This document shows, piece after piece, positions 1 to 64,000 of a stretch of 64,000 bases of DNA (positions are counted from its first letter, which is position 1; each line of letters begins with the position of its first letter). Origin of the DNA: Lytechinus pictus (lineage: Eukaryota); contig NC_087245.1 in assembly GCF_037042905.1 (NCBI RefSeq), forward strand, positions 27,406,001 to 27,470,000, given 5' to 3'. The notes under the pieces were generated by a model. That model worked only from the letters and a program-made list of their open reading frames with translations, was not told where the DNA came from and made no database searches. The translations under genes were made by a program, and so were the position numbers.

Positions 1-84
1 GTTATTATTATTATTATTTTCTTTTTGTTTGGGGGGGGGGTACAGTCCCCAAGCCCCTCATCTGTACGCCACTGCCTATCTATC

Positions 85-445
85 CCACTCACATGACTTA
101 TGAAACTTAAGGCACGTAGGATTATTCTTACAAGCTTTTTTCCTTCATAAGTAGTAACATCTAAAAAATAGAATATTGTCTTGTTTCAAAGAGGCACTTG
201 TTAACACATAAAAAGGGGACGTTTTTCAGGAAAAAAGGGACACAGAACACGTTCGTGAGGGGCACTTTTCTTGGGTAAAAAAGGGGCACTGATTCGAGAC
301 AGTGCACTTTATACAAGAAGGCAAAGGGGCACTTGCTCACATATAAAACGGGTCCTTCTCGGGTAAAAGGGGCACAGAACACGTTCGAGAGGGGGCATTT
401 TTTGTTAAAGATTGGCAATGATACGAGAAATGGCACTTGAAAACA
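85..445 (+). repeat. Dispersed repeat with internal GGGGCACTT/CAGAACACGTTCG subrepeats (copy 1)
   Basis: CACTCACATGACTTATGAAACTTAAGGCACGTAGGATTATTCTTACAA... aligns by eye with the copy starting at 5407. Confidence 0.75.
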
Positions 446-1264
446 AAAACGATAAAAATACCAGTTGGGATGGGTCCACCATCCCCTCGAAACCCCCTGA
501 CCCCTCCACTCTTTTAATAAGAACTAGCTTCCTTCTTCTTTTTCCTCTCCTTTTCAGGGACCGCGGAACGGTTTTGAAAGGGGGCGGCTGACCATGCAAA
601 CAAATCATAATCAGATGGTCATTCACGTTTTCGTATTCAAATTCAGAAAAAAGGTGCTGGTGCTGAAGCCCACACAGCCCTCTGTTTTCGCGGCCCCTTC
701 TTTTTAAGTACATACCGGAAAAGATCTTTGGTTCAAAGGTAAATGATTATCGTGGTCCTGGGCCCTGTTGCATAGAAAATTATGTCTTGATTTATGTCAT
801 GCTTTATGTCACGATTTATGTCATATAGCATAAATCATGACGTAAACAGAAATATTGACATAAATCCCGTTGCATAAAGCTTTATGTCATAAATCACGAC
901 ATAAACGGCGGCTTTCCGCAAGAAGGGACTTATTAAAAGGGTACTTTTACGATGATATTTTTAATTATGCCCTTTGTAATTTGATGATATTTTGAGTTTG
1001 GCTATCGAGTTTCGAAATAATTTTTGTGTCATTGGATAGCCTATAGTTTATTCTTTAATATTTGAAAAATATAATACTCGTAAATATTTATATTAAGAAA
1101 TAAGCAGAGCTAGGCCTAAGCATAATAGTTAGTGTCCTTGCTTATTTGAGGATAGGATATTATAATTGATATCAACGTACATATTTTTCAAGCACCACCC
1201 CTCCCTCCCCAAACAGTGATAATAACTTTGACTTTCAGTCTAGAATCGCCCCATGCTTAATTTA

Positions 1265-1935
1265 AGGCCTGGTCGCACCGCCCGAGCGTTGTTGGAGCGG
1301 TCGTGGAGCGGTAGCGAGAGAGGGTCGAATTTCGACAACGCTCGTCACCGCTCACAAAATTGGGGAAAAATCTAAAACATGGGCGTTGCCTTAGCGGTGC
1401 ACCGCTGAAGCCAGCGTAGCTTTAGCGTTGGTTTAACGGTGGCGAGCGGTCGCGAGCGTTGGTTTAGTGGTGACTCGAGCGTTGATAGAGCGGAGTTCTG
1501 CGCATGCGGGCGTCGCACAGTGGGCCAGAATGAGTTGAAAGTGCGCCAAAATTATTTTCCGTGTTATATATTTACTTTAACATGTAGATTAAGAGTAATT
1601 TTGGGCGAAGAATCGACTGAACATAATTTAAAGCCCACATGACATCACTTTGATACCAAATTTTGATTGGCTGCTTAAAACCTATCTGTGAAAAGAAAAA
1701 TTACGCTAAACAATGTGAAGTATACAAACTTTGTGTTATGTGTTACTTTAAGATTGATCAGAGTGAATGTTGGTTTATGCTTCTCACATGCCTAAAAAGT
1801 GTGTATGAGATCCTGAAAATAATTTCATGGGATCAAAATGATCATTAGATTAAAAAAATACTTAGCGAGCGGTGATGATTTTTTCTCTCCGCTCCACGAC
1901 CGCTCCAAAAACGCTCGGGCGGTGTGACCAGGCCT
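1265..1935. mobile_element. PIF/Harbinger-type MITE
   Basis: Long TIRs AGGCCTGGTCGCACCGCCCGAGCG / CGCTCGGGCGGTGTGACCAGGCCT, flanked by TTA on both sides (TWA-type TSD). Confidence 0.85.
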
Positions 1936-2695
1936 TTAGATGTGATTAAACAAGAAATTTGGTACACACATTGGGTGATTTCAAGTCCGGTGTTGGCGTT
2001 GGTGTCGGAATTTGGATTGCTTCCCCCAGCTCCAAAACCTATTTTGTGTGTCAGAAATCATGTTGCCATGGTAACGGCATATTATATGCCAACAATTGGA
2101 TAACAGGATAACAAACTTTCAGTTTTAATTACTTCATCAATTTTCAACAAATTCTCATGAAATTTGGTCTTTCGATTACTTGTAATCCATCCAAATCATG
2201 TCAGCTATTTTTTTTACATCATGTTTTTATTGTCTTTTTTATTGTTTTTGGTATCCTTTCTTCAAATTGTTTTTGCTCACTCATGCGTGAATGGGGAATA
2301 ATCTAATTAATATCAGATGAAAGAGGAGATTCTAAGCTTTACATTGATAGGTCATTTGTCTATTGTATTTGTGATTAAGTTATGATAAATCATCGCTTAA
2401 TCTCGGTTTCGTTTTTTCTGGGACGCACTGTATATACATATTCCTACAAACATATAGAAATATATACATGTATATATATTTGGGGAAGTTAAAAAAAATA
2501 ACAAAGAAGAAAACATAACCAAAACACAAAAGTAAACCTAAGAAAAAACAAAACCCAGAAGCAAGACAAAAAACACAAAGGCCCCTGTATCAAACCCATT
2601 GTATGTTAGTGCCCCCCCCTGCCCTCTACCCATCCCCTTCCCCGTTACAACCTTCCCATTTACTAGTCTAAAGGGCGGAATACCTCTCTTATCTA

Positions 2696-2966
2696 CACTG
2701 TTAAAAAAACGATTTTACAGAAAAAAGAAGATTTTGAAGGAAACGATAACAGAATCATTCTGTAAATTCATAAAACATGAATTTTTCTGCAATTTAACAG
2801 AATAGGTCTGTTTAAAAGGGGAAAAGTGTGTTTTATTAAAGGAAATTTGTAAGATTCCATACACCAAATACCAATTTCCTGTAAGATTACGCAATCTGGT
2901 CAGATCACAGGTGTCTCGAGACTCTGCTGCAGGAACTTCTCTTATTCTAAGGATAAATAAGCAGTG
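2696..2966. mobile_element. Short non-autonomous DNA element with CACTG...CAGTG termini (CMC/EnSpm-like)
   Basis: TA|CACTGTTAAAA ... AAGCAGTG|TA. A similar CACT...AGTG element lies near 26166-26374. Confidence 0.5.
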
Positions 2967-3055
2967 TAAATGGTAAGAAAGAAAAATATAAACATATATA
3001 AACATATAAATTAGTATTCATGTAATAGTGCTATACATATATATATATATATATA

Positions 3056-4026
3056 GGGGAAGGCGGGGTAAGTTGAGCATAGGGGCAAGTTGAGCCACCA
3101 CCCCCAGTCCGATAATGAATGAGTTAGACATTGTGGTGGTGTCATGTATTGATGACCCATTCTACACCACCACATCGTTTTCAACTTTGAAACAAAAAGT
3201 ACTTTTTTAGAGGGAAAAATACAGATTTCAGCCAAAAAAGTAAAAAAGGGTGTGAAATAGATAGGTGCTTTTTACACACATACGTCTTTAAATATAATAA
3301 AGAAATACGTTGTTAGTCCAGGGTCCCATAACACAATGGTTAGAAATTAATCGTACGCTTGATTTTCACGATTGATTGTACATTGTAGTCAATGGAATCA
3401 ATCGTAGAAAAACGTTCTACGATCATTGCTAAGCTTTGTGTTACGGGCCCCAGGTATGGATCTTCATTCTTGTCATAGTCTTCTACATGATGGATGCGTA
3501 AGAAATGTGTGGGTGCGAAATTATCGCATTAAGTTCGGAATGGGGTAAGTTGAGCCAGACAACATGGGTCATGTTGAGCCATGGTATTTATTATGGTTAT
3601 TTTCATAAAAAACAAACCTTAAAAGGCCATCGATATGCAGGCATAATGGAGCAAATTTACATAACTGATCTTTTCCTTTTAGAGGATGTTTGTATTTATA
3701 GAGAATTGGCAAGTGAAAAGACTTAAAATAAAAATTTGACATGCCGGTTCTTCCCCCATACATTTTGTACAAAGTTTTTTGTGCCTCAACTTACCCCAGA
3801 AGGTGGCTCAACTTACCCCACAGATGGGGCGAGTTGAGCCATTTGACATCTCTTTTTTCAAAGGTGACAATGACTTTCAGTGTGGGGGTAGAAAGTTATA
3901 TAAAGGTGAAAAATATTTCAGAAGAATTAAATTTTAAGGCAAGGTACTTATTTCTACAAGATTATTAATCATATCAATTCAAACATGCAAAAAGCAAAAA
4001 GTGTCACAACTTACCCCGCCTTCCCC
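3056..4026. mobile_element. Tc1/mariner-superfamily (pogo-like) non-autonomous element
   Basis: TIRs GGGGAAGGCGGGGTAAGTTG / CAACTTACCCCGCCTTCCCC with TA flanks; internal repeats of GGGGTAAGTTGAGCC. Confidence 0.8.
3322..3450. mobile_element. Harbinger/PHIS-type MITE nested in the 3056-4026 element
   Basis: Imperfect TIRs GGTCCCATAACACA / TGTGTTACGGGCCC with CAG duplicated on both sides (CWG TSD). Confidence 0.7.
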
Positions 4027-5406
4027 TACAGAAAGCTATACTATAGAAAGCCATCGACTTCATGATTATAATCTAAGAGAAATATGAACTTCGACTACGG
4101 AACACAAAACCGGGACACAAAATAACGTCCCGATTATCGGAAACAATGTCAATGGTGCAAGCACGAGCGATCACCATATTCAGAGAACTATTTGAAGTGA
4201 TGTAGTTGACTTTTCATAGTTGAGAGTGATGGAATCGATTGTAAATTTATGTGAAACTGGGCCCGGGTTTTCTACTCCATTGCTTTATTTAACTTAGTAA
4301 TACAGGTACTTAGATTCAGGAATAATTACCATGAGTTTAGAGGTTATAGGCCTACTTCATTTATAAATTCTAGATATTATTCAATGTTTGGTGAATGATA
4401 GTAACATGACTTTAGAATTCATGTGATGATAATAAAGAGATCATATCTTGTGAAAGCAAAAATGTCATGCAGATATAGGACAGAAATTTTAAGGAAAACA
4501 TCTTCATCAGCAATAGGCCTAGATTTATGAATATTAGAATAAAATGATTGGTCATGAATGAGTAATTGTAAAATAGTCACAATTTTCCAACAACTTCATT
4601 AATGCGCTATATAAAAGGAAGAGAGCAATGATATAGAGAAAGAGAGGCAGAGGGGGGGGGGGGGGAGAAGGGGGAGGGTATGGGAATCTCCAGTGAAAAT
4701 GAAAGAGCTCAAGGAGAAGATGAAGCTAAGAGCATGTAGAGTCAGTATAAAAAAAAATCCGATTTCATTATTTTTGTTCAATATCGAGTGGAGTCACTGT
4801 TAATTTGTTGTCAATCACATTATTGTAATCCTTACGTAAGTCATTAGTTTCAAATTAGGCTCTGACAAATATATATGAAGGGCGACTTCACAAAGAAAAA
4901 AAAATCCAAATAATAGAGCGGCATTGTCGTCAATACTCCCCCAACACAGTCGTTAAAAAGATTTACAGCAATAATTGCATCCTATGGGGATTATTATCAA
5001 TCTATCCCCAGCGATTTATTCTAATTCCACTTGATTCATATTTCCAAAGATTTAGTTTGTCTGAGTCAGAAAGTGATCGAACGTTATCTATGTTTATTTG
5101 CCTTTGATAATTGTAATAATTCATCCCAGTGATCAATGACCTCTTTTCTCTTTCAGAGCAATAGGGGACTTTACTTTTTTGTATATTTTCGTTCCAATGA
5201 TGACATATAAACTCGACTGATCAATGATTTTTATTCTCATCAGGGAGTGATGTAATAAGAAATTCCGTATGTTTTTTTCCAGGAAACCCCTTACTGCGAT
5301 CTAAAATTGCTTGCAACAGATTTAAACGATTAAAACCAGAAATAAGGGATTCTCTTGTTTCATATTTAGCTTTTCGTATAAAAAAAATTAAGCTGCTTAT
5401 CTACCT

Positions 5407-5950
5407 CACTCACAAGACTCATGAAACTTCAGGCACGTAGGATTATTCTTACAATTGTTTTCCTTCATAAATAGTACCATCTAAAAATGAGAATATTGTT
5501 TTCTTGTTTGAAAGGGGCACTTGTTAACTCATAAAACGGGTCCTTTTTAGGAAAAAGGGATACAGAACTAGCTCAAGAGGGGCACTTTTATTGGGTAAAA
5601 ACGGGCACTGATACGTGAAAGGGTACCTATAGGAAGGCGAAAGGGCACTTGCTAACGGCATAAAACGGGTCCTTCTTAGTTATGAAAGGGTGCACAGAAC
5701 ACGTTCGAGAGGGGGAATTTTTTTGTTAAAGATTGGCAATAATACGAGAAATGGCACTTGGTAACGGCATAAAACGGGTTCTTCTCAGGTGAAAAGGGCA
5801 CAGAACACGTTCGAGAGGGGAAATTTTTGTTTAAAAATTGGCACTTATACAAGAAATGGCACTTGGTAACACCTAAAACGATTCCCCCTCAGGTGACAAG
5901 GGCACAGTACACGTTCATGAGGGGGCATTTTCATTGCGTAAAAGGGAACT
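5407..5950 (+). repeat. Dispersed repeat, copy 2 of the 85-445 family, with more internal subrepeats
   Basis: Colinear similarity to 85-445, with an extra CATAAAACGGG...CAGAACACGTTCGAGAGGGG unit. Confidence 0.75.
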
Positions 5951-6656
5951 TTTTAGTGCTTCAAAAAGTGGAGGGGGAACTGTCCCCCGCCCCCCAGGAT
6001 CGCCGCCCCTGATATTTTAATCATGTAGTATTATGGCATTTTGTCCTTCAGATATTCCTGCTGTATGCAATCGGATGCAACGTATAAATGACATATTTTC
6101 AATTTCAAATTTAGCCCAATTTATATTTCTGTTTCGTATCTGGCATTACTTGTGATTCTCTGACCTGGGAAGATATTTCTACTAATTTCTACTATCTGTC
6201 CGTCTGGATTAATACAGAATTTAGGTTGAATTTTTAAACTTTTAGTGGAATGTTAGTAATTATCAATCATACGCAAAATTTCAACTCACTTCATACCTCA
6301 AAATTGTTTGCATAGCTTGAACATACATGGTGACAAAGTACACCCCTAACGTACCACTCTTGATCTAGAGAAATAGTAAAACCACCGTATACCGTTCCTA
6401 TGTGGTATAAAGCTTTCATACTACCACCCTGGTGTCTGAACAAAAATTTCCTTTCTAAATTCCACTGTATAGATGTTGGCAATTATCCTGTTATAAACAT
6501 GGCCTATTAAAGAATAACTATTCACTAGAACTTGCCCCTGGCAACTTTGTTAACGACACACCGGCATGATTTATTCAAGTGTTTTATTGTACAGTTCATA
6601 TTTTTGCGAATTGTCTAATTTTCACTTTCTGGTCTTTCTAGTCTAGCAGCCGACAT

Positions 6657-6950
6657 TGGCCGTATTCTGAAGTCGGGTTTAACTTAAACTCAGGTTTAAA
6701 GTTGTGGTTTAAGTATGGACAGCCAATTATTACATAATCATACTTTCAGCTTATTCGGCTCTCAAATCATTCATAATTGTGTAGGAAGTATAAATAGATG
6801 ATCGTCTTCACCATCTATGTATCAGGAAAGAGCACAGTAAACATAAGAAACAAACAACTTAATAAAAATGTTGATACTTTTGGCTTCCCATACTTAAACC
6901 AAAACTTTAAACCTGAGTTTAAGTTAAACCCGACTTCAGAATACGGGCCA
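6657..6950. mobile_element. MITE with ~45-bp near-perfect TIRs (Harbinger-like)
   Basis: CCGTATTCTGAAGTCGGGTTTAACTTAAACTCAGGTTTAAAGTT and its reverse complement at 6903-6946. A diverged relative lies at ~8352-8662. Confidence 0.8.
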
Positions 6951-7357
6951 CTGAATACAGTTTTGAGTTATGTGACGTAAAGCTTTTCGTAAAGGACGCA
7001 AGGTTTGGACATGTTCTTGGGTATCCCAATCCCAATCATTCTTATTCCCGTCAACCGATGTTCGAATCTGGGCTTGGGGACCATACCTCCTCCCCAAAAA
7101 AAAGTTTGATGAAACGAAGAAAGGGAGAAAAGGGAAGGACTGGGAAACGGTGAAATATTTTACTATTGTCTGATTATTATGACAACATATATACGAATAA
7201 AGAGGTTTTTGTATTAAAAGGGTCAACAAATTTTGATCTCTCGCTAAAATGATCTAAAGGATCTAAACATTTTGCTCCATTGGCCAAATCTGGCCCCTCA
7301 AAATGTTTGGTTCATTACGCTACTGCTTCCTGAGGCCAAGGTCAAAGGCAAAGGATT

Positions 7358-7603
7358 TAATAATAATAATAATAATAATAGGCATTTATAGCGCCATCTA
7401 TCTAGAAATATTCTATTCCGAGGTGCGTTGTTATTATTATTATTACCCCGGCTTTAGCTCGAGCTGCCTCTCAGCGCTCATGCATTCAAGGAATTAATCC
7501 TGCCGGGTTCCCATTTCACCTCACCTGGGTCGAGTGCAGCACAATTTTGATAAATTTCTTGCTGAAGGAAATTACGCCATGGCTGGGATTCGAACCCACG
7601 ACC
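7358..7603 (-). mobile_element. tRNA-derived SINE, 5' end degraded
   Basis: Pol III B-box GGTTCGAATCCC on the minus strand (7585-7596), a non-tRNA body and a (TTA)n tail at 7358-7380. Confidence 0.7.
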
Positions 7604-7774
7604 GTACACGATTTCAGACCGTAGACCAAGGATTTGATGTCCGAGGTCATGAGTAAAGGCTGAAGTCTGACAGTCAGAGGTCGGGGACAAGGCCCAAGAC
7701 TGACTTCATGGGGCCAAGGCAGCAAGATCAAGTGTCCGAGACCAAGGACCTCAAACCTCCTGAATTAAGGCCTG

Positions 7775-7919
7775 GGGCCCGTTGCAGAAAGAGTTGCAAT
7801 CATTCGCAACTCTAAAAATCATACATAACTTTATTTTCAACCAATCAACTGCGCGCATTTGGGACTTGCGATTGATTATTTGACTTGCGTTTAAACGCAA
7901 CTATTTCTGCAACGGACCA
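7775..7919. mobile_element. Harbinger/PHIS-type MITE (GGGCCCGTTGCAGAAA family)
   Basis: TIRs CCGTTGCAGAAA / TTTCTGCAACGG with CTG/CAG flanks; another copy at 32582-32726. Confidence 0.75.
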
Positions 7920-8009
7920 CAGGTCAAGTACAGATCCTTAGCCTCGAGGCAGGCCTGGATTAGATAGTAGTCTTACGGTTTAATCTTACCTCTGACTTTC
8001 TCTTTTCAG

Positions 8010-8325
8010 GTCTGTTCTATGTTGTTATCTACCGGGGTGTACTCTTCGAACACCGTGCTACATCGTTTATGCTTTCTATGTATTCAAAGTTACCATTTTG
8101 ATGTATGACTTTCTGACATCAAAACGGAACAAATATATCAAATATCCAATATCAGATAGTACTCTGCAACTATTAGGGATGGGGAGGTGAGAATTTATTC
8201 CTGACTACTGACCATGCTATCAATCAATTTCATGTGCGAAACTCATTTCATTTTACTTGATCGTGATAACTGTTTCCTTACAGGAACTCATCTAAAAAAA
8301 TGGCGCTTTGATGACGGGATTGAGG
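8010..8325 (+). other. Possible non-coding 5' UTR exons of the Ig receptor gene (8010-8186 and 8284-8325)
   Basis: Polypyrimidine acceptors TCTTTTCAG and TTCCTTACAG, donors GTGAGA and GTAATG. No open frame continues into the signal exon. Confidence 0.25.
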
Positions 8326-9119
8326 GTAATGAGCAGAAGATGTCTACCCAAGGGCCCGTTTCCTGAACTCGGATTTAATTTTGACTTTGGTCTAAAGTTG
8401 TGGCTTAACTATGGCGAGCCAATTGTGGCAAAAAATCTCTGTAAAAAAATGTCCAATTTATGAACTCATTTGACAATCAAATAATTTATCATTTTCTGTG
8501 ATTGGTAACTGAAGTATTTGAATTCACCATGAAAGCAAGAGGAAACAAAATAGTACACATAATATAACATGATATTAACAAATATTGGGATTTGGGGCTT
8601 CCAATTAATTTAGCACAAAGTTAGACCGGGTCTGATTCAAATCGGACTTCGGAATAAGGGGTACGGGGTACAGTGAGCACATGCAACCATTTTCCCTATG
8701 TTGTGTGTGACCTTTAAGAATTTATTCTGATTAAGTCTTCAATCCATATTATTTTGCCTCGTCAGACTTTAGGAGGGGGGGGGGGGTAATTGTGAACTCA
8801 CGGTGGTAATGTCATGTCAACCCTTTACCCAAGCTTATTACAAGGATGTAAATGATATTTTGATGAGAGAACTTGGGCCTTCGCCGTATATAAAAAAGTG
8901 TCGTACGATTATGAAGCCTGATACTTCGCTTAAAATGTTATGGCATTATCTGCATGGAGTGATAAATATAATAAACCAAAAACATATCCCCATTATTATG
9001 GAGCACAAGACCTAAGAGAGATAAGACAGCTCAGTGATTAATTGGTGGTCAACAATATCCATCAAAGATGTTTCGGTATCGGGTTTTATTATGAAGGTGA
9101 TATGGTGATAGTAGAAAGG

Positions 9120-9490
9120 ATATAATGATGATAGTGATGAAATCAGTCAATAGATCTAAGAAAAAGGATTTTATTATGGTTATGATGTTGTTGTCGATGG
9201 TGTTGTTGCTGTTTTTGAGGATGTTGATCGTTGATGATAATGGTGCTGGTGACGATGATGATAATGATAACGATGATGAAAGTGATAATAATGATGATAA
9301 TGATTATATCAATCATTAGGTATTTGAGAAAGGATATGTTGATTATGATAATGATTTGTTGTCGATGCTGCTGCTGCTGATAATGATGCTTACGATGATG
9401 GTTATAATGATGATGATGATGCTGGTGTTGCTGTTTCTGCTCATAATAATGGTGAACGTGGTGGTGATGATGACAATGATAAGTTATCAA
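9120..9490. repeat. Degenerate (GAT/GCT/GTT)n trinucleotide low-complexity tract
   Basis: Visible directly; it produces the spurious poly-H/Q/M/D ORFs. Confidence 0.9.
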
Positions 9491-9679
9491 TATGATATAT
9501 CACAAAATATGGATATAAGGCCAAAAATAATAACGATGCTATCGAAGTGCTATTGAGTTGTTCAAAACGCAAGCATTGGTCCTGTTGTTGAATGCACTAA
9601 GGGTTATTTACATCGAAAGATGCTCACCAAAATCAATTCAAACCCGAAACCCGTTTTTATCATACGCTGAATCAAACAT

Positions 9680-10009
9680 CATGGTTCCCAGAGTCATGGA
9701 AAATCCTGGAAAAATTTGTGGTCATGGAAAGTCAGAGAAAAATCAGGGAACTTGGAAAATTTGTGAAAAGTCATGGAATTGCATTTACCTCTTGGCTATG
9801 GCAGCTTTCCAGTTTGTCGCGTCTTGCAACTCTCATACTGTGATCATACTCCGCTTTTATAATTGGTGTTCATGATTTCCATTTTTCCCAGTTCTGTGAC
9901 ATCCCGAATTCTGAATAACTCCCGGGACGTCACGGGGAGTCATGGAAAGCATCAATTTAGTCATTGAAAAGTCATGGAATTCTGTTTTCAAATTTCTGTG
10001 GGAACCCTA
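9680..10009. mobile_element. Non-autonomous DNA element with CAGGGTTCCC-like termini (hAT-like)
   Basis: CATGGTTCCCAG ... GTGGGAACCCT, repeated GTCATGGAA motifs, AACAT present on both flanks. Confidence 0.6.
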
Positions 10010-10435
10010 AACATGTACAAACAAAGCACTAAATAATAATTCTTCTTATTACAGCTTTTTGTGATAGTAGGCCTATGACTTCGAACGAGAAATAAAAGAT
10101 GATCACTGTCCTCATTAGCATCATTAATTGTTTCCAAATAGTGAGTACATTAGAATGGAAACTAGAGCTAGGTTTCAAGTAAAAATTTATAATTGACAAA
10201 AATTGTCATATTTAATGATTATTAAGACCTTCGTCCGAGGCTAAATTAATTATTAAAAAATATGACTGAGAGGATATATTCTTCGACTTTAAATAAATCG
10301 TGTGTATCGAATTTCGAAAAGTAAATAAGCCGACATAATGTCCATTCAGTTACTTTATTCGATTTGCCTTGTTTGGTTTAATGTAGGCTTCATGTTAACA
10401 ATATTTGTAGGGCTGCTGCAATTTGGTTACACAAA

Positions 10436-10745
10436 ATTTGGAAAATTAGAAAATATCTTGATAGGAAAACAACAGAAAAGTTAGTACATGCCTTCATCTT
10501 AAGTCACTTAGATAATAATAATAGTTTATTATTGGGAATACAGGAATCACTTCTCAATAGATTACAACATATCCAAAATTCTGCTGCAAGACTTATAACT
10601 CGAAAAGGAAAGTTTAAACACATCACCCCTATCTTATCTGACCTTCATTGGCTACCCATTCGATCAAGGATCAAATATAAGCTTCTCATATTAACATTCA
10701 AATGTATTCATGGTATTGCCCCTGCTTATCCTCAAGAACTTGTCC
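10436..10745 (+). mobile_element. L2-clade LINE fragment (ORF2 C-terminal region)
   Basis: Translates to KIRKYLDRKTTEKLVHAFILSHLD...LQHIQNSAARLIT...HITPILSDLHWLPIRSRIKYK, typical of the L2/CR1-group post-RT region. Confidence 0.85.
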
Positions 10746-12198
10746 AAATTACTGCAATTTGCTTTTGAATATATTGTAATACAGCCAGAGAAATGTTACG
10801 TTTGAAATTTAATGATGTTGAACTCTTTTGTTTTGCGATGACGAGCAGTTTGACGAGTATATTCGTCCAGGGTTTGGCATTTGCACAACCTAAAATTCTC
10901 CCGGCCTCGACCGGCCTTGACCCGATGATTTCGTCCTAGGCCGAGGACAAGGTCAAGAATTAACCTCAGTTCTCGAGGACGAGGTCGAGGACGATTTTGC
11001 GGCCCACAACACTGATAAATGAATTATTCGTTCATTCTTGTATGTATTTTTCTATTCATACATTAATTCATTCATTAATCTATCCATCCATCCATCTATC
11101 CATCCGGCGCTGAAATTTCCTCGAACTCTGAGAAATGGGTACCTCTACATTGATTTAAAAAAAATTAATTAGAATTTTTATCATTTTTTTTTATACCTGA
11201 AATACTGAACTTGCTCAGTGTTACTTATCTGATATCGTTCTTTTTTTTAAGAAAAGGGGCAATATCGATTAAGTTTAGCACAGAGTATAACATTCTTTTT
11301 TTAAGTAATATTTTATTTCTCTCCAAGAAACAAACAAACATATATTATGATACAATAAACAAAACATTTTAATTTTTCATATAAAAAGAAATACATCATT
11401 GATAATTGTTTAAACATAATGAACATGCAACATAATTTAACTAAAGGTCTGAGAGAAGTTTAATCTGTCTTCGAAACACGTACATCCTCACACACACCAC
11501 CCACACCCGCACAACCCCCCACACACACACACCCTCCGAAGTACACATTCCCCTGTACTATCATCAATCCATGACATCCGTGCCTGCCTCGCCATCTCTA
11601 TTGGTGATAATTTCCAATTTTCTGAGATGGTGCACTAAAGTCCCCCTCTCTTCTGCTAGTTTTTCTCCTCATGTTCATTTTCTATAATGTTTGTTTTATT
11701 TCTTGAGGTGAGGGAAGTTTATTTCTATTCCTACTATAAACAAAGATCATGTATTTGATTAGCAGTATTATATGATTAACCAACTGCTCCTTCCCTACAT
11801 TAGGCATCTTTATATACCAATGTGAATTCCTTCCCAATTCTGTATTAAAAATCGATATTTGATGTCGTTCCCTAGCCTCTCTCGAGAGGAAACTTCAGAA
11901 ATTGTCAACTTCACTCACAACTTCATCCCTCTTAATTTGTTTGGCTTGTATACGCCTCTGCTGGATATGAAAGCTCATGTATACAAGGAAGTAAAAGTAA
12001 AATAAAATACATTTTCAAGTGGAAGTTAATGTAAACATTGTGCGTTTGTTTCGCATGTAGGATTGGTTTCAAGGGAAATGGCCATTTTACGGATTAAATA
12101 TCGCTTGCCACGTATATGCAACACTGGTCACTGAAGGATTTAGGCTTGGATTTAGCGTGTCCATAAGTTGTATTTACATTGGAATAAAACTACATAGA

Positions 12199-12253
12199 AT
12201 GGGATATATGGGATTATATGCATTGCTTCTCCTTAATATGGCCTTCTTCTCTA
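12199..12253 (+). CDS. Ig-superfamily receptor, inferred coding exon 1 (signal peptide)
   Basis: MGYMGLYALLLLNMAFFS followed by a phase-1 GTAAGT donor that matches the phase of the first Ig exon; acceptor AG at 12059-12060. Confidence 0.65.
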
Positions 12254-13417
12254 GTAAGTATACCTCTTATGATAGGCATATGATGTTCCTGTTTTTTTTT
12301 TCAACAACATGACCGAACGAATATCAGAGGGATTGTCCCTCTGATAACACATGGTTATTTACTGCATAATCAATTAAGGCTAAAGAGTAATGTAATAATG
12401 CTAACAGAAATACTTGTATGAATTGACTTGTATAATTATACTAATGAAGGTATTAAAATGCTGTCATAACACATTTCTTAAAACTAAACAAGGTAACAAA
12501 AATGGGACACGGCTGCAACGCATGAACAATCGTTTTCAACTATCATTAACAATAAATTACATCCAACAATTGTCATAATACACGATTTTTGAATATTATC
12601 ATAATGCACACATAATGTACATTTAAATAAATTACCTTATATTTCATTACCACAAAATTGTGGTTTATTAAACCCGGAGAAGGTAGACCTTTTGTATAAA
12701 TACTTAACCAGATAATTTGAGAAATGTGTTTATATAAAGTTTTCATCATGAGGATCAGGGGCAGATCCAGGATTTTCAAAATGGGCATTCTTTCCAGAAA
12801 AAAAAATTGACAAGCAAAAAAAAAAAAAAAAAATCTTCACTTGAATATGCACGACACTTTTCACAATTTTTTTTTGACTCTCGAAAGCGGGGCACCGGCT
12901 GGATATGCCTTCCCGATTTGCCACTAATGAAGAGGCTAATAGAAAAGATGAACAAACAAAACATGTGTTAATCAATCAGCCTCTTTATGAATTTCTTTGC
13001 AAAGATTTTGAATTTAGAGTGTTATCCCACTTACAAATAGAATATTCTGAAGACAATTTACTGATATAGCAACCAGGTTGTATAGGCTATGGTCTTGTCT
13101 AATCTTATATACCATAGTTGTTTTGACTTTCCAAACAATGATTATAAAATCACACCATCCAAATCAACGTTTCCAACCGACCATCTACAGCAACAGTTGC
13201 TCAGCAACATATTTTCCATAGCAACTAAAGGTTATGACTGTAAAGGCAACCGCTTGGTTTGCTACATAAATGCTATGAAAATAGTCAAAGCATAAAACAT
13301 TGCAGGGGAAAAATCAAATATGCTTAATATGTTCAGAGGTAGCCATGCCTCGAATAATTATCTGCATAATGTGGATAGCTTAGAAATATTTGTATGAAAC
13401 GCTATGTTAATTTTGCA

Positions 13418-13419
<2 letters not shown>

Positions 13420-13462
<43 letters not shown>

Positions 13463-13498
13463 CATTAGTATTATTATTATTATTATTATTAATATTAT

Positions 13499-13570
<72 letters not shown>
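13420..13570. repeat. Compound microsatellite (ATT)n(ACT)n
   Basis: Visible directly. Confidence 0.95.
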
Positions 13571-13572
<2 letters not shown>

Positions 13573-14226
13573 TCGCTATTACATTTATCATTATTATACC
13601 AACCATAGCCAGGTATAACACTTATTTGACATTCGTCCTTCAGTTTTTCATTACAGTTTCATAGAACTGAAGTATAGGCTTCAAGGCATTGCGGTTCAAA
13701 ACTTGAGAAATACTAAAGACTAATGGCACTTGTTTAAATGAAAAGTCACACAAGAAATCAACACGATCAAGGGGCATTGTCAGTCAAAAAGGAAGTTATT
13801 CCTTTTATTTAATCTCCATTGCGTGATTTCTCTTTCATTTCATTTCATTTTATTTCATTTCCTGTCAATTCACCACCATTCACATTCTTATCGAATCCTC
13901 TCTAATATTTTAGAACAAAGACCAAAAAGACCGTTTTTATATTTTCATTAACACTTGAAATGTGTCCTTCATTGCTCTTTGAGACAATTGTGGTGTCCAT
14001 CATGTCTTAAGAATACTGCCCCTGGCTGATGGGATAGCTTTATATTTCTATAACAATCCCAGGAAAGTTTGCCAGGATCTAAAACTCAAGGACCTCTAAC
14101 ATTAAAAAAAGTATATAATTTCATATTTTATGGTTGTTTTGTTTTACTCTATTTATCAAAACCATGCTGATATTATGTATATTTTCTTTTTAAGTGCAAT
14201 AAAGTACTCTTTCGTACCCTTTGCAG

Positions 14227-14550
14227 TTCAGCAACGAATGACGGTCACAACATTGATTGGTTCCAGTGTAAGACTCTCGTGCGCATGTGCCAAATCCAGG
14301 TCCAACCAAACTTCCGTCAAATCCCCGATCACATGGACATTTACGTCACGATCTGGCGGACCACTCCGCGTCGCCCATTGGAATGGGGTTGACAAGAATG
14401 ACGTATCATATGTATCGACCACGAAATATCACATGGTAACATCTTATTGGTACCAAGGTGACCTTGTAGTCTACTACGCCTCGCTTGCAGATCAAGGGAT
14501 CTATACATGTGAGATCGTGGAACGGTGTACTGTTTCACTTGATATAAATG
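14227..14550 (+). CDS. Ig receptor exon: Ig domain 1 (V-set-like)
   Basis: TTGCAG acceptor and GTAAGA donor, phase 1-1; VRLSC..ITW..DLVV..DQGIYTC pattern. Confidence 0.9.
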
Positions 14551-16068
14551 GTAAGATAACTCAATTCCCAAGTATATCAAAGTAAATTGATAAATTTGCA
14601 TTTCACAAAAATAAAAGTGTATTCAATGTCATTTAACAACTTATTTTTAATAAGCATAACGTTTGCTAGCTTCTTCATTTTCACGTTGTCCATTCTTAAT
14701 GTAGGATACTATACTGAGAAAAGAAAAAAACCCATCATTTTCAAAGGAAAACGAACTGGTATTCGAGAAAAAAAGAATCATGGATGTCTAAATGGTCTTT
14801 CAAACATATGACGAATTTTTCACAGGCATGAGGCATCCAGAGACATCAAGCAATAACAAAACAAAACAAACAAACAACACAAAAAATAATGTGTGTATGT
14901 GCGCGTAAGTATTGTCTGATTAGTGTGAGAGGGTGTTCGAGTGTGTTGTGTGCGCGTGTGTGGATTTATTTATTTATACAATTTATGAATAGATCCGAAA
15001 CTTTTTAACTAAAAATATGTGTCAGGGGTCAAACATAAAAAAACTTTCAGAACAACTGAAGTCTTCAGGTGGAGACAGGGGCCACGGAACGGTTTAAAGG
15101 GGGATTCTAGCCATGCAAAAGCTCACAATCAGGGGGTAATTTTACGCTTTTGTACACGGTTTTGGAAAAAAAAATGGGGGGGGGGGGGCTGAAGCCTCCT
15201 AGACCCCCACCCCCGGTTCCACGGCTCCTGGGAAAAAAGTCCAATGGCCAGTTTTGAGCCCAAAATATCATTTTAAAAGTCTACAAAGATCTTCACTTTG
15301 CAAAACACAAGATACAAAGTTATTAATACTACCCGTTACAAAAATGCAGTTGCGACGAGACGATTTTCCCATCCTTGCTTAGTAACTCGCAAAACAAAAT
15401 AATCTGAAACTTTTTGTAGGTACCAACCTTTTATCATCTTACGTCCACTTGTTAAATACTAATGGCTCAAAGTTTTGAAGATGACTTCCTATCGGATTGG
15501 TCGCTATACGAAATCCTTGCTACCATTAATAAACCAATAGAAATTTCCTTTGATAAATTAGCTGAAGAAGTTGATCAAATAAAAAGAAAATATATCTTCA
15601 TGGGCTTTCGGGTATACTAATGACATCTCGTGACAACTTTATCTTAGTTCGAAACTAATACGGGGTATTTAAAAATGATTAATATTGTGACATCAAAAGG
15701 GATCATCTATCCAGTTTCGTATTAAAAGATATCATGAGCGACTATATTCTTTCCGATATTGATTTTGTTTGCTTCGTGGATTTTGAGCCTCGATCATATT
15801 GATGATAATTAGGGATTATGTCGATAGTTCGTTTTAGGATAATTTGTGTATTTTTGACCACCATTAAAAGGGCGTATGCCAATTAAGTGGCCATAAAATG
15901 GTTCATCAATACGCGAGCCCTTTTATTAATTCCGACGGAAGCTAATTCCAATAAGTTTACCCCAAAAGTGTTTTTTCTCCTCATAAGACTAAGCTTAAAG
16001 GTTTAAGAAATATATCCATATCAAATCTTTAAATCTTACTATTTGTGTCTATGTTTTATTTCCTCCAG

Positions 16069-16404
16069 TGCCCGTTTCAAAGGTCTTGATAACTTTTAAC
16101 AGAGGGCAATTCCTTAAAGATGGTGATGTCGTGACAATTGAGGAACACAACCTCGCTTTTGTCAAGTGTTACTCGTTTGGCGCCAAACCAGCTGCAAACA
16201 TCACGTGGTCATTCTCTCGTCGACCAATCACATTCGAGGTTTCGCGTGTTTCGTTCAGCAGTCACACATACAGAGGTCGTTTTGATTCTATCAGTACACT
16301 GAAAATAAGGCGGATTTCTGTGCTTGGGTATCTACGCTTGACATGTTGTGGTCGTGGGACTGGTTCCTCAATGGCCAACTCTTCGGTCATCCTTCGTACT
16401 GTAG
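16069..16404 (+). CDS. Ig receptor exon: Ig domain 2 (C2-set, CD80/nectin-like)
   Basis: TCCTCCAG acceptor and GTGAAT donor, phase 1-1; VKCYSFGAKPAANITWS..FDSISTLKI..LTC. Confidence 0.9.
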
Positions 16405-16636
16405 GTGAATTCAGTGATGTTTGTTTATTCTTAACTTACACATACTAGACAAAACATTATTTCAATCCCTTTGATATAGTTTTAAAATACATTATAGTAT
16501 AAGGAATGCAAAGCAGGAGATGAAAGGATGGCAATGAAGAGGGAATGTGAAGCATGAGATTAGAATGTAAAGCACGAGATGAAGAAAGGAGTCAATGTAG
16601 AAGTGGTGAGATCAAAGGAAAGGTAACATCAAAGGA

Positions 16637-18335
16637 AATTCAATTCAATTCAATTCAGCATTTATTTCCAATTCATTAAAAATACAATGTACAAACAAAG
16701 AGACAATAACAATTAAAACATATCATTGAAACATAAATATATACAGACGAAAGTGATAAAGTATTATTGCCAAATCATTGAAACAATATAAAAACAAGAC
16801 GAGAGATAAATAAATGGGAAACAGGAGTGTACTAAAAAGCCATGAGAAGGCTTGTTAAAACGCACACACCCAAAATAAATAAATTCTTAAAATAATTGTA
16901 ATATATGGATGCGGCAAGTAGCAAAAGAACAAAACAAATAAAACAAAAACAGAAACATAAAAAACAAACATAAGGCAAAACTAATGGAAATTATAGTACG
17001 ATGAGGATCTTAGTAAATTTGGATCAGTTTATTTTTATATTGCTTTTTAAAATATTATGAAAAGTAATATTAAATTGTTCAAGATTCAGACTATTCCATA
17101 TTGTGGGACCAGTGTGACGCAGTGAAAATTTAGATAAGTCATTCTTGTAATTCCATCTGTGAAGTTTTCTTGAAGACCTTGTATAGTGATTATGTATATT
17201 ACAATTGAAAGAAAACATATTCATTAATTGAGGAGAAAGGGTTCCAGTATGATACCGCTGCATTAAAGAAGCAATCTGTAGTTTATTAATATCTTGTAAT
17301 TTAAGGGTTCTTAACGACTTAAATAGTTTCGAAGTAGGTGCTCTATAATCTGATCCCATGCAAATACGTATAGCTTTTTTCTGTAATAAAAACAGTTTGT
17401 GTAGATGGCAAGAATATGTATTTCCCCATATTGAGTTACAATAGGTCAAATGTGATAAAATGAAAGCGTTATAAAGAGTAAATAAAATGTGTTTTGGCAA
17501 GTCATATTTGAGTCGATTTAGAACTCCAATAAAACGAGAAACCTTATTACAAATAAAATTAATGTGAACATCCCAACAGAGTGTGTTACTCAATATAACA
17601 CCTAGAAATTGCACAGAGTCATATAATTGAAGACGGGTTCCGTCTACTTTTAAAACAATGTTGGAAGTATTATATTGCACACCCCTCTTTCTAAAAATCA
17701 CACACTGCGTTTTACTTTTATTTAATGAAAGCTTATTGCATTTGAACCAAGAAGATATTCGGGCAAGATTTCTATTCAGAATTTCAGTTAAGATATCAAT
17801 ATTTTCATGAGAGGCAAGAAGAACAGACGTGTCATCTGCATATAATATAAAATGAGAGTCATGGCAAGAATTAACAATATCATTTATGTATAATAAGAAT
17901 AATAAGGGTCCTAGAATGGATCCTTGGGGCACACCCGTATTTACATTTCTAAAAGATGATTTAGTTGTATTATATACAGTAAATTGTTCTCTATTCAATA
18001 AATACGACCTAAACCAATTAAAAGGTACACCTCTTATACCATAGTATTTCAGTTTGTCCAATAGAATATCATGTGAGAGGGAGTCAAACGCCTTTGACAA
18101 GTCCATGAAAATACCAATAACCTTTTTATCTTTATTTAATTCACTAATTATTCTGTCTTGTATTTCGATAACTGCCATATCTGTTGAAAAATTCTTGCGA
18201 AATCCATATTGACTTTCATATAAAATATTATGTTTAAGTAAAAAATTATATAATCTGTTAAAAACCAATTTCTCTAATATTTTTGAAATACAAGGTAGAA
18301 CCGATATTGGGCGATAATTAGTAAAGCACTTTGAA
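16637..18335 (-). mobile_element. 5'-truncated L2/CR1-group LINE (Crack/Daphne-like) with uninterrupted RT-domain ORF 17024-18340
   Basis: NYRPISVLP, DLSKAFD, GVPQGSILGPLLF and YADD motifs; 3' UTR ending AATAAA plus (TTGAA)n tail on the minus strand at 16637-16667. Confidence 0.95.
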
Positions 18336-18710
18336 ATCAAATAGAATCATTCAATACTTTGTGTTCAAAATAAACTCCGACAGTGACACGACATTTGCTT
18401 CGACGACGGGTTTTATTTTCTCTAAAATATATGGTTAGTTAGGGTTGCAATAGGGTTTCATGTAAGGTTTAGGATAAGGTGTAGTGTTAAATCCAGGGTT
18501 GAAGTTGATCAATCAATTCATGTGTGAAATTTGCATTGGAGCAACTGTAGCCGGAGCAAAGGTGACGGAACCGAAATAATTAACCGTTGTACTAGCAAGA
18601 GAACAAACATCCCTCCTATATGTTCATAAGAATATATAAGCACTCTATTTTACGGAGTGATGTCTTAAATCATACATATATTTGTGTTTTCATCAACTCT
18701 GATCGAATAG

Positions 18711-19007
18711 CTCCTCTTACCCCTCCAACGATCACTGGAGGTACAAACATTACCCTCGCTACCATCCGTCGATCCGTCATCTTAACCTGCTCCACCATAA
18801 ACTCCTACCCTGTGGCCGTCATCCGATGGTATGTTGGAGGGATGGAGCATCCTGGTACCAGTCATCATCGGGAGAGACATGGGCGTTTCGATGTGACGAG
18901 TTACCTTGAGCTGGTAGTAGATGGAGAGGACGATGGCCTTGGGATTATCTGCAAAGTATCGTCGCCATTGAAGACTGTCGAGAAGGCAGTTAAATTGACT
19001 GTTTTTG
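18711..19007 (+). CDS. Ig receptor exon: Ig domain 3 (C2-set)
   Basis: ATAG acceptor and GTATGT donor, phase 1-1; LTCSTINSYPVAVIRWY..FDVTSYLEL..DDGLGIICKV. Confidence 0.9.
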
Positions 19008-19599
19008 GTATGTTAATCATCATATCTTTATCTCATGCAGACCTACCGTAATGCAAAAAGACCATTTAAAGTAGTTTATGACGTTTTTTCTCATTACCAT
19101 ATTTTTTTGGTAGAAATGTGTATGCAATTACATGTACGTGTTCGGTTCTATTATCAAGATTGTGGTTAAACCTTTCTCCAATCTTCCCCAAGGTATGGCA
19201 TGAGATATGTTTCATGCGACTAGAATGATGACACGAGTTCATTACCAATTATAATGAATAAAGATTATCGCGTTTGTTCAATCGAAATTATATTGTTTCC
19301 AGTACGATTTATTTTTTCATCTGGAAATTGTAATTAAAAATCTATCTAAAGCTATTTGAGAGTATGAACGGCCGAGTCGTATCAAACACGTTTTAAGTTG
19401 GAACCTTCTGCCTACTAGCATGGCGCTCAGCATTTGGAAGGGCCTATGAGGGGAAATTGTAATATGTTATGATAAAATTATGCAGGACCCGCTGCAGCGC
19501 GCAGGTAGAGATGCTTTGTAACTGAAGTGGCTGCTCTTGGCAAATAAAACGTTATTATGATTATTATCATATCACTATCATTATCACAACTAACTGCAG

Positions 19600-19872
19600 C
19601 CCCTCCCCTGAGCCTGACTGTCAATTGGACGGAGAGCCCTGTGACAGAAGGCGAATCGCTGACGGTTCTCTGTACTGCACACGGCGCCAATCCAGCGCCA
19701 CATGTCTACTGGGAAAGGCCAACACACAGAATCAAGGACACCCTTCAGCAAAATGAGAGTTTGCTCCACCTATCTCACGCGACCAGAAAAGACGCGGGCC
19801 GCTACAGTTGCCTTGCTGAAAACCAGATCTCCTCTGCTCCTTCCATTAGCAGTTTTACACTTCTCATATTCT
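19600..19872 (+). CDS. Ig receptor exon: Ig domain 4 (I-set)
   Basis: CTGCAG acceptor and GTAAGG donor, phase 1-1; EGESLTVLCTAHGANPAPHVYW..DAGRYSCLAEN. Confidence 0.92.
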
Positions 19873-20178
19873 GTAAGGACAAAAGTAAAAATTACAAATA
19901 CTGTATTCCTGTGAAAATGAGGCCTACATCAATAGGCCTACTCTTGTTAACCCTTTAGAACTTACCGGATTAGGGTAGAATACCAATACCGTTATGAATA
20001 CTTGCATATAGTACATGTATAATGTGAAGGACGATACACAGTCATGACTGTTGAAGTAATTGAATCCTACTTCAGTTTTCCCGGAAATCTTGAAACCTTT
20101 TGTAAAACTGATGAAGAAATGAGTGATAACCAACAGACAGGTAATTTTCATGGACTCATTCATAAGTGTAATTTTTAA

Positions 20179-20772
20179 AGGGATGGTCCAGGCTGGAAAT
20201 ATTTATATCTCAATAAAGAGAGTAAAATTCATAGAGCAAAATGCTGAAAATTTGATCAAAATCGGATAACAAATAAAGTTATTGAATTTTAAAGATTTGT
20301 ATTATTCTGGTGAAACAGTTCTAGGCATGTCTTTATGAATATTCATTATGTGGGCTGATGATGTCATATCCCCACTTGTTCTTTTGTATTTTATTATATG
20401 AAATTAGGTTTATTCAAAATTGTTCTACCAAAAACTAAAACAATTGGATTGACAATTGATTTAGTGCATTAGTTATTCATTGCCCCAACTTATTTCATTA
20501 TGATGGAGACACATCATTTACACATGTATGAAAAAATGAAACATTTATGATTTCATGTAATACCATAAGAAAAAGGAAAGTGGAGATGTGACATCATCAG
20601 CCCACCTAATGAATATTCATTACGATGAGCATATAACTGTTTTCATAACATATTGATAAACTTTAAAATTCAATAACTTCGTTATTTGTTATCCGATTTT
20701 GATGACATTTTCAGCATTTTACTCTATTTATTTAGATATATATATATATATATTAAAGCCTGTACCATCCCT
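20179..20772. mobile_element. Kolobok-type MITE
   Basis: TTAA|AGGGATGGT ... ACCATCCCT|TTAA with long imperfect TIRs; same family at 40508-41085. Confidence 0.85.
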
Positions 20773-20810
20773 TTAAGAATAGATGTAAGTGCCACTTGCA
20801 AACTCATTAA

Positions 20811-21399
20811 AGGAAAATTAAACCTTTGAACCAAGATAGCTTGTGTGAAAACAGAAAAATCAAACAAATAGATCAACGATAGTTTGAGAAAATGGAATAA
20901 ATAATAAGAAAGTTATGAGAATTTGAAGTTTAGATCATTATCATAATGTAGATCCTCCAATTGGCAATTCAACAAGATGTGTGATGTCACATGCGAGCAA
21001 CTTTCCCATTACTTTTCTACATATTTCACTTAAACTGCCTGTTTTATCACATCTATTATCGTAGATCATGTATTCTTTCTATAGGAGGGCATGTAATACA
21101 GATTTGAAAAAAAAATACATTGTGGATAAAGAATTTTTATCACCATAAGAAAGAGCAAAATAAAGAAAAGAAGAAAAGAAGACATTATGGGGGTATTTTA
21201 TAGTCCATCACAGGGAAAGTTGCTCACATGTGACGTCATACATCTTTGTCGCATTGCCATGAGAAGGATATCCATAGCATTAGTTATCGCAATATTGAAA
21301 TGCTCATAACTTTCTCATTATTTGTCCGATTTTTATCAAATTTTCTTTGATTTGTCTCTTTCCACACAAGCCCACTTCTTCCAAAGGTTTAATTCCCCT
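20811..21399. mobile_element. Kolobok-type MITE (second family)
   Basis: TTAA|AGGAAAATTAAACCTTTG ... CAAAGGTTTAATTCCCCT|TTAA. Confidence 0.8.
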
Positions 21400-21784
21400 T
21401 TAAGTTTAAGAGATGACGCGGGAGGCTTTGCACGAGATCGACGTTTTTGGTATTGTTGGTCGAACTGCCCATTGACTGCTTAATCATATTTTTTATTAAT
21501 TGTTTTATTTCGTTTCTCTTTCCCTTCATTTCTTACATGAATTCTAAGTTGTAAGAATTTCAGATCTAGATTAGATTAGACATATTGTTCTTTTCTAATC
21601 TGATGATCCAAAAAGAAACTCTTTCATTTCATATCAGACTGTAAAGCGGAATACATTTTTTTCCAATGACATGGAAACTGTTATTATCTCAATGTACCTG
21701 ATAATAATGATGATTTCGGATAAGAATATCACATGACATAAAATAATCTACCGGCAATTTAATCGATTTTTTTTTCTATTCCAG

Positions 21785-22072
21785 ATGAACCAGTGATTTT
21801 AACTAAACTGCGAACCGTGATTATTCCCCAACAGAGGAGATCTGTCAACATAACGTGTGTTGCAGAGGCAATTCCACCCCCTGTGATCAAATGGACTAGT
21901 CAATATTACGTCACCAATCTCTCTCGACCAATAACATTGATTTCTGGGACTGTGATAATAGGTATCCTAGAGATACCTGGAAATCGAGGCGATCTGCCTT
22001 TCACATTCCACGTCATGTGTTCAGCAAGTAATATTGTTGGAAGAACGTCATGGACAACAGAAATAAGATATG
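21785..22072 (+). CDS. Ig receptor exon: Ig domain 5
   Basis: TTCCAG acceptor and GTAAAT donor, phase 1-1; VNITCVAEAIPPPVIKW..VMCSASNIVG. Confidence 0.88.
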
Positions 22073-23033
22073 GTAAATTCAAACAAATTCTGAATCAAGA
22101 ACTCATTATGTTGATATCAATGGGGGAAAAACTATTGATGATATTGTGAGCGGGAACGATTTTTTTCAATTCGATGACGGGGAGATAATATACCTGTTAG
22201 CGCTTAAACACTACAATGTATGTCTTTAGCGCCTTATGAATAAACATATTGTTATTATTATTATTATTATCATTATTATTAATATTATCACTATTATCGT
22301 TATCATCATCATCATCAACATCATTATTATTATTATAAAAATGTAATTTGCTTAATCGTTTAGGATGAAAGCAACATACGAAGTTGTAAAAAACACAGAT
22401 TGCGGATTAACAGTAGAATTCGAAAGGAGAGAGCAAATAGGCAGGAAGCGTCATAGCGAGATAGTGGTAGGGAGGGAATAAAGGATTGCAAAAGGAAAAA
22501 TAAACATGTCAACATGGCCAAGATAGAACTAATAACTCCAATAATGGATGAGTCCTAAAACAAAAAGTATGTTAACAAAGAAATCCTTTAGCCGTAATAT
22601 AATTCGAGTCAAAATGTTTATCCCACCACTCTCACTCTTCCTAAAGTTGGAATTGTGCCTTGTGCCTCACATTGTAACTTTTAGATTTCCTTTATTATGA
22701 AGAAATCGTGTTCATTTTCTGTCCCACCTCCTCCCATTCATTTATTTTAGAATACTAGATCTATATCTGTGCATAGGTTCACGCGAAAATCATCGACTCC
22801 GTTCTTTCGGTAGTGAGTGGATTTTTAGTGAAATTATGATATTTTATCCTCGCTGATAATTTTGAACTGACATAGTGTCGCTTTTGGTAACATAACATTT
22901 CTTGCTAGTTCTGTGAACGTTTTAGGATGTAAGGGGAAAGCAGTCGACATGTAAACTCGTATAACGTTCAAACGCCATTTTGACGTAGGCCTATTTAAAC
23001 ATATAAAATTATCCTTTCCTTGATTAAATCTAG

Positions 23034-23111
23034 AGCAAGTTTCAGATGACGATGGAGAAATCTCCAGTGTGCCTACCGCTTCGACAGAGGACCTACCTAC
23101 ACTTTGTGGAG
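23034..23111 (+). CDS. Ig receptor exon: acidic Ser/Thr-rich stalk (tentative)
   Basis: Phase 1-1 open exon EQVSDDDGEISSVPTASTEDLPTLCG; alternative in-frame acceptor at 23045; weak GTGATA donor. Confidence 0.5.
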
Positions 23112-23722
23112 GTGATATTCTTATCATATTTCCCGCAGGAATATCAGTAAACTTTTGGTTAACAAATTCGAAGTCTGAATTCCTTGTCAGATAAAATGAA
23201 TGATTATAATTTGAAAAGAAATATGCCACCTTAGATCATTATGGGTAAGTGTGAAAATAAAATGTTTGAAATTGAATTAAAAGGCATATTAGCTCCTGAC
23301 AATTGACCCCTTCTCCCCCTAACACAAACACACCCCCACCCTCACACCCGCACCCATGCACATACACACACTGAAAACCCTCTCAACAAACCCACATTAC
23401 ACACACTTTATAATTATCCTTGGGCAAACTCATTATTTTGCTATACAACCGTAGATTTGAATACACCGATGTTAGATTTCAATGTTAGAATACTAAATCA
23501 AATAGAAGCCATGCTCTTTGATAGTTCGTATTTTACAATTTTACCTATATTACACAGAGGTTTAAGGGATAGAAAAGTTCCCACAATGCAAGTAATTTAC
23601 TCGCTTCATCATTTAAGTCTTGTCCTTCCAAAATATTTGTAAATGACCTACAGTACGTATATGTAACGTAATTGTTTTGCAAATTAGTTTTTGATTATAA
23701 TTCATTCTTTTTTCTGAACTAG

Positions 23723-23857
23723 GTCATCCAGATGATAGTAAAAAAGTACCCATAGAGCGCCCTCTACTGATTGCCACGATATCAGCCTGTTTCCTCTTCC
23801 TGCTTGTTGCTGTCTTATGGTACACAAGAAGGCGATTAAAAATGGACGAATTTTGGC
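23723..23857 (+). CDS. Ig receptor exon: transmembrane helix
   Basis: Phase 1-1 exon GHPDDSKKVPIERP-LLIATISACFLFLLVAVLWY-TRRRLKMDEFW; GTGAGT donor; 20 hydrophobic residues followed by a basic stop-transfer segment. Confidence 0.88.
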
Positions 23858-24717
23858 GTGAGTGAAAGGGAAACGGAGCAGACAAATATCTAGCCTAGAT
23901 TCGTACCTGAATGACTCCACTTTCTTGATATATTTACGATAGGGTAGAATGTATTTTCTCAGGCGAATCGCAACATGATATTTTGAGAGTCTGGGTAGTG
24001 TGAAATCATGAATAAGATAGATGATTGTCTCTCTACCTCCATTCGTTTTTAAGGATTCCCTCTTTTCTTTCATTCATTCTTAATCCCTCTTCTATCGCTT
24101 TTTCGGTTATCAGTTTTTCTTCTTCCTTTCTTCTTCATCATCCTAATCCATTTCAATTCAACAGTGGGGGATCATTATAAAGCACATAATGGCTTATTAA
24201 AATGACCCCTTACGGTATTATAAGTAAACATACAAAGATAAAAAACCCAAACGATTACAATTTATAATGCAAAAATAAAGCATGGCAAGAACAAAAGAAA
24301 GAAGGAAAGAGGAAACATACGGTACGTTAATTAAATCTGCATCAATCAATAAAGTAATCAGGTTTCGTTTACACAAACGTGTGAATTGTCTTAAAGTATT
24401 ACTATCCTAAAAGGAAATGGAAGGGTGTTACATTTTTCTTACCCTACTCAATCGAGCAGAATTAATTAAGTTTTTGGCCTGTAATATTATCATAAATAAT
24501 AATAATTGCGATAATGTGATTCATAAAACGCCGAATCCACTCTCTATAGTACTTTCGGCGCATGGAGAATCAGGAAGAGAAAAAAGCTTCGAAAAGAATT
24601 TTCGAATATCAAACCGAGATGGCAAATCAATTACCACTCTCAACTATATTTGAGTTTGCAACAACTTAATTTATTCAGCTATTATGGTATTTCTTTTCTT
24701 TTTTCTGACCCATGCAG

Positions 24718-24774
24718 TTGTTCGAAGAGACGGTTTCTACGTTGATATGACAAGACGACGTGCTGGGGTACCAG
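24718..24774 (+). CDS. Ig receptor cytoplasmic exon (YVDM)
   Basis: Strong polypyrimidine tract plus CAG, GTAGGG donor, phase 1-1; LVRRDGFYVDMTRRRAGVP. Confidence 0.75.
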
Positions 24775-25533
24775 GTAGGGAACATTTTAACTCCACAATA
24801 AATTATCTGACGACCAGGGGCGGTGTGAGGATATTTTGATAGGGGCGGCAATCATGACATGACAAGAAGGATAACAAAGAACTAACGAACAAATAGAATT
24901 AGATCATCGAGATGTATCATTATTAAAAGTGGAATATAAATCGAATATACCATAAGCCGGCTGCATTAAAGAAAAACTCTGGACACTTTTTTGCCAGAGT
25001 TTTTTATGGCAAATATTTTTGCAACAAACCCCATATGTTTATTTTGAACGTAGGGAGATAATTCATCCTAGGTCCGACTGACCATTACTATTTCGCTAGC
25101 CCAAGCTCGGAATAATAATTCCCGCTATATATTTCCTCAAAGCCTGGTATATTTGTGCAATATTTTTCGACTTGAATTAGTTCTTGTATATTTTTATATA
25201 TAGAAAATGCAATTAAATATGAAAAATGGTAAATCCCACAAGTAGAATGAGTCTTCTGAATAATTTTCTACATAATAATGATTTGCCTGTCAGAAAGCTA
25301 AACTGTTTAAAGTTTAGTTCAATCAGCGCATTACTTTAACAGCTCCAAATAATTGAAACGGATATCTTTCATACCCCCTCCCCAAAGCACAATAAGATAA
25401 ATATTAAAGAAACAAAAATACATCTTGAAATTAATGACTGCTCAAATTTTCGTTCCCTAGCTTTTTGGTATAGTATAGGCTTGCAAAAGCAGTGGAGAGA
25501 CCATGCACCAGTCGTTACATAGTGTTACTACAT

Positions 25534-25984
25534 TGGTCAGATGCATAAAAAGTAGCAATTTGCTGGCAAGCAATTGCTTTAAAGCCTTTATTTCATATGC
25601 CCTTTGCTAGTGCTTGAACCCTTTTCTTTCCTTCAAAAAGCAATTGCTAGCGGTGAATAGCGACGTCACGCTGGCGCGAACACGACTCACAGAAAAGGCG
25701 GGACTCGAACGCAAAGGTGTGGTGGCAGTACATATTACTGCTTCTTTCATAATATAACATCTTTTCCTGAGACGTGATCAAACTAACTTGTTTCTTTTTG
25801 ATAAATTCATATACTTGACATTTGATTTGTACTTATGAGGATGAAAATATACGTGTAGGCTACGATACCCCTTGCCGCAACTTACTAGCAAAAGCATTTG
25901 CTCGCTTTATGCATACGGAATTAAGCAAAAGCCAAGCAAAAGCCTATAGAAAAAGCAATTGCTACTTTTTTATGCATCTGACCC
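25534..25984. mobile_element. MITE (Harbinger-like)
   Basis: TIRs GGTCAGATGCATAAAAAGTAGCAATT / AATTGCTACTTTTTTATGCATCTGACC. Confidence 0.75.
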
Positions 25985-26525
25985 AATACATTCGGTTGTT
26001 ATTTTAACACTCTTCGGTGTAATGTTCTTACTCTGTGGGTAATGAATTTAACACTTATGGTGTTATCCTCTAGGGACACCAACTGGTGCCAGTTTTTGAC
26101 ACCGTAGTTTTGACACAGAGCGCTTGTGTCCAAGTTCTCATTTACATCATTTGCTGCTCTTTGATACACTCTAAAAACACTGAGTAAAATTTCACCCAAT
26201 TTTGGGTAGAAAGGGAACGTGCATGTTTGCTGGGTATTTTTTTTACCTTATATTGGACTAAATGCATGTTTTAAGCAATTTAGCGTAAAATTTACAAAAT
26301 ATTTGGTATCTTTTTACCCAACCAATATGCATGTTCCCATTTTACCCAATAATAGGTAAACCCTTTCTCGAGTGTACACCATGAAATACGTCGTCATCAT
26401 GGTCATTATAAAACATTTCCACATTTAATTTCATTTAATTTCTTTTCATTTATTTCCATTTCCAACATTTACAATATGTTTTCTTCCATAAATTTTGATA
26501 TATGTTTATATAACAAATAAAACAA

Positions 26526-26565
<40 letters not shown>

Positions 26566-27064
26566 TTACAATCAAGATAATCACATCAAATAAACATCTG
26601 TCAACATTAACAGCCACATGAACCTTTCCTATCCGAATGACACCTAGAATATACCCCCCATCCGCCCCTTGTGCGTCGAATAAACATGATAAAGGAGCAT
26701 TTAATCAGTCGGGGATGTTTCTAGAGCAAGAAAACGTCACCTCAAAGGGAGCTCCACTTAGAAGCTATATCTAGCAATCAAAACATGATAATGACGTCTA
26801 CTTCGCGGAAATACTGAAAGCATGATCCCATGTCCACAATATAACAATTTATATAATTAATCAACGGATCGGGCAGAGAGCCAGTGACAAGCGGAAATGC
26901 AGAGGAGGAAATGTGGGGGGTGGGGAACTAGTAGATTTTATTTTCATGATTCTATTTCGAAGAAACCCATAAAGTGTTACATAATTTCACATGAAAATGA
27001 TTGACTGGGAAGGTGGGAGAGTAGATAAACAGACATTTGACGTACTAGAAGCGAATAGATATCA

Positions 27065-27757
27065 CATGCCAATTTTATGCAGATCGTTCTACACAAAATG
27101 TTAATCCATTTGAGAGAAGCAAATCGGCAGTATATCCTACGAAAACCTGATGCCTCATGGGTAAAATTTAAAGTCCAACGCCATGACGACACCCGAATGA
27201 TTATTTATGAACCTTGGACAAGAACCGTCATCTCGGGGATGCCACTTTTATGCAGATCGTTCTACACAAAATTTTAATCCATTTGAGAGAAGCAAATCGA
27301 CAGAATATCCTAAGAAAACCCGATGCCTCATGGGTAAAATTTAAAGTCCAACGTTATGACGACACCCTAATGATTATATATGAACCTCGGACAAGAACCG
27401 TCATCTCGGGGATGCCACTTTTATGCAGATCGTTCTACACAAAATGTTAATCCATTTGAGAGAAGCAAATCGGCAGTATATCCTACGAAAACCTGATGCC
27501 TCATGGGTAAAATTTAAAGTCCAACGCCATGACGACACCCGAATGATTATTTATGAACCTTGGACAAGAACCGTCATCTCGGGGATGCCACTTTTATGCA
27601 GATCGTTCTACACAAAATTTTAATCCATTTGAGAGAAGCAAATCGACAGAATATCCTAAGAAAACCCGATGCCTCATGGGTAAAATTTAAAGTCCAACGT
27701 TATGACGACACCCTAATGATTATTTATGAACCTTGGACAAGAACCGTCATCGCGGGG
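27065..27757. repeat. Tandem repeat, 4 x 173 bp arranged as two 346-bp dimers
   Basis: ATGCAGATCGTTCTACACAAAA recurs at 27077, 27250, 27423 and 27596, with alternating diagnostic variants. Confidence 0.95.
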
Positions 27758-29846
27758 CTACAAGTTAAGAGTCCTAGATGTGAGCAATTTATCATTCCAT
27801 CTTTTACCTCAGGGGGCAGCACTCATCTATTGACCTAATGACCAGTAACTGGGTCATAGTGTGATGTACGTGACCAGGGGGGAATAGTCACAAGGTCATT
27901 AAGAAACGCCATTATCGTTAACTTTTATATCTTGGCAAATATATCGTTATGATTAATGTCCGTTTACTTGATGTTAGCCACTTTTCTAATTCCCGATGTC
28001 CCATTAGGAAGTGTGAAAGAAAGGAGGGATTAGAAAAGACGGAGGAAAGTAAAGAAATAAGATATCGGTCCTGAAACTTCCTAATCTGGCATATCAATCA
28101 AAATAATGTTTATTCTTACTATTCATTTCCGAATGTTGTTTATCAATCATTGATAATGTTGATGTGCAATCATATTTGTCAAATTTTCATTCAGGAAGAA
28201 AAGATTGTTCGAAAATTACACAAGGGATCTATTAATGTAATAATAACAGTTATTTTTAAGCTGGAAATTGAAAAGATTTATAATAAAAACAGAGGAGACG
28301 CCATGGAAGAGAAGGTGAGCCACAGTGAGTCGCATGAAAGGGTGGGGTGGGGTGGGAAAGGAATCATATCATATGAGAAGTTCGGGTTTGAAATCCCTAA
28401 ACTTTGCCCTGTATTTGGTTTTTGTTTTGTTTTTGTTTTTGTTCTGTCCTGTGTACTTATTAACATTACAAACTTTACAATATCATTCCTGATGGTTTAC
28501 TGGATACTTCATATCTTAATACACATTGGTCATAATGTAGTTTCACTTCGCAATCGATTTGGTAAAAGAATTGTCAAATCATATCTTTATTTCATCCGAG
28601 GTTATTGCGTCAAGTTTGAATAACAGTCTCATGAAATTATTTTCATAAGCGAACCTAGAGGTTAAACAATTCTTATTGTGTTTATCTTTTTATTGTAAAA
28701 TTTATATTTTTTGATAGGTCGAAGGAATTGTGGTTTCTTTCACTCGGTTGTGTTATCTCTGAAATGAATTTCGTTGTAATGGAGACAGTTATATAGTGAA
28801 ATGTAAACTGGTAGGCAGTATAAGTATTATGTAAGAATTTTACTACCGGCGCATTCCTTGTTTTACATTGCTTTACACTGTCTTGCAGAAACTGTTAATA
28901 AGGAATTAATAATACAAACCTGAACTGACTTAAAATAAGTTTCAAGTATATAATGTGTCACAATACCTATTACACATTCACAAGAAGCGCTGGATTATTA
29001 ATCCCAATACGAAGAAATCTATACATTTTTATAATGATTATATGGAGTATCAGAACTCTTACTCTCTATGGAAATGCTATCATAAAAATATATTTGTCAA
29101 CAGTTTTGGCAAATAACCATGAATTTTAGCGCATAATTCATTTTCATTTTATGGAATGGAAAACAATACCGTACCACTGTGGCGTAATGAGCCAAAAAAT
29201 TGAGGGAGCTCTATTTTGACATAATATTCAGAAAATAATATCATATTACATCCTTATCCCTTTCCTTGTCTTTTTTTTTCTTGGTCGTAATTTTTATTAT
29301 TATTATTATTATTATTTTATTTATTTTTTCCCCTCCCTCTGTACGCCATTGCCGTACCAAGAGTATGACAGTGGAATGTGGCTGTTTCATGTAAATTCTT
29401 TCTGCATGGCTTACAGATTTTCAACAAAGGAAGCGATGAAAATGAAAAATTATCCTTTTCCAGATAAAAGAAAGATGTCGTATAATTTATCATGACTATT
29501 TCTTTTATTCAAGCATATTTTGTTATCATTGTTATATCCGACTTGAATAACTATTAAGACACCATATGAAATGAGCCCAAAAAATATTGCCCAAAAATGG
29601 CGTATGAGGCTAAATGTCTTTAAAAAAGGAACAGAAAAGGCTGCGAGCGAGCAAGAATATTGATATTGATATTTTTTTATAAATATCTAAGTTTGTGATA
29701 GATTTGACATAATATTCGGGAAATGTTATCACATTTTACCTTCTGTCTTGGTCGTGACAAATTTGAGGGGTCCATTGCCCCCCACCATGCCCTGCTGTAC
29801 GCCCGTGGTATCATCGAAGCATTCATTGTTTTACGTTGTTTTGCAG

Positions 29847-29948
29847 GAATATCAACTGTGAATGAAGAAATAGTGAGTAACACGACTAGTCCACGACTTA
29901 CCCCTTCATCGGGTGCATCTATTCGGTTTGAGTTCGTCTCACAGCAAA
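29847..29948 (+). CDS. Ig receptor cytoplasmic exon (Ser/Thr-rich)
   Basis: TTTTGCAG acceptor and GTAAGT donor, phase 1-1; GISTVNEEIVSNTTSPRLTPSSGASIRFEFVSQQ. Confidence 0.7.
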
Positions 29949-32581
29949 GTAAGTTTTGATTAACAGTAGTAGTTGAGTTGAGTTGAAGCCTAAATTGAGT
30001 TGTAATATTTAGAGTAACGCAGTGTAGCGTATAGTGTAGAGGGTACATACAATGTAGAGTGTATATTGTAAAGGGTTGTAGTTAGTGTATTCGGGTTAGG
30101 TCAGTTTTTTTTAGTCTTGTGTATTATTATCAAGTCTAGTCGTCTAGTCTATAGTCTTATCTATTCTGATCTGGTGTTGGTTTCGGATTTGACTTTGGTT
30201 TGGTTCAGTTCAAGTTTGCATGGTTTGATTAAATTACGTTTAGTTCAAATGATTTCAGAGTTATCTGAGTTTGATATAATCTCACTTAGTTTTACTTATT
30301 CAATAAACTTTGGAATAAATGTTATCATGTTTCAGTGTAAAAAGAAAAACAAAGCCCCTCTCCACCCAATATCATGACAATTTACATGTACAGTATATTG
30401 GATATATTTCATATCAACTTGATATTACATATATGCGAGAATGGGGAAAAATGCATGCGAGAAATGAGAGGAGATCAGGAAAAACCATGCCTTGTTTATT
30501 GAATCATATATGAATGGTGTAAAATCAACATTAAATAACGATTCCATTTGACCAAACTGCGAATTACATTTTTTTTGTTCTGTGCGCACATTCATCTCTA
30601 AGCCTCGTGAAAAAGCACTGCGAAATAGCCTGAGGATAAGACTTTGCCTTTGTTACATTTCGACATTTCCAATTTCCTCCCCGGAGTGATAATCATGATA
30701 ATGGTATGAAGTAGCATTTGAAGTCCGAATAAACCAATCCAACTGCATACTTTTCCGATATTCTAAAGTCTCGTTTGAGGTACAGCTGAAATAATTCCAT
30801 TTATGAAGGAATCCATGTTTTCCGGATTCCCATTCGATTCGACAGGTCATTGACTCATTAACGTCATGCGTACGTCAGCGCATGTACATGTAACAAGAAC
30901 CATTTTTTTTTTATTATTATTTTATTTTACTATCATAAGTTTTTATATCGTTTATATTTAGCATTAATAACCAGGGCGGGGTTGCAGGGTGGGTCATAGT
31001 CTGCAGGCACAGACCCTTTGTTTTCGCATTTTACATAGTGCATAATGCAGAGTCTGAAATAGTGAGACTAGATTCACTATGTACTGACATTGACTTTGGC
31101 ATTTATAGTCTTCACTCTAGACATGGTATAATCGGTTAAAGTATCAAATATGAGTCTGTGCTTGCAGACTAGGTGGGGGAAGGGGGCGACCGCCTCCCCA
31201 TGACTGTACTAATTCTGAGGTATTGATCAGAATACAAAATTATCAAACAGAAGATAAGAGAAGAAAAGAGGAATAAAAAGAAAAAAAACAGAAAGAAGGG
31301 CATATATAGATTTATTTGTAATAAAACTATATATTACCCCTATACACTGTAGTTCAGATTTAGGTCCCCCTCCCATGACTGTATGTTTTTTTATTAGAGC
31401 TCAACTTATTAAAAAAATGAAATGAAAGAAGAAGAAAGAAATAAGAGGAAGATGGAAGAAAAAGGAGCATAAATATGGATTAATTACCCATGAAAGGCTA
31501 TATTATTCCTGTAATTTAATTAATAACTTTAAGGTCGGCTTGTCCCCCCCCCCCCCCATTTTCAAGAAGTTACAAAAATAGGAAATAAAGAAGATAAAGA
31601 GGAAGGAAAAGATAGAGAGGGTAAAGAGGAGCACAGATCGACTTGCCCCCCCCCCCACCCACACCAAAATACCTGCGCCGCTCCTCATTTTCTTAATATT
31701 TCGTCAAAAGAAGCGATGTTTTTGGGCTGAAACAATTAGAATATGCTGACTCGCATGAAATCAAATGAAATCAAAAACTTAAAATTCTAATATGTTCTTT
31801 TTTAATCTTAGATGCATTTTTTTTCTCAAACCTTCACCAATATTTTTTTTTAGTTATTTTGTTGTTGTTGCCTTTTACAACAAACATTTTGTTAGGGTGA
31901 TTATATACATTGTATTGAATTGGTTTGTTAATTTGAATTGCATTTCGCATGATGATTTTGAAATGTGAAATCTATGTATCTATTTTGCTAAAAATCATGA
32001 TGGAAATAATGAGAGTTTCAAGCTGCGCTGATGTAAATATTGGAAATATCTTGAAAATGTCAACATCGAACATGAAATTACTCGATGAATGCTGGGGCTC
32101 GCATCACACCCATGCTGGTATTTCGAAAGTTGCAATTTACCGTGATTACAGCGTAATGAAAAATGTAATTAATGTTAAGAGAGGTGTGACGATGTTCCAC
32201 GTTGTATTCACGTGAATGTTATTACTTTATATCTACTGAAAATGATGTCATAAATAGCATGAAGTGGATTTTATGAAATCATTAACCTAATTCTTAGCTG
32301 GTAATATGAAGAATATGGATTTGAAGTTATGTAACTATTTCGTTGATGTTAATTGAATATCTCACCCCCCCCCCTCTTCCCCTTTGTCTATAATGTATTG
32401 TGTAATGATAGCAATAATAATGATTTAGTATTTGACGAGGTGCTCAGAAAGAAATGTCTTAGTGCTTACTGCTAATCATTCCCATATTTCATTTGTTTGT
32501 GAGATATTGGGGATGTTGAAGATGGTAAGTAAGTTCTTTAAAATTGCCAAGTGTTTGACGCAGGGACTATTTTCGGATCTG

Positions 32582-32726
32582 GAGCCCGTTGCAGAAAGAG
32601 TTGCGTTTAAACGCAAGTCAAAAAATAAATTGCAAGTCCAAAATGGGCGCTGTTGATTGGTTACAAATGAAATTGCGCCTGATTTTTAGAGTTGCGTTTG
32701 ATTGCAACACTTTCTGCAACGGACCC
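32582..32726. mobile_element. Harbinger/PHIS-type MITE, same family as 7775-7919
   Basis: CCCGTTGCAGAAAG ... CTTTCTGCAACGGACCC. Confidence 0.75.
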
Positions 32727-33823
32727 CCGCACGCAATAACCTAGAAAATTTAACAGGGTGCACGTACGGACAACGACTAGGATATACAAAATTAAGTTTA
32801 ATCGGAATATGATGTTACCTTATCAGGATGCGATACACTCTTTAAAAGTTTGGGCAAAAAAGGGGCCCAATTTTTAACCATCGCTGGGCAACATACTGCC
32901 CACACAACTTTCGGTTAAAATGTGTCCAAATTGGGTAATAAAAACTGATAATTGGGTAATAAATTTGTTCAATTGGATAATAATTACCTTGAATATACAT
33001 ATTTTTTTTACCAACATACATTACCCAACACGGTGGACAGTATTCATTTCATTTCATTTATTTCACTTCCATCAAACAAAAACAAATTGTATACCATATA
33101 TAAAACATAAATATTTGTATCCGTTGCAAACAAAATTAATTATACATATGTAGTGAAAAAAAAACACTTAGACGATTCGGGCAACACATTGTAGGCTTTA
33201 AATATATATACTATTTTTCAATAGAAATTAAATTAAGATTTAATTAAGTATGTTGCCCAACATTAAGTGTGTATATTATACAAGTATATACACAACCAGC
33301 GCAATGTTCAACGCATCATGAAGCCTATATATGTCTGATACAAAAGAATTGAAATGTCATCATGAAAGATATATAGGGCTTTTTTATTCATGTAAATGTC
33401 ACCGTGTAACCTGTGACTAGTGTGAAATAAAGAGTATGGAAAAGTAATGAATTAAAAAATATTCAACTCAATTAAATGAATATCAAAAGTATCACATTGT
33501 CTGTCTGCCTCTCTCTGTGTTGTTCTACCCACTCCCCTATATAAACGATCATCCTAATATTGCAGCCTTAACATGTTTTTTCACGTTGATGATAATGTTT
33601 CCACAAAATGTTCGTCTTCACGAAATAACATTTTTCAAAGAAGCTTAGAATCCGTCATAGACTTTACATATGAAACTAAACATCAATGTTTTCCAAGAGG
33701 AGGGGGGGGGGGGGTAAGAATTTCCGTCACCCCCAGCATTATAACTTCAGTTATTAATACTGTGAAATTATTCACTATCTTATCAATATTTATATTATTT
33801 CACGTTTATTTCATCTATCACAG

Positions 33824-33906
33824 GCGTAGAGAACACATATGACTCGATACCGGTAGTCAGTGCAATGCCAACTGCTATACCAAATGCATTGCAACCAAGA
33901 AGAAGG
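33824..33906 (+). CDS. Ig receptor cytoplasmic exon (YDSI)
   Basis: CACAG acceptor and GTAAGA donor, phase 1-0; SVENTYDSIPVVSAMPTAIPNALQPRRR. The phase-0 end matches the last exon. Confidence 0.75.
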
Positions 33907-35279
33907 GTAAGACTTCATCAACATTTTTGTCCGACAAGTTGTCACATCTGAAAAAAAAATCCTTGATTTTGATTGGCTTAGAAGCGCTGTTACTACGGTA
34001 ATCGGATTGAATTGAATTTAATTCATTTCCATTAAAAACAAATAAAAATAGCTATAAAATGATACATGTGAATTGACAAATGAAAACGGGAGGATGGCCC
34101 TACTCAGCAGCATCAATCCGATGGTGCTGCTGGTCTACCGAGGCGGGGTCCTCGTGAAATGAGGCTTTTGGGATAAAATTTCCTACATATCCTTTCATGA
34201 AACACTCTCTAAGTGCCATGGTATCAACAGAATATTAGTACGTCGAGTCGCAATGTGTCACCATTCCATTGGTTGTTTGCATATGACCAAAAAATAGTTT
34301 CGGCCAATCAGAAGGTTGATTTCTCTTTGCCGTATTGGATAGAGTGAACAAACAGTAATCGAGTGAGGAAGCTTTACTCCCTAAATGCAAAAGAGTTGAT
34401 CTGTATCCTGATCACACTTCTCGGTCGATCGGAGTGAGACATTCTCACTCATTTTGGAGTGAGATTTGCTTCTTTGGAAAGTGAAATTTGACCTATTTTG
34501 GAGTGAAAATGTTAAAGAAGAAAGATGCACAATTCACTCCAGATGTACAGTTTACCCCCAAAAAGAGGAGTGCTATTTTGCATTTAGTATAAGCGATTGT
34601 AATAAATTACGCCTTTTAAATTGGTTGAACCATCCAATAAGTTAATTATATGAGTAAGTAAATAATTATGGAATTACTTTCTGGTTGGGTGATACAACTG
34701 TAAAACTATTAAGTATATTTACTCTCTCGTTATATCATGTGATATCACCTTTCTATTGTCATGTCCATACATTCGGCATCTGTTTTCTCAAACATCCTTC
34801 ATTATTTGTAGACGTATATTATGAAGTAAGAAAAAATTGAAAACCATTTCATAGCGGCTATTTGAAAACACACATAGGTTATTTCGTGAAAGAATTTAGT
34901 GCTATGAATTAAGATATAAACTGTTTCTTCGATTTTAGACACTAACAAAGTGCATCTACAGGAGTGGGTCTATACTTTCGAATGTCACTTGGGTTAAACC
35001 GAGTTAAATGTTACTCAGGGGCGCGGCTCGCTCGAGGGAAAGAGAGCCCAAAGGGACATAACCTTTCTCAACTAAATAACAGGGGTAATACAATATAAGA
35101 CACGGAACTCTCTTTTTGAAACTCTCCTGTATTCTTTCATGCATTTTTCTTCATCTCTTCCGATCTTTTTCTCCTCATTTTTGTATTGTATCTGTTTAGT
35201 AATTGAAAAACTTAGAAGGGGGAGATCCTCGCCTGTCCCCTCTGTAATCGCTAATATCTTGACACAATCTTAATTTCAG

Positions 35280-35564
35280 AGGGTACATTCAGATGATGGG
35301 TATTACTACGACGTGCCTCCCCCACCCCGAGGGTTCGACACCATCCGCCGAGTGCAGTCCAGACAATTACCCACCATACCCACTGTGTTTGTTCCTCCTG
35401 AAACCATGCAGGCTGTTCTAAGAAGTCTTAGCCGAGACGCGGGTGAGAGGGAGAGGCCCTCGTTGACGCTGGAGCAACAGCCCGGTGGACGCTCGGAGAC
35501 GATCATTAGAGAAGAGGTCCAGCTTTTCAAGAAGAGTCAACTCCGGAGGGTTCTTTCTCTGTAA
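35280..35564 (+). CDS. Ig receptor terminal coding exon
   Basis: TTTCAG acceptor, phase 0; RVHSDDGYYYDVPPPPRGFDTIRRVQSRQLPTIP...RRVLSL*; GC-rich relative to the flanks. Confidence 0.8.
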   Translation, partial: RVHSDDGYYYDVPPPPRGFDTIRRVQSRQLPTIPTVFVPPETMQAVLRSLSRDAGERERPSLTLEQQPGGRSETIIREEVQLFKKSQLRRVLSL

Positions 35565-38092
35565 AACATTTAATCTGAGGCCATCTTCGTCAACCCTCAA
35601 GCCCGCCCTCAAGAAGGTTAGCCGGACTCTAGATAAGAACGGCCGACGTGGTGTAGACGTAGATTTATCAGCTAGTGTATATTTTGACAGTATTACAATA
35701 TATCAAGAAGCAGAGGATATTCTTCCAAAGCGCGCTGTCATTTCTGGAAAACTTTGGGGTAAAACAACCTGTAGTCATCTACGTCACCCTTCAATAAGCT
35801 TCATTCTTGAACAAAAGGTTGTGTAAAAATGTCAGGTTTATTAATGGGTGAAGTTATAGCAGCTGCCAGCGGTGAAGCGGGGGTGCTGAAGCACCTCCAA
35901 GATTTACCAGGGGTGCTGCTTGTGTTATTCTCCATAGGTATAGCACTCCCTGGAAATCTGGTATGATAAATGTAACCAAAATGACCTACATTTTGATGTG
36001 AAAACCCTTTTCTGGGCTTGTTAAATTTCTCATGAACAAAATGGCCTTCATTTTGTAGTTTGTAGTGAAAACTGTTTTTTTTTTGCTTGTCAAATTTAAA
36101 CCAGTACCCCTGTTAAAAATCGTTCCCAGGGGACCCTGGCAACTGCAGTTGCTGAAGTCACGTAAGCAACCATTGCAACCTGCCGCTTTCTTTACATAAC
36201 TATTTTTAGAGTGTTCAGTCTTCAGATATAATAATGCTGGCAATATGCTGTCATTGTAAAAGCATGACCGAAGATTTCTTATGAAGAAACACTCTTAAAG
36301 GAAAACTTAACCCATGGAACTATAGCACTCCGTCCACAATTGACGTATACATACCATTATAGCAGGAATAAGTTTTTAATTTTTTTTAAAGATATGATTA
36401 TCAGGAAGCAAGGTAAAACACAAATATGGTTTTTTTTTTGGCCAATGTTGTTGTGAAAATGTTGTAAATGGTAGTTGAAAATGTTGTTTTTGTTGCAATT
36501 TTATGGCTATATAATAAGGCTACATGATCAGACACTCATGGATGAGGATCTTTGAAGTCTTGAGCTAGTAATGTATAATAAAATAACAGAAGCGATGAAA
36601 TAATTTATCTCTGTGGAAAATACTGGCTCATTTAGTAAGTATTAGTAAGTAATTCTTACTAAATTATTGATATATTTTCCGCGTTTTTCAGAAGGTAGGA
36701 GCGGTCTTTTAGACACAGACATCATATGGATTCGTTTACATTTTATCCAGTTGCGCTATAAATTCTTAATACCATTCGAATAACTTACTTCAGTCCAGGA
36801 TTTAATACTATACCCTACTCTAAACATAACCCTAAACTTAACCTAACACGCTTTTGCAACCCTAACCATAACCCTTTCAATAGTTGACGTAGACGAAATG
36901 AAGCCAGGAGCAATAGTCGCAGGAGCAAATGTCCTCATAATGAGCTAAAACTTTTTATTGGGGGGGGGGGGGGCAGACAAGGCGTATGGCACTGGTGTCG
37001 ACCCCCCCCCCATCTGTGCGCCAGTGTAACCGACATCCCAGGCCAAAGAAATAACTTTGTTTTAAAGAGTCTTTGCATTGAAAATTCCAAGGCAATACTA
37101 ACAATTTTATTGTTGAAAATGTGAAGTGAAATATAATTTTTTTAACCAAAAAAATTCAATGGAGGACATTGACGTTTCCTATGCAATTCCATGTCGATGT
37201 TATTATGTAATATTATGTAAACATTTAAGGTACTTCAAAATTTGTTCTTAATACTTTTAAGTACCAAAAGTGATATATCAAGGTTTTATCACAAGTATCA
37301 TCGTTCAAGAGTGAGCGGGGTGAAGAAAGTACATAAATGTTATGAAAAAAATATTCGATTTTGTATATATTGTACATGTATAGTCGTGTATATTTTGCAT
37401 ACGTTCGCAATGTCGGTAACACAGTGAGGGAAATGAATGAGACATATAGATAACTGTTTGAAAATGTCTGGTTTTGTATATATTGTATACATATTCTGTG
37501 TATATTTTGCATACCGTCAGATTTATCAATGTCCGCAATAGTACAGATAAAATAGATATATATTTTTGAAATAGGTTAAATAGAAAGAAAAGAAAAGATT
37601 TGCATGACCTTGTAGTTCTTATTGCCTTTGCTGTAATGGATTAAGATGAAAACCTTCAAAAAAATATTTTAATTAGATTTTCACTTTGACAAGAGGAATT
37701 AGGGAAGAAGAATCATTGTTGAAGAAGAAGAAAAGAAAAGAAAAAAAAAAGATGGGGAAAAGAAGGAGAAAAGGATTTAGAGTGATATAAGAAGTAAAAA
37801 GGAGAATAAGGTAGAAAGTTTAATATCTAACAACAAAAAATGCGTAATTTCTTTACCTGTCCATAAGATTTTGTCGAAGTCAAAATTATCTAGTCGAAGT
37901 GTGGACTACACCAGACTTATTGACTAATTTCTGTGTAAAAATATATAATGCTTGTGTGTATCGAACAAGGTATTTTTTTACCCTAAGTGAGCGTTTGCAG
38001 AGGAAAGATATTAATAAAATGAGAGAGAGAGAATGGACTTGTGGAAAGGAATAAAGAAGAAGAAATATCCCTTGCCTTATGCTTATTTTATA

Positions 38093-39082
38093 CAGTGCGT
38101 ATCAAAAAAAAAGTTTACACTTAGAAAAAATCCTTTAAAATTATACATTTGTAATATCCTGACGATTTTTCCACATTTTAACATTGGTACAGATCCATTT
38201 AAGCAAGTGACGATATAACTGTCGAAAAATATTTCCGCTTGAGTGAGCACCACTTACTTTTGAAAAGTTAGTGAAAAATTATTTGCGCAGAACTTTGAAA
38301 TAGTTATGGGAATAAAAGTAGACCTTAATCATGAAGAACACGTTGAATTTAGCTAGTAAAATTGGTTTGAAAATATCTTTTACCTTTTTAACTTGTTTTC
38401 TTGCCCAAAACACTTCAAAGAGTGCATTGCGCCCCACCCCACTCCCCCACACACCGAGGCCATCGTGGCGATATTTGCTTTACACTGAGCTGTGATTTAC
38501 ATGAAATGGCTTAGGCTTGATTTTCATTTTGTTAATCATTGTCAAGCTTGGAAAAGGGGTGGAGAAACAAGTATTAAATGAAAAATGAAATGTAAACCCA
38601 CTTTAAATGATAAAAACTTATTGAAAAATGCTTGAGATGTCTATTATAAACTTTTGTTCAGATTTAGTTATGTCCTCAGATCCAGCTGGCACAAAAAGGG
38701 TAAAGGTTGTGCTTACTAAGTGTTGAAATTTCAATTTGGGTGGCAAAATTGTTACAAAATGCTTGAATGTATCTGTTGTATTTCAATTGACTAAAAATGC
38801 AAGGGAAATGTATGAGAAATGTTTCGCAGGGTAAATTTGATTTCGCCTTTTCCCCTTGACACAGCGTGAAAACGAGCATTTCTGCGCAAACAGATTTCTG
38901 CGAGCTTTACAAAAATGGACAGTGCTCACTCAAGTGTAATAACATTCTGTCAAAACTTTTACTTTCATTGGATAGATGAGACCCAAACCTAAGATTATAT
39001 GTGAAAAAATTACCCACATGTTGTATATTTTTTAATTCCCAGGGCTTTTTCAAAGTGTAAACTTTTTTTTTGATACGCACTG
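38093..39082. mobile_element. Tc1/mariner non-autonomous element
   Basis: TA|CAGTGCGTATCAAAAAAAAAGTTTACACTT ... AAGTGTAAACTTTTTTTTTGATACGCACTG|TA. Confidence 0.9.
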
Positions 39083-39222
39083 TAGAACAAGATGGAAGGC
39101 CTTAAGCGGTTGTCTTGGTCGATCTTGTCCCTTTCCTCTATCAAAGTGGCCTCTCCTGAAAAAAGAGTTGATTCAAGTTTCAAAGGAATCAAAGGCGTTC
39201 AAAATGATTGGGGAGACGTCAA

Positions 39223-39815
39223 AGGTCAAGTCCATCCCAGGAAAATGCTGACTTGAATAAATAGAGAAAAATCAAACTAGCATAGTACTGAAAATTTCAT
39301 CAAAATCGGATGTAGAATAAGAAAGTTATGACATTTTAAAGTTTCGCTTATTTTTCACAAAACAGTGATATGCCGCGAACTAGGTGAGTCAGTCGAAGAT
39401 GTCCATCACTCACTATTTATTTTGTTTTTTATTGTTTGAATTATACAATATTTCATTTTTTATAGATTTGACAACAAGGACCAACTTGACTGAATCATAT
39501 AGTATTAAACAATGCTAATTCCACATGTTCACTGAGGAATTAATCCTTGTATCACTTGACAATGAGGAGAAAATTAGAATATTTCATATTTCATATAATA
39601 AAATACAAAAGAAATAACGAGTGGATGATGTCATAGTCTCCTCAGTTGCATACCAGCCAGGATATGCATTAACTGTTTTGTGAAATTAAGCGAAACTTGA
39701 AAATGTCATAACTTTCTTATTTTACCTCCGATTTTGATGAAATTTTCAGTGTTATGCTTGTTGGATTTTTCTCTTTTTATTCAAATCAACTTTTTGTTGG
39801 GGGTGGACTTGTCCT
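39223..39815. mobile_element. Kolobok-type MITE (third family)
   Basis: TCAA|AGGTCAAGTCCA ... TGGACTTGTCCT|TTAA with long imperfect TIRs; a partial copy starts at ~50047. Confidence 0.8.
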
Positions 39816-40171
39816 TTAATGCAATAGGCCCTTTGTAGCATTATTTTTTCTTCTCCTGGAGACAGCACAGGTCTCCATCTGGTTTATTGTCTTACTGGTA
39901 TATTAAAACAGAAAATAACAACGGTCTGATATTTCTTTTCATAGCCATTGATGACATATCGATCATAATTATTGCAAGAGGCCAAATTGAAGAAGGGTTT
40001 GACTTGGTTGGAATAATTACAGTTTTACCTTTCTTGTTATCAATTGTACCGATTTGACCACTGGGTGTGACCAGCTGTGTCACTGTTTAAAACTGAATCA
40101 TCTGTTTTGTTAGATTTTTTTTGCCCGTGAAAATCTGGCTTGTCTTAGAAGAGCGCGAAAACTGAACCCCT

Positions 40172-42841
40172 GGGCCTGTTTCATGACGAGATGAGCGATA
40201 CGTAGGAACATCCAAGGACCATTCTTCCGAGAGAGGAAGATTGGCGACAAATCAGCGCTTTCCGTTTCACGAAGGCAATTTTGGCTTCCAAGTCCGCGAC
40301 ATTGTTTGATATCGACAGTATCGTCAGCATTACGTAGTCGTCACCTGAACTTTTTTTTATTAAACAAAATGAAAATACATAAATGATTTAGCGTGTTTAG
40401 TAACATCTTAGTTTTTAATCATTTGTTTTTGCTGAACTTAATAAAGGCATGTTGTTTTTACCATACATAGATTTTCTTTTCTTTAAATGCGTTTTCATAA
40501 CCTTGAAAGGGATGGTCCGGGCTGAAAATATTTATATCTTAATACATAGAGTAGAATTCACTGAGCAAAATGCCGAAAATTTCATCAAAATCGGATAACA
40601 AATAATAAAGTTATTGAAGTTAAAAGTTCAGCAATATTTTGTAAAAACAGTCGTCATGAATATTCATTAGGTGGACTGATGATTTCACATCTCCACTTTC
40701 CGTTTTCTTATGTTATTACATAAAATCATAATTTTTTTCATTATTTCATACTTATGTGAACAATATGTCTCCCTTATAATGAAATAAGTTGCAGCAATAA
40801 ATATCTAATGCACTAAATCAGTTGTCAATCCAATTTTCTAGTTCTTGGAGGAAAAAATGTGAATAAACCTAATTTCATATAATAAAATACAAAAGAACAA
40901 GTTGGGATGTGACATCATCAGCCCACCTAATGAATATTCATGACGACTGTTTAAAAAAAATATTGCCAATTTTTAAAATTCAATAACATTCTTATTTGTT
41001 ATCCGATTTTGATGAAATTTTCGGCATTTTGCTCATATCTACTCTATTTATTACGCTATAAATAAATTCAGCCCGGACGATCCCTTTAACTAATTACACA
41101 GCATGCCGGTCACTTCAGAGAGGTTAAAACCTATTTCGATATTTTGAGTTTGGTTCATAATGGTTAGTTTCGGTCATGTCCGCTCATTTGGTTTACGTAG
41201 CAGACGATGCTAGCCTGCTAGTATATAGTATACTTAGGCAGACCCTATTGCAAATCAAAATCAATTTTGGACTCGATATTTGCTTCCTCAAACTGTAGCT
41301 ATTATAAATATCAGTACGCAAAGCTTTATAGTACAAGAATATTGTTATATACTTTCAACATTAAATGCGTTAATTAAGTTTGTTTGGACTGTGTAAATTG
41401 TTTCAAATGAAAAGGGTCTAGGAACGGAAACTAACATACGTTAGTCACGTGACGTTGTACACAGAAATATGGCATGTTCTGCCTGCTCGATCTCAAAGTT
41501 TGGGAGAAAAATGAAATGTAACCATTATACCAGTCATAAAGTATTATACATCAAACTGTAGGTAATCTATTTAGGATTGAGATGACAATCAATCTCGACC
41601 TTTTTTACCCTTAGGGATATTCCAGTGGGAAAACAAAGGTGCCAGTGTCTCGAAAATATGGGTGGTTTCAGACCGTTTGTCATAGCAAGAGTTGTGAACA
41701 TGCATGGACACTTTCAAATAAACAGCGAGACGTAAATAGTGAATTAATTGTAATAATATTTACATCAAATTAATGGAATTGGATAAGATTTTGACACTAT
41801 TATCAATCTGGTGTGAGATTATTAATAGTTATAAAGATATACCCGGATTTCTGCAATATTACGTTCATGAAAACCATGCACTGTTCCCTGTGTTGAAGCT
41901 GTGTGTGTGGACTTTCGGACATTTAAATGCACGCGACTAACCATTATGAAAAAAATGGAAAAGGGTGGGGAAAAATAGGAGAAAAATAAATGGAAACATA
42001 CAAAAAAACATTGTTTGGACCTATTACCCTGAAGAAGTTAAATTGACATTAGTTTTGGGTCGTCTTGCCGCGGGCAATCAGACGACCTGAAAGTGATGCT
42101 TGTCCCCAAACAAATATATTAAAAACTTAGCGCCATCCCGGATAAAGTGCATCAGCGTGCAATAGACCAGTTTGGTACTGCCTCATGGCCGCTTTTGGTC
42201 AAATGGCCTATCATTTTTTACATTGTGATAGGCAGATTTCAAAGAAAGATATAATGTAAGCTAATTGCCTTACATAGCAGGATGCAGAAATTGTTTAGAC
42301 CAAGTGACTAGAATAGCATACCAATTAATTAATCTATGAAAGTATTTGTTGCATTTTTTACTTCGAATGCATTAACAAGTTGCTATAACAATGTAGGCCC
42401 TACTTGGCCATCTGTAAAATACCAAGCGCTTGTGGACGCGCGCATTGTTGTTTTTTGTGTGGATCTTATGAAAAACAAAATTCAAAAGAATATATATATA
42501 ATCAAGACATCAAAGTTGGTGATTATTATTAAACCACCATGTCACTTTTAGTGCGAATGACCTTCTTCTGATCATGCGCAGAATCGATCCGAATGACACA
42601 CACACACAAAAAATGTAAAGAAAAGGTGATATGTCAGCTCGGGTGGCTTGCGGTAAACGCATTTTCTCTATAGTTCAGATGCCGACGGTGGCGGGCGGTG
42701 GGCAAAGAACATTTTGCATATGTCTGGAGCTGTCTTCTTTCTATCCCCTAAATTGGCTTCGTGAAACAGATAGCGATATCACGTTCTGACTATAGACATG
42801 ACAGAGCGCTTCTACCAAAGACCCTTTCATGAAACAAGCCC
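40172..42841. mobile_element. Large non-autonomous Harbinger-like element with nested insertions
   Basis: GGGCCTGTTTCATGA ... TCATGAAACAAGCCC termini and subterminal inverted GTTTCACGAAG / CTTCGTGAAAC; TSD unclear. Confidence 0.55.
40508..41085. mobile_element. Kolobok-type MITE, same family as 20179-20772
   Basis: TGAA|AGGGATGGTCCGGGCTGAA ... TTCAGCCCGGACGATCCCT|TTAA. Confidence 0.85.
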
Positions 42842-43026
42842 CCGCGGTCAGGTGGGTGTTTCATGAAAGTTGCTAGCACTGACTAAATTGTCAGTGCTGA
42901 CAATTTCAGTGAAATCCTTGGTTTTGATTGGTTGAAATGCACTGGCCTCTGACTGTTACTATGGTAACTGTCGGAGAAAGACAACTTGTTCAGTGCTGAC
43001 AATTTTCATGCAACGGTGTCCCCATT

Positions 43027-44040
43027 TTCTTGGTTCTTGGTTCTTGGTTGTGGTTCCTCCAAAATACTCCTAATGGAATTTTAACTGGAGGTTGTGGTGG
43101 TTGAGGGTGGATTTAGGGAGTTTTTAGAATCGCAGCTTTAAATTTATCTGGGTCAGTTTGACATACCAGGGTAGGGTGGAGATCATTCCACGATGCAATT
43201 GTGCGGGGAAAGAAGGAGTTCTTGTACACATCGAGCCTGGAAGATGGTACCTCAAACTGGAAGGAATGTCCCCGTCTGTTCCTATTTGGTTTAGGTTTAG
43301 TGTTCGCTCGGGCGTCTATATCAAGTTTGCCATGTAACATTTTGAAGAAACAGCTTAAACGATGTGCTTCGCGTCTCTCTTGGAGAGAATTCCATTTGAG
43401 TGAATTTAGAAGTTGGGTAACACTTGATTCTCTTTCATATGTATTTGTTACAAATCGGGCTGCTTGTCTCTGGACTCGTTCAAGGGAAGAGATATTTTTG
43501 GATGTGTAAGGGTCCCAGGCAGCGACTGCATAATCCAGATGTGGTCGAACAAGGGTAAGATAGAGTCTCTCTTTGACAGAAGTTGAGCAATGATGGAAAT
43601 TTCGTCTAAGGAAGCTCAGGACTCCTATTGCTTTTGTTGTTGCAAGGTGAGTTTGGCTGTTCCATCGGAGATCATTTTGAATTACAACTCCGAGGTATTT
43701 GGTCTGCTTGCATTCGTCCAAGGTGACACCGAGGATATCATATGAAGCTTCACCTGGTTTCTTCTTTCTTGTAACACGCATTGATTCACATTTCTGGGGG
43801 TTGAAATTCATTCCCCAGGTTTGTGACCATTTGACCATTTCATCAATGTCCTTCTGAAGAATATCTGGGTCATTTGTTGATTTAATTGGGCGATACAGCA
43901 AACAGTCATCAGCAAATAATTTAGTAGTACTCCTAACTTTATCGTGAATATCGTTTATATAGAGCAAAAACAGATGTGGGCCGAGTACAGTACCCTGCGG
44001 CGTTCCACTAAGTACCGGCTGCCAATCAGAGTGCTTCCGA
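43027..44040 (-). mobile_element. 5'-truncated CR1-clade LINE (3' half of RT plus tail)
   Basis: SGTPQGTVLGPHLFLLYIND..FADD..KYLGV..LVRPHLDY..SFFPRTIASWN; (AACCAAG)n tail on the minus strand at 43027-43050. Confidence 0.92.
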
Positions 44041-44434
44041 TCATTCCTTCGAGATTACTTTTACTGGTCTTTAAAACAACTGACTAACGTGTGGATGCCG
44101 AGTTTACAGTAGTAGGAAGACAGTTCCAGTATTCAATCACTCTCTGACTAGAACGTTTTCATTAGCAATGAGTTGCTTCTGCAGCTTCATATTATTTTGT
44201 CCCGGGTTATTTTGGTGACCATAATTGAATTAGTTTGGATAAGCCAAACTTTTTTTTTTTTTTTTTCTCCCCGGGATTTCTCTGATACCCTGCTCGTTTA
44301 GCCTCATTTCTTACGTGGTTGCCATCGAAACCGATTTCATACCTAGTTTGGTGCTTAGGTGTTCAAATGAACTAGAACTATAATAAGCTAGGGCAATTTA
44401 TTTACGTATGACTCGCGCACTTATATTGCATCCA

Positions 44435-46817
44435 CCAACGAACGTAGAGGGCAGCAACACACAAGCGTGTTGCTATAAGGAAGGTCAACTCGATACGCGC
44501 ATGCAGCTGAGCTGCGCGCGTATTTTATTGTTCATGCCAACGAACGTAGAGGGCAGCAACACACAAGCGTGTTGCTATAAGGAAGGTCAACTCGATACGC
44601 GCATGCAGCTGAGCTGCGCGCGTATTTTATTGTTCATGCCAACGAAATCAAATGCCGATCAAATACAACAACAAATTAGTAGCGATCAAAAAACGAATAT
44701 GAAAGAATATGACTACAACAATATCAAAGATAACTTAAAAAATATGTTGAGGAATATACATACATATAAAAACATACTTTGATATTTAAAACTTTACAAA
44801 TATAAGTTTCAGGAAACTAAAATCATTACCAAATCGGTGATTGTTGTTATCAGCGATTTCACCAGACGGCTGTATTAGGTGATTTGCGTCGAGACGATTT
44901 TGTGACCACTCGCAAAGCATTTCGGGATTGAATATAACCACCTTATTTTCTATGAGCTCTTCGCTGAACCCATCATCACAGTGCAGCTGCAGCGCAGCGC
45001 GCAGCCAATGCAATGCATCCGATGCATGGGTTGTTTTTTCGCCGTCCATGCCATGGTCTCGGACTCAGAGTTGAAATTTAGACCCGGATTTCGGGGATAC
45101 AGCGCCTTTATTTCAGATTTATAGACTTAAAAGTCAAATGACATTTAAAATTTGAAATCTAACCTTGAACAATCATCGTTGATAAACATCAGCCCTGAAG
45201 CCATTACACTTCAAATCAGGCCAGGCAAATTAGACGTCATTGTCTAAGTTGCTAGATCTATGACGAGTCGCCTGAAGCCCCAGCGCATCATCAACGTCAC
45301 TAGCTAGCTGCGCGACCGGCCCAGACTCGGCGCACCCAGGCCAGAAAAATTACCTCGATTATTACGGTGGTTGTCTATGCATTTATTAGTGGTGCAGCGA
45401 AATTCAGCAGAAGAAAATAAGAGATATGAGGTATCCTCGTCACAGGCTTATATTCCAAAATGGGGAAAAATGTCAAAATCATGATTATTTAAGCTAAATA
45501 TTTTCTTTAAAAATAAAAGTAATATTTTTAATATTTATACCCAGAATAACCGATCTAATAATTGTTCATTAAAAAATATTTGAAGTTAACAAATGAAAAA
45601 AAATCAACTCGACAAATTTCCAAAAACCCCACCTTATTTTTTAAAGTGGTCACAAACTTTGAGCGGAGTTGACCTTCCTTAGAGCAACACGCTTGTGTGT
45701 TGCTGCCCTCTACGTTCGTTGGTTCATGCCAACGAAATCAAATGCCGATCTAATACAACAACAAATTAGTAGCGATCAAAAAACGAATATGAAAGAATAT
45801 GACTACAACAATATCAAAGATAACTTAAAAAATATGTTGAGGAATATACATACATATAAAAACATACTTTGATATTTAAAACTTTACAAATATAAGTTTC
45901 AGGAAACTAAAATCATTACCAAATCGGTGATTGTTGTTATCAGCGATTTCACCAGACGGCTGTATTAGGTGATTTGCGTCGAGACGATTTTGTGACCACT
46001 CGCAAAGCATTTCGGGATTGAATATAACCACCTTATTTTCTCTGAGCTCTTCGCTGAACCCATCATCACAGTGCAGCTGCAGCGCAGCGCGCAGCCAATG
46101 CAATGCATCCGATGCATGGGTTGTTTTTTCGCCGTCCATGCCATGGTCTCGGACTCAGAGTTGAAATTTAGACCCGGATTTCGGGGATACAGCGCCTTTA
46201 TTTCAGATTTATAGACTTAAAAGTCAAATGACATTTAAAATTTGAAATCTAACCTTGAACAATCATCGTTGATAAACATCAGCCCTGAAGCCATTACACT
46301 TCAAATCAGGCCAGGCAAATTAGACGGCATTGTCTAAGTTGCTAGATCTATGACGAGTCGCCTGAAGCCCCAGCGCATCATCAACGTCACTAGCTAGCTG
46401 CGCGACCGGCCCAGACTCGGCGCACCCAGGCCAGAAAAATGACCTCGATTATTACGGTGGTTGTCTATGCATTTATTAGTGGTGCAGCGAAATTCAGCAG
46501 AAGAAAATAAGAGATACGAGGTATCCTCGTCACAGGCTTAATATTCCAAAATGAGAAAAAATGTCAAAATCATGATTATTTAAGCTAAATATTTTCTTTA
46601 AAAATAAAAGTAATATTTTTAATATTTATACCCAGAATAACCGATCTAATAATTGTTCATTAAAAAATATTTGAAATTAACAAATGAAAAAAAATCAACT
46701 CGACAAATTTCCCAAAACCCCACCTTATTTTTTAAAGTGGTCACAAAATTCGAGCGGAGTTGACCTTCCTTAGAGCATGCAACACGCTTGTGTGTTGCTG
46801 CCCTCTACGTTCGTTGG
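44435..46817. mobile_element. Unclassified TIR element (outer copy, ~1.19 kb net) carrying a nested copy of itself
   Basis: ~57-bp TIRs CCAACGAACGTAGAGGGCAGCAACACACAAGCGTGTTGC...; CATCCA duplicated at 44429-44434 and 46818-46823. Confidence 0.9.
44537..45722. mobile_element. Inner copy of the same TIR element (1186 bp)
   Basis: Both TIRs complete; TTCATG duplicated at 44531-44536 and 45723-45728. Confidence 0.9.
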
Positions 46818-46869
46818 CATCCACCTTAGCGCCACTTACGACGAACTTCCAGAAGGGGCGATTACGAAA

Positions 46870-46950
46870 ATGGAAAGTGTCCTGAGAATCTGTTCCAATT
46901 CATTGCGGGGTACTCTATGTAGATTTCATATTTTATCTAATTCACACTCG
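46870..46950 (+). CDS. MRPS14: Mitochondrial ribosomal protein S14, inferred exon 1 (targeting presequence)
   Basis: AAAATGG start; MESVLRICSNSLRGTLCRFHILSNSHS is Arg/Ser/Leu-rich like a presequence; phase-0 GTAAGT donor matches exon 2. Confidence 0.7.
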
Positions 46951-48240
46951 GTAAGTACGATTCAATAGTTTTAGTTAATTGTTAAGGAAATAAATGCTAT
47001 AAAACTGAGTTTAAAACGTTACTACTTAGCCTAGTGAAGTAGTTCGGTCCCACGTCATTTGATTTTGTGTTGGCCATACACAGTACACAATACATATATA
47101 GTCACGTAGCCGTAGCCCCACTCATGGGTTCAATGCATCTCGGGTGCGAAGGATTCATATGCACATGGTGCACGCGAATCTTTCACACCCTTTTTACTAA
47201 AATAACTATGCCATTATAGTTTACCTAAAGTTTCTAATTGTGCTATGAGTATGACACTTACCGAACCATATGGATCGTTTGTTGACTTCTCTTTGCTGTT
47301 TTTTTAAGAAAAAAAAAGCATTTTCTCGTGATCTTCACGTAGATGCCGCCGGATCATCGTGGATATCAACTTTTGCCTAAAGAGGACGCGCGATATTATT
47401 CAAAAGACATTTGTTTACGGTTCTGCAGCTTGTACTGCTAGCTGCATTTTAGACGCTTCGCATTATTTTCCTCTTTCTGTTTTTGTTTTGTTTTTTTTTT
47501 GCTGTCAAGCGGTGTTTTCTATTGTTTTGTAACGCCATCAGCAATGATGAAATGTAAAGAGTCGCCTTGAAATGAAGAAAAATTGTGGCACATTAATTCG
47601 TTAGTTCGTTTCCTATTTTTTTTGCTCTTTTTCTTCTTCCTCATCTATGATCAAAGGTGAATACCTTTTTTTGATATCTGTTCTAAAAGCTGGACATTTT
47701 AAATATTTTGTTCAAATAAATAAATCAACAGGATAGTAATCAAAATGCGATAGAGCTGCCCGAGCTGAAAATTCTGATACAAGGACTTGAAAATAAAACA
47801 TTCTGAGCACTTTTTATAACCATGATGAGGAGACCTATATATATATATATATATATATATATGTAGGCCTATATATGTATATGAAATAAGCTAACACGAA
47901 AAAAAGACGTTTTGGGGACTGTTAAATAAGAATTCATGAGTGGGATAGGTAACTATCTATTCTATTCTTGTTCGTTTTCTATTATTATTTGTGTGTTAAA
48001 ATATATTAACGAAGTCATGCACCATTATTATCATAAGCTAACGGATCAAAATGCGAGCGTGAAACGTGAGCTTCTTTTTTTCTTAATTCAGTCTTAACGA
48101 TACTTTTTCATCATATTTTAAAGGTGAATCTCATGATTCAAAATGATAAATGCTTGTCGCACGGGCAGAAATAGCGGGACCAACAGTTATTTTCAATATT
48201 CCGAACTGCATTCTGGATGTTGTATTTATAAGCACCTTTG

Positions 48241-48747
48241 CAGAGGCGTCGATCATGGGGGGGCAGGGGGGGCAACCGCCCCACCAATGAAAATATTGGG
48301 GGGGCAAACATATCGTTTTGCCCCCCCCCCAATAATTCCGCATGTGCAAAAAATAAGATAAGATTGTAATGTTACACAGAAATCAGCAAGCGAGATTGAG
48401 ATACACAACTCGTTCTTCATCTAAATCGTGCTCAAAATGTCCGGTTTTCAGATTAGAATTTAAAAAAAATTTCAGCTTGCGCTTCACGCTCGCATCATTT
48501 CTGTAGCAAAAACCCATACTTTTCATGATTGAATAGGTGAATAGAATGTCCCGTTTTCAGTTCTATACCTCAAAAGAACTCCCACTTCGATTTGTAATAA
48601 TCTTTTGTTGGATATATTTCTTGTTCTTTATTAAAAACGTAAATTAAACTCTTTTTTTTTTTAGATCAAAATATCAAAATTTTCAGCTCGCGATTTGCGC
48701 TCGCATCTATTATTTTAATTTAAAAAAAAATTTAATTTGTTGGTGAG

Positions 48748-48794
<47 letters not shown>

Positions 48795-48932
48795 ATCTAT
48801 ATATATATACATATAGGCATATGTGTGTGTGTGTGTGTTTGAGTCTGTTTGTTTTGTGTGATCGAGCGCCTTTGGAAAGTTGATTCATGATTTTGCCCCC
48901 CCCCCAATCTGAAAAATGGATCGACGCCCCTG
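48241..48932. mobile_element. hAT-type MITE
   Basis: CAGAGGCGTCGATC ... GATCGACGCCCCTG with a perfect 8-bp TSD CACCTTTG. Confidence 0.88.
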
Positions 48933-49389
48933 CACCTTTGTATAACAATTAAAAGGGTAGGCCTATTTACCTTACAAATTATGCGAGCGCTGAACTTTTG
49001 GACATTTAAACCTCAACAAATGGACATTCTAAGCATTTTTAAAATATGAACAACATCATAACTGTCACTTACAAAAATGATGCCAGCGCGAAGCTCGCAC
49101 TTATAATTTTTGATATTGATGACAGGACTATCTAAATGAAAAATAATGCGAGGGCATTTGCGCTTAAGATTTAAATTTGGGATTTGAAAAGTCCGACAGA
49201 TTACCTATACTTTTGAAAAAAGGAATGACATCCAGAATTCAAGCGCAAAGCGCCAGTAGATTTATGTTGAAGTTAGACCTAGAACAGGGACGTTGAACCT
49301 TTATAATCATGAAAAAGATGGTATTTTTATAAATAAAACATGGAAGTCTAATTTTGTTTTAGTGTTAATATTCAGATCTTCAAACTTGA

Positions 49390-49655
49390 CATTTTCCTAT
49401 CCCCTTCATCATTCTCTCTCTCTCTCCCTTTCCCGCCCCCTCCATTCCCTTTCTCGCTTTTCCTTTCCCTTCTTTTCTTTCCTTTCTCCCTCCCCTACTG
49501 TTTTCTCGCTCTTTCCATTTTTCTTTTCCCCTCCCTTTCCCTCTTCTTTCCCCTCTTCCTTTCCTTTGTTTTCTTTCTATTTTATGGTCTCCTTTTCCCT
49601 CTCTCTCCTCTACCTTTCCCCCTCCCCTTTTCCTTTCCCTTTCCCTCCTTTTTTG
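49390..49655. repeat. Polypyrimidine (CT-rich) low-complexity tract
   Basis: Visible directly. Confidence 0.85.
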
Positions 49656-51791
49656 TGCAAACATTAACACGAAAATCTTGCTTCCTACACACACACAAAC
49701 GCCCGCAATCTAACACACGTAATGCGAAACAATCGGGACATTATCATTTTGTTCATATATATATATATATATATATATGTATATTTTCATCTATTTAAAG
49801 CTTTGAAAATTAATAAACAACGATTCCATAGGCGAAATCTCAATGATCATTAGGAAGGTACTTTACCCATTTTCATTTTATGTCATTGTGATTATTCCAT
49901 ACTAAGGCAACATATTTTGGATATAAAAATACGTGAAGGAAATGTTCCTCTTCTGTTTTATACTCTAACAGAAAACATTTTGTTCAACCAAATTATGATT
50001 TGTATTTCCAAGTTCCATGTAGTATTTTCATTGGAAAATCTCTTAAAGGTCAAGTGCACCCCAGAAAAAAAATGTTTGAATAAATAGAGAATTATGAAAC
50101 AAGACTAACGCTGAAAACTTCATCAAAATCGGATGTAAAATAAGAAAGTTATGACATATTAAAGTTTCGCTTATTTATCACAAAACAGTTACATGCACAA
50201 TTCATTGATATCTAAATGAGAGATTCAATAATGTCACTCACTATTTCTCTTTTATTGTTCGAATTATACAATATTTCAATTCTCACGACTTTGACCAAAT
50301 AGGACCCTCTTTAAGTATATACATGAGATGCAACCTGTTGATTTTTGGTACAATTTCCTATTATATTATGCGCCGACGACTTGAATCGAGAATGTTCGAT
50401 AAGAAAAATTCGCATTTCGATTTTTGTTTGCGTAAAATCCACCGCAGTATGAAGGATGACTAAGGACGGACCGAGCGAAGTATCCTGGTTGAGATTTGGA
50501 GGTAAGCGATAAAAACACCTTTATCAATAATTTCTAATTCATTTTTAAAATGAACTAAATCATACGATCAAGATTAACATAGTGGAAAAATATTGAAAGA
50601 TTTGGCGTTTCATAGTCCCTCACATTCGTGTGATGAATGAAAACGTCAAAATGCACTATGAAATCACATGCGTTGTGCGAGGTTAGTATACTAACCTCGC
50701 ATGTTGTGTGAGTGCCGTAGGCCTATAGACCTTATCGCAAATAGATTCACGCAAAGGATCATGGGATCGCAAAGGGAGCAATAGCGCCGCTGTTGTCCGG
50801 ATGCGACCATGCGAGCGCAAGCAGCCGATAATAAAGTGTACGATTTCCATAGTGTATCAAAATACGATCGACGCCGGCAGCCAACATTTTGCTAACTTCC
50901 AGTAAACGCCTCGTCATATTTGTTCCAGAGTCTAACATCACTTTTCTTCTTAATCATGGGTGGCAGAGATAGATGTGCTGTATATAGCTGCAAGAATTAC
51001 CACAGATTTTATGAAGACAAGTGCAATTTTCTTTCATTTTCGCGCACTGTCTGTGCGTATTTTGAGCTGTGCAGCTGCTGTGCAAAGTGTGCTTGTATGC
51101 ACGGACAGCGGGCATGCACTCTCGGCCCAGGGGTACGTCGGCGAGGCAGTGGAGGAAACTGGTCCCGGAATTCCAAGCAATAATAAAATGATGATCAATA
51201 AAACAAACTCTGCAGTAGATTTGATTACTTTAGTCTAGTTATATATTTTTTGTAATATCAATCGATAGTCAAGAATACATGTTTCATAAATAATTATCTC
51301 AATCATGATTTTATTCAGAGTAGGCCTATAAACCGAGCTGTGTTTTCTTTTTCTCTCCACAGATAGGCTACATAATATTATTGCATATTATTCAGGATCG
51401 TGGTCGGACATTCTGAAGTTTTATTATTGGCATGCATAGACAAAATAATGAATGAAATAGAAAAAAATGAGAATAGATGAAAGTATATTGAGGATAAAGC
51501 TAAAAAAAAGAAATTAATGAGGAAGGTGATTTGTAAGAGAAGTGACTGAATGTGATGAAATTAATTGAAGATGTAAATGTTGAAATAAGATTTTTTATCA
51601 AAAGAATGGAATATATATCATCTATATGAATTAAATATCCATCATCTGCTAAGTTTCAGACAAAATAAAATTACAGAGAGATTGGAGGGATAGGGCCTAT
51701 ATGGGATCATAAAATGTTTTAAATTGAGGGATTTATTCATCTTTATTCTGCATGTCATAGGCCTATTATTTTGTATGTCCTTAATATTATG

Positions 51792-51844
<53 letters not shown>

Positions 51845-51891
51845 TATTTAGCTTATTTTGGGCTTTAGATTTGTCTCATGCACCAGAACTT

Positions 51892-52909
51892 CAGGCATGA
51901 AAATCCTCTGCGTTTCCGCGGATTTCCGCGTTTTTTTGTTTGCTGAATTTCCATTTTTTTTACTCCTAAAATCCGCGTTTTAATTTCCGATTTTTAGCGC
52001 TAAAATGTTTTAGCATATCTTACGTGTTATATGACGTTCGGCGTTTACAACGATTGCGCAGGAATCTCTTATCTAGCACATCTCAACTCTACACGTGTAT
52101 TTCGCGGTGTGTTTTACGTTTCTGTGCATGCAGTGCAGCGGTGGTGTGCTTGCAATCGCTGGGGGCAACCCGGCGCGCCGGGCATGCAGCGACCGGGCGC
52201 GCATATCATATCGGACCGGTGGAAGACCAATAAAGAAGCTGAATGTGCTCGCAGAGATTTGTGACGTGACATGGAATTTTCATATCAGAAAACTTTCAGC
52301 GCAAATTGCTCAAGTACAAGTATGACAAGTAGCTTATTATGGTAAGACTGATTAAATTGATAAATGACTTAAGTTGATTACCGTAAACCGTGGTGACTTT
52401 GGACACCGGGGTGACTTTGGACAGTTTAGATAGGTGATGATAGGGGGATATGTGAATAATTAAATGGCTCGTTTCATTATTTACATATCCTTTATCATAA
52501 AATAACTAAATATTTTCAGAAAAATCAACGGCGAAAGGAATGTAGCTGAAGCAATCTTCTTTTTAAAAACTGTCCAAAGTCACCCCGGTGTCCAAAGTCA
52601 CCCCGGTTTACGGTACTTGATTTTTTAGTATTTTTTAGTATTTTTTTATTGAATTTTGGACAAAAAATCCATATAAATACTTCATTACAATCATTCAACT
52701 CAAACAGGTTTTTGGAGTTGTAAAATTGATAAAACCCAGGAGCTTCCGGGGGCGTTGCCCCCTGGACCCCCACTGGGGCGTTGCCCCTGGACCCCACCCG
52801 TTAGCAGCGAGCGGCAAGCCACTCGCCCGGTGGGCTTCGCCCACCGTCTTGTCAACGATATTTCCAAAACCCTTTCAGCTTTTTTTTTCATACCCAATTT
52901 TCCTGCCTG
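51892..52909. mobile_element. DNA element with CAGGC termini and 6-bp TSD (hAT-like)
   Basis: GAACTT|CAGGCATGAAAAT ... ATTTTCCTGCCTG|GAACTT. Confidence 0.7.
52381..52613. mobile_element. pogo-like MITE
   Basis: TA|CCGTAAACCGTGGTGACTTTGGACACCGGGGTGACTTTGGACAGTTT and its reverse complement ending ...TTTACGG|TA. Confidence 0.88.
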
Positions 52910-55589
52910 GAACTTGTATGATCAAACTAAACAGCCCGAGTTGCAAAAAAGGACTATATTTCCCCCAAAATAACAAAAATTTTCAATGGAGATATATGGT
53001 CTACATTATGCTTCTCATGAATATTCTTTAATGGAAAAATATGCTATCTAATTCGGATCGCCGACGTGCTCTTTTCTAAAGTCGATTGGCATTGACCTGC
53101 AATCACCGTCTCACTTTTCCCACAAAATCTTCCCAAGTTTAGCCCCAGAAAACTTCGAAAATATGGTGAATATTGAGTTCATACTTTCACTGGGCAATCA
53201 TGATACAAAGATTGTTCTATAAATCCACATTAAAGTATCCAAAATAATATAAATACGAAGAAATCAGACTTAAAAAAAAGCCTGGATTTTGAGTGACACT
53301 ACACAAAACATATGGCATTGTATGGCTTCCCGAAAGCCGATTCCGCGTTTGCCCCCTTTCGCATCCCGTGATCTTCTGCGATGACGGACGCCCTCACGCG
53401 ACAGACGCTATTTGCGATAAGGTCTATTGTATTACCGGACACTATCATGATTCCAGACGCGCATATATACTGCGTTCGAAAAACAATTTCGTACCGTTAG
53501 ACTTCCGCAATTCAATTTCACAAAGCAATACATAGACCAAGATTGCAAAAAAAAGGCGAAAAAATCCAATATTTACCTTATTTATCTCTAAATTAGAACT
53601 AAAATGACCGAAAATGCTTAAAATATCATATAAGTAAATAGTTTTGCATTAACAATTAATATATTTTCTGACAGAAATATGGGCCTGATTTGCCGAATTT
53701 CAATCTTATCCGCTCCTTCGATCGAATGTTGAGCCTGAGGTGTGGTTTATTGTGAGTGATCGTCGACGGCTAGTTCTCTCAAGGTACCCGTGTGCGAGAT
53801 TTGTAGAGCCGTCGACGATCGACAGCGCATCTTGATGAGCGCCACGATACGAACTAGTATAATATTGGAAAGTGCCATGGAACATGCAGCTAACAAGAAA
53901 AAATAAAATAAGTTATCAAACACAAATTTATTACCAACATCTGCTCAGATTTGATATGAAAAAGCAAACAAAAACTCAGAATTTATGCATGATGTGATAT
54001 ATGAAGAAAAAAATCACACAAATTCTTTCTTACATCATTATTATGAAGAATATCTTTACCCGTCTGGCGCGCATCCGGAATCACGATGTAATTTGTCACG
54101 CACGAAAATAACTGTTTTTTGTAGAGGGGTATGCGACAAGTGCGATGCAAAGAAAACGGTTGGTAAATATGAAATAATGTTATCATATTCATAATTTTCA
54201 TAATATTTGGAATAGCAAGTGAAAATTTTTCTTGATTGTGTTTTCTCTTGTTGTCATTTTTAAAGCACTGAAATAAATGTGTCTGGTAATATGATACACT
54301 GCCATACTACTAGTATACCCAGTTGTCACTCTAGGCGACACTCCCATACTTACCTGTGTTAAGAAACTGGGATTCCACTCACGCGCATTTGGGCCGCCCT
54401 AGCTTAGAACTAAGCTTTATATCACTAAAAAACAAGTACTCTAACAAGTAAATATATGTTGCTTATAGACCACGGGCCGTACATCACACTGCACTCTACC
54501 TCAGGCAATGTTCGTGCAGGCTCCAATCCACTTCACTACCGCTACACTACGCTCCACCTACCCGAACATCGGGACAGTGAACTCGATCGGATATTCCGAG
54601 TCACAAAGGTGGGATGGCAATCATGTTTATCGTAAAAATTAAAGAAAAAAATATAACGAGGGGTATGAATGACTTAATATCTCATCTACACCCGTATTTC
54701 ACTCCGTGTCCATCCTCTGGTTATCCTCGAAATTGGTGATTTTGGGCCAGTTTCTTTTTCCTCACACGTATTATTCACGGCCGATTTCAAAACATCGTAT
54801 GCGATCGGTCGCTGATATGATCGATCTGAAATTTTCCTCCCCAAGATTTCTACTTTAAAAGTTCTAGCCCTAAATTTTGTAAATGCGATACAAATTTATT
54901 TACGACATTAGTCGATACTCACTGATTTCATTTTCAAATGAGAAGTCATTAAAAAAAACCAAGAAAATGTTATGAAAAGAATGAAAACTTGCCGCAATAT
55001 TTACGTCGCCATCTTGTTCTCCTCACACCCAAATTAAAAAGAGAGATTGGTATTTTTTGGTTGATTTATTTTGCAGATTCAGACCAACTTGATATAACTG
55101 AATCTCAGAAGTAATTCCTTTGGAGCAAGACACAATGAAAAATAAAAAGAAAAGGTCCATCAATAATGAATGTCTTGAGCAGTGTTCTTTTTTGTGCACA
55201 GATCAATGGATCTTTTAAATTCCAAGCAGGGATGTAGTCAATGCTGACCTCGAGGCAACATTTTGCTGGCCTTGGTCCGAGTCACTGTACAGAATCTATG
55301 GGAAGTTCTCTCAAGCTGCCTCATGACTTGGAAGAATCAGCCTCGACCTCATCCCTGTATGCAAGTGTGATATATATCTACAATGCAATCTCATGATTAA
55401 AGAGAGAGAAACAAGAGAGCTTCATATTTTGAAATCCTGAAATGTATGTTTTATTTGAAAATCAAACTAAAATAACTTAATTGGGCATGTTATTCATTAT
55501 ATTTATGAATGAAAGCATTGAAGCAATTTGGTGCACTTGCAAAATAAATTCTGAGTTGTATTACTGCAAACCCTCAGAAATATTGATAA

Positions 55590-57877
55590 GGGCATTTTCA
55601 CCACAGATGGACACAGAGGCAAAAAAATCAAGTTGATATTCATGTAAAATGCTTTATGTTTTTTAATAAAACAAGACCTGAAGTTTCTGAGACAAAATTT
55701 TTTTCCGACTCTGGCAGCCATTTTTTTTTCAAAATGGCTGCCAAAGTATGGATACAAATTAGTGTTGAAAATAGTATATTGATACATATTTTGTTTTGAC
55801 AGATTTTTAAAGAACAGGTTTGATCATGATGTTTTCGCCTGTAATTTAGCTTGCTATTATAACACTTTTTAAAATCCCACAGAAAGAAACACCAGTACTT
55901 CATTCATCTGATAAAAAAACATTGATGAAGTATGTGATATGGTATGTAATGTCAGTTACCGAAAACATTAACTTTTTTTTCTCATTTCCTGGAAAAGAGG
56001 ATATATTATATGAAACTTGGTAGATTTCCTCTCTAGGTAACACCCCTCCCTTCTACACCAAAATTAAAGATTACCGATTAACAATGAAGCCATAGGGTAC
56101 CATTAAATATATGTAATGTCAGTTACCGAGATGTAATGTCAGTTACCATGATAAAACGTTGGTTACCAATATTGAAATGCAAATATGTGGTCAATTTTAT
56201 GGTGAAGAAATATTGTATACTTGTTATTTAAGTCAAGTCACACCAGAAGGAGCTTGCTATTGACTTTTAAAAGGTATAATTCACAAGGAATACTATATGA
56301 AATTATGAAGGAAGTTGCATTCCCATCGTGCAAAAAAAATTACTATGAAATTGTTTTTTACATGCACTTACCAAGTACCTAATTGTTTGTATCAGACAAT
56401 TTTTTGTTTGGTTTTCGGGGGGGGGGGGGGGGGGTAAGGGGGTACTTTTCCCAACCTATTGCCTAAATCTGCAACATTTTTAAAGCTTAACATTGTGATG
56501 AAGGGGATTTCCAGGGTCCCTTTTTTAGTTTCTAGGATTCTTTTGAGCATTGCCTCGCTAAAAGTAAATTCCTGGTTTTTATACCTGTTAGTAGTGTGGA
56601 TGTGTGATACAATTTTGTTTTTGGTTTACAAGTATAGATGAAAAGTGAAATTAGACAGTTCTGATCAATGTTGCATGGATCTACTAAAACTGTGGTGTTT
56701 TTTTCTAATTTACAAATAGTTCAGTTTCAGTTTAGAAGCTGGAGTTTATTTTTTGTTGACAGCTTATAAAAGAAATTAGCAAAGAAAATGATTAAACAAA
56801 TTATGAAGAGAATTGAAATCCGACAGATATGAACAAGCATTGCTTGCACTGACGAGAATAGAAATCAATAAAACTACATGGCTGCATGAGATTCGGGGGA
56901 GGGGTACATGTAGCCTAGGGGAGGAGACCCTTATTCATTTTTGACTTTTTTGAGGGGAGGGGGAGGTTGGAGAAGGAAAAGGTTTAAAAAGTCAATATAA
57001 AACTGATGAATATATTATGGGTGTATAGTCAGAAAAATCCATGTGTACAGTCAATGCAATATTAAATTACTATAGGAAAACATGTAGCTGCTATGACCCC
57101 ACCCCCCCCCCCCCCCGAGTAAGTAAAACATACATTTCTTATCTTTTGATAATTAAAAATGTGAAGTATTATGAAACTTTTATGATTTTAAAAAGCCTTA
57201 CATATAAGTACCAAGAAAATTATGCCTTTGAAAATCATATAGCACTGGTAAATGTTAATGTGTTTTGTCAGTTACCGACAAGTAATTATAAAAATGTTCA
57301 AATCAAAGAAAGGAATTAATAAAAAGAAAAAAGTTTTTCATTGAAATGTTCCTAAAAACTCAGGTATACTTCCACATCAAGCTCACTTTCATGTGAAGCC
57401 CTGCACAGAAGATACAATGCAATGATTTTACACATTTGACTTCCATGTGTTATCTCTATGGCAAATTAAGTGTAATGTCAGTTACCGTAATGTCAGTTAC
57501 CAGCATGGTTGTGGAAAAATTATCATAGTCCCCAAAAGACAAAAACAATTTTTGACACATCTTAACCTAGTAACAGAGGTATATTTACATATTCAAATTA
57601 TTACTCTATCTACTCAGGGACATGAGATATTTCAATTTTAATGAACACCCTGAAATTGCATGTCCTTTTGCGTAATGTCAGTTACCGACACATTTTTGCT
57701 TGCTGATGCGTAAAAAAATGTGGTTACATAGGAAAACTTAGTATCAGAGTATACAGCAAGGTTCACTTTATTAACTCTATCAAAAGCAAACTCCCACCAT
57801 TTGTTGTTTTAGAGATACACACAATGAAAGGTGTGAAAACATTGTGCCGTGTAATGTCAGTTACCGTGAAAATGCCC
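55590..57877. mobile_element. Putative non-autonomous DNA element with repeated GTAATGTCAGTTACC motif
   Basis: 12-bp TIR GGGCATTTTCAC / GTGAAAATGCCC; the motif recurs about 7 times inside; TSD ambiguous. Confidence 0.55.
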
Positions 57878-59071
57878 ATAAGCATTTGCCAGTGCATGAA
57901 GTGTTTTAATAAAGAGTGGCTTTTGTGCCTATGGAGAGTTATTATTTCTTCAACATTTCTTCATACAAATTATTTCAGAAATCACAGTTTGAATATTCCA
58001 TGACCTCTGATAACAAGAGCAGAATATTTTTGGTGATTAACATACTTTAAAATGATATTAGGAGAGAATGTAGTGAAGTTGTGTGAAAATAATGGCATAA
58101 TTGCTGTAGAGGCCTATGAAAATTGAAAATAACATTATTTTAAGTTTTTCCTGAAAAAACCTATGGAAAATTGAAAATGGCATAATTTACACAAGTTTTC
58201 AAAACAAAATACAATTTTTTTTTTTTTTGCAGAATTAGTACACAAGCCTATGGACAATCAATTGAACGTAAATCGAGCGCAAATTTTGCGCGTCCTCTAA
58301 AATCTTACATAAGTTACGTTCGATTTGCAATCAATTGCAAAGCTTGCGCTTGATCTACGTTCAATTGATCAAACGCAAATTGTTCTTGCAACAGGATTGA
58401 CCGTAACTTGCGTTCAATTGCAGATTTGCGTTTGATTGGAGGACTTACGCTCAATTTTGGGAGTTGCGTTTGATTTGAGTTCAATCGCAAGTTTCTTGCA
58501 ACACCCCATAAGAGTCCAAGCGACTTAATAATTCATTAGGAGAAAAGCAAAGAAACAAAATTAGAAAAAGAAAGAAGGAAAGAGAAAGGAAGAAAAGAAA
58601 GAAAGTTCAACAAAGACACAAACAGAAAGAAACAAAGGAAAAGAAAGGAGGAAAAATAAAGGAAGAAAATAGAAAATGGAAGAAGAAAGGAAAAGAGAAA
58701 TAGGAAAATAAGTAGAAAGAAGAAATAAACAAACAGGAAAGCAGGAAAAGGGAACAATTTTATGATAATTGTCAGTTTCTTTGTGCTGTTTTTTTTAAAT
58801 CTACATATGGTCAACATACACTATTAAAATGCAATAATTCTGGCCAAACCTACAGCAATAATAAGCCTGAGCTATGTTTTACGTCACGTTTTTACCTTTA
58901 CAAATGTTTTAACGTAATGATTACCGAATCATCGAAATCTGACTATTATTCAATGAATGCTAGACCTATATTGTATTTAGGAACCCAATATACAGAAATA
59001 ATTGCCATTTTGAATATCAGAATTGTTGACATTTTTGCTAATTTTTGTTGCTTTTCTCAATAAATTTACAG

Positions 59072-59239
59072 TGCAGTAACCCTTTGAATGCTGTGGGTGC
59101 CATGTTGACCAGATCATACTATGCTGATTGGAAGATGATTAGAGATGTGAAAAGAAGACGACTTGTTAAAGAACATCATAGGGACAGACTACGGATCAAC
59201 TGTATTCGCAAGAACACCATTCTTCCGGATGAGATTCGG
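59072..59239 (+). CDS. MRPS14: Mitochondrial ribosomal protein S14, exon 2
   Basis: YYADWKMIRDVKRRRLVKEH..RLRINCIRKNTILP matches the conserved animal MRPS14 N-terminal region; TTACAG acceptor and GTATGT donor, phase 0-0. Confidence 0.95.
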
Positions 59240-59827
59240 GTATGTTTTTGTGTGATGACATTCAAAATGGTAGTACTGGCTAAATTGGAAAGCAAACTGT
59301 TTTGTTTTGGCTTATGACATCGATTATTAAGGTTTCGCCCAAGATTAAACTAAGACCACATTATTATTGAGTGCTAGTGTCACACTCATTTCCACGTGAA
59401 GATTATGCATTTCAATTCTACAGTAAATCGCTTTAAAAAGTTCAAAAGGAAAATACAAATACATGTAGAAGTTAAAATGAAAATTTTCCAATATTTTTAG
59501 TAATATTGAAGTTTTTGTATTTTCCTTGATATTTGAATCATGTACTTTAGCCTGGACATACATTGTAAACCTTGGCAAATGAATACATGTAAGTATACCA
59601 TCCTTGGAGTATGATAATATAATGCAGTCAATCTTGACATGAATGCAAGTTGATTACATACAGTGAAATAAAAAGGCAATATTAAAGATTGTATCTTCCC
59701 CAAACTATGTTCATGATAGAATCAACCATGCTTTAAAGCATGATTAATATTGCAATCATACAGCTATGTTTTTTTTTTTTACTGAGGCATACTGATCATA
59801 ACCATTATATCAATGCTCTCTTTGTAG

Positions 59828-60010
59828 GAAGTTGCAGATCAAGAGATAGCTAGTTTTCCTCGAGACAGTTGTCACGTTAGGATACGTGATCGATGTGCCA
59901 TCACTTCAAGGCCAAGATCTGTTCTCAAGAAATGGAGACTCAGCCGTATTGTATGGAGATCCATTGCTGATATAGGGAACATGTCAGGCGCTCAGAGATC
60001 TACTTGGTAG
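59828..60010 (+). CDS. MRPS14: Mitochondrial ribosomal protein S14, exon 3 (to stop)
   Basis: [60 protein letters not shown], the uS14m signature ending in W. Confidence 0.97.
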
Positions 60011-60320
60011 ACAGATTACTAGATGATTGACTATGAAGTGACAAGATTGGAAGCCTTATCATAATCGTTTCCTTGATTTGTACAAACAACATGAAGCATT
60101 CAAGGCAGATTGTTGAGGTGGTTTAAAATCAGAAGTCTCTCTGCTGAGAAATGGAAAATTGTATCTATGGACAAGGAGATATTAAATTTATCCTCGATCA
60201 TACATGTAGTTCTTTTCACATGTAGCTTGGTTTATTTTTCTTGTTACCAATGTATTAGTGAGACCACATGATTTGCTCAATGGGAATAGTATGTATGATA
60301 ATTTATTTGATATTATTTGG

Positions 60321-60333
60321 AATAAAAAATAAA
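60321..60333 (+). terminator. Candidate polyadenylation signals for MRPS14
   Basis: Two AATAAA hexamers ~310 bp after the stop codon. Confidence 0.5.
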
Positions 60334-61361
60334 CTTACAGTACACCTTATCACTGACATACAGATAGGGGGGGGGGATGGTGGCCATGGAAAGAAAAGAA
60401 AAGGTTGTGTATTTTTTTCCTGGAATACTCTGTCAGTGTCTATCAGAAACTTAGACTTGTTTTAAAATGGTCAATTTTTGGTCAAATTTTACCCCATATG
60501 CCATGTTTTGCCCCCTCAAACTTTTGGGCATATTGCTCCACTGCACCTTGCATTACTGTGAATATAATGTGGAAGCCTGGAGAAGGTAAGCTTGTTTCCA
60601 GTCTTTTCATTTATTATCCAGAAAATACAGATTGCTTGTGTGCTATTATCCGGCAAAATTTTAATTGGAGGGGGGTCATGTTTACATTTTGCAAAATGAT
60701 ATACAAAAGTTTCTGTAATTTACTGTGAACTTTTTAATTACAAGCTGATTGAACATTTATGATTGCTGACAAGTAATGCTTGATATAAATGCACTGTACA
60801 AATGGTAAATATTAAATAAATTTACTGTCTACCATCACAGCCAAATTGTTATATTCACTTATGCTGTTTTTTTTTTCATTTGTTTTCTTCAAAAGTGAGA
60901 TTTATAAAAATATTAGGCGTGGGATGAATACCCCGTTTCCCATTTATTTTGTTCGCCAGGGTAGACAGTCAAATAGTTGGACTAATCAAGATTTCTGGAT
61001 TATCAGAAAATTTGACCTATTTATGTGACATGCCAGGGGTTTACACAAAATAAGCAGGCCGATTCAGCCGTGTGTCCCAGTCCAGCGCCTATGACATGCA
61101 CAACAAACGATGTGTAGTCATCAGTCATGGTTGTCTTGAAAAAACTTACGTTTTAGATGCTTAGATGCTTCCTACCAATTGTCAATTACCCCTGAATTTC
61201 AATTCATCATTGCATCTGTATGTATCCTTTTCTCTCCTATTTAATGTGCTTTGGGTACTCAGCTGAGTGGATTTGGTGCACTATAAATTTATTATTATTA
61301 TTTGTCTTATTATTATTGTTGTTGTTTTACAGGGGCCCATTGCAGAAAGTTTCCATCTAAA

Positions 61362-62493
61362 AAACAAGGCATAAGCGATTTTGTGTCTCGCCCACTTATG
61401 AAAATAACCAGAAATATTGTGATTTGCGAGGGCACGCAACAGAATTGTATCAAAACTTCATTGTGAAATGACTGGGATGGAATAACACTTGTCATAAGAG
61501 TCTTGCCCATAAACTTTAATGTTGACCTCAAAATGAACTTTGACCATACCATGTGACCTCCGAACACAATAACATGCAGGTCTCCTAAGTACACCTACAA
61601 CCCAAGTTTGGTCGAAAAGTGACTTACGGTTGCAGAGTTATGTGTCATAAGAGTCTTGCATGTAAAATTTAACGTTGACCTGAAAATTACCTTTGACTTC
61701 ACCATGTGACCTCAGATTGAAGAACGACATGCAGGTCTCCTAACTACATCTTCAATCCAAGTTTGGGTGAAAAGTGACTTGCGGTTGCGGAGTTAGGTGT
61801 CACAAGATAGTCTTGCATGCAAACTTTAACGTTGACCTGAAAATGACCTTTGACCTTACCATGTGACCTCCAACTGCAGCATAACATGCAGGTCCCCAAG
61901 TCCATCTACCATCCAAGTTTGGTTGAAAAGTGACTTACGGTTGCGGCCGGAGTTAGGTGTCATAAGAGAGTCTTGCATGTAAACTTTAACGTTGACCTAA
62001 AAATGACCTTTGACCTTACCATGTGACCTCCAACTGCAGCATTACATGCATGTCCCCCAGGTTCATCTACCATCCAAGTTTGGTTGAAAAGTGACTTACT
62101 GTTGCGGAGTAAGGTGTCATAAGAGTTTTGCATGTAAACTTTAACGTTGACCTGAAAATGACCTTTGACCTTACCGTGTGACCTCTGACTGCAGCATAAC
62201 ATGCAGGACCCCCAAGTCCATCTACCATCCAAGTTTGGTTGAAAAGTGACTTACGGTAGCGGAGTTAGGTGTCATAAGAGTCTTGCATGTAAACTTTAAC
62301 GTTGACCTGAAAATGACCTTACCATGTGACCTCAGACTGCAGCATAACATGCAGGTCCCCCTAGTCCATCTACCATCCAAGTTTGGTTGAAAAGTGACTT
62401 ACGGTTGCGGAGATATGTGTCATAAGGTTTGTGACGGACAGACGACATTTGGATCCCTAAGTCTCGCCTTCACCTCCGGTGGGCGAGACAAAA
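61362..62493 (+). mobile_element. Helentron-associated non-autonomous element (HINE/pearl-like) with ~6 x ~155-bp tandem core
   Basis: 5' subterminal GTCTCGCCCAC is complementary to 3' GTGGGCGAGAC; 3' hairpin, GACGGACAGACG microsatellite remnant, A-run flanks. Confidence 0.75.
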
Positions 62494-62623
62494 TAAGATG
62501 CAAAATGATTTCTACCACTGAAACATGTATTACTATCATGTACTTGCACTTGAAATTCTCGAGTTGTCTTAAAACAGCAGTTTTTCTGGCCCCTGACTGG
62601 GCATAAGCCACACTGTATGAAGC

Positions 62624-63027
62624 TTAACCCTAAGAAGACTGGGGGGAGGGGGCTGAATCATTCTTCGCGATAAATCCACCGCTCGAAATTTCTTGACCGC
62701 GTCGCTCGCTGACTTTTTACTTTCAAGTCTCGCGCAACTTTTAAGACCAAAATTGTGACCCCCTGGTACACGGTTCGGAAATTACACAACATTTCGTAAG
62801 TGCATGCAGACCCAAAATTACTCAAACACGTGAATTTGTGTACAAATCCAATGCAAATAGTGTTTTTAGCCAAAATTCATAAATGTATCATTATTTTTCC
62901 TTTTACTGCTTAAAATCAATTAATTTTATCTTGTTTATGGTCAAAATAAAGTCCCCAACAATTTCCATTAAAAAAACAATTTAAAAAAAAAGTCGAAAAA
63001 GAAATTTAGAAAACAATAGAGTACATA
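62624..63027 (+). mobile_element. Left part of a piggyBac-like non-autonomous element
   Basis: Starts TTAA|CCCTAAGAAGACTGGGGGG; the right end is not seen in the window. Confidence 0.4.
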
Positions 63028-63983
63028 AAACAAGTGGAATGCCTCTGGCCGTCTCACCTGCATCACGCGATTCAATATAGCAGCAGTGCTGATTTTGAAA
63101 ACTACTATAACTCGCACAAGATGTTCAGTGATACTTGGTTACTCTTATTTCCACGTTTTATGAACTAGACCAATACACTTATAGAGATATGATGGCAATT
63201 CAACAAATACCCCCAACGTGGCCAAAGTTCTTTGACCTTACATGACCTTTGACCTTGATCATGTGACCTGAAACTCGCACAGGATGTTCAGTGATACTTG
63301 ATTACTATTATGTCCAAGTTTTATGAACTAGACCAACACACTTTCAAATTTATGGCTGTAATTCAACAAATACCCCAATTTGGCCAAAGTTCATTGACCC
63401 TAAATGACCTTTGACCTTGATCATGTGACCTGAAACTTGCACAGGATGTTCAGTAATACTTGATTACTATTATGTCCAAGTTTCATGAATCAGATCCATA
63501 AACTTTCAAAGTTATGATGGTAATTCAACATATACCCCCAATTCGGCCAAAGTTCATTGACCCTAAATGACCTTTGACCTTGGTCATGTGACGTGAAACT
63601 CATGCAGGATGTTCAGTGATACTTGATTAACCTTATGTATAAGTTTCATGAACTAGGTCCATATATTTTCTAAGTTATGATGACATTTCAAAAACTTAAC
63701 CTTAGGTTAAGATTTTGATGTTGATTCCCCCAACATGGTCTAAGTTCATTGACCCTAAATGACCTTTGACCTTGGTCATGTGACATGAAACTCAGGCAGG
63801 ATGTTCAGTAATACTTGATTAACCTTATGGCCAAGTTTCATGAACTAGGTCCATATACTTTCTAAGTTATGCTGTCATTTCAAAAACTTAACCTCAGGTT
63901 AAGATTTGGTGTTGACGCCGCCGCCGTCGCCGTCGGAAAAGCGGCGCCTATAGTCTCACTCTGCTATGCAGGTGAGACAAAAA
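63028..63983 (+). mobile_element. Second HINE/pearl-like element with ~5 tandem units (163,162,163,192 bp spacing)
   Basis: 5' GTCTCACCTGCA is complementary to 3' TGCAGGTGAGAC; 3' hairpin, (GCC)n microsatellite, A-run flanks; ATGTTCAGT(G/A)ATACTTG recurs at 63121, 63284, 63446, 63609 and 63801. Confidence 0.78.
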
Positions 63984-64000
63984 TGAATGTTTTTTTGAAA

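Follow-up and report, generated by a model that had tools for sequence, protein, structure and literature searches.

A young non-coding transposable element with P/hAT-type ends, nested in a copy of itself

The window, by which we mean the whole 64-kb stretch of DNA that was analysed, contains a genuine nest: a complete copy of a young, non-coding element whose ends are of the ordinary P/hAT type lies inside another copy in the same orientation (Table 1). The inner monomer is 1184 nt long; the outer element spans 2381 nt with the nest and 1189 nt after subtraction of the inner copy and one target-site duplication (TSD). Both copies have 56-bp terminal inverted repeats (TIRs), complementary at 55 of 56 positions, tips of the form CA..TG, and TSDs of 8 bp, a length within the range of P (7–8 bp) and hAT (8 bp) elements. 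Neither a coding remnant nor a transposase domain of the THAP/THAP9 type was found in the eight element frames searched against Pfam, where no match was better than E 0.027. We put it slightly above an even chance that this is a non-autonomous cut-and-paste element of ~1.19 kb that inserted into itself with transposase supplied in trans, more probably by a P than by a hAT helper.

Table 1. Features of the nested element, its flanks, and the reverse-transcriptase fragments of the window.
Feature	Position	Strand	Basis or remark
Outer 8-bp TSD, left copy, GCATCCAC	44428..44435	+	same letters as 46817–46824
Outer element, CA..TG ends	44436..46816	+	right end fixed by other copies
Outer left TIR, 56 nt	44436..44491	+	sequence comparison
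Inner 8-bp TSD, left copy, GTTCATGC	44530..44537	+	outer-copy positions 95–102; same letters as 45722–45729
Inner element, complete 1184-nt monomer, non-coding	44538..45721	+	orientation as outer copy
Inner left TIR	44538..44593	+	55/56 complementary to right TIR
GC-rich hairpin, between left TIR and internal target	44595..44624	.	predicted DNA fold
Inner copy's own unoccupied target 8-mer, then 7-nt terminus-like word	44632..44646	+	word search in element
Inner right TIR	45666..45721	-	sequence comparison
Inner TSD, right copy	45722..45729	+	same letters as 44530–44537
Terminus-like 7-mer of outer copy, directly 3' of inner TSD	45730..45736	+	word match
14-bp internal inverted repeat, left arm (candidate P-type subterminal repeat)	45987..46000	+	resampling
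14-bp internal inverted repeat, right arm	46736..46749	-	resampling
Outer right TIR, with private 4-nt insertion at 46775–46778	46757..46816	-	copy alignment
Outer TSD, right copy	46817..46824	+	same letters as 44428–44435
Host flank motif, CTCF-type	46827..46839	-	12/13 to CTCF-type 13-mer, 2 nt off TSD
LINE-type reverse-transcriptase fragment (RVT_1)	43113–44054	-	E 2.4e-15; ends ~370 nt left of element
LINE-type reverse-transcriptase fragment (RVT_1)	17024–18346	-	E 5.8e-38

The order of segments at the locus is A-A-B-target-B', which a single nested insertion suffices to explain. The two A segments (44435–44536 and 44537–44638) are identical (102/102), and an alignment of the inner B with the outer B' shows differences in 16 of its 1089 columns, made up of 11 substitutions, one indel of 1 nt, and one of 4 nt. 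This layout is that of a whole monomer inserted in another monomer, and no single tandem duplication produces it; in the assembly, the nesting proposed in the original prediction is thus confirmed. The nest itself rests on that assembly, as the nested junction is bridged by no contig among the public-run contigs listed. No further copy of the element and no other TIR footprint occurs in the 64-kb window. The GC-rich hairpin recurs 102 nt upstream, within the outer copy; the region 44592–44640 is predicted to fold as DNA at −13.8 kcal/mol, a raw energy without a shuffle control.

The exact ends were placed by means of other copies of the element. Direct repeats that span the junctions measure 9 nt at the outer copy and 15 nt at the inner copy, and only two offsets make the ends of both copies symmetric: CC..GG with a 6-bp TSD, or CA..TG with an 8-bp TSD. 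Because both targets start with G and end with C, the window alone cannot pick the register. Part of the stretch was found in 18 of 21 public runs, four of which (X1, X2, X3, and X15) were aligned to positions 45700–47400. Among the 18 of 132 loose ends listed, three rows represent the right tip: two X1 and three X15 contigs break off behind 46816, a further X15 contig, which supplies the sixth flank, breaks off behind 46819 with three flank letters matched, and no row lies at 46817 or 46818. Both contigs that reach the tip among the 28 of 1039 contig rows listed (X2 record 20 and X3 record 25) likewise end at 46816. Since five of the six listed flanks stop at 46816, and a GG tip would match through 46817, the tips are CA..TG and the TSDs are GCATCCAC and GTTCATGC; judged from these contigs, the extra G/C at the junction is target and not element. 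The flank counts listed fix the boundary and not a target preference, as flanks with an initial G could be among the remaining rows.

This register changes much of what had been claimed for the locus. Boundaries had been set at 44435–46817 and 44537–45722, with either CC..GG termini and a 6-bp TSD or an 8-bp TSD with asymmetric ends; other copies stop matching at 46816 and not at 46817, and CA..TG with 8 bp is symmetric at both copies. The word that resembles the terminus and follows the inner target is 7 nt long (CAACGAA) instead of the 8 nt given, and the 'CC' thought to be common to both targets is actually one C of the duplication and one flank base. The hexamers and the internal CCAACGAA had been positioned correctly. 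The further statement that the ends do not fit the usual superfamily rules is not supported, given that CA..TG tips with an 8-bp TSD are the pattern of P and hAT elements (PMC7776569, PMC3260210, PMC2577343). What had seemed novel was due to a boundary misplaced by one base, and the locus offers a clear case in which G..C-edged targets make an 8-bp TSD resemble a 6-bp TSD with novel ends.

Contigs of the public runs also bear on the age and spread of the family. An un-nested monomer is present in X1, where the loose end of a contig before 45722 continues from B into an A segment. An X1 contig is 99.7 per cent identical over 909 nt and, at 10 substitution sites, agrees with the outer copy at seven and with the inner copy at three, so that each copy is young and has a history of its own. 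With the copies of the window themselves ~1 per cent apart, the recent activity that had been proposed is upheld. The 4 nt at 46775–46778 are missing in all four runs aligned. The X3 element is set apart by fixed differences from the copies of the window, and the flank in X3 is 94.6 per cent identical, which suggests a close relative; at the orthologous flank, record 26 of the same run matches 46826–47084 with 88 unaligned letters upstream, as would be expected of an empty site. Element depth in X3 is ~200–450 times the flank depth, which is no copy number in itself and suggests that the family may have hundreds of copies. Pieces of the element at 99–100 per cent identity occur in X1, X15, and X2, and the flank at 46840–47067 is uncovered there apart from one X15 bin; as low coverage explains the missing flank equally well, we draw no inference of horizontal transfer. 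Some X3 and X15 contigs match just the outer 25–37 nt of the TIR and then diverge (at 46699–46792 and 46780), a pattern that points to sister families with the same tips.

The inner insertion lies next to a sequence that resembles the element's own end. Directly after the inner TSD stand the first seven bases of the tip, CAACGAA, in the sole internal copy of this word in the element (background rate of 2.4e-5 per position). Of the first 29 TIR bases, the site agrees with 17, which is the top score among 2308 internal starts, and past the first seven bases the likeness is weak (10/22; background 0.025). The outer target does not fit complementation with the terminus (2/6). One unmixed public flank, visible through its likeness to the flank in the window, has a G..C 8-mer followed by CAA, and five of the six other flanks listed start with a letter other than G, as random choice gives (P = 0.70). 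By composition, the chance of G..C edges at both targets is ~0.001. These two to three targets hint at target selectivity, and the mixed flanks of other copies show no fixed target.

Self-insertion and terminus-like target flanks are, in principle, already known for P and Ds. The tips of the P element complement three bases beside the target, and P re-inserts beside its earlier insertions and has an insertion hotspot at its own bases 19–26 (PMC2577343); Ds elements also occur nested in one another and then cause chromosome breakage (PMC3260210); and double insertion yields P and hobo dimers (bioRxiv 10.1101/158386). In these tandem dimers, as here, the second copy lands at an 8-mer that has terminus sequence behind it, and this 8-mer is retained at the junction (bioRxiv 10.1101/158386). 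The terminus-like word described here is, in contrast, internal and 7 nt long, and the product is a nest instead of a head-to-tail dimer. The 7-nt match exceeds the published 3-nt P rule; the match may reflect a fossil left end, single-stranded tip pairing, or chance.

No transposase was seen, so the superfamily is judged from the ends and the two targets. TSDs of 8 bp have been described for P elements (PMC7776569, PMC1562414) as well as for hAT elements (PMC3260210, PMC3517528), and many families share conserved CA..TG tips, which are hence not P-specific (PMC2577343). From the target motif and the internal inverted repeat we lean weakly to P over hAT. Compared with the 14-bp motif published for P, the targets agree at 8/14 and 9/14 positions (background 0.031 and 0.007, with two sites and six models scored without correction), and a flank-only P score of 5/6 is not significant (background 0.06). 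The internal inverted repeat of the outer copy is 14 bp long, a length reached in 2 of 300 resamples; the inner copy has a repeat of 12 bp (44899–44910 with 45645–45656), which is not significant (23/300). Subterminal repeats of P and of zebrafish Pdre2 measure 11–12 bp (PMC7776569, PMC10983969). With the Drosophila P element and P-MITEs the family shares CA..TG tips, a GC-rich 8-bp TSD with G..C edges, A/T bases adjoining the TSD, an inverted repeat in the interior, a target site within its own sequence, and non-coding high-copy derivatives (PMC7776569, PMC2577343, PMC1562414). It differs from Drosophila P in its TIR (56 bp versus 13–32 bp), in the terminus match beside the target (7 nt versus 3), and in the position of the self-target (95–102 versus 19–26), and no THAP site was identified in it.

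The course of events that we favour would begin with the insertion of one copy into low-copy DNA. Later, a second family member would have inserted after position 102, in the same orientation, by 8-bp staggered integration, duplicating positions 95–102. The DDE transposase would have been supplied in trans, more likely from the P superfamily than from hAT, and the internal site may have been chosen as a P-type palindromic target with terminus-like bases flanking the duplicated 8-mer, comparable to the hotspot of P inside itself.

The same structure and the same event could have been served by a hAT helper of the Ac/Hermes/hobo type, with the nest corresponding to a double Ds in direct orientation and the terminus-like word to chance or a relic; we regard this as possible, if on balance doubtful. 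Double Ds is an inverted arrangement, whereas the nest here is direct. The 5' tip pattern of hAT elements is Y-A-R-N-G; the first five bases of the element fit it, as do the printed Ac and Mar TIRs, and a literature search found no published source for the pattern. Besides this fit, the 8-bp TSD, and the CA..TG tips, a hAT helper would agree with the G..C target edges, which are a published preference of P, Hermes, and hobo and fit Hermes (4/6; background 0.026) and hobo (5/8; background 0.043) at one site each, with scores similar to those of the P motif. Non-autonomous hAT elements (maize Ds, double Ds, Drosophila Mar, and Hermes/hobo) also have a filler interior of ~1 kb and include family members nested in one another (PMC3260210, PMC3517528, PMC10368747). 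The TSDs nevertheless fit neither the Ac pattern nTnnnnAn (PMC10368747) nor the Buster pattern nnnTAnnn (PMC3517528) in full, by eye and at two sites, and they match just 1 and 2 of 8 positions of the Ac/Ds target consensus. Hermes-type AAGT words, 12 in 1184 nt, are scattered, with none in the first 190 nt. At 56 bp, the TIR exceeds the 5–27 bp of hAT (PMC3517528), which weighs little because derivatives can lengthen TIRs; it also exceeds the 13–32 bp of P. A published rule assigns elements to one family if they share TSD length and positions 1–11 with at most one mismatch (PMC4455052); by eye, the element agrees with the printed Ac TIR at 5/11 and with the Mar TIR at 4/11 of these positions, and the published supplementary TIR tables could hold a closer match.

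Accounts that dispense with a second transposition, or with a P/hAT-type transposase, fare worse. Slippage between terminus-like words might have doubled A, and a separate duplication, gap repair, or assembly error might have doubled B, in keeping with the identity of the A copies, the 8-nt microhomology that bounds them, and the unbridged nested junction. This route, however, requires two events with a breakpoint overlap that equals the TSD length of the outer copy and with one breakpoint exactly at the tip; moreover, 13 events separate B from B', both of which have private changes against the X1 contig, and zero differences in 102 nt would be expected ~30 per cent of the time at the B/B' divergence. 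An origin of the nest by slippage or assembly is therefore unlikely. Even less credible, in our view, is the unclassified family of the original prediction, in which the ends would be CC..GG, the TSD 6 bp long, and targets with CC preferred. This is the second of the two symmetric solutions that the window allows, and it would account for G..C edges at both targets, which are already covered by the published preferences of P, Hermes, and hobo. It requires a G at 46817 in all copies; this G is absent in five of the six listed flanks, two contigs end at 46816, and the same aligner extended through three matching letters in the sixth flank. Equally implausible is the Crypton-like integration of a circle by a tyrosine recombinase at att-like sites, where the tips of the TIRs would serve as arms around a core of 6 bp. 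Recombinases of this type work on inverted arms with a 6–8-bp spacer, and Cryptons have 4–6-bp terminal direct repeats (PMC3212892); one arm-like half is present at the inner target. Against this, the 6-bp register is wrong, the two duplications have different sequences and are both perfect copies, the flanks of other copies show no relationship to one another (agreement 0.59 and 0.67), and the Cryptons described in PMC3212892 are without TIRs. Membership of Crypton or Dada, classes with a terminal repeat or TSD of 4–7 bp and, for Dada, insertion in small-RNA genes (PMC3212892, PMC8869645), was rejected on the TSD of 8 bp. No small-RNA gene was found in the 64-kb window by Rfam or ARAGORN.

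A motif scan was carried out with a 13-mer of the CTCF type. Positions 9–21 of the TIR match it at 13/13, and the outer flank matches it at 12/13, 2 nt from the TSD (a post hoc test). Outside the element there are five such matches in ~61.6 kb, and a random site has a ~0.3 per cent chance of a match within 20 nt. The other four, with one mismatch each, lie at 2622, 7401, 23767, and 27809, and a later copy of the adjoining 8-mer at the same offset was seen at 27809 alone. No such motif adjoins the inner target; these data show no fixed motif rule and offer a lead at most. A limited literature search found no printed discussion of a CTCF-type motif adjoining such insertions.

It is conceivable, though we think it rather unlikely, that sequence guides targeting beyond the 3-nt P rule. 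An incoming single-stranded tip might pair over several bases with the terminus-like word beside the target, in which case the element would bring along a landing pad of its own, which might be a fossil left end at position 103. Alternatively, the transposase or a host CTCF-type protein might link the TIR motif to similar motifs in the genome and thereby set the insertion a fixed few bases from the motif. Should the 7-nt match or the spacing of the motif hold across the genome, this family would offer a natural test, over hundreds of insertions, of the proposed link between transposon tips and target choice.

Searches for exact TIR patterns gave no match in metagenome contigs (for the pattern with the extra C), viral contigs, or prokaryote genomes. 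An 18-nt TIR pattern that hit 40 metagenome loci was dismissed as chance: all 40 matches stop at 18–19 nt, and the next 38 bases match at 7–14 positions.

The rest of the window has ~36 per cent G+C, immunoglobulin-domain exons, and two reverse-transcriptase fragments, which mark it as animal DNA. A series of exon-sized frames at 14106–22149 (+), with immunoglobulin domains in both frames scanned, is probably one cell-surface gene. A high-copy repeat extends from 47118–47400 onward, ~300 nt to the right of the element; its depth in X3 is as high as the element's, and X1 and X15 contain it too, at ~91–99 per cent identity. Related palindromic elements of ~600 nt lie at 20166–20780, 39221–39817, 40503–41099, and 50043–50306 (the last partial). 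Their ends start with AAAGG and adjoin T/A bases, and they resemble TTAA-target Kolobok/T2 MITEs. Small elements with inverted ends occur at 1264–1936, 6660–6946, 7772–7918, 32579–32727, 52379–52615, and 58257–58369, of which those at 7772–7918 and 32579–32727 are a single family. Tandem arrays were found at 27066–27757 (unit of ~173 nt), 61490–62430 (~154 nt), and 63109–63915 (~163 nt).
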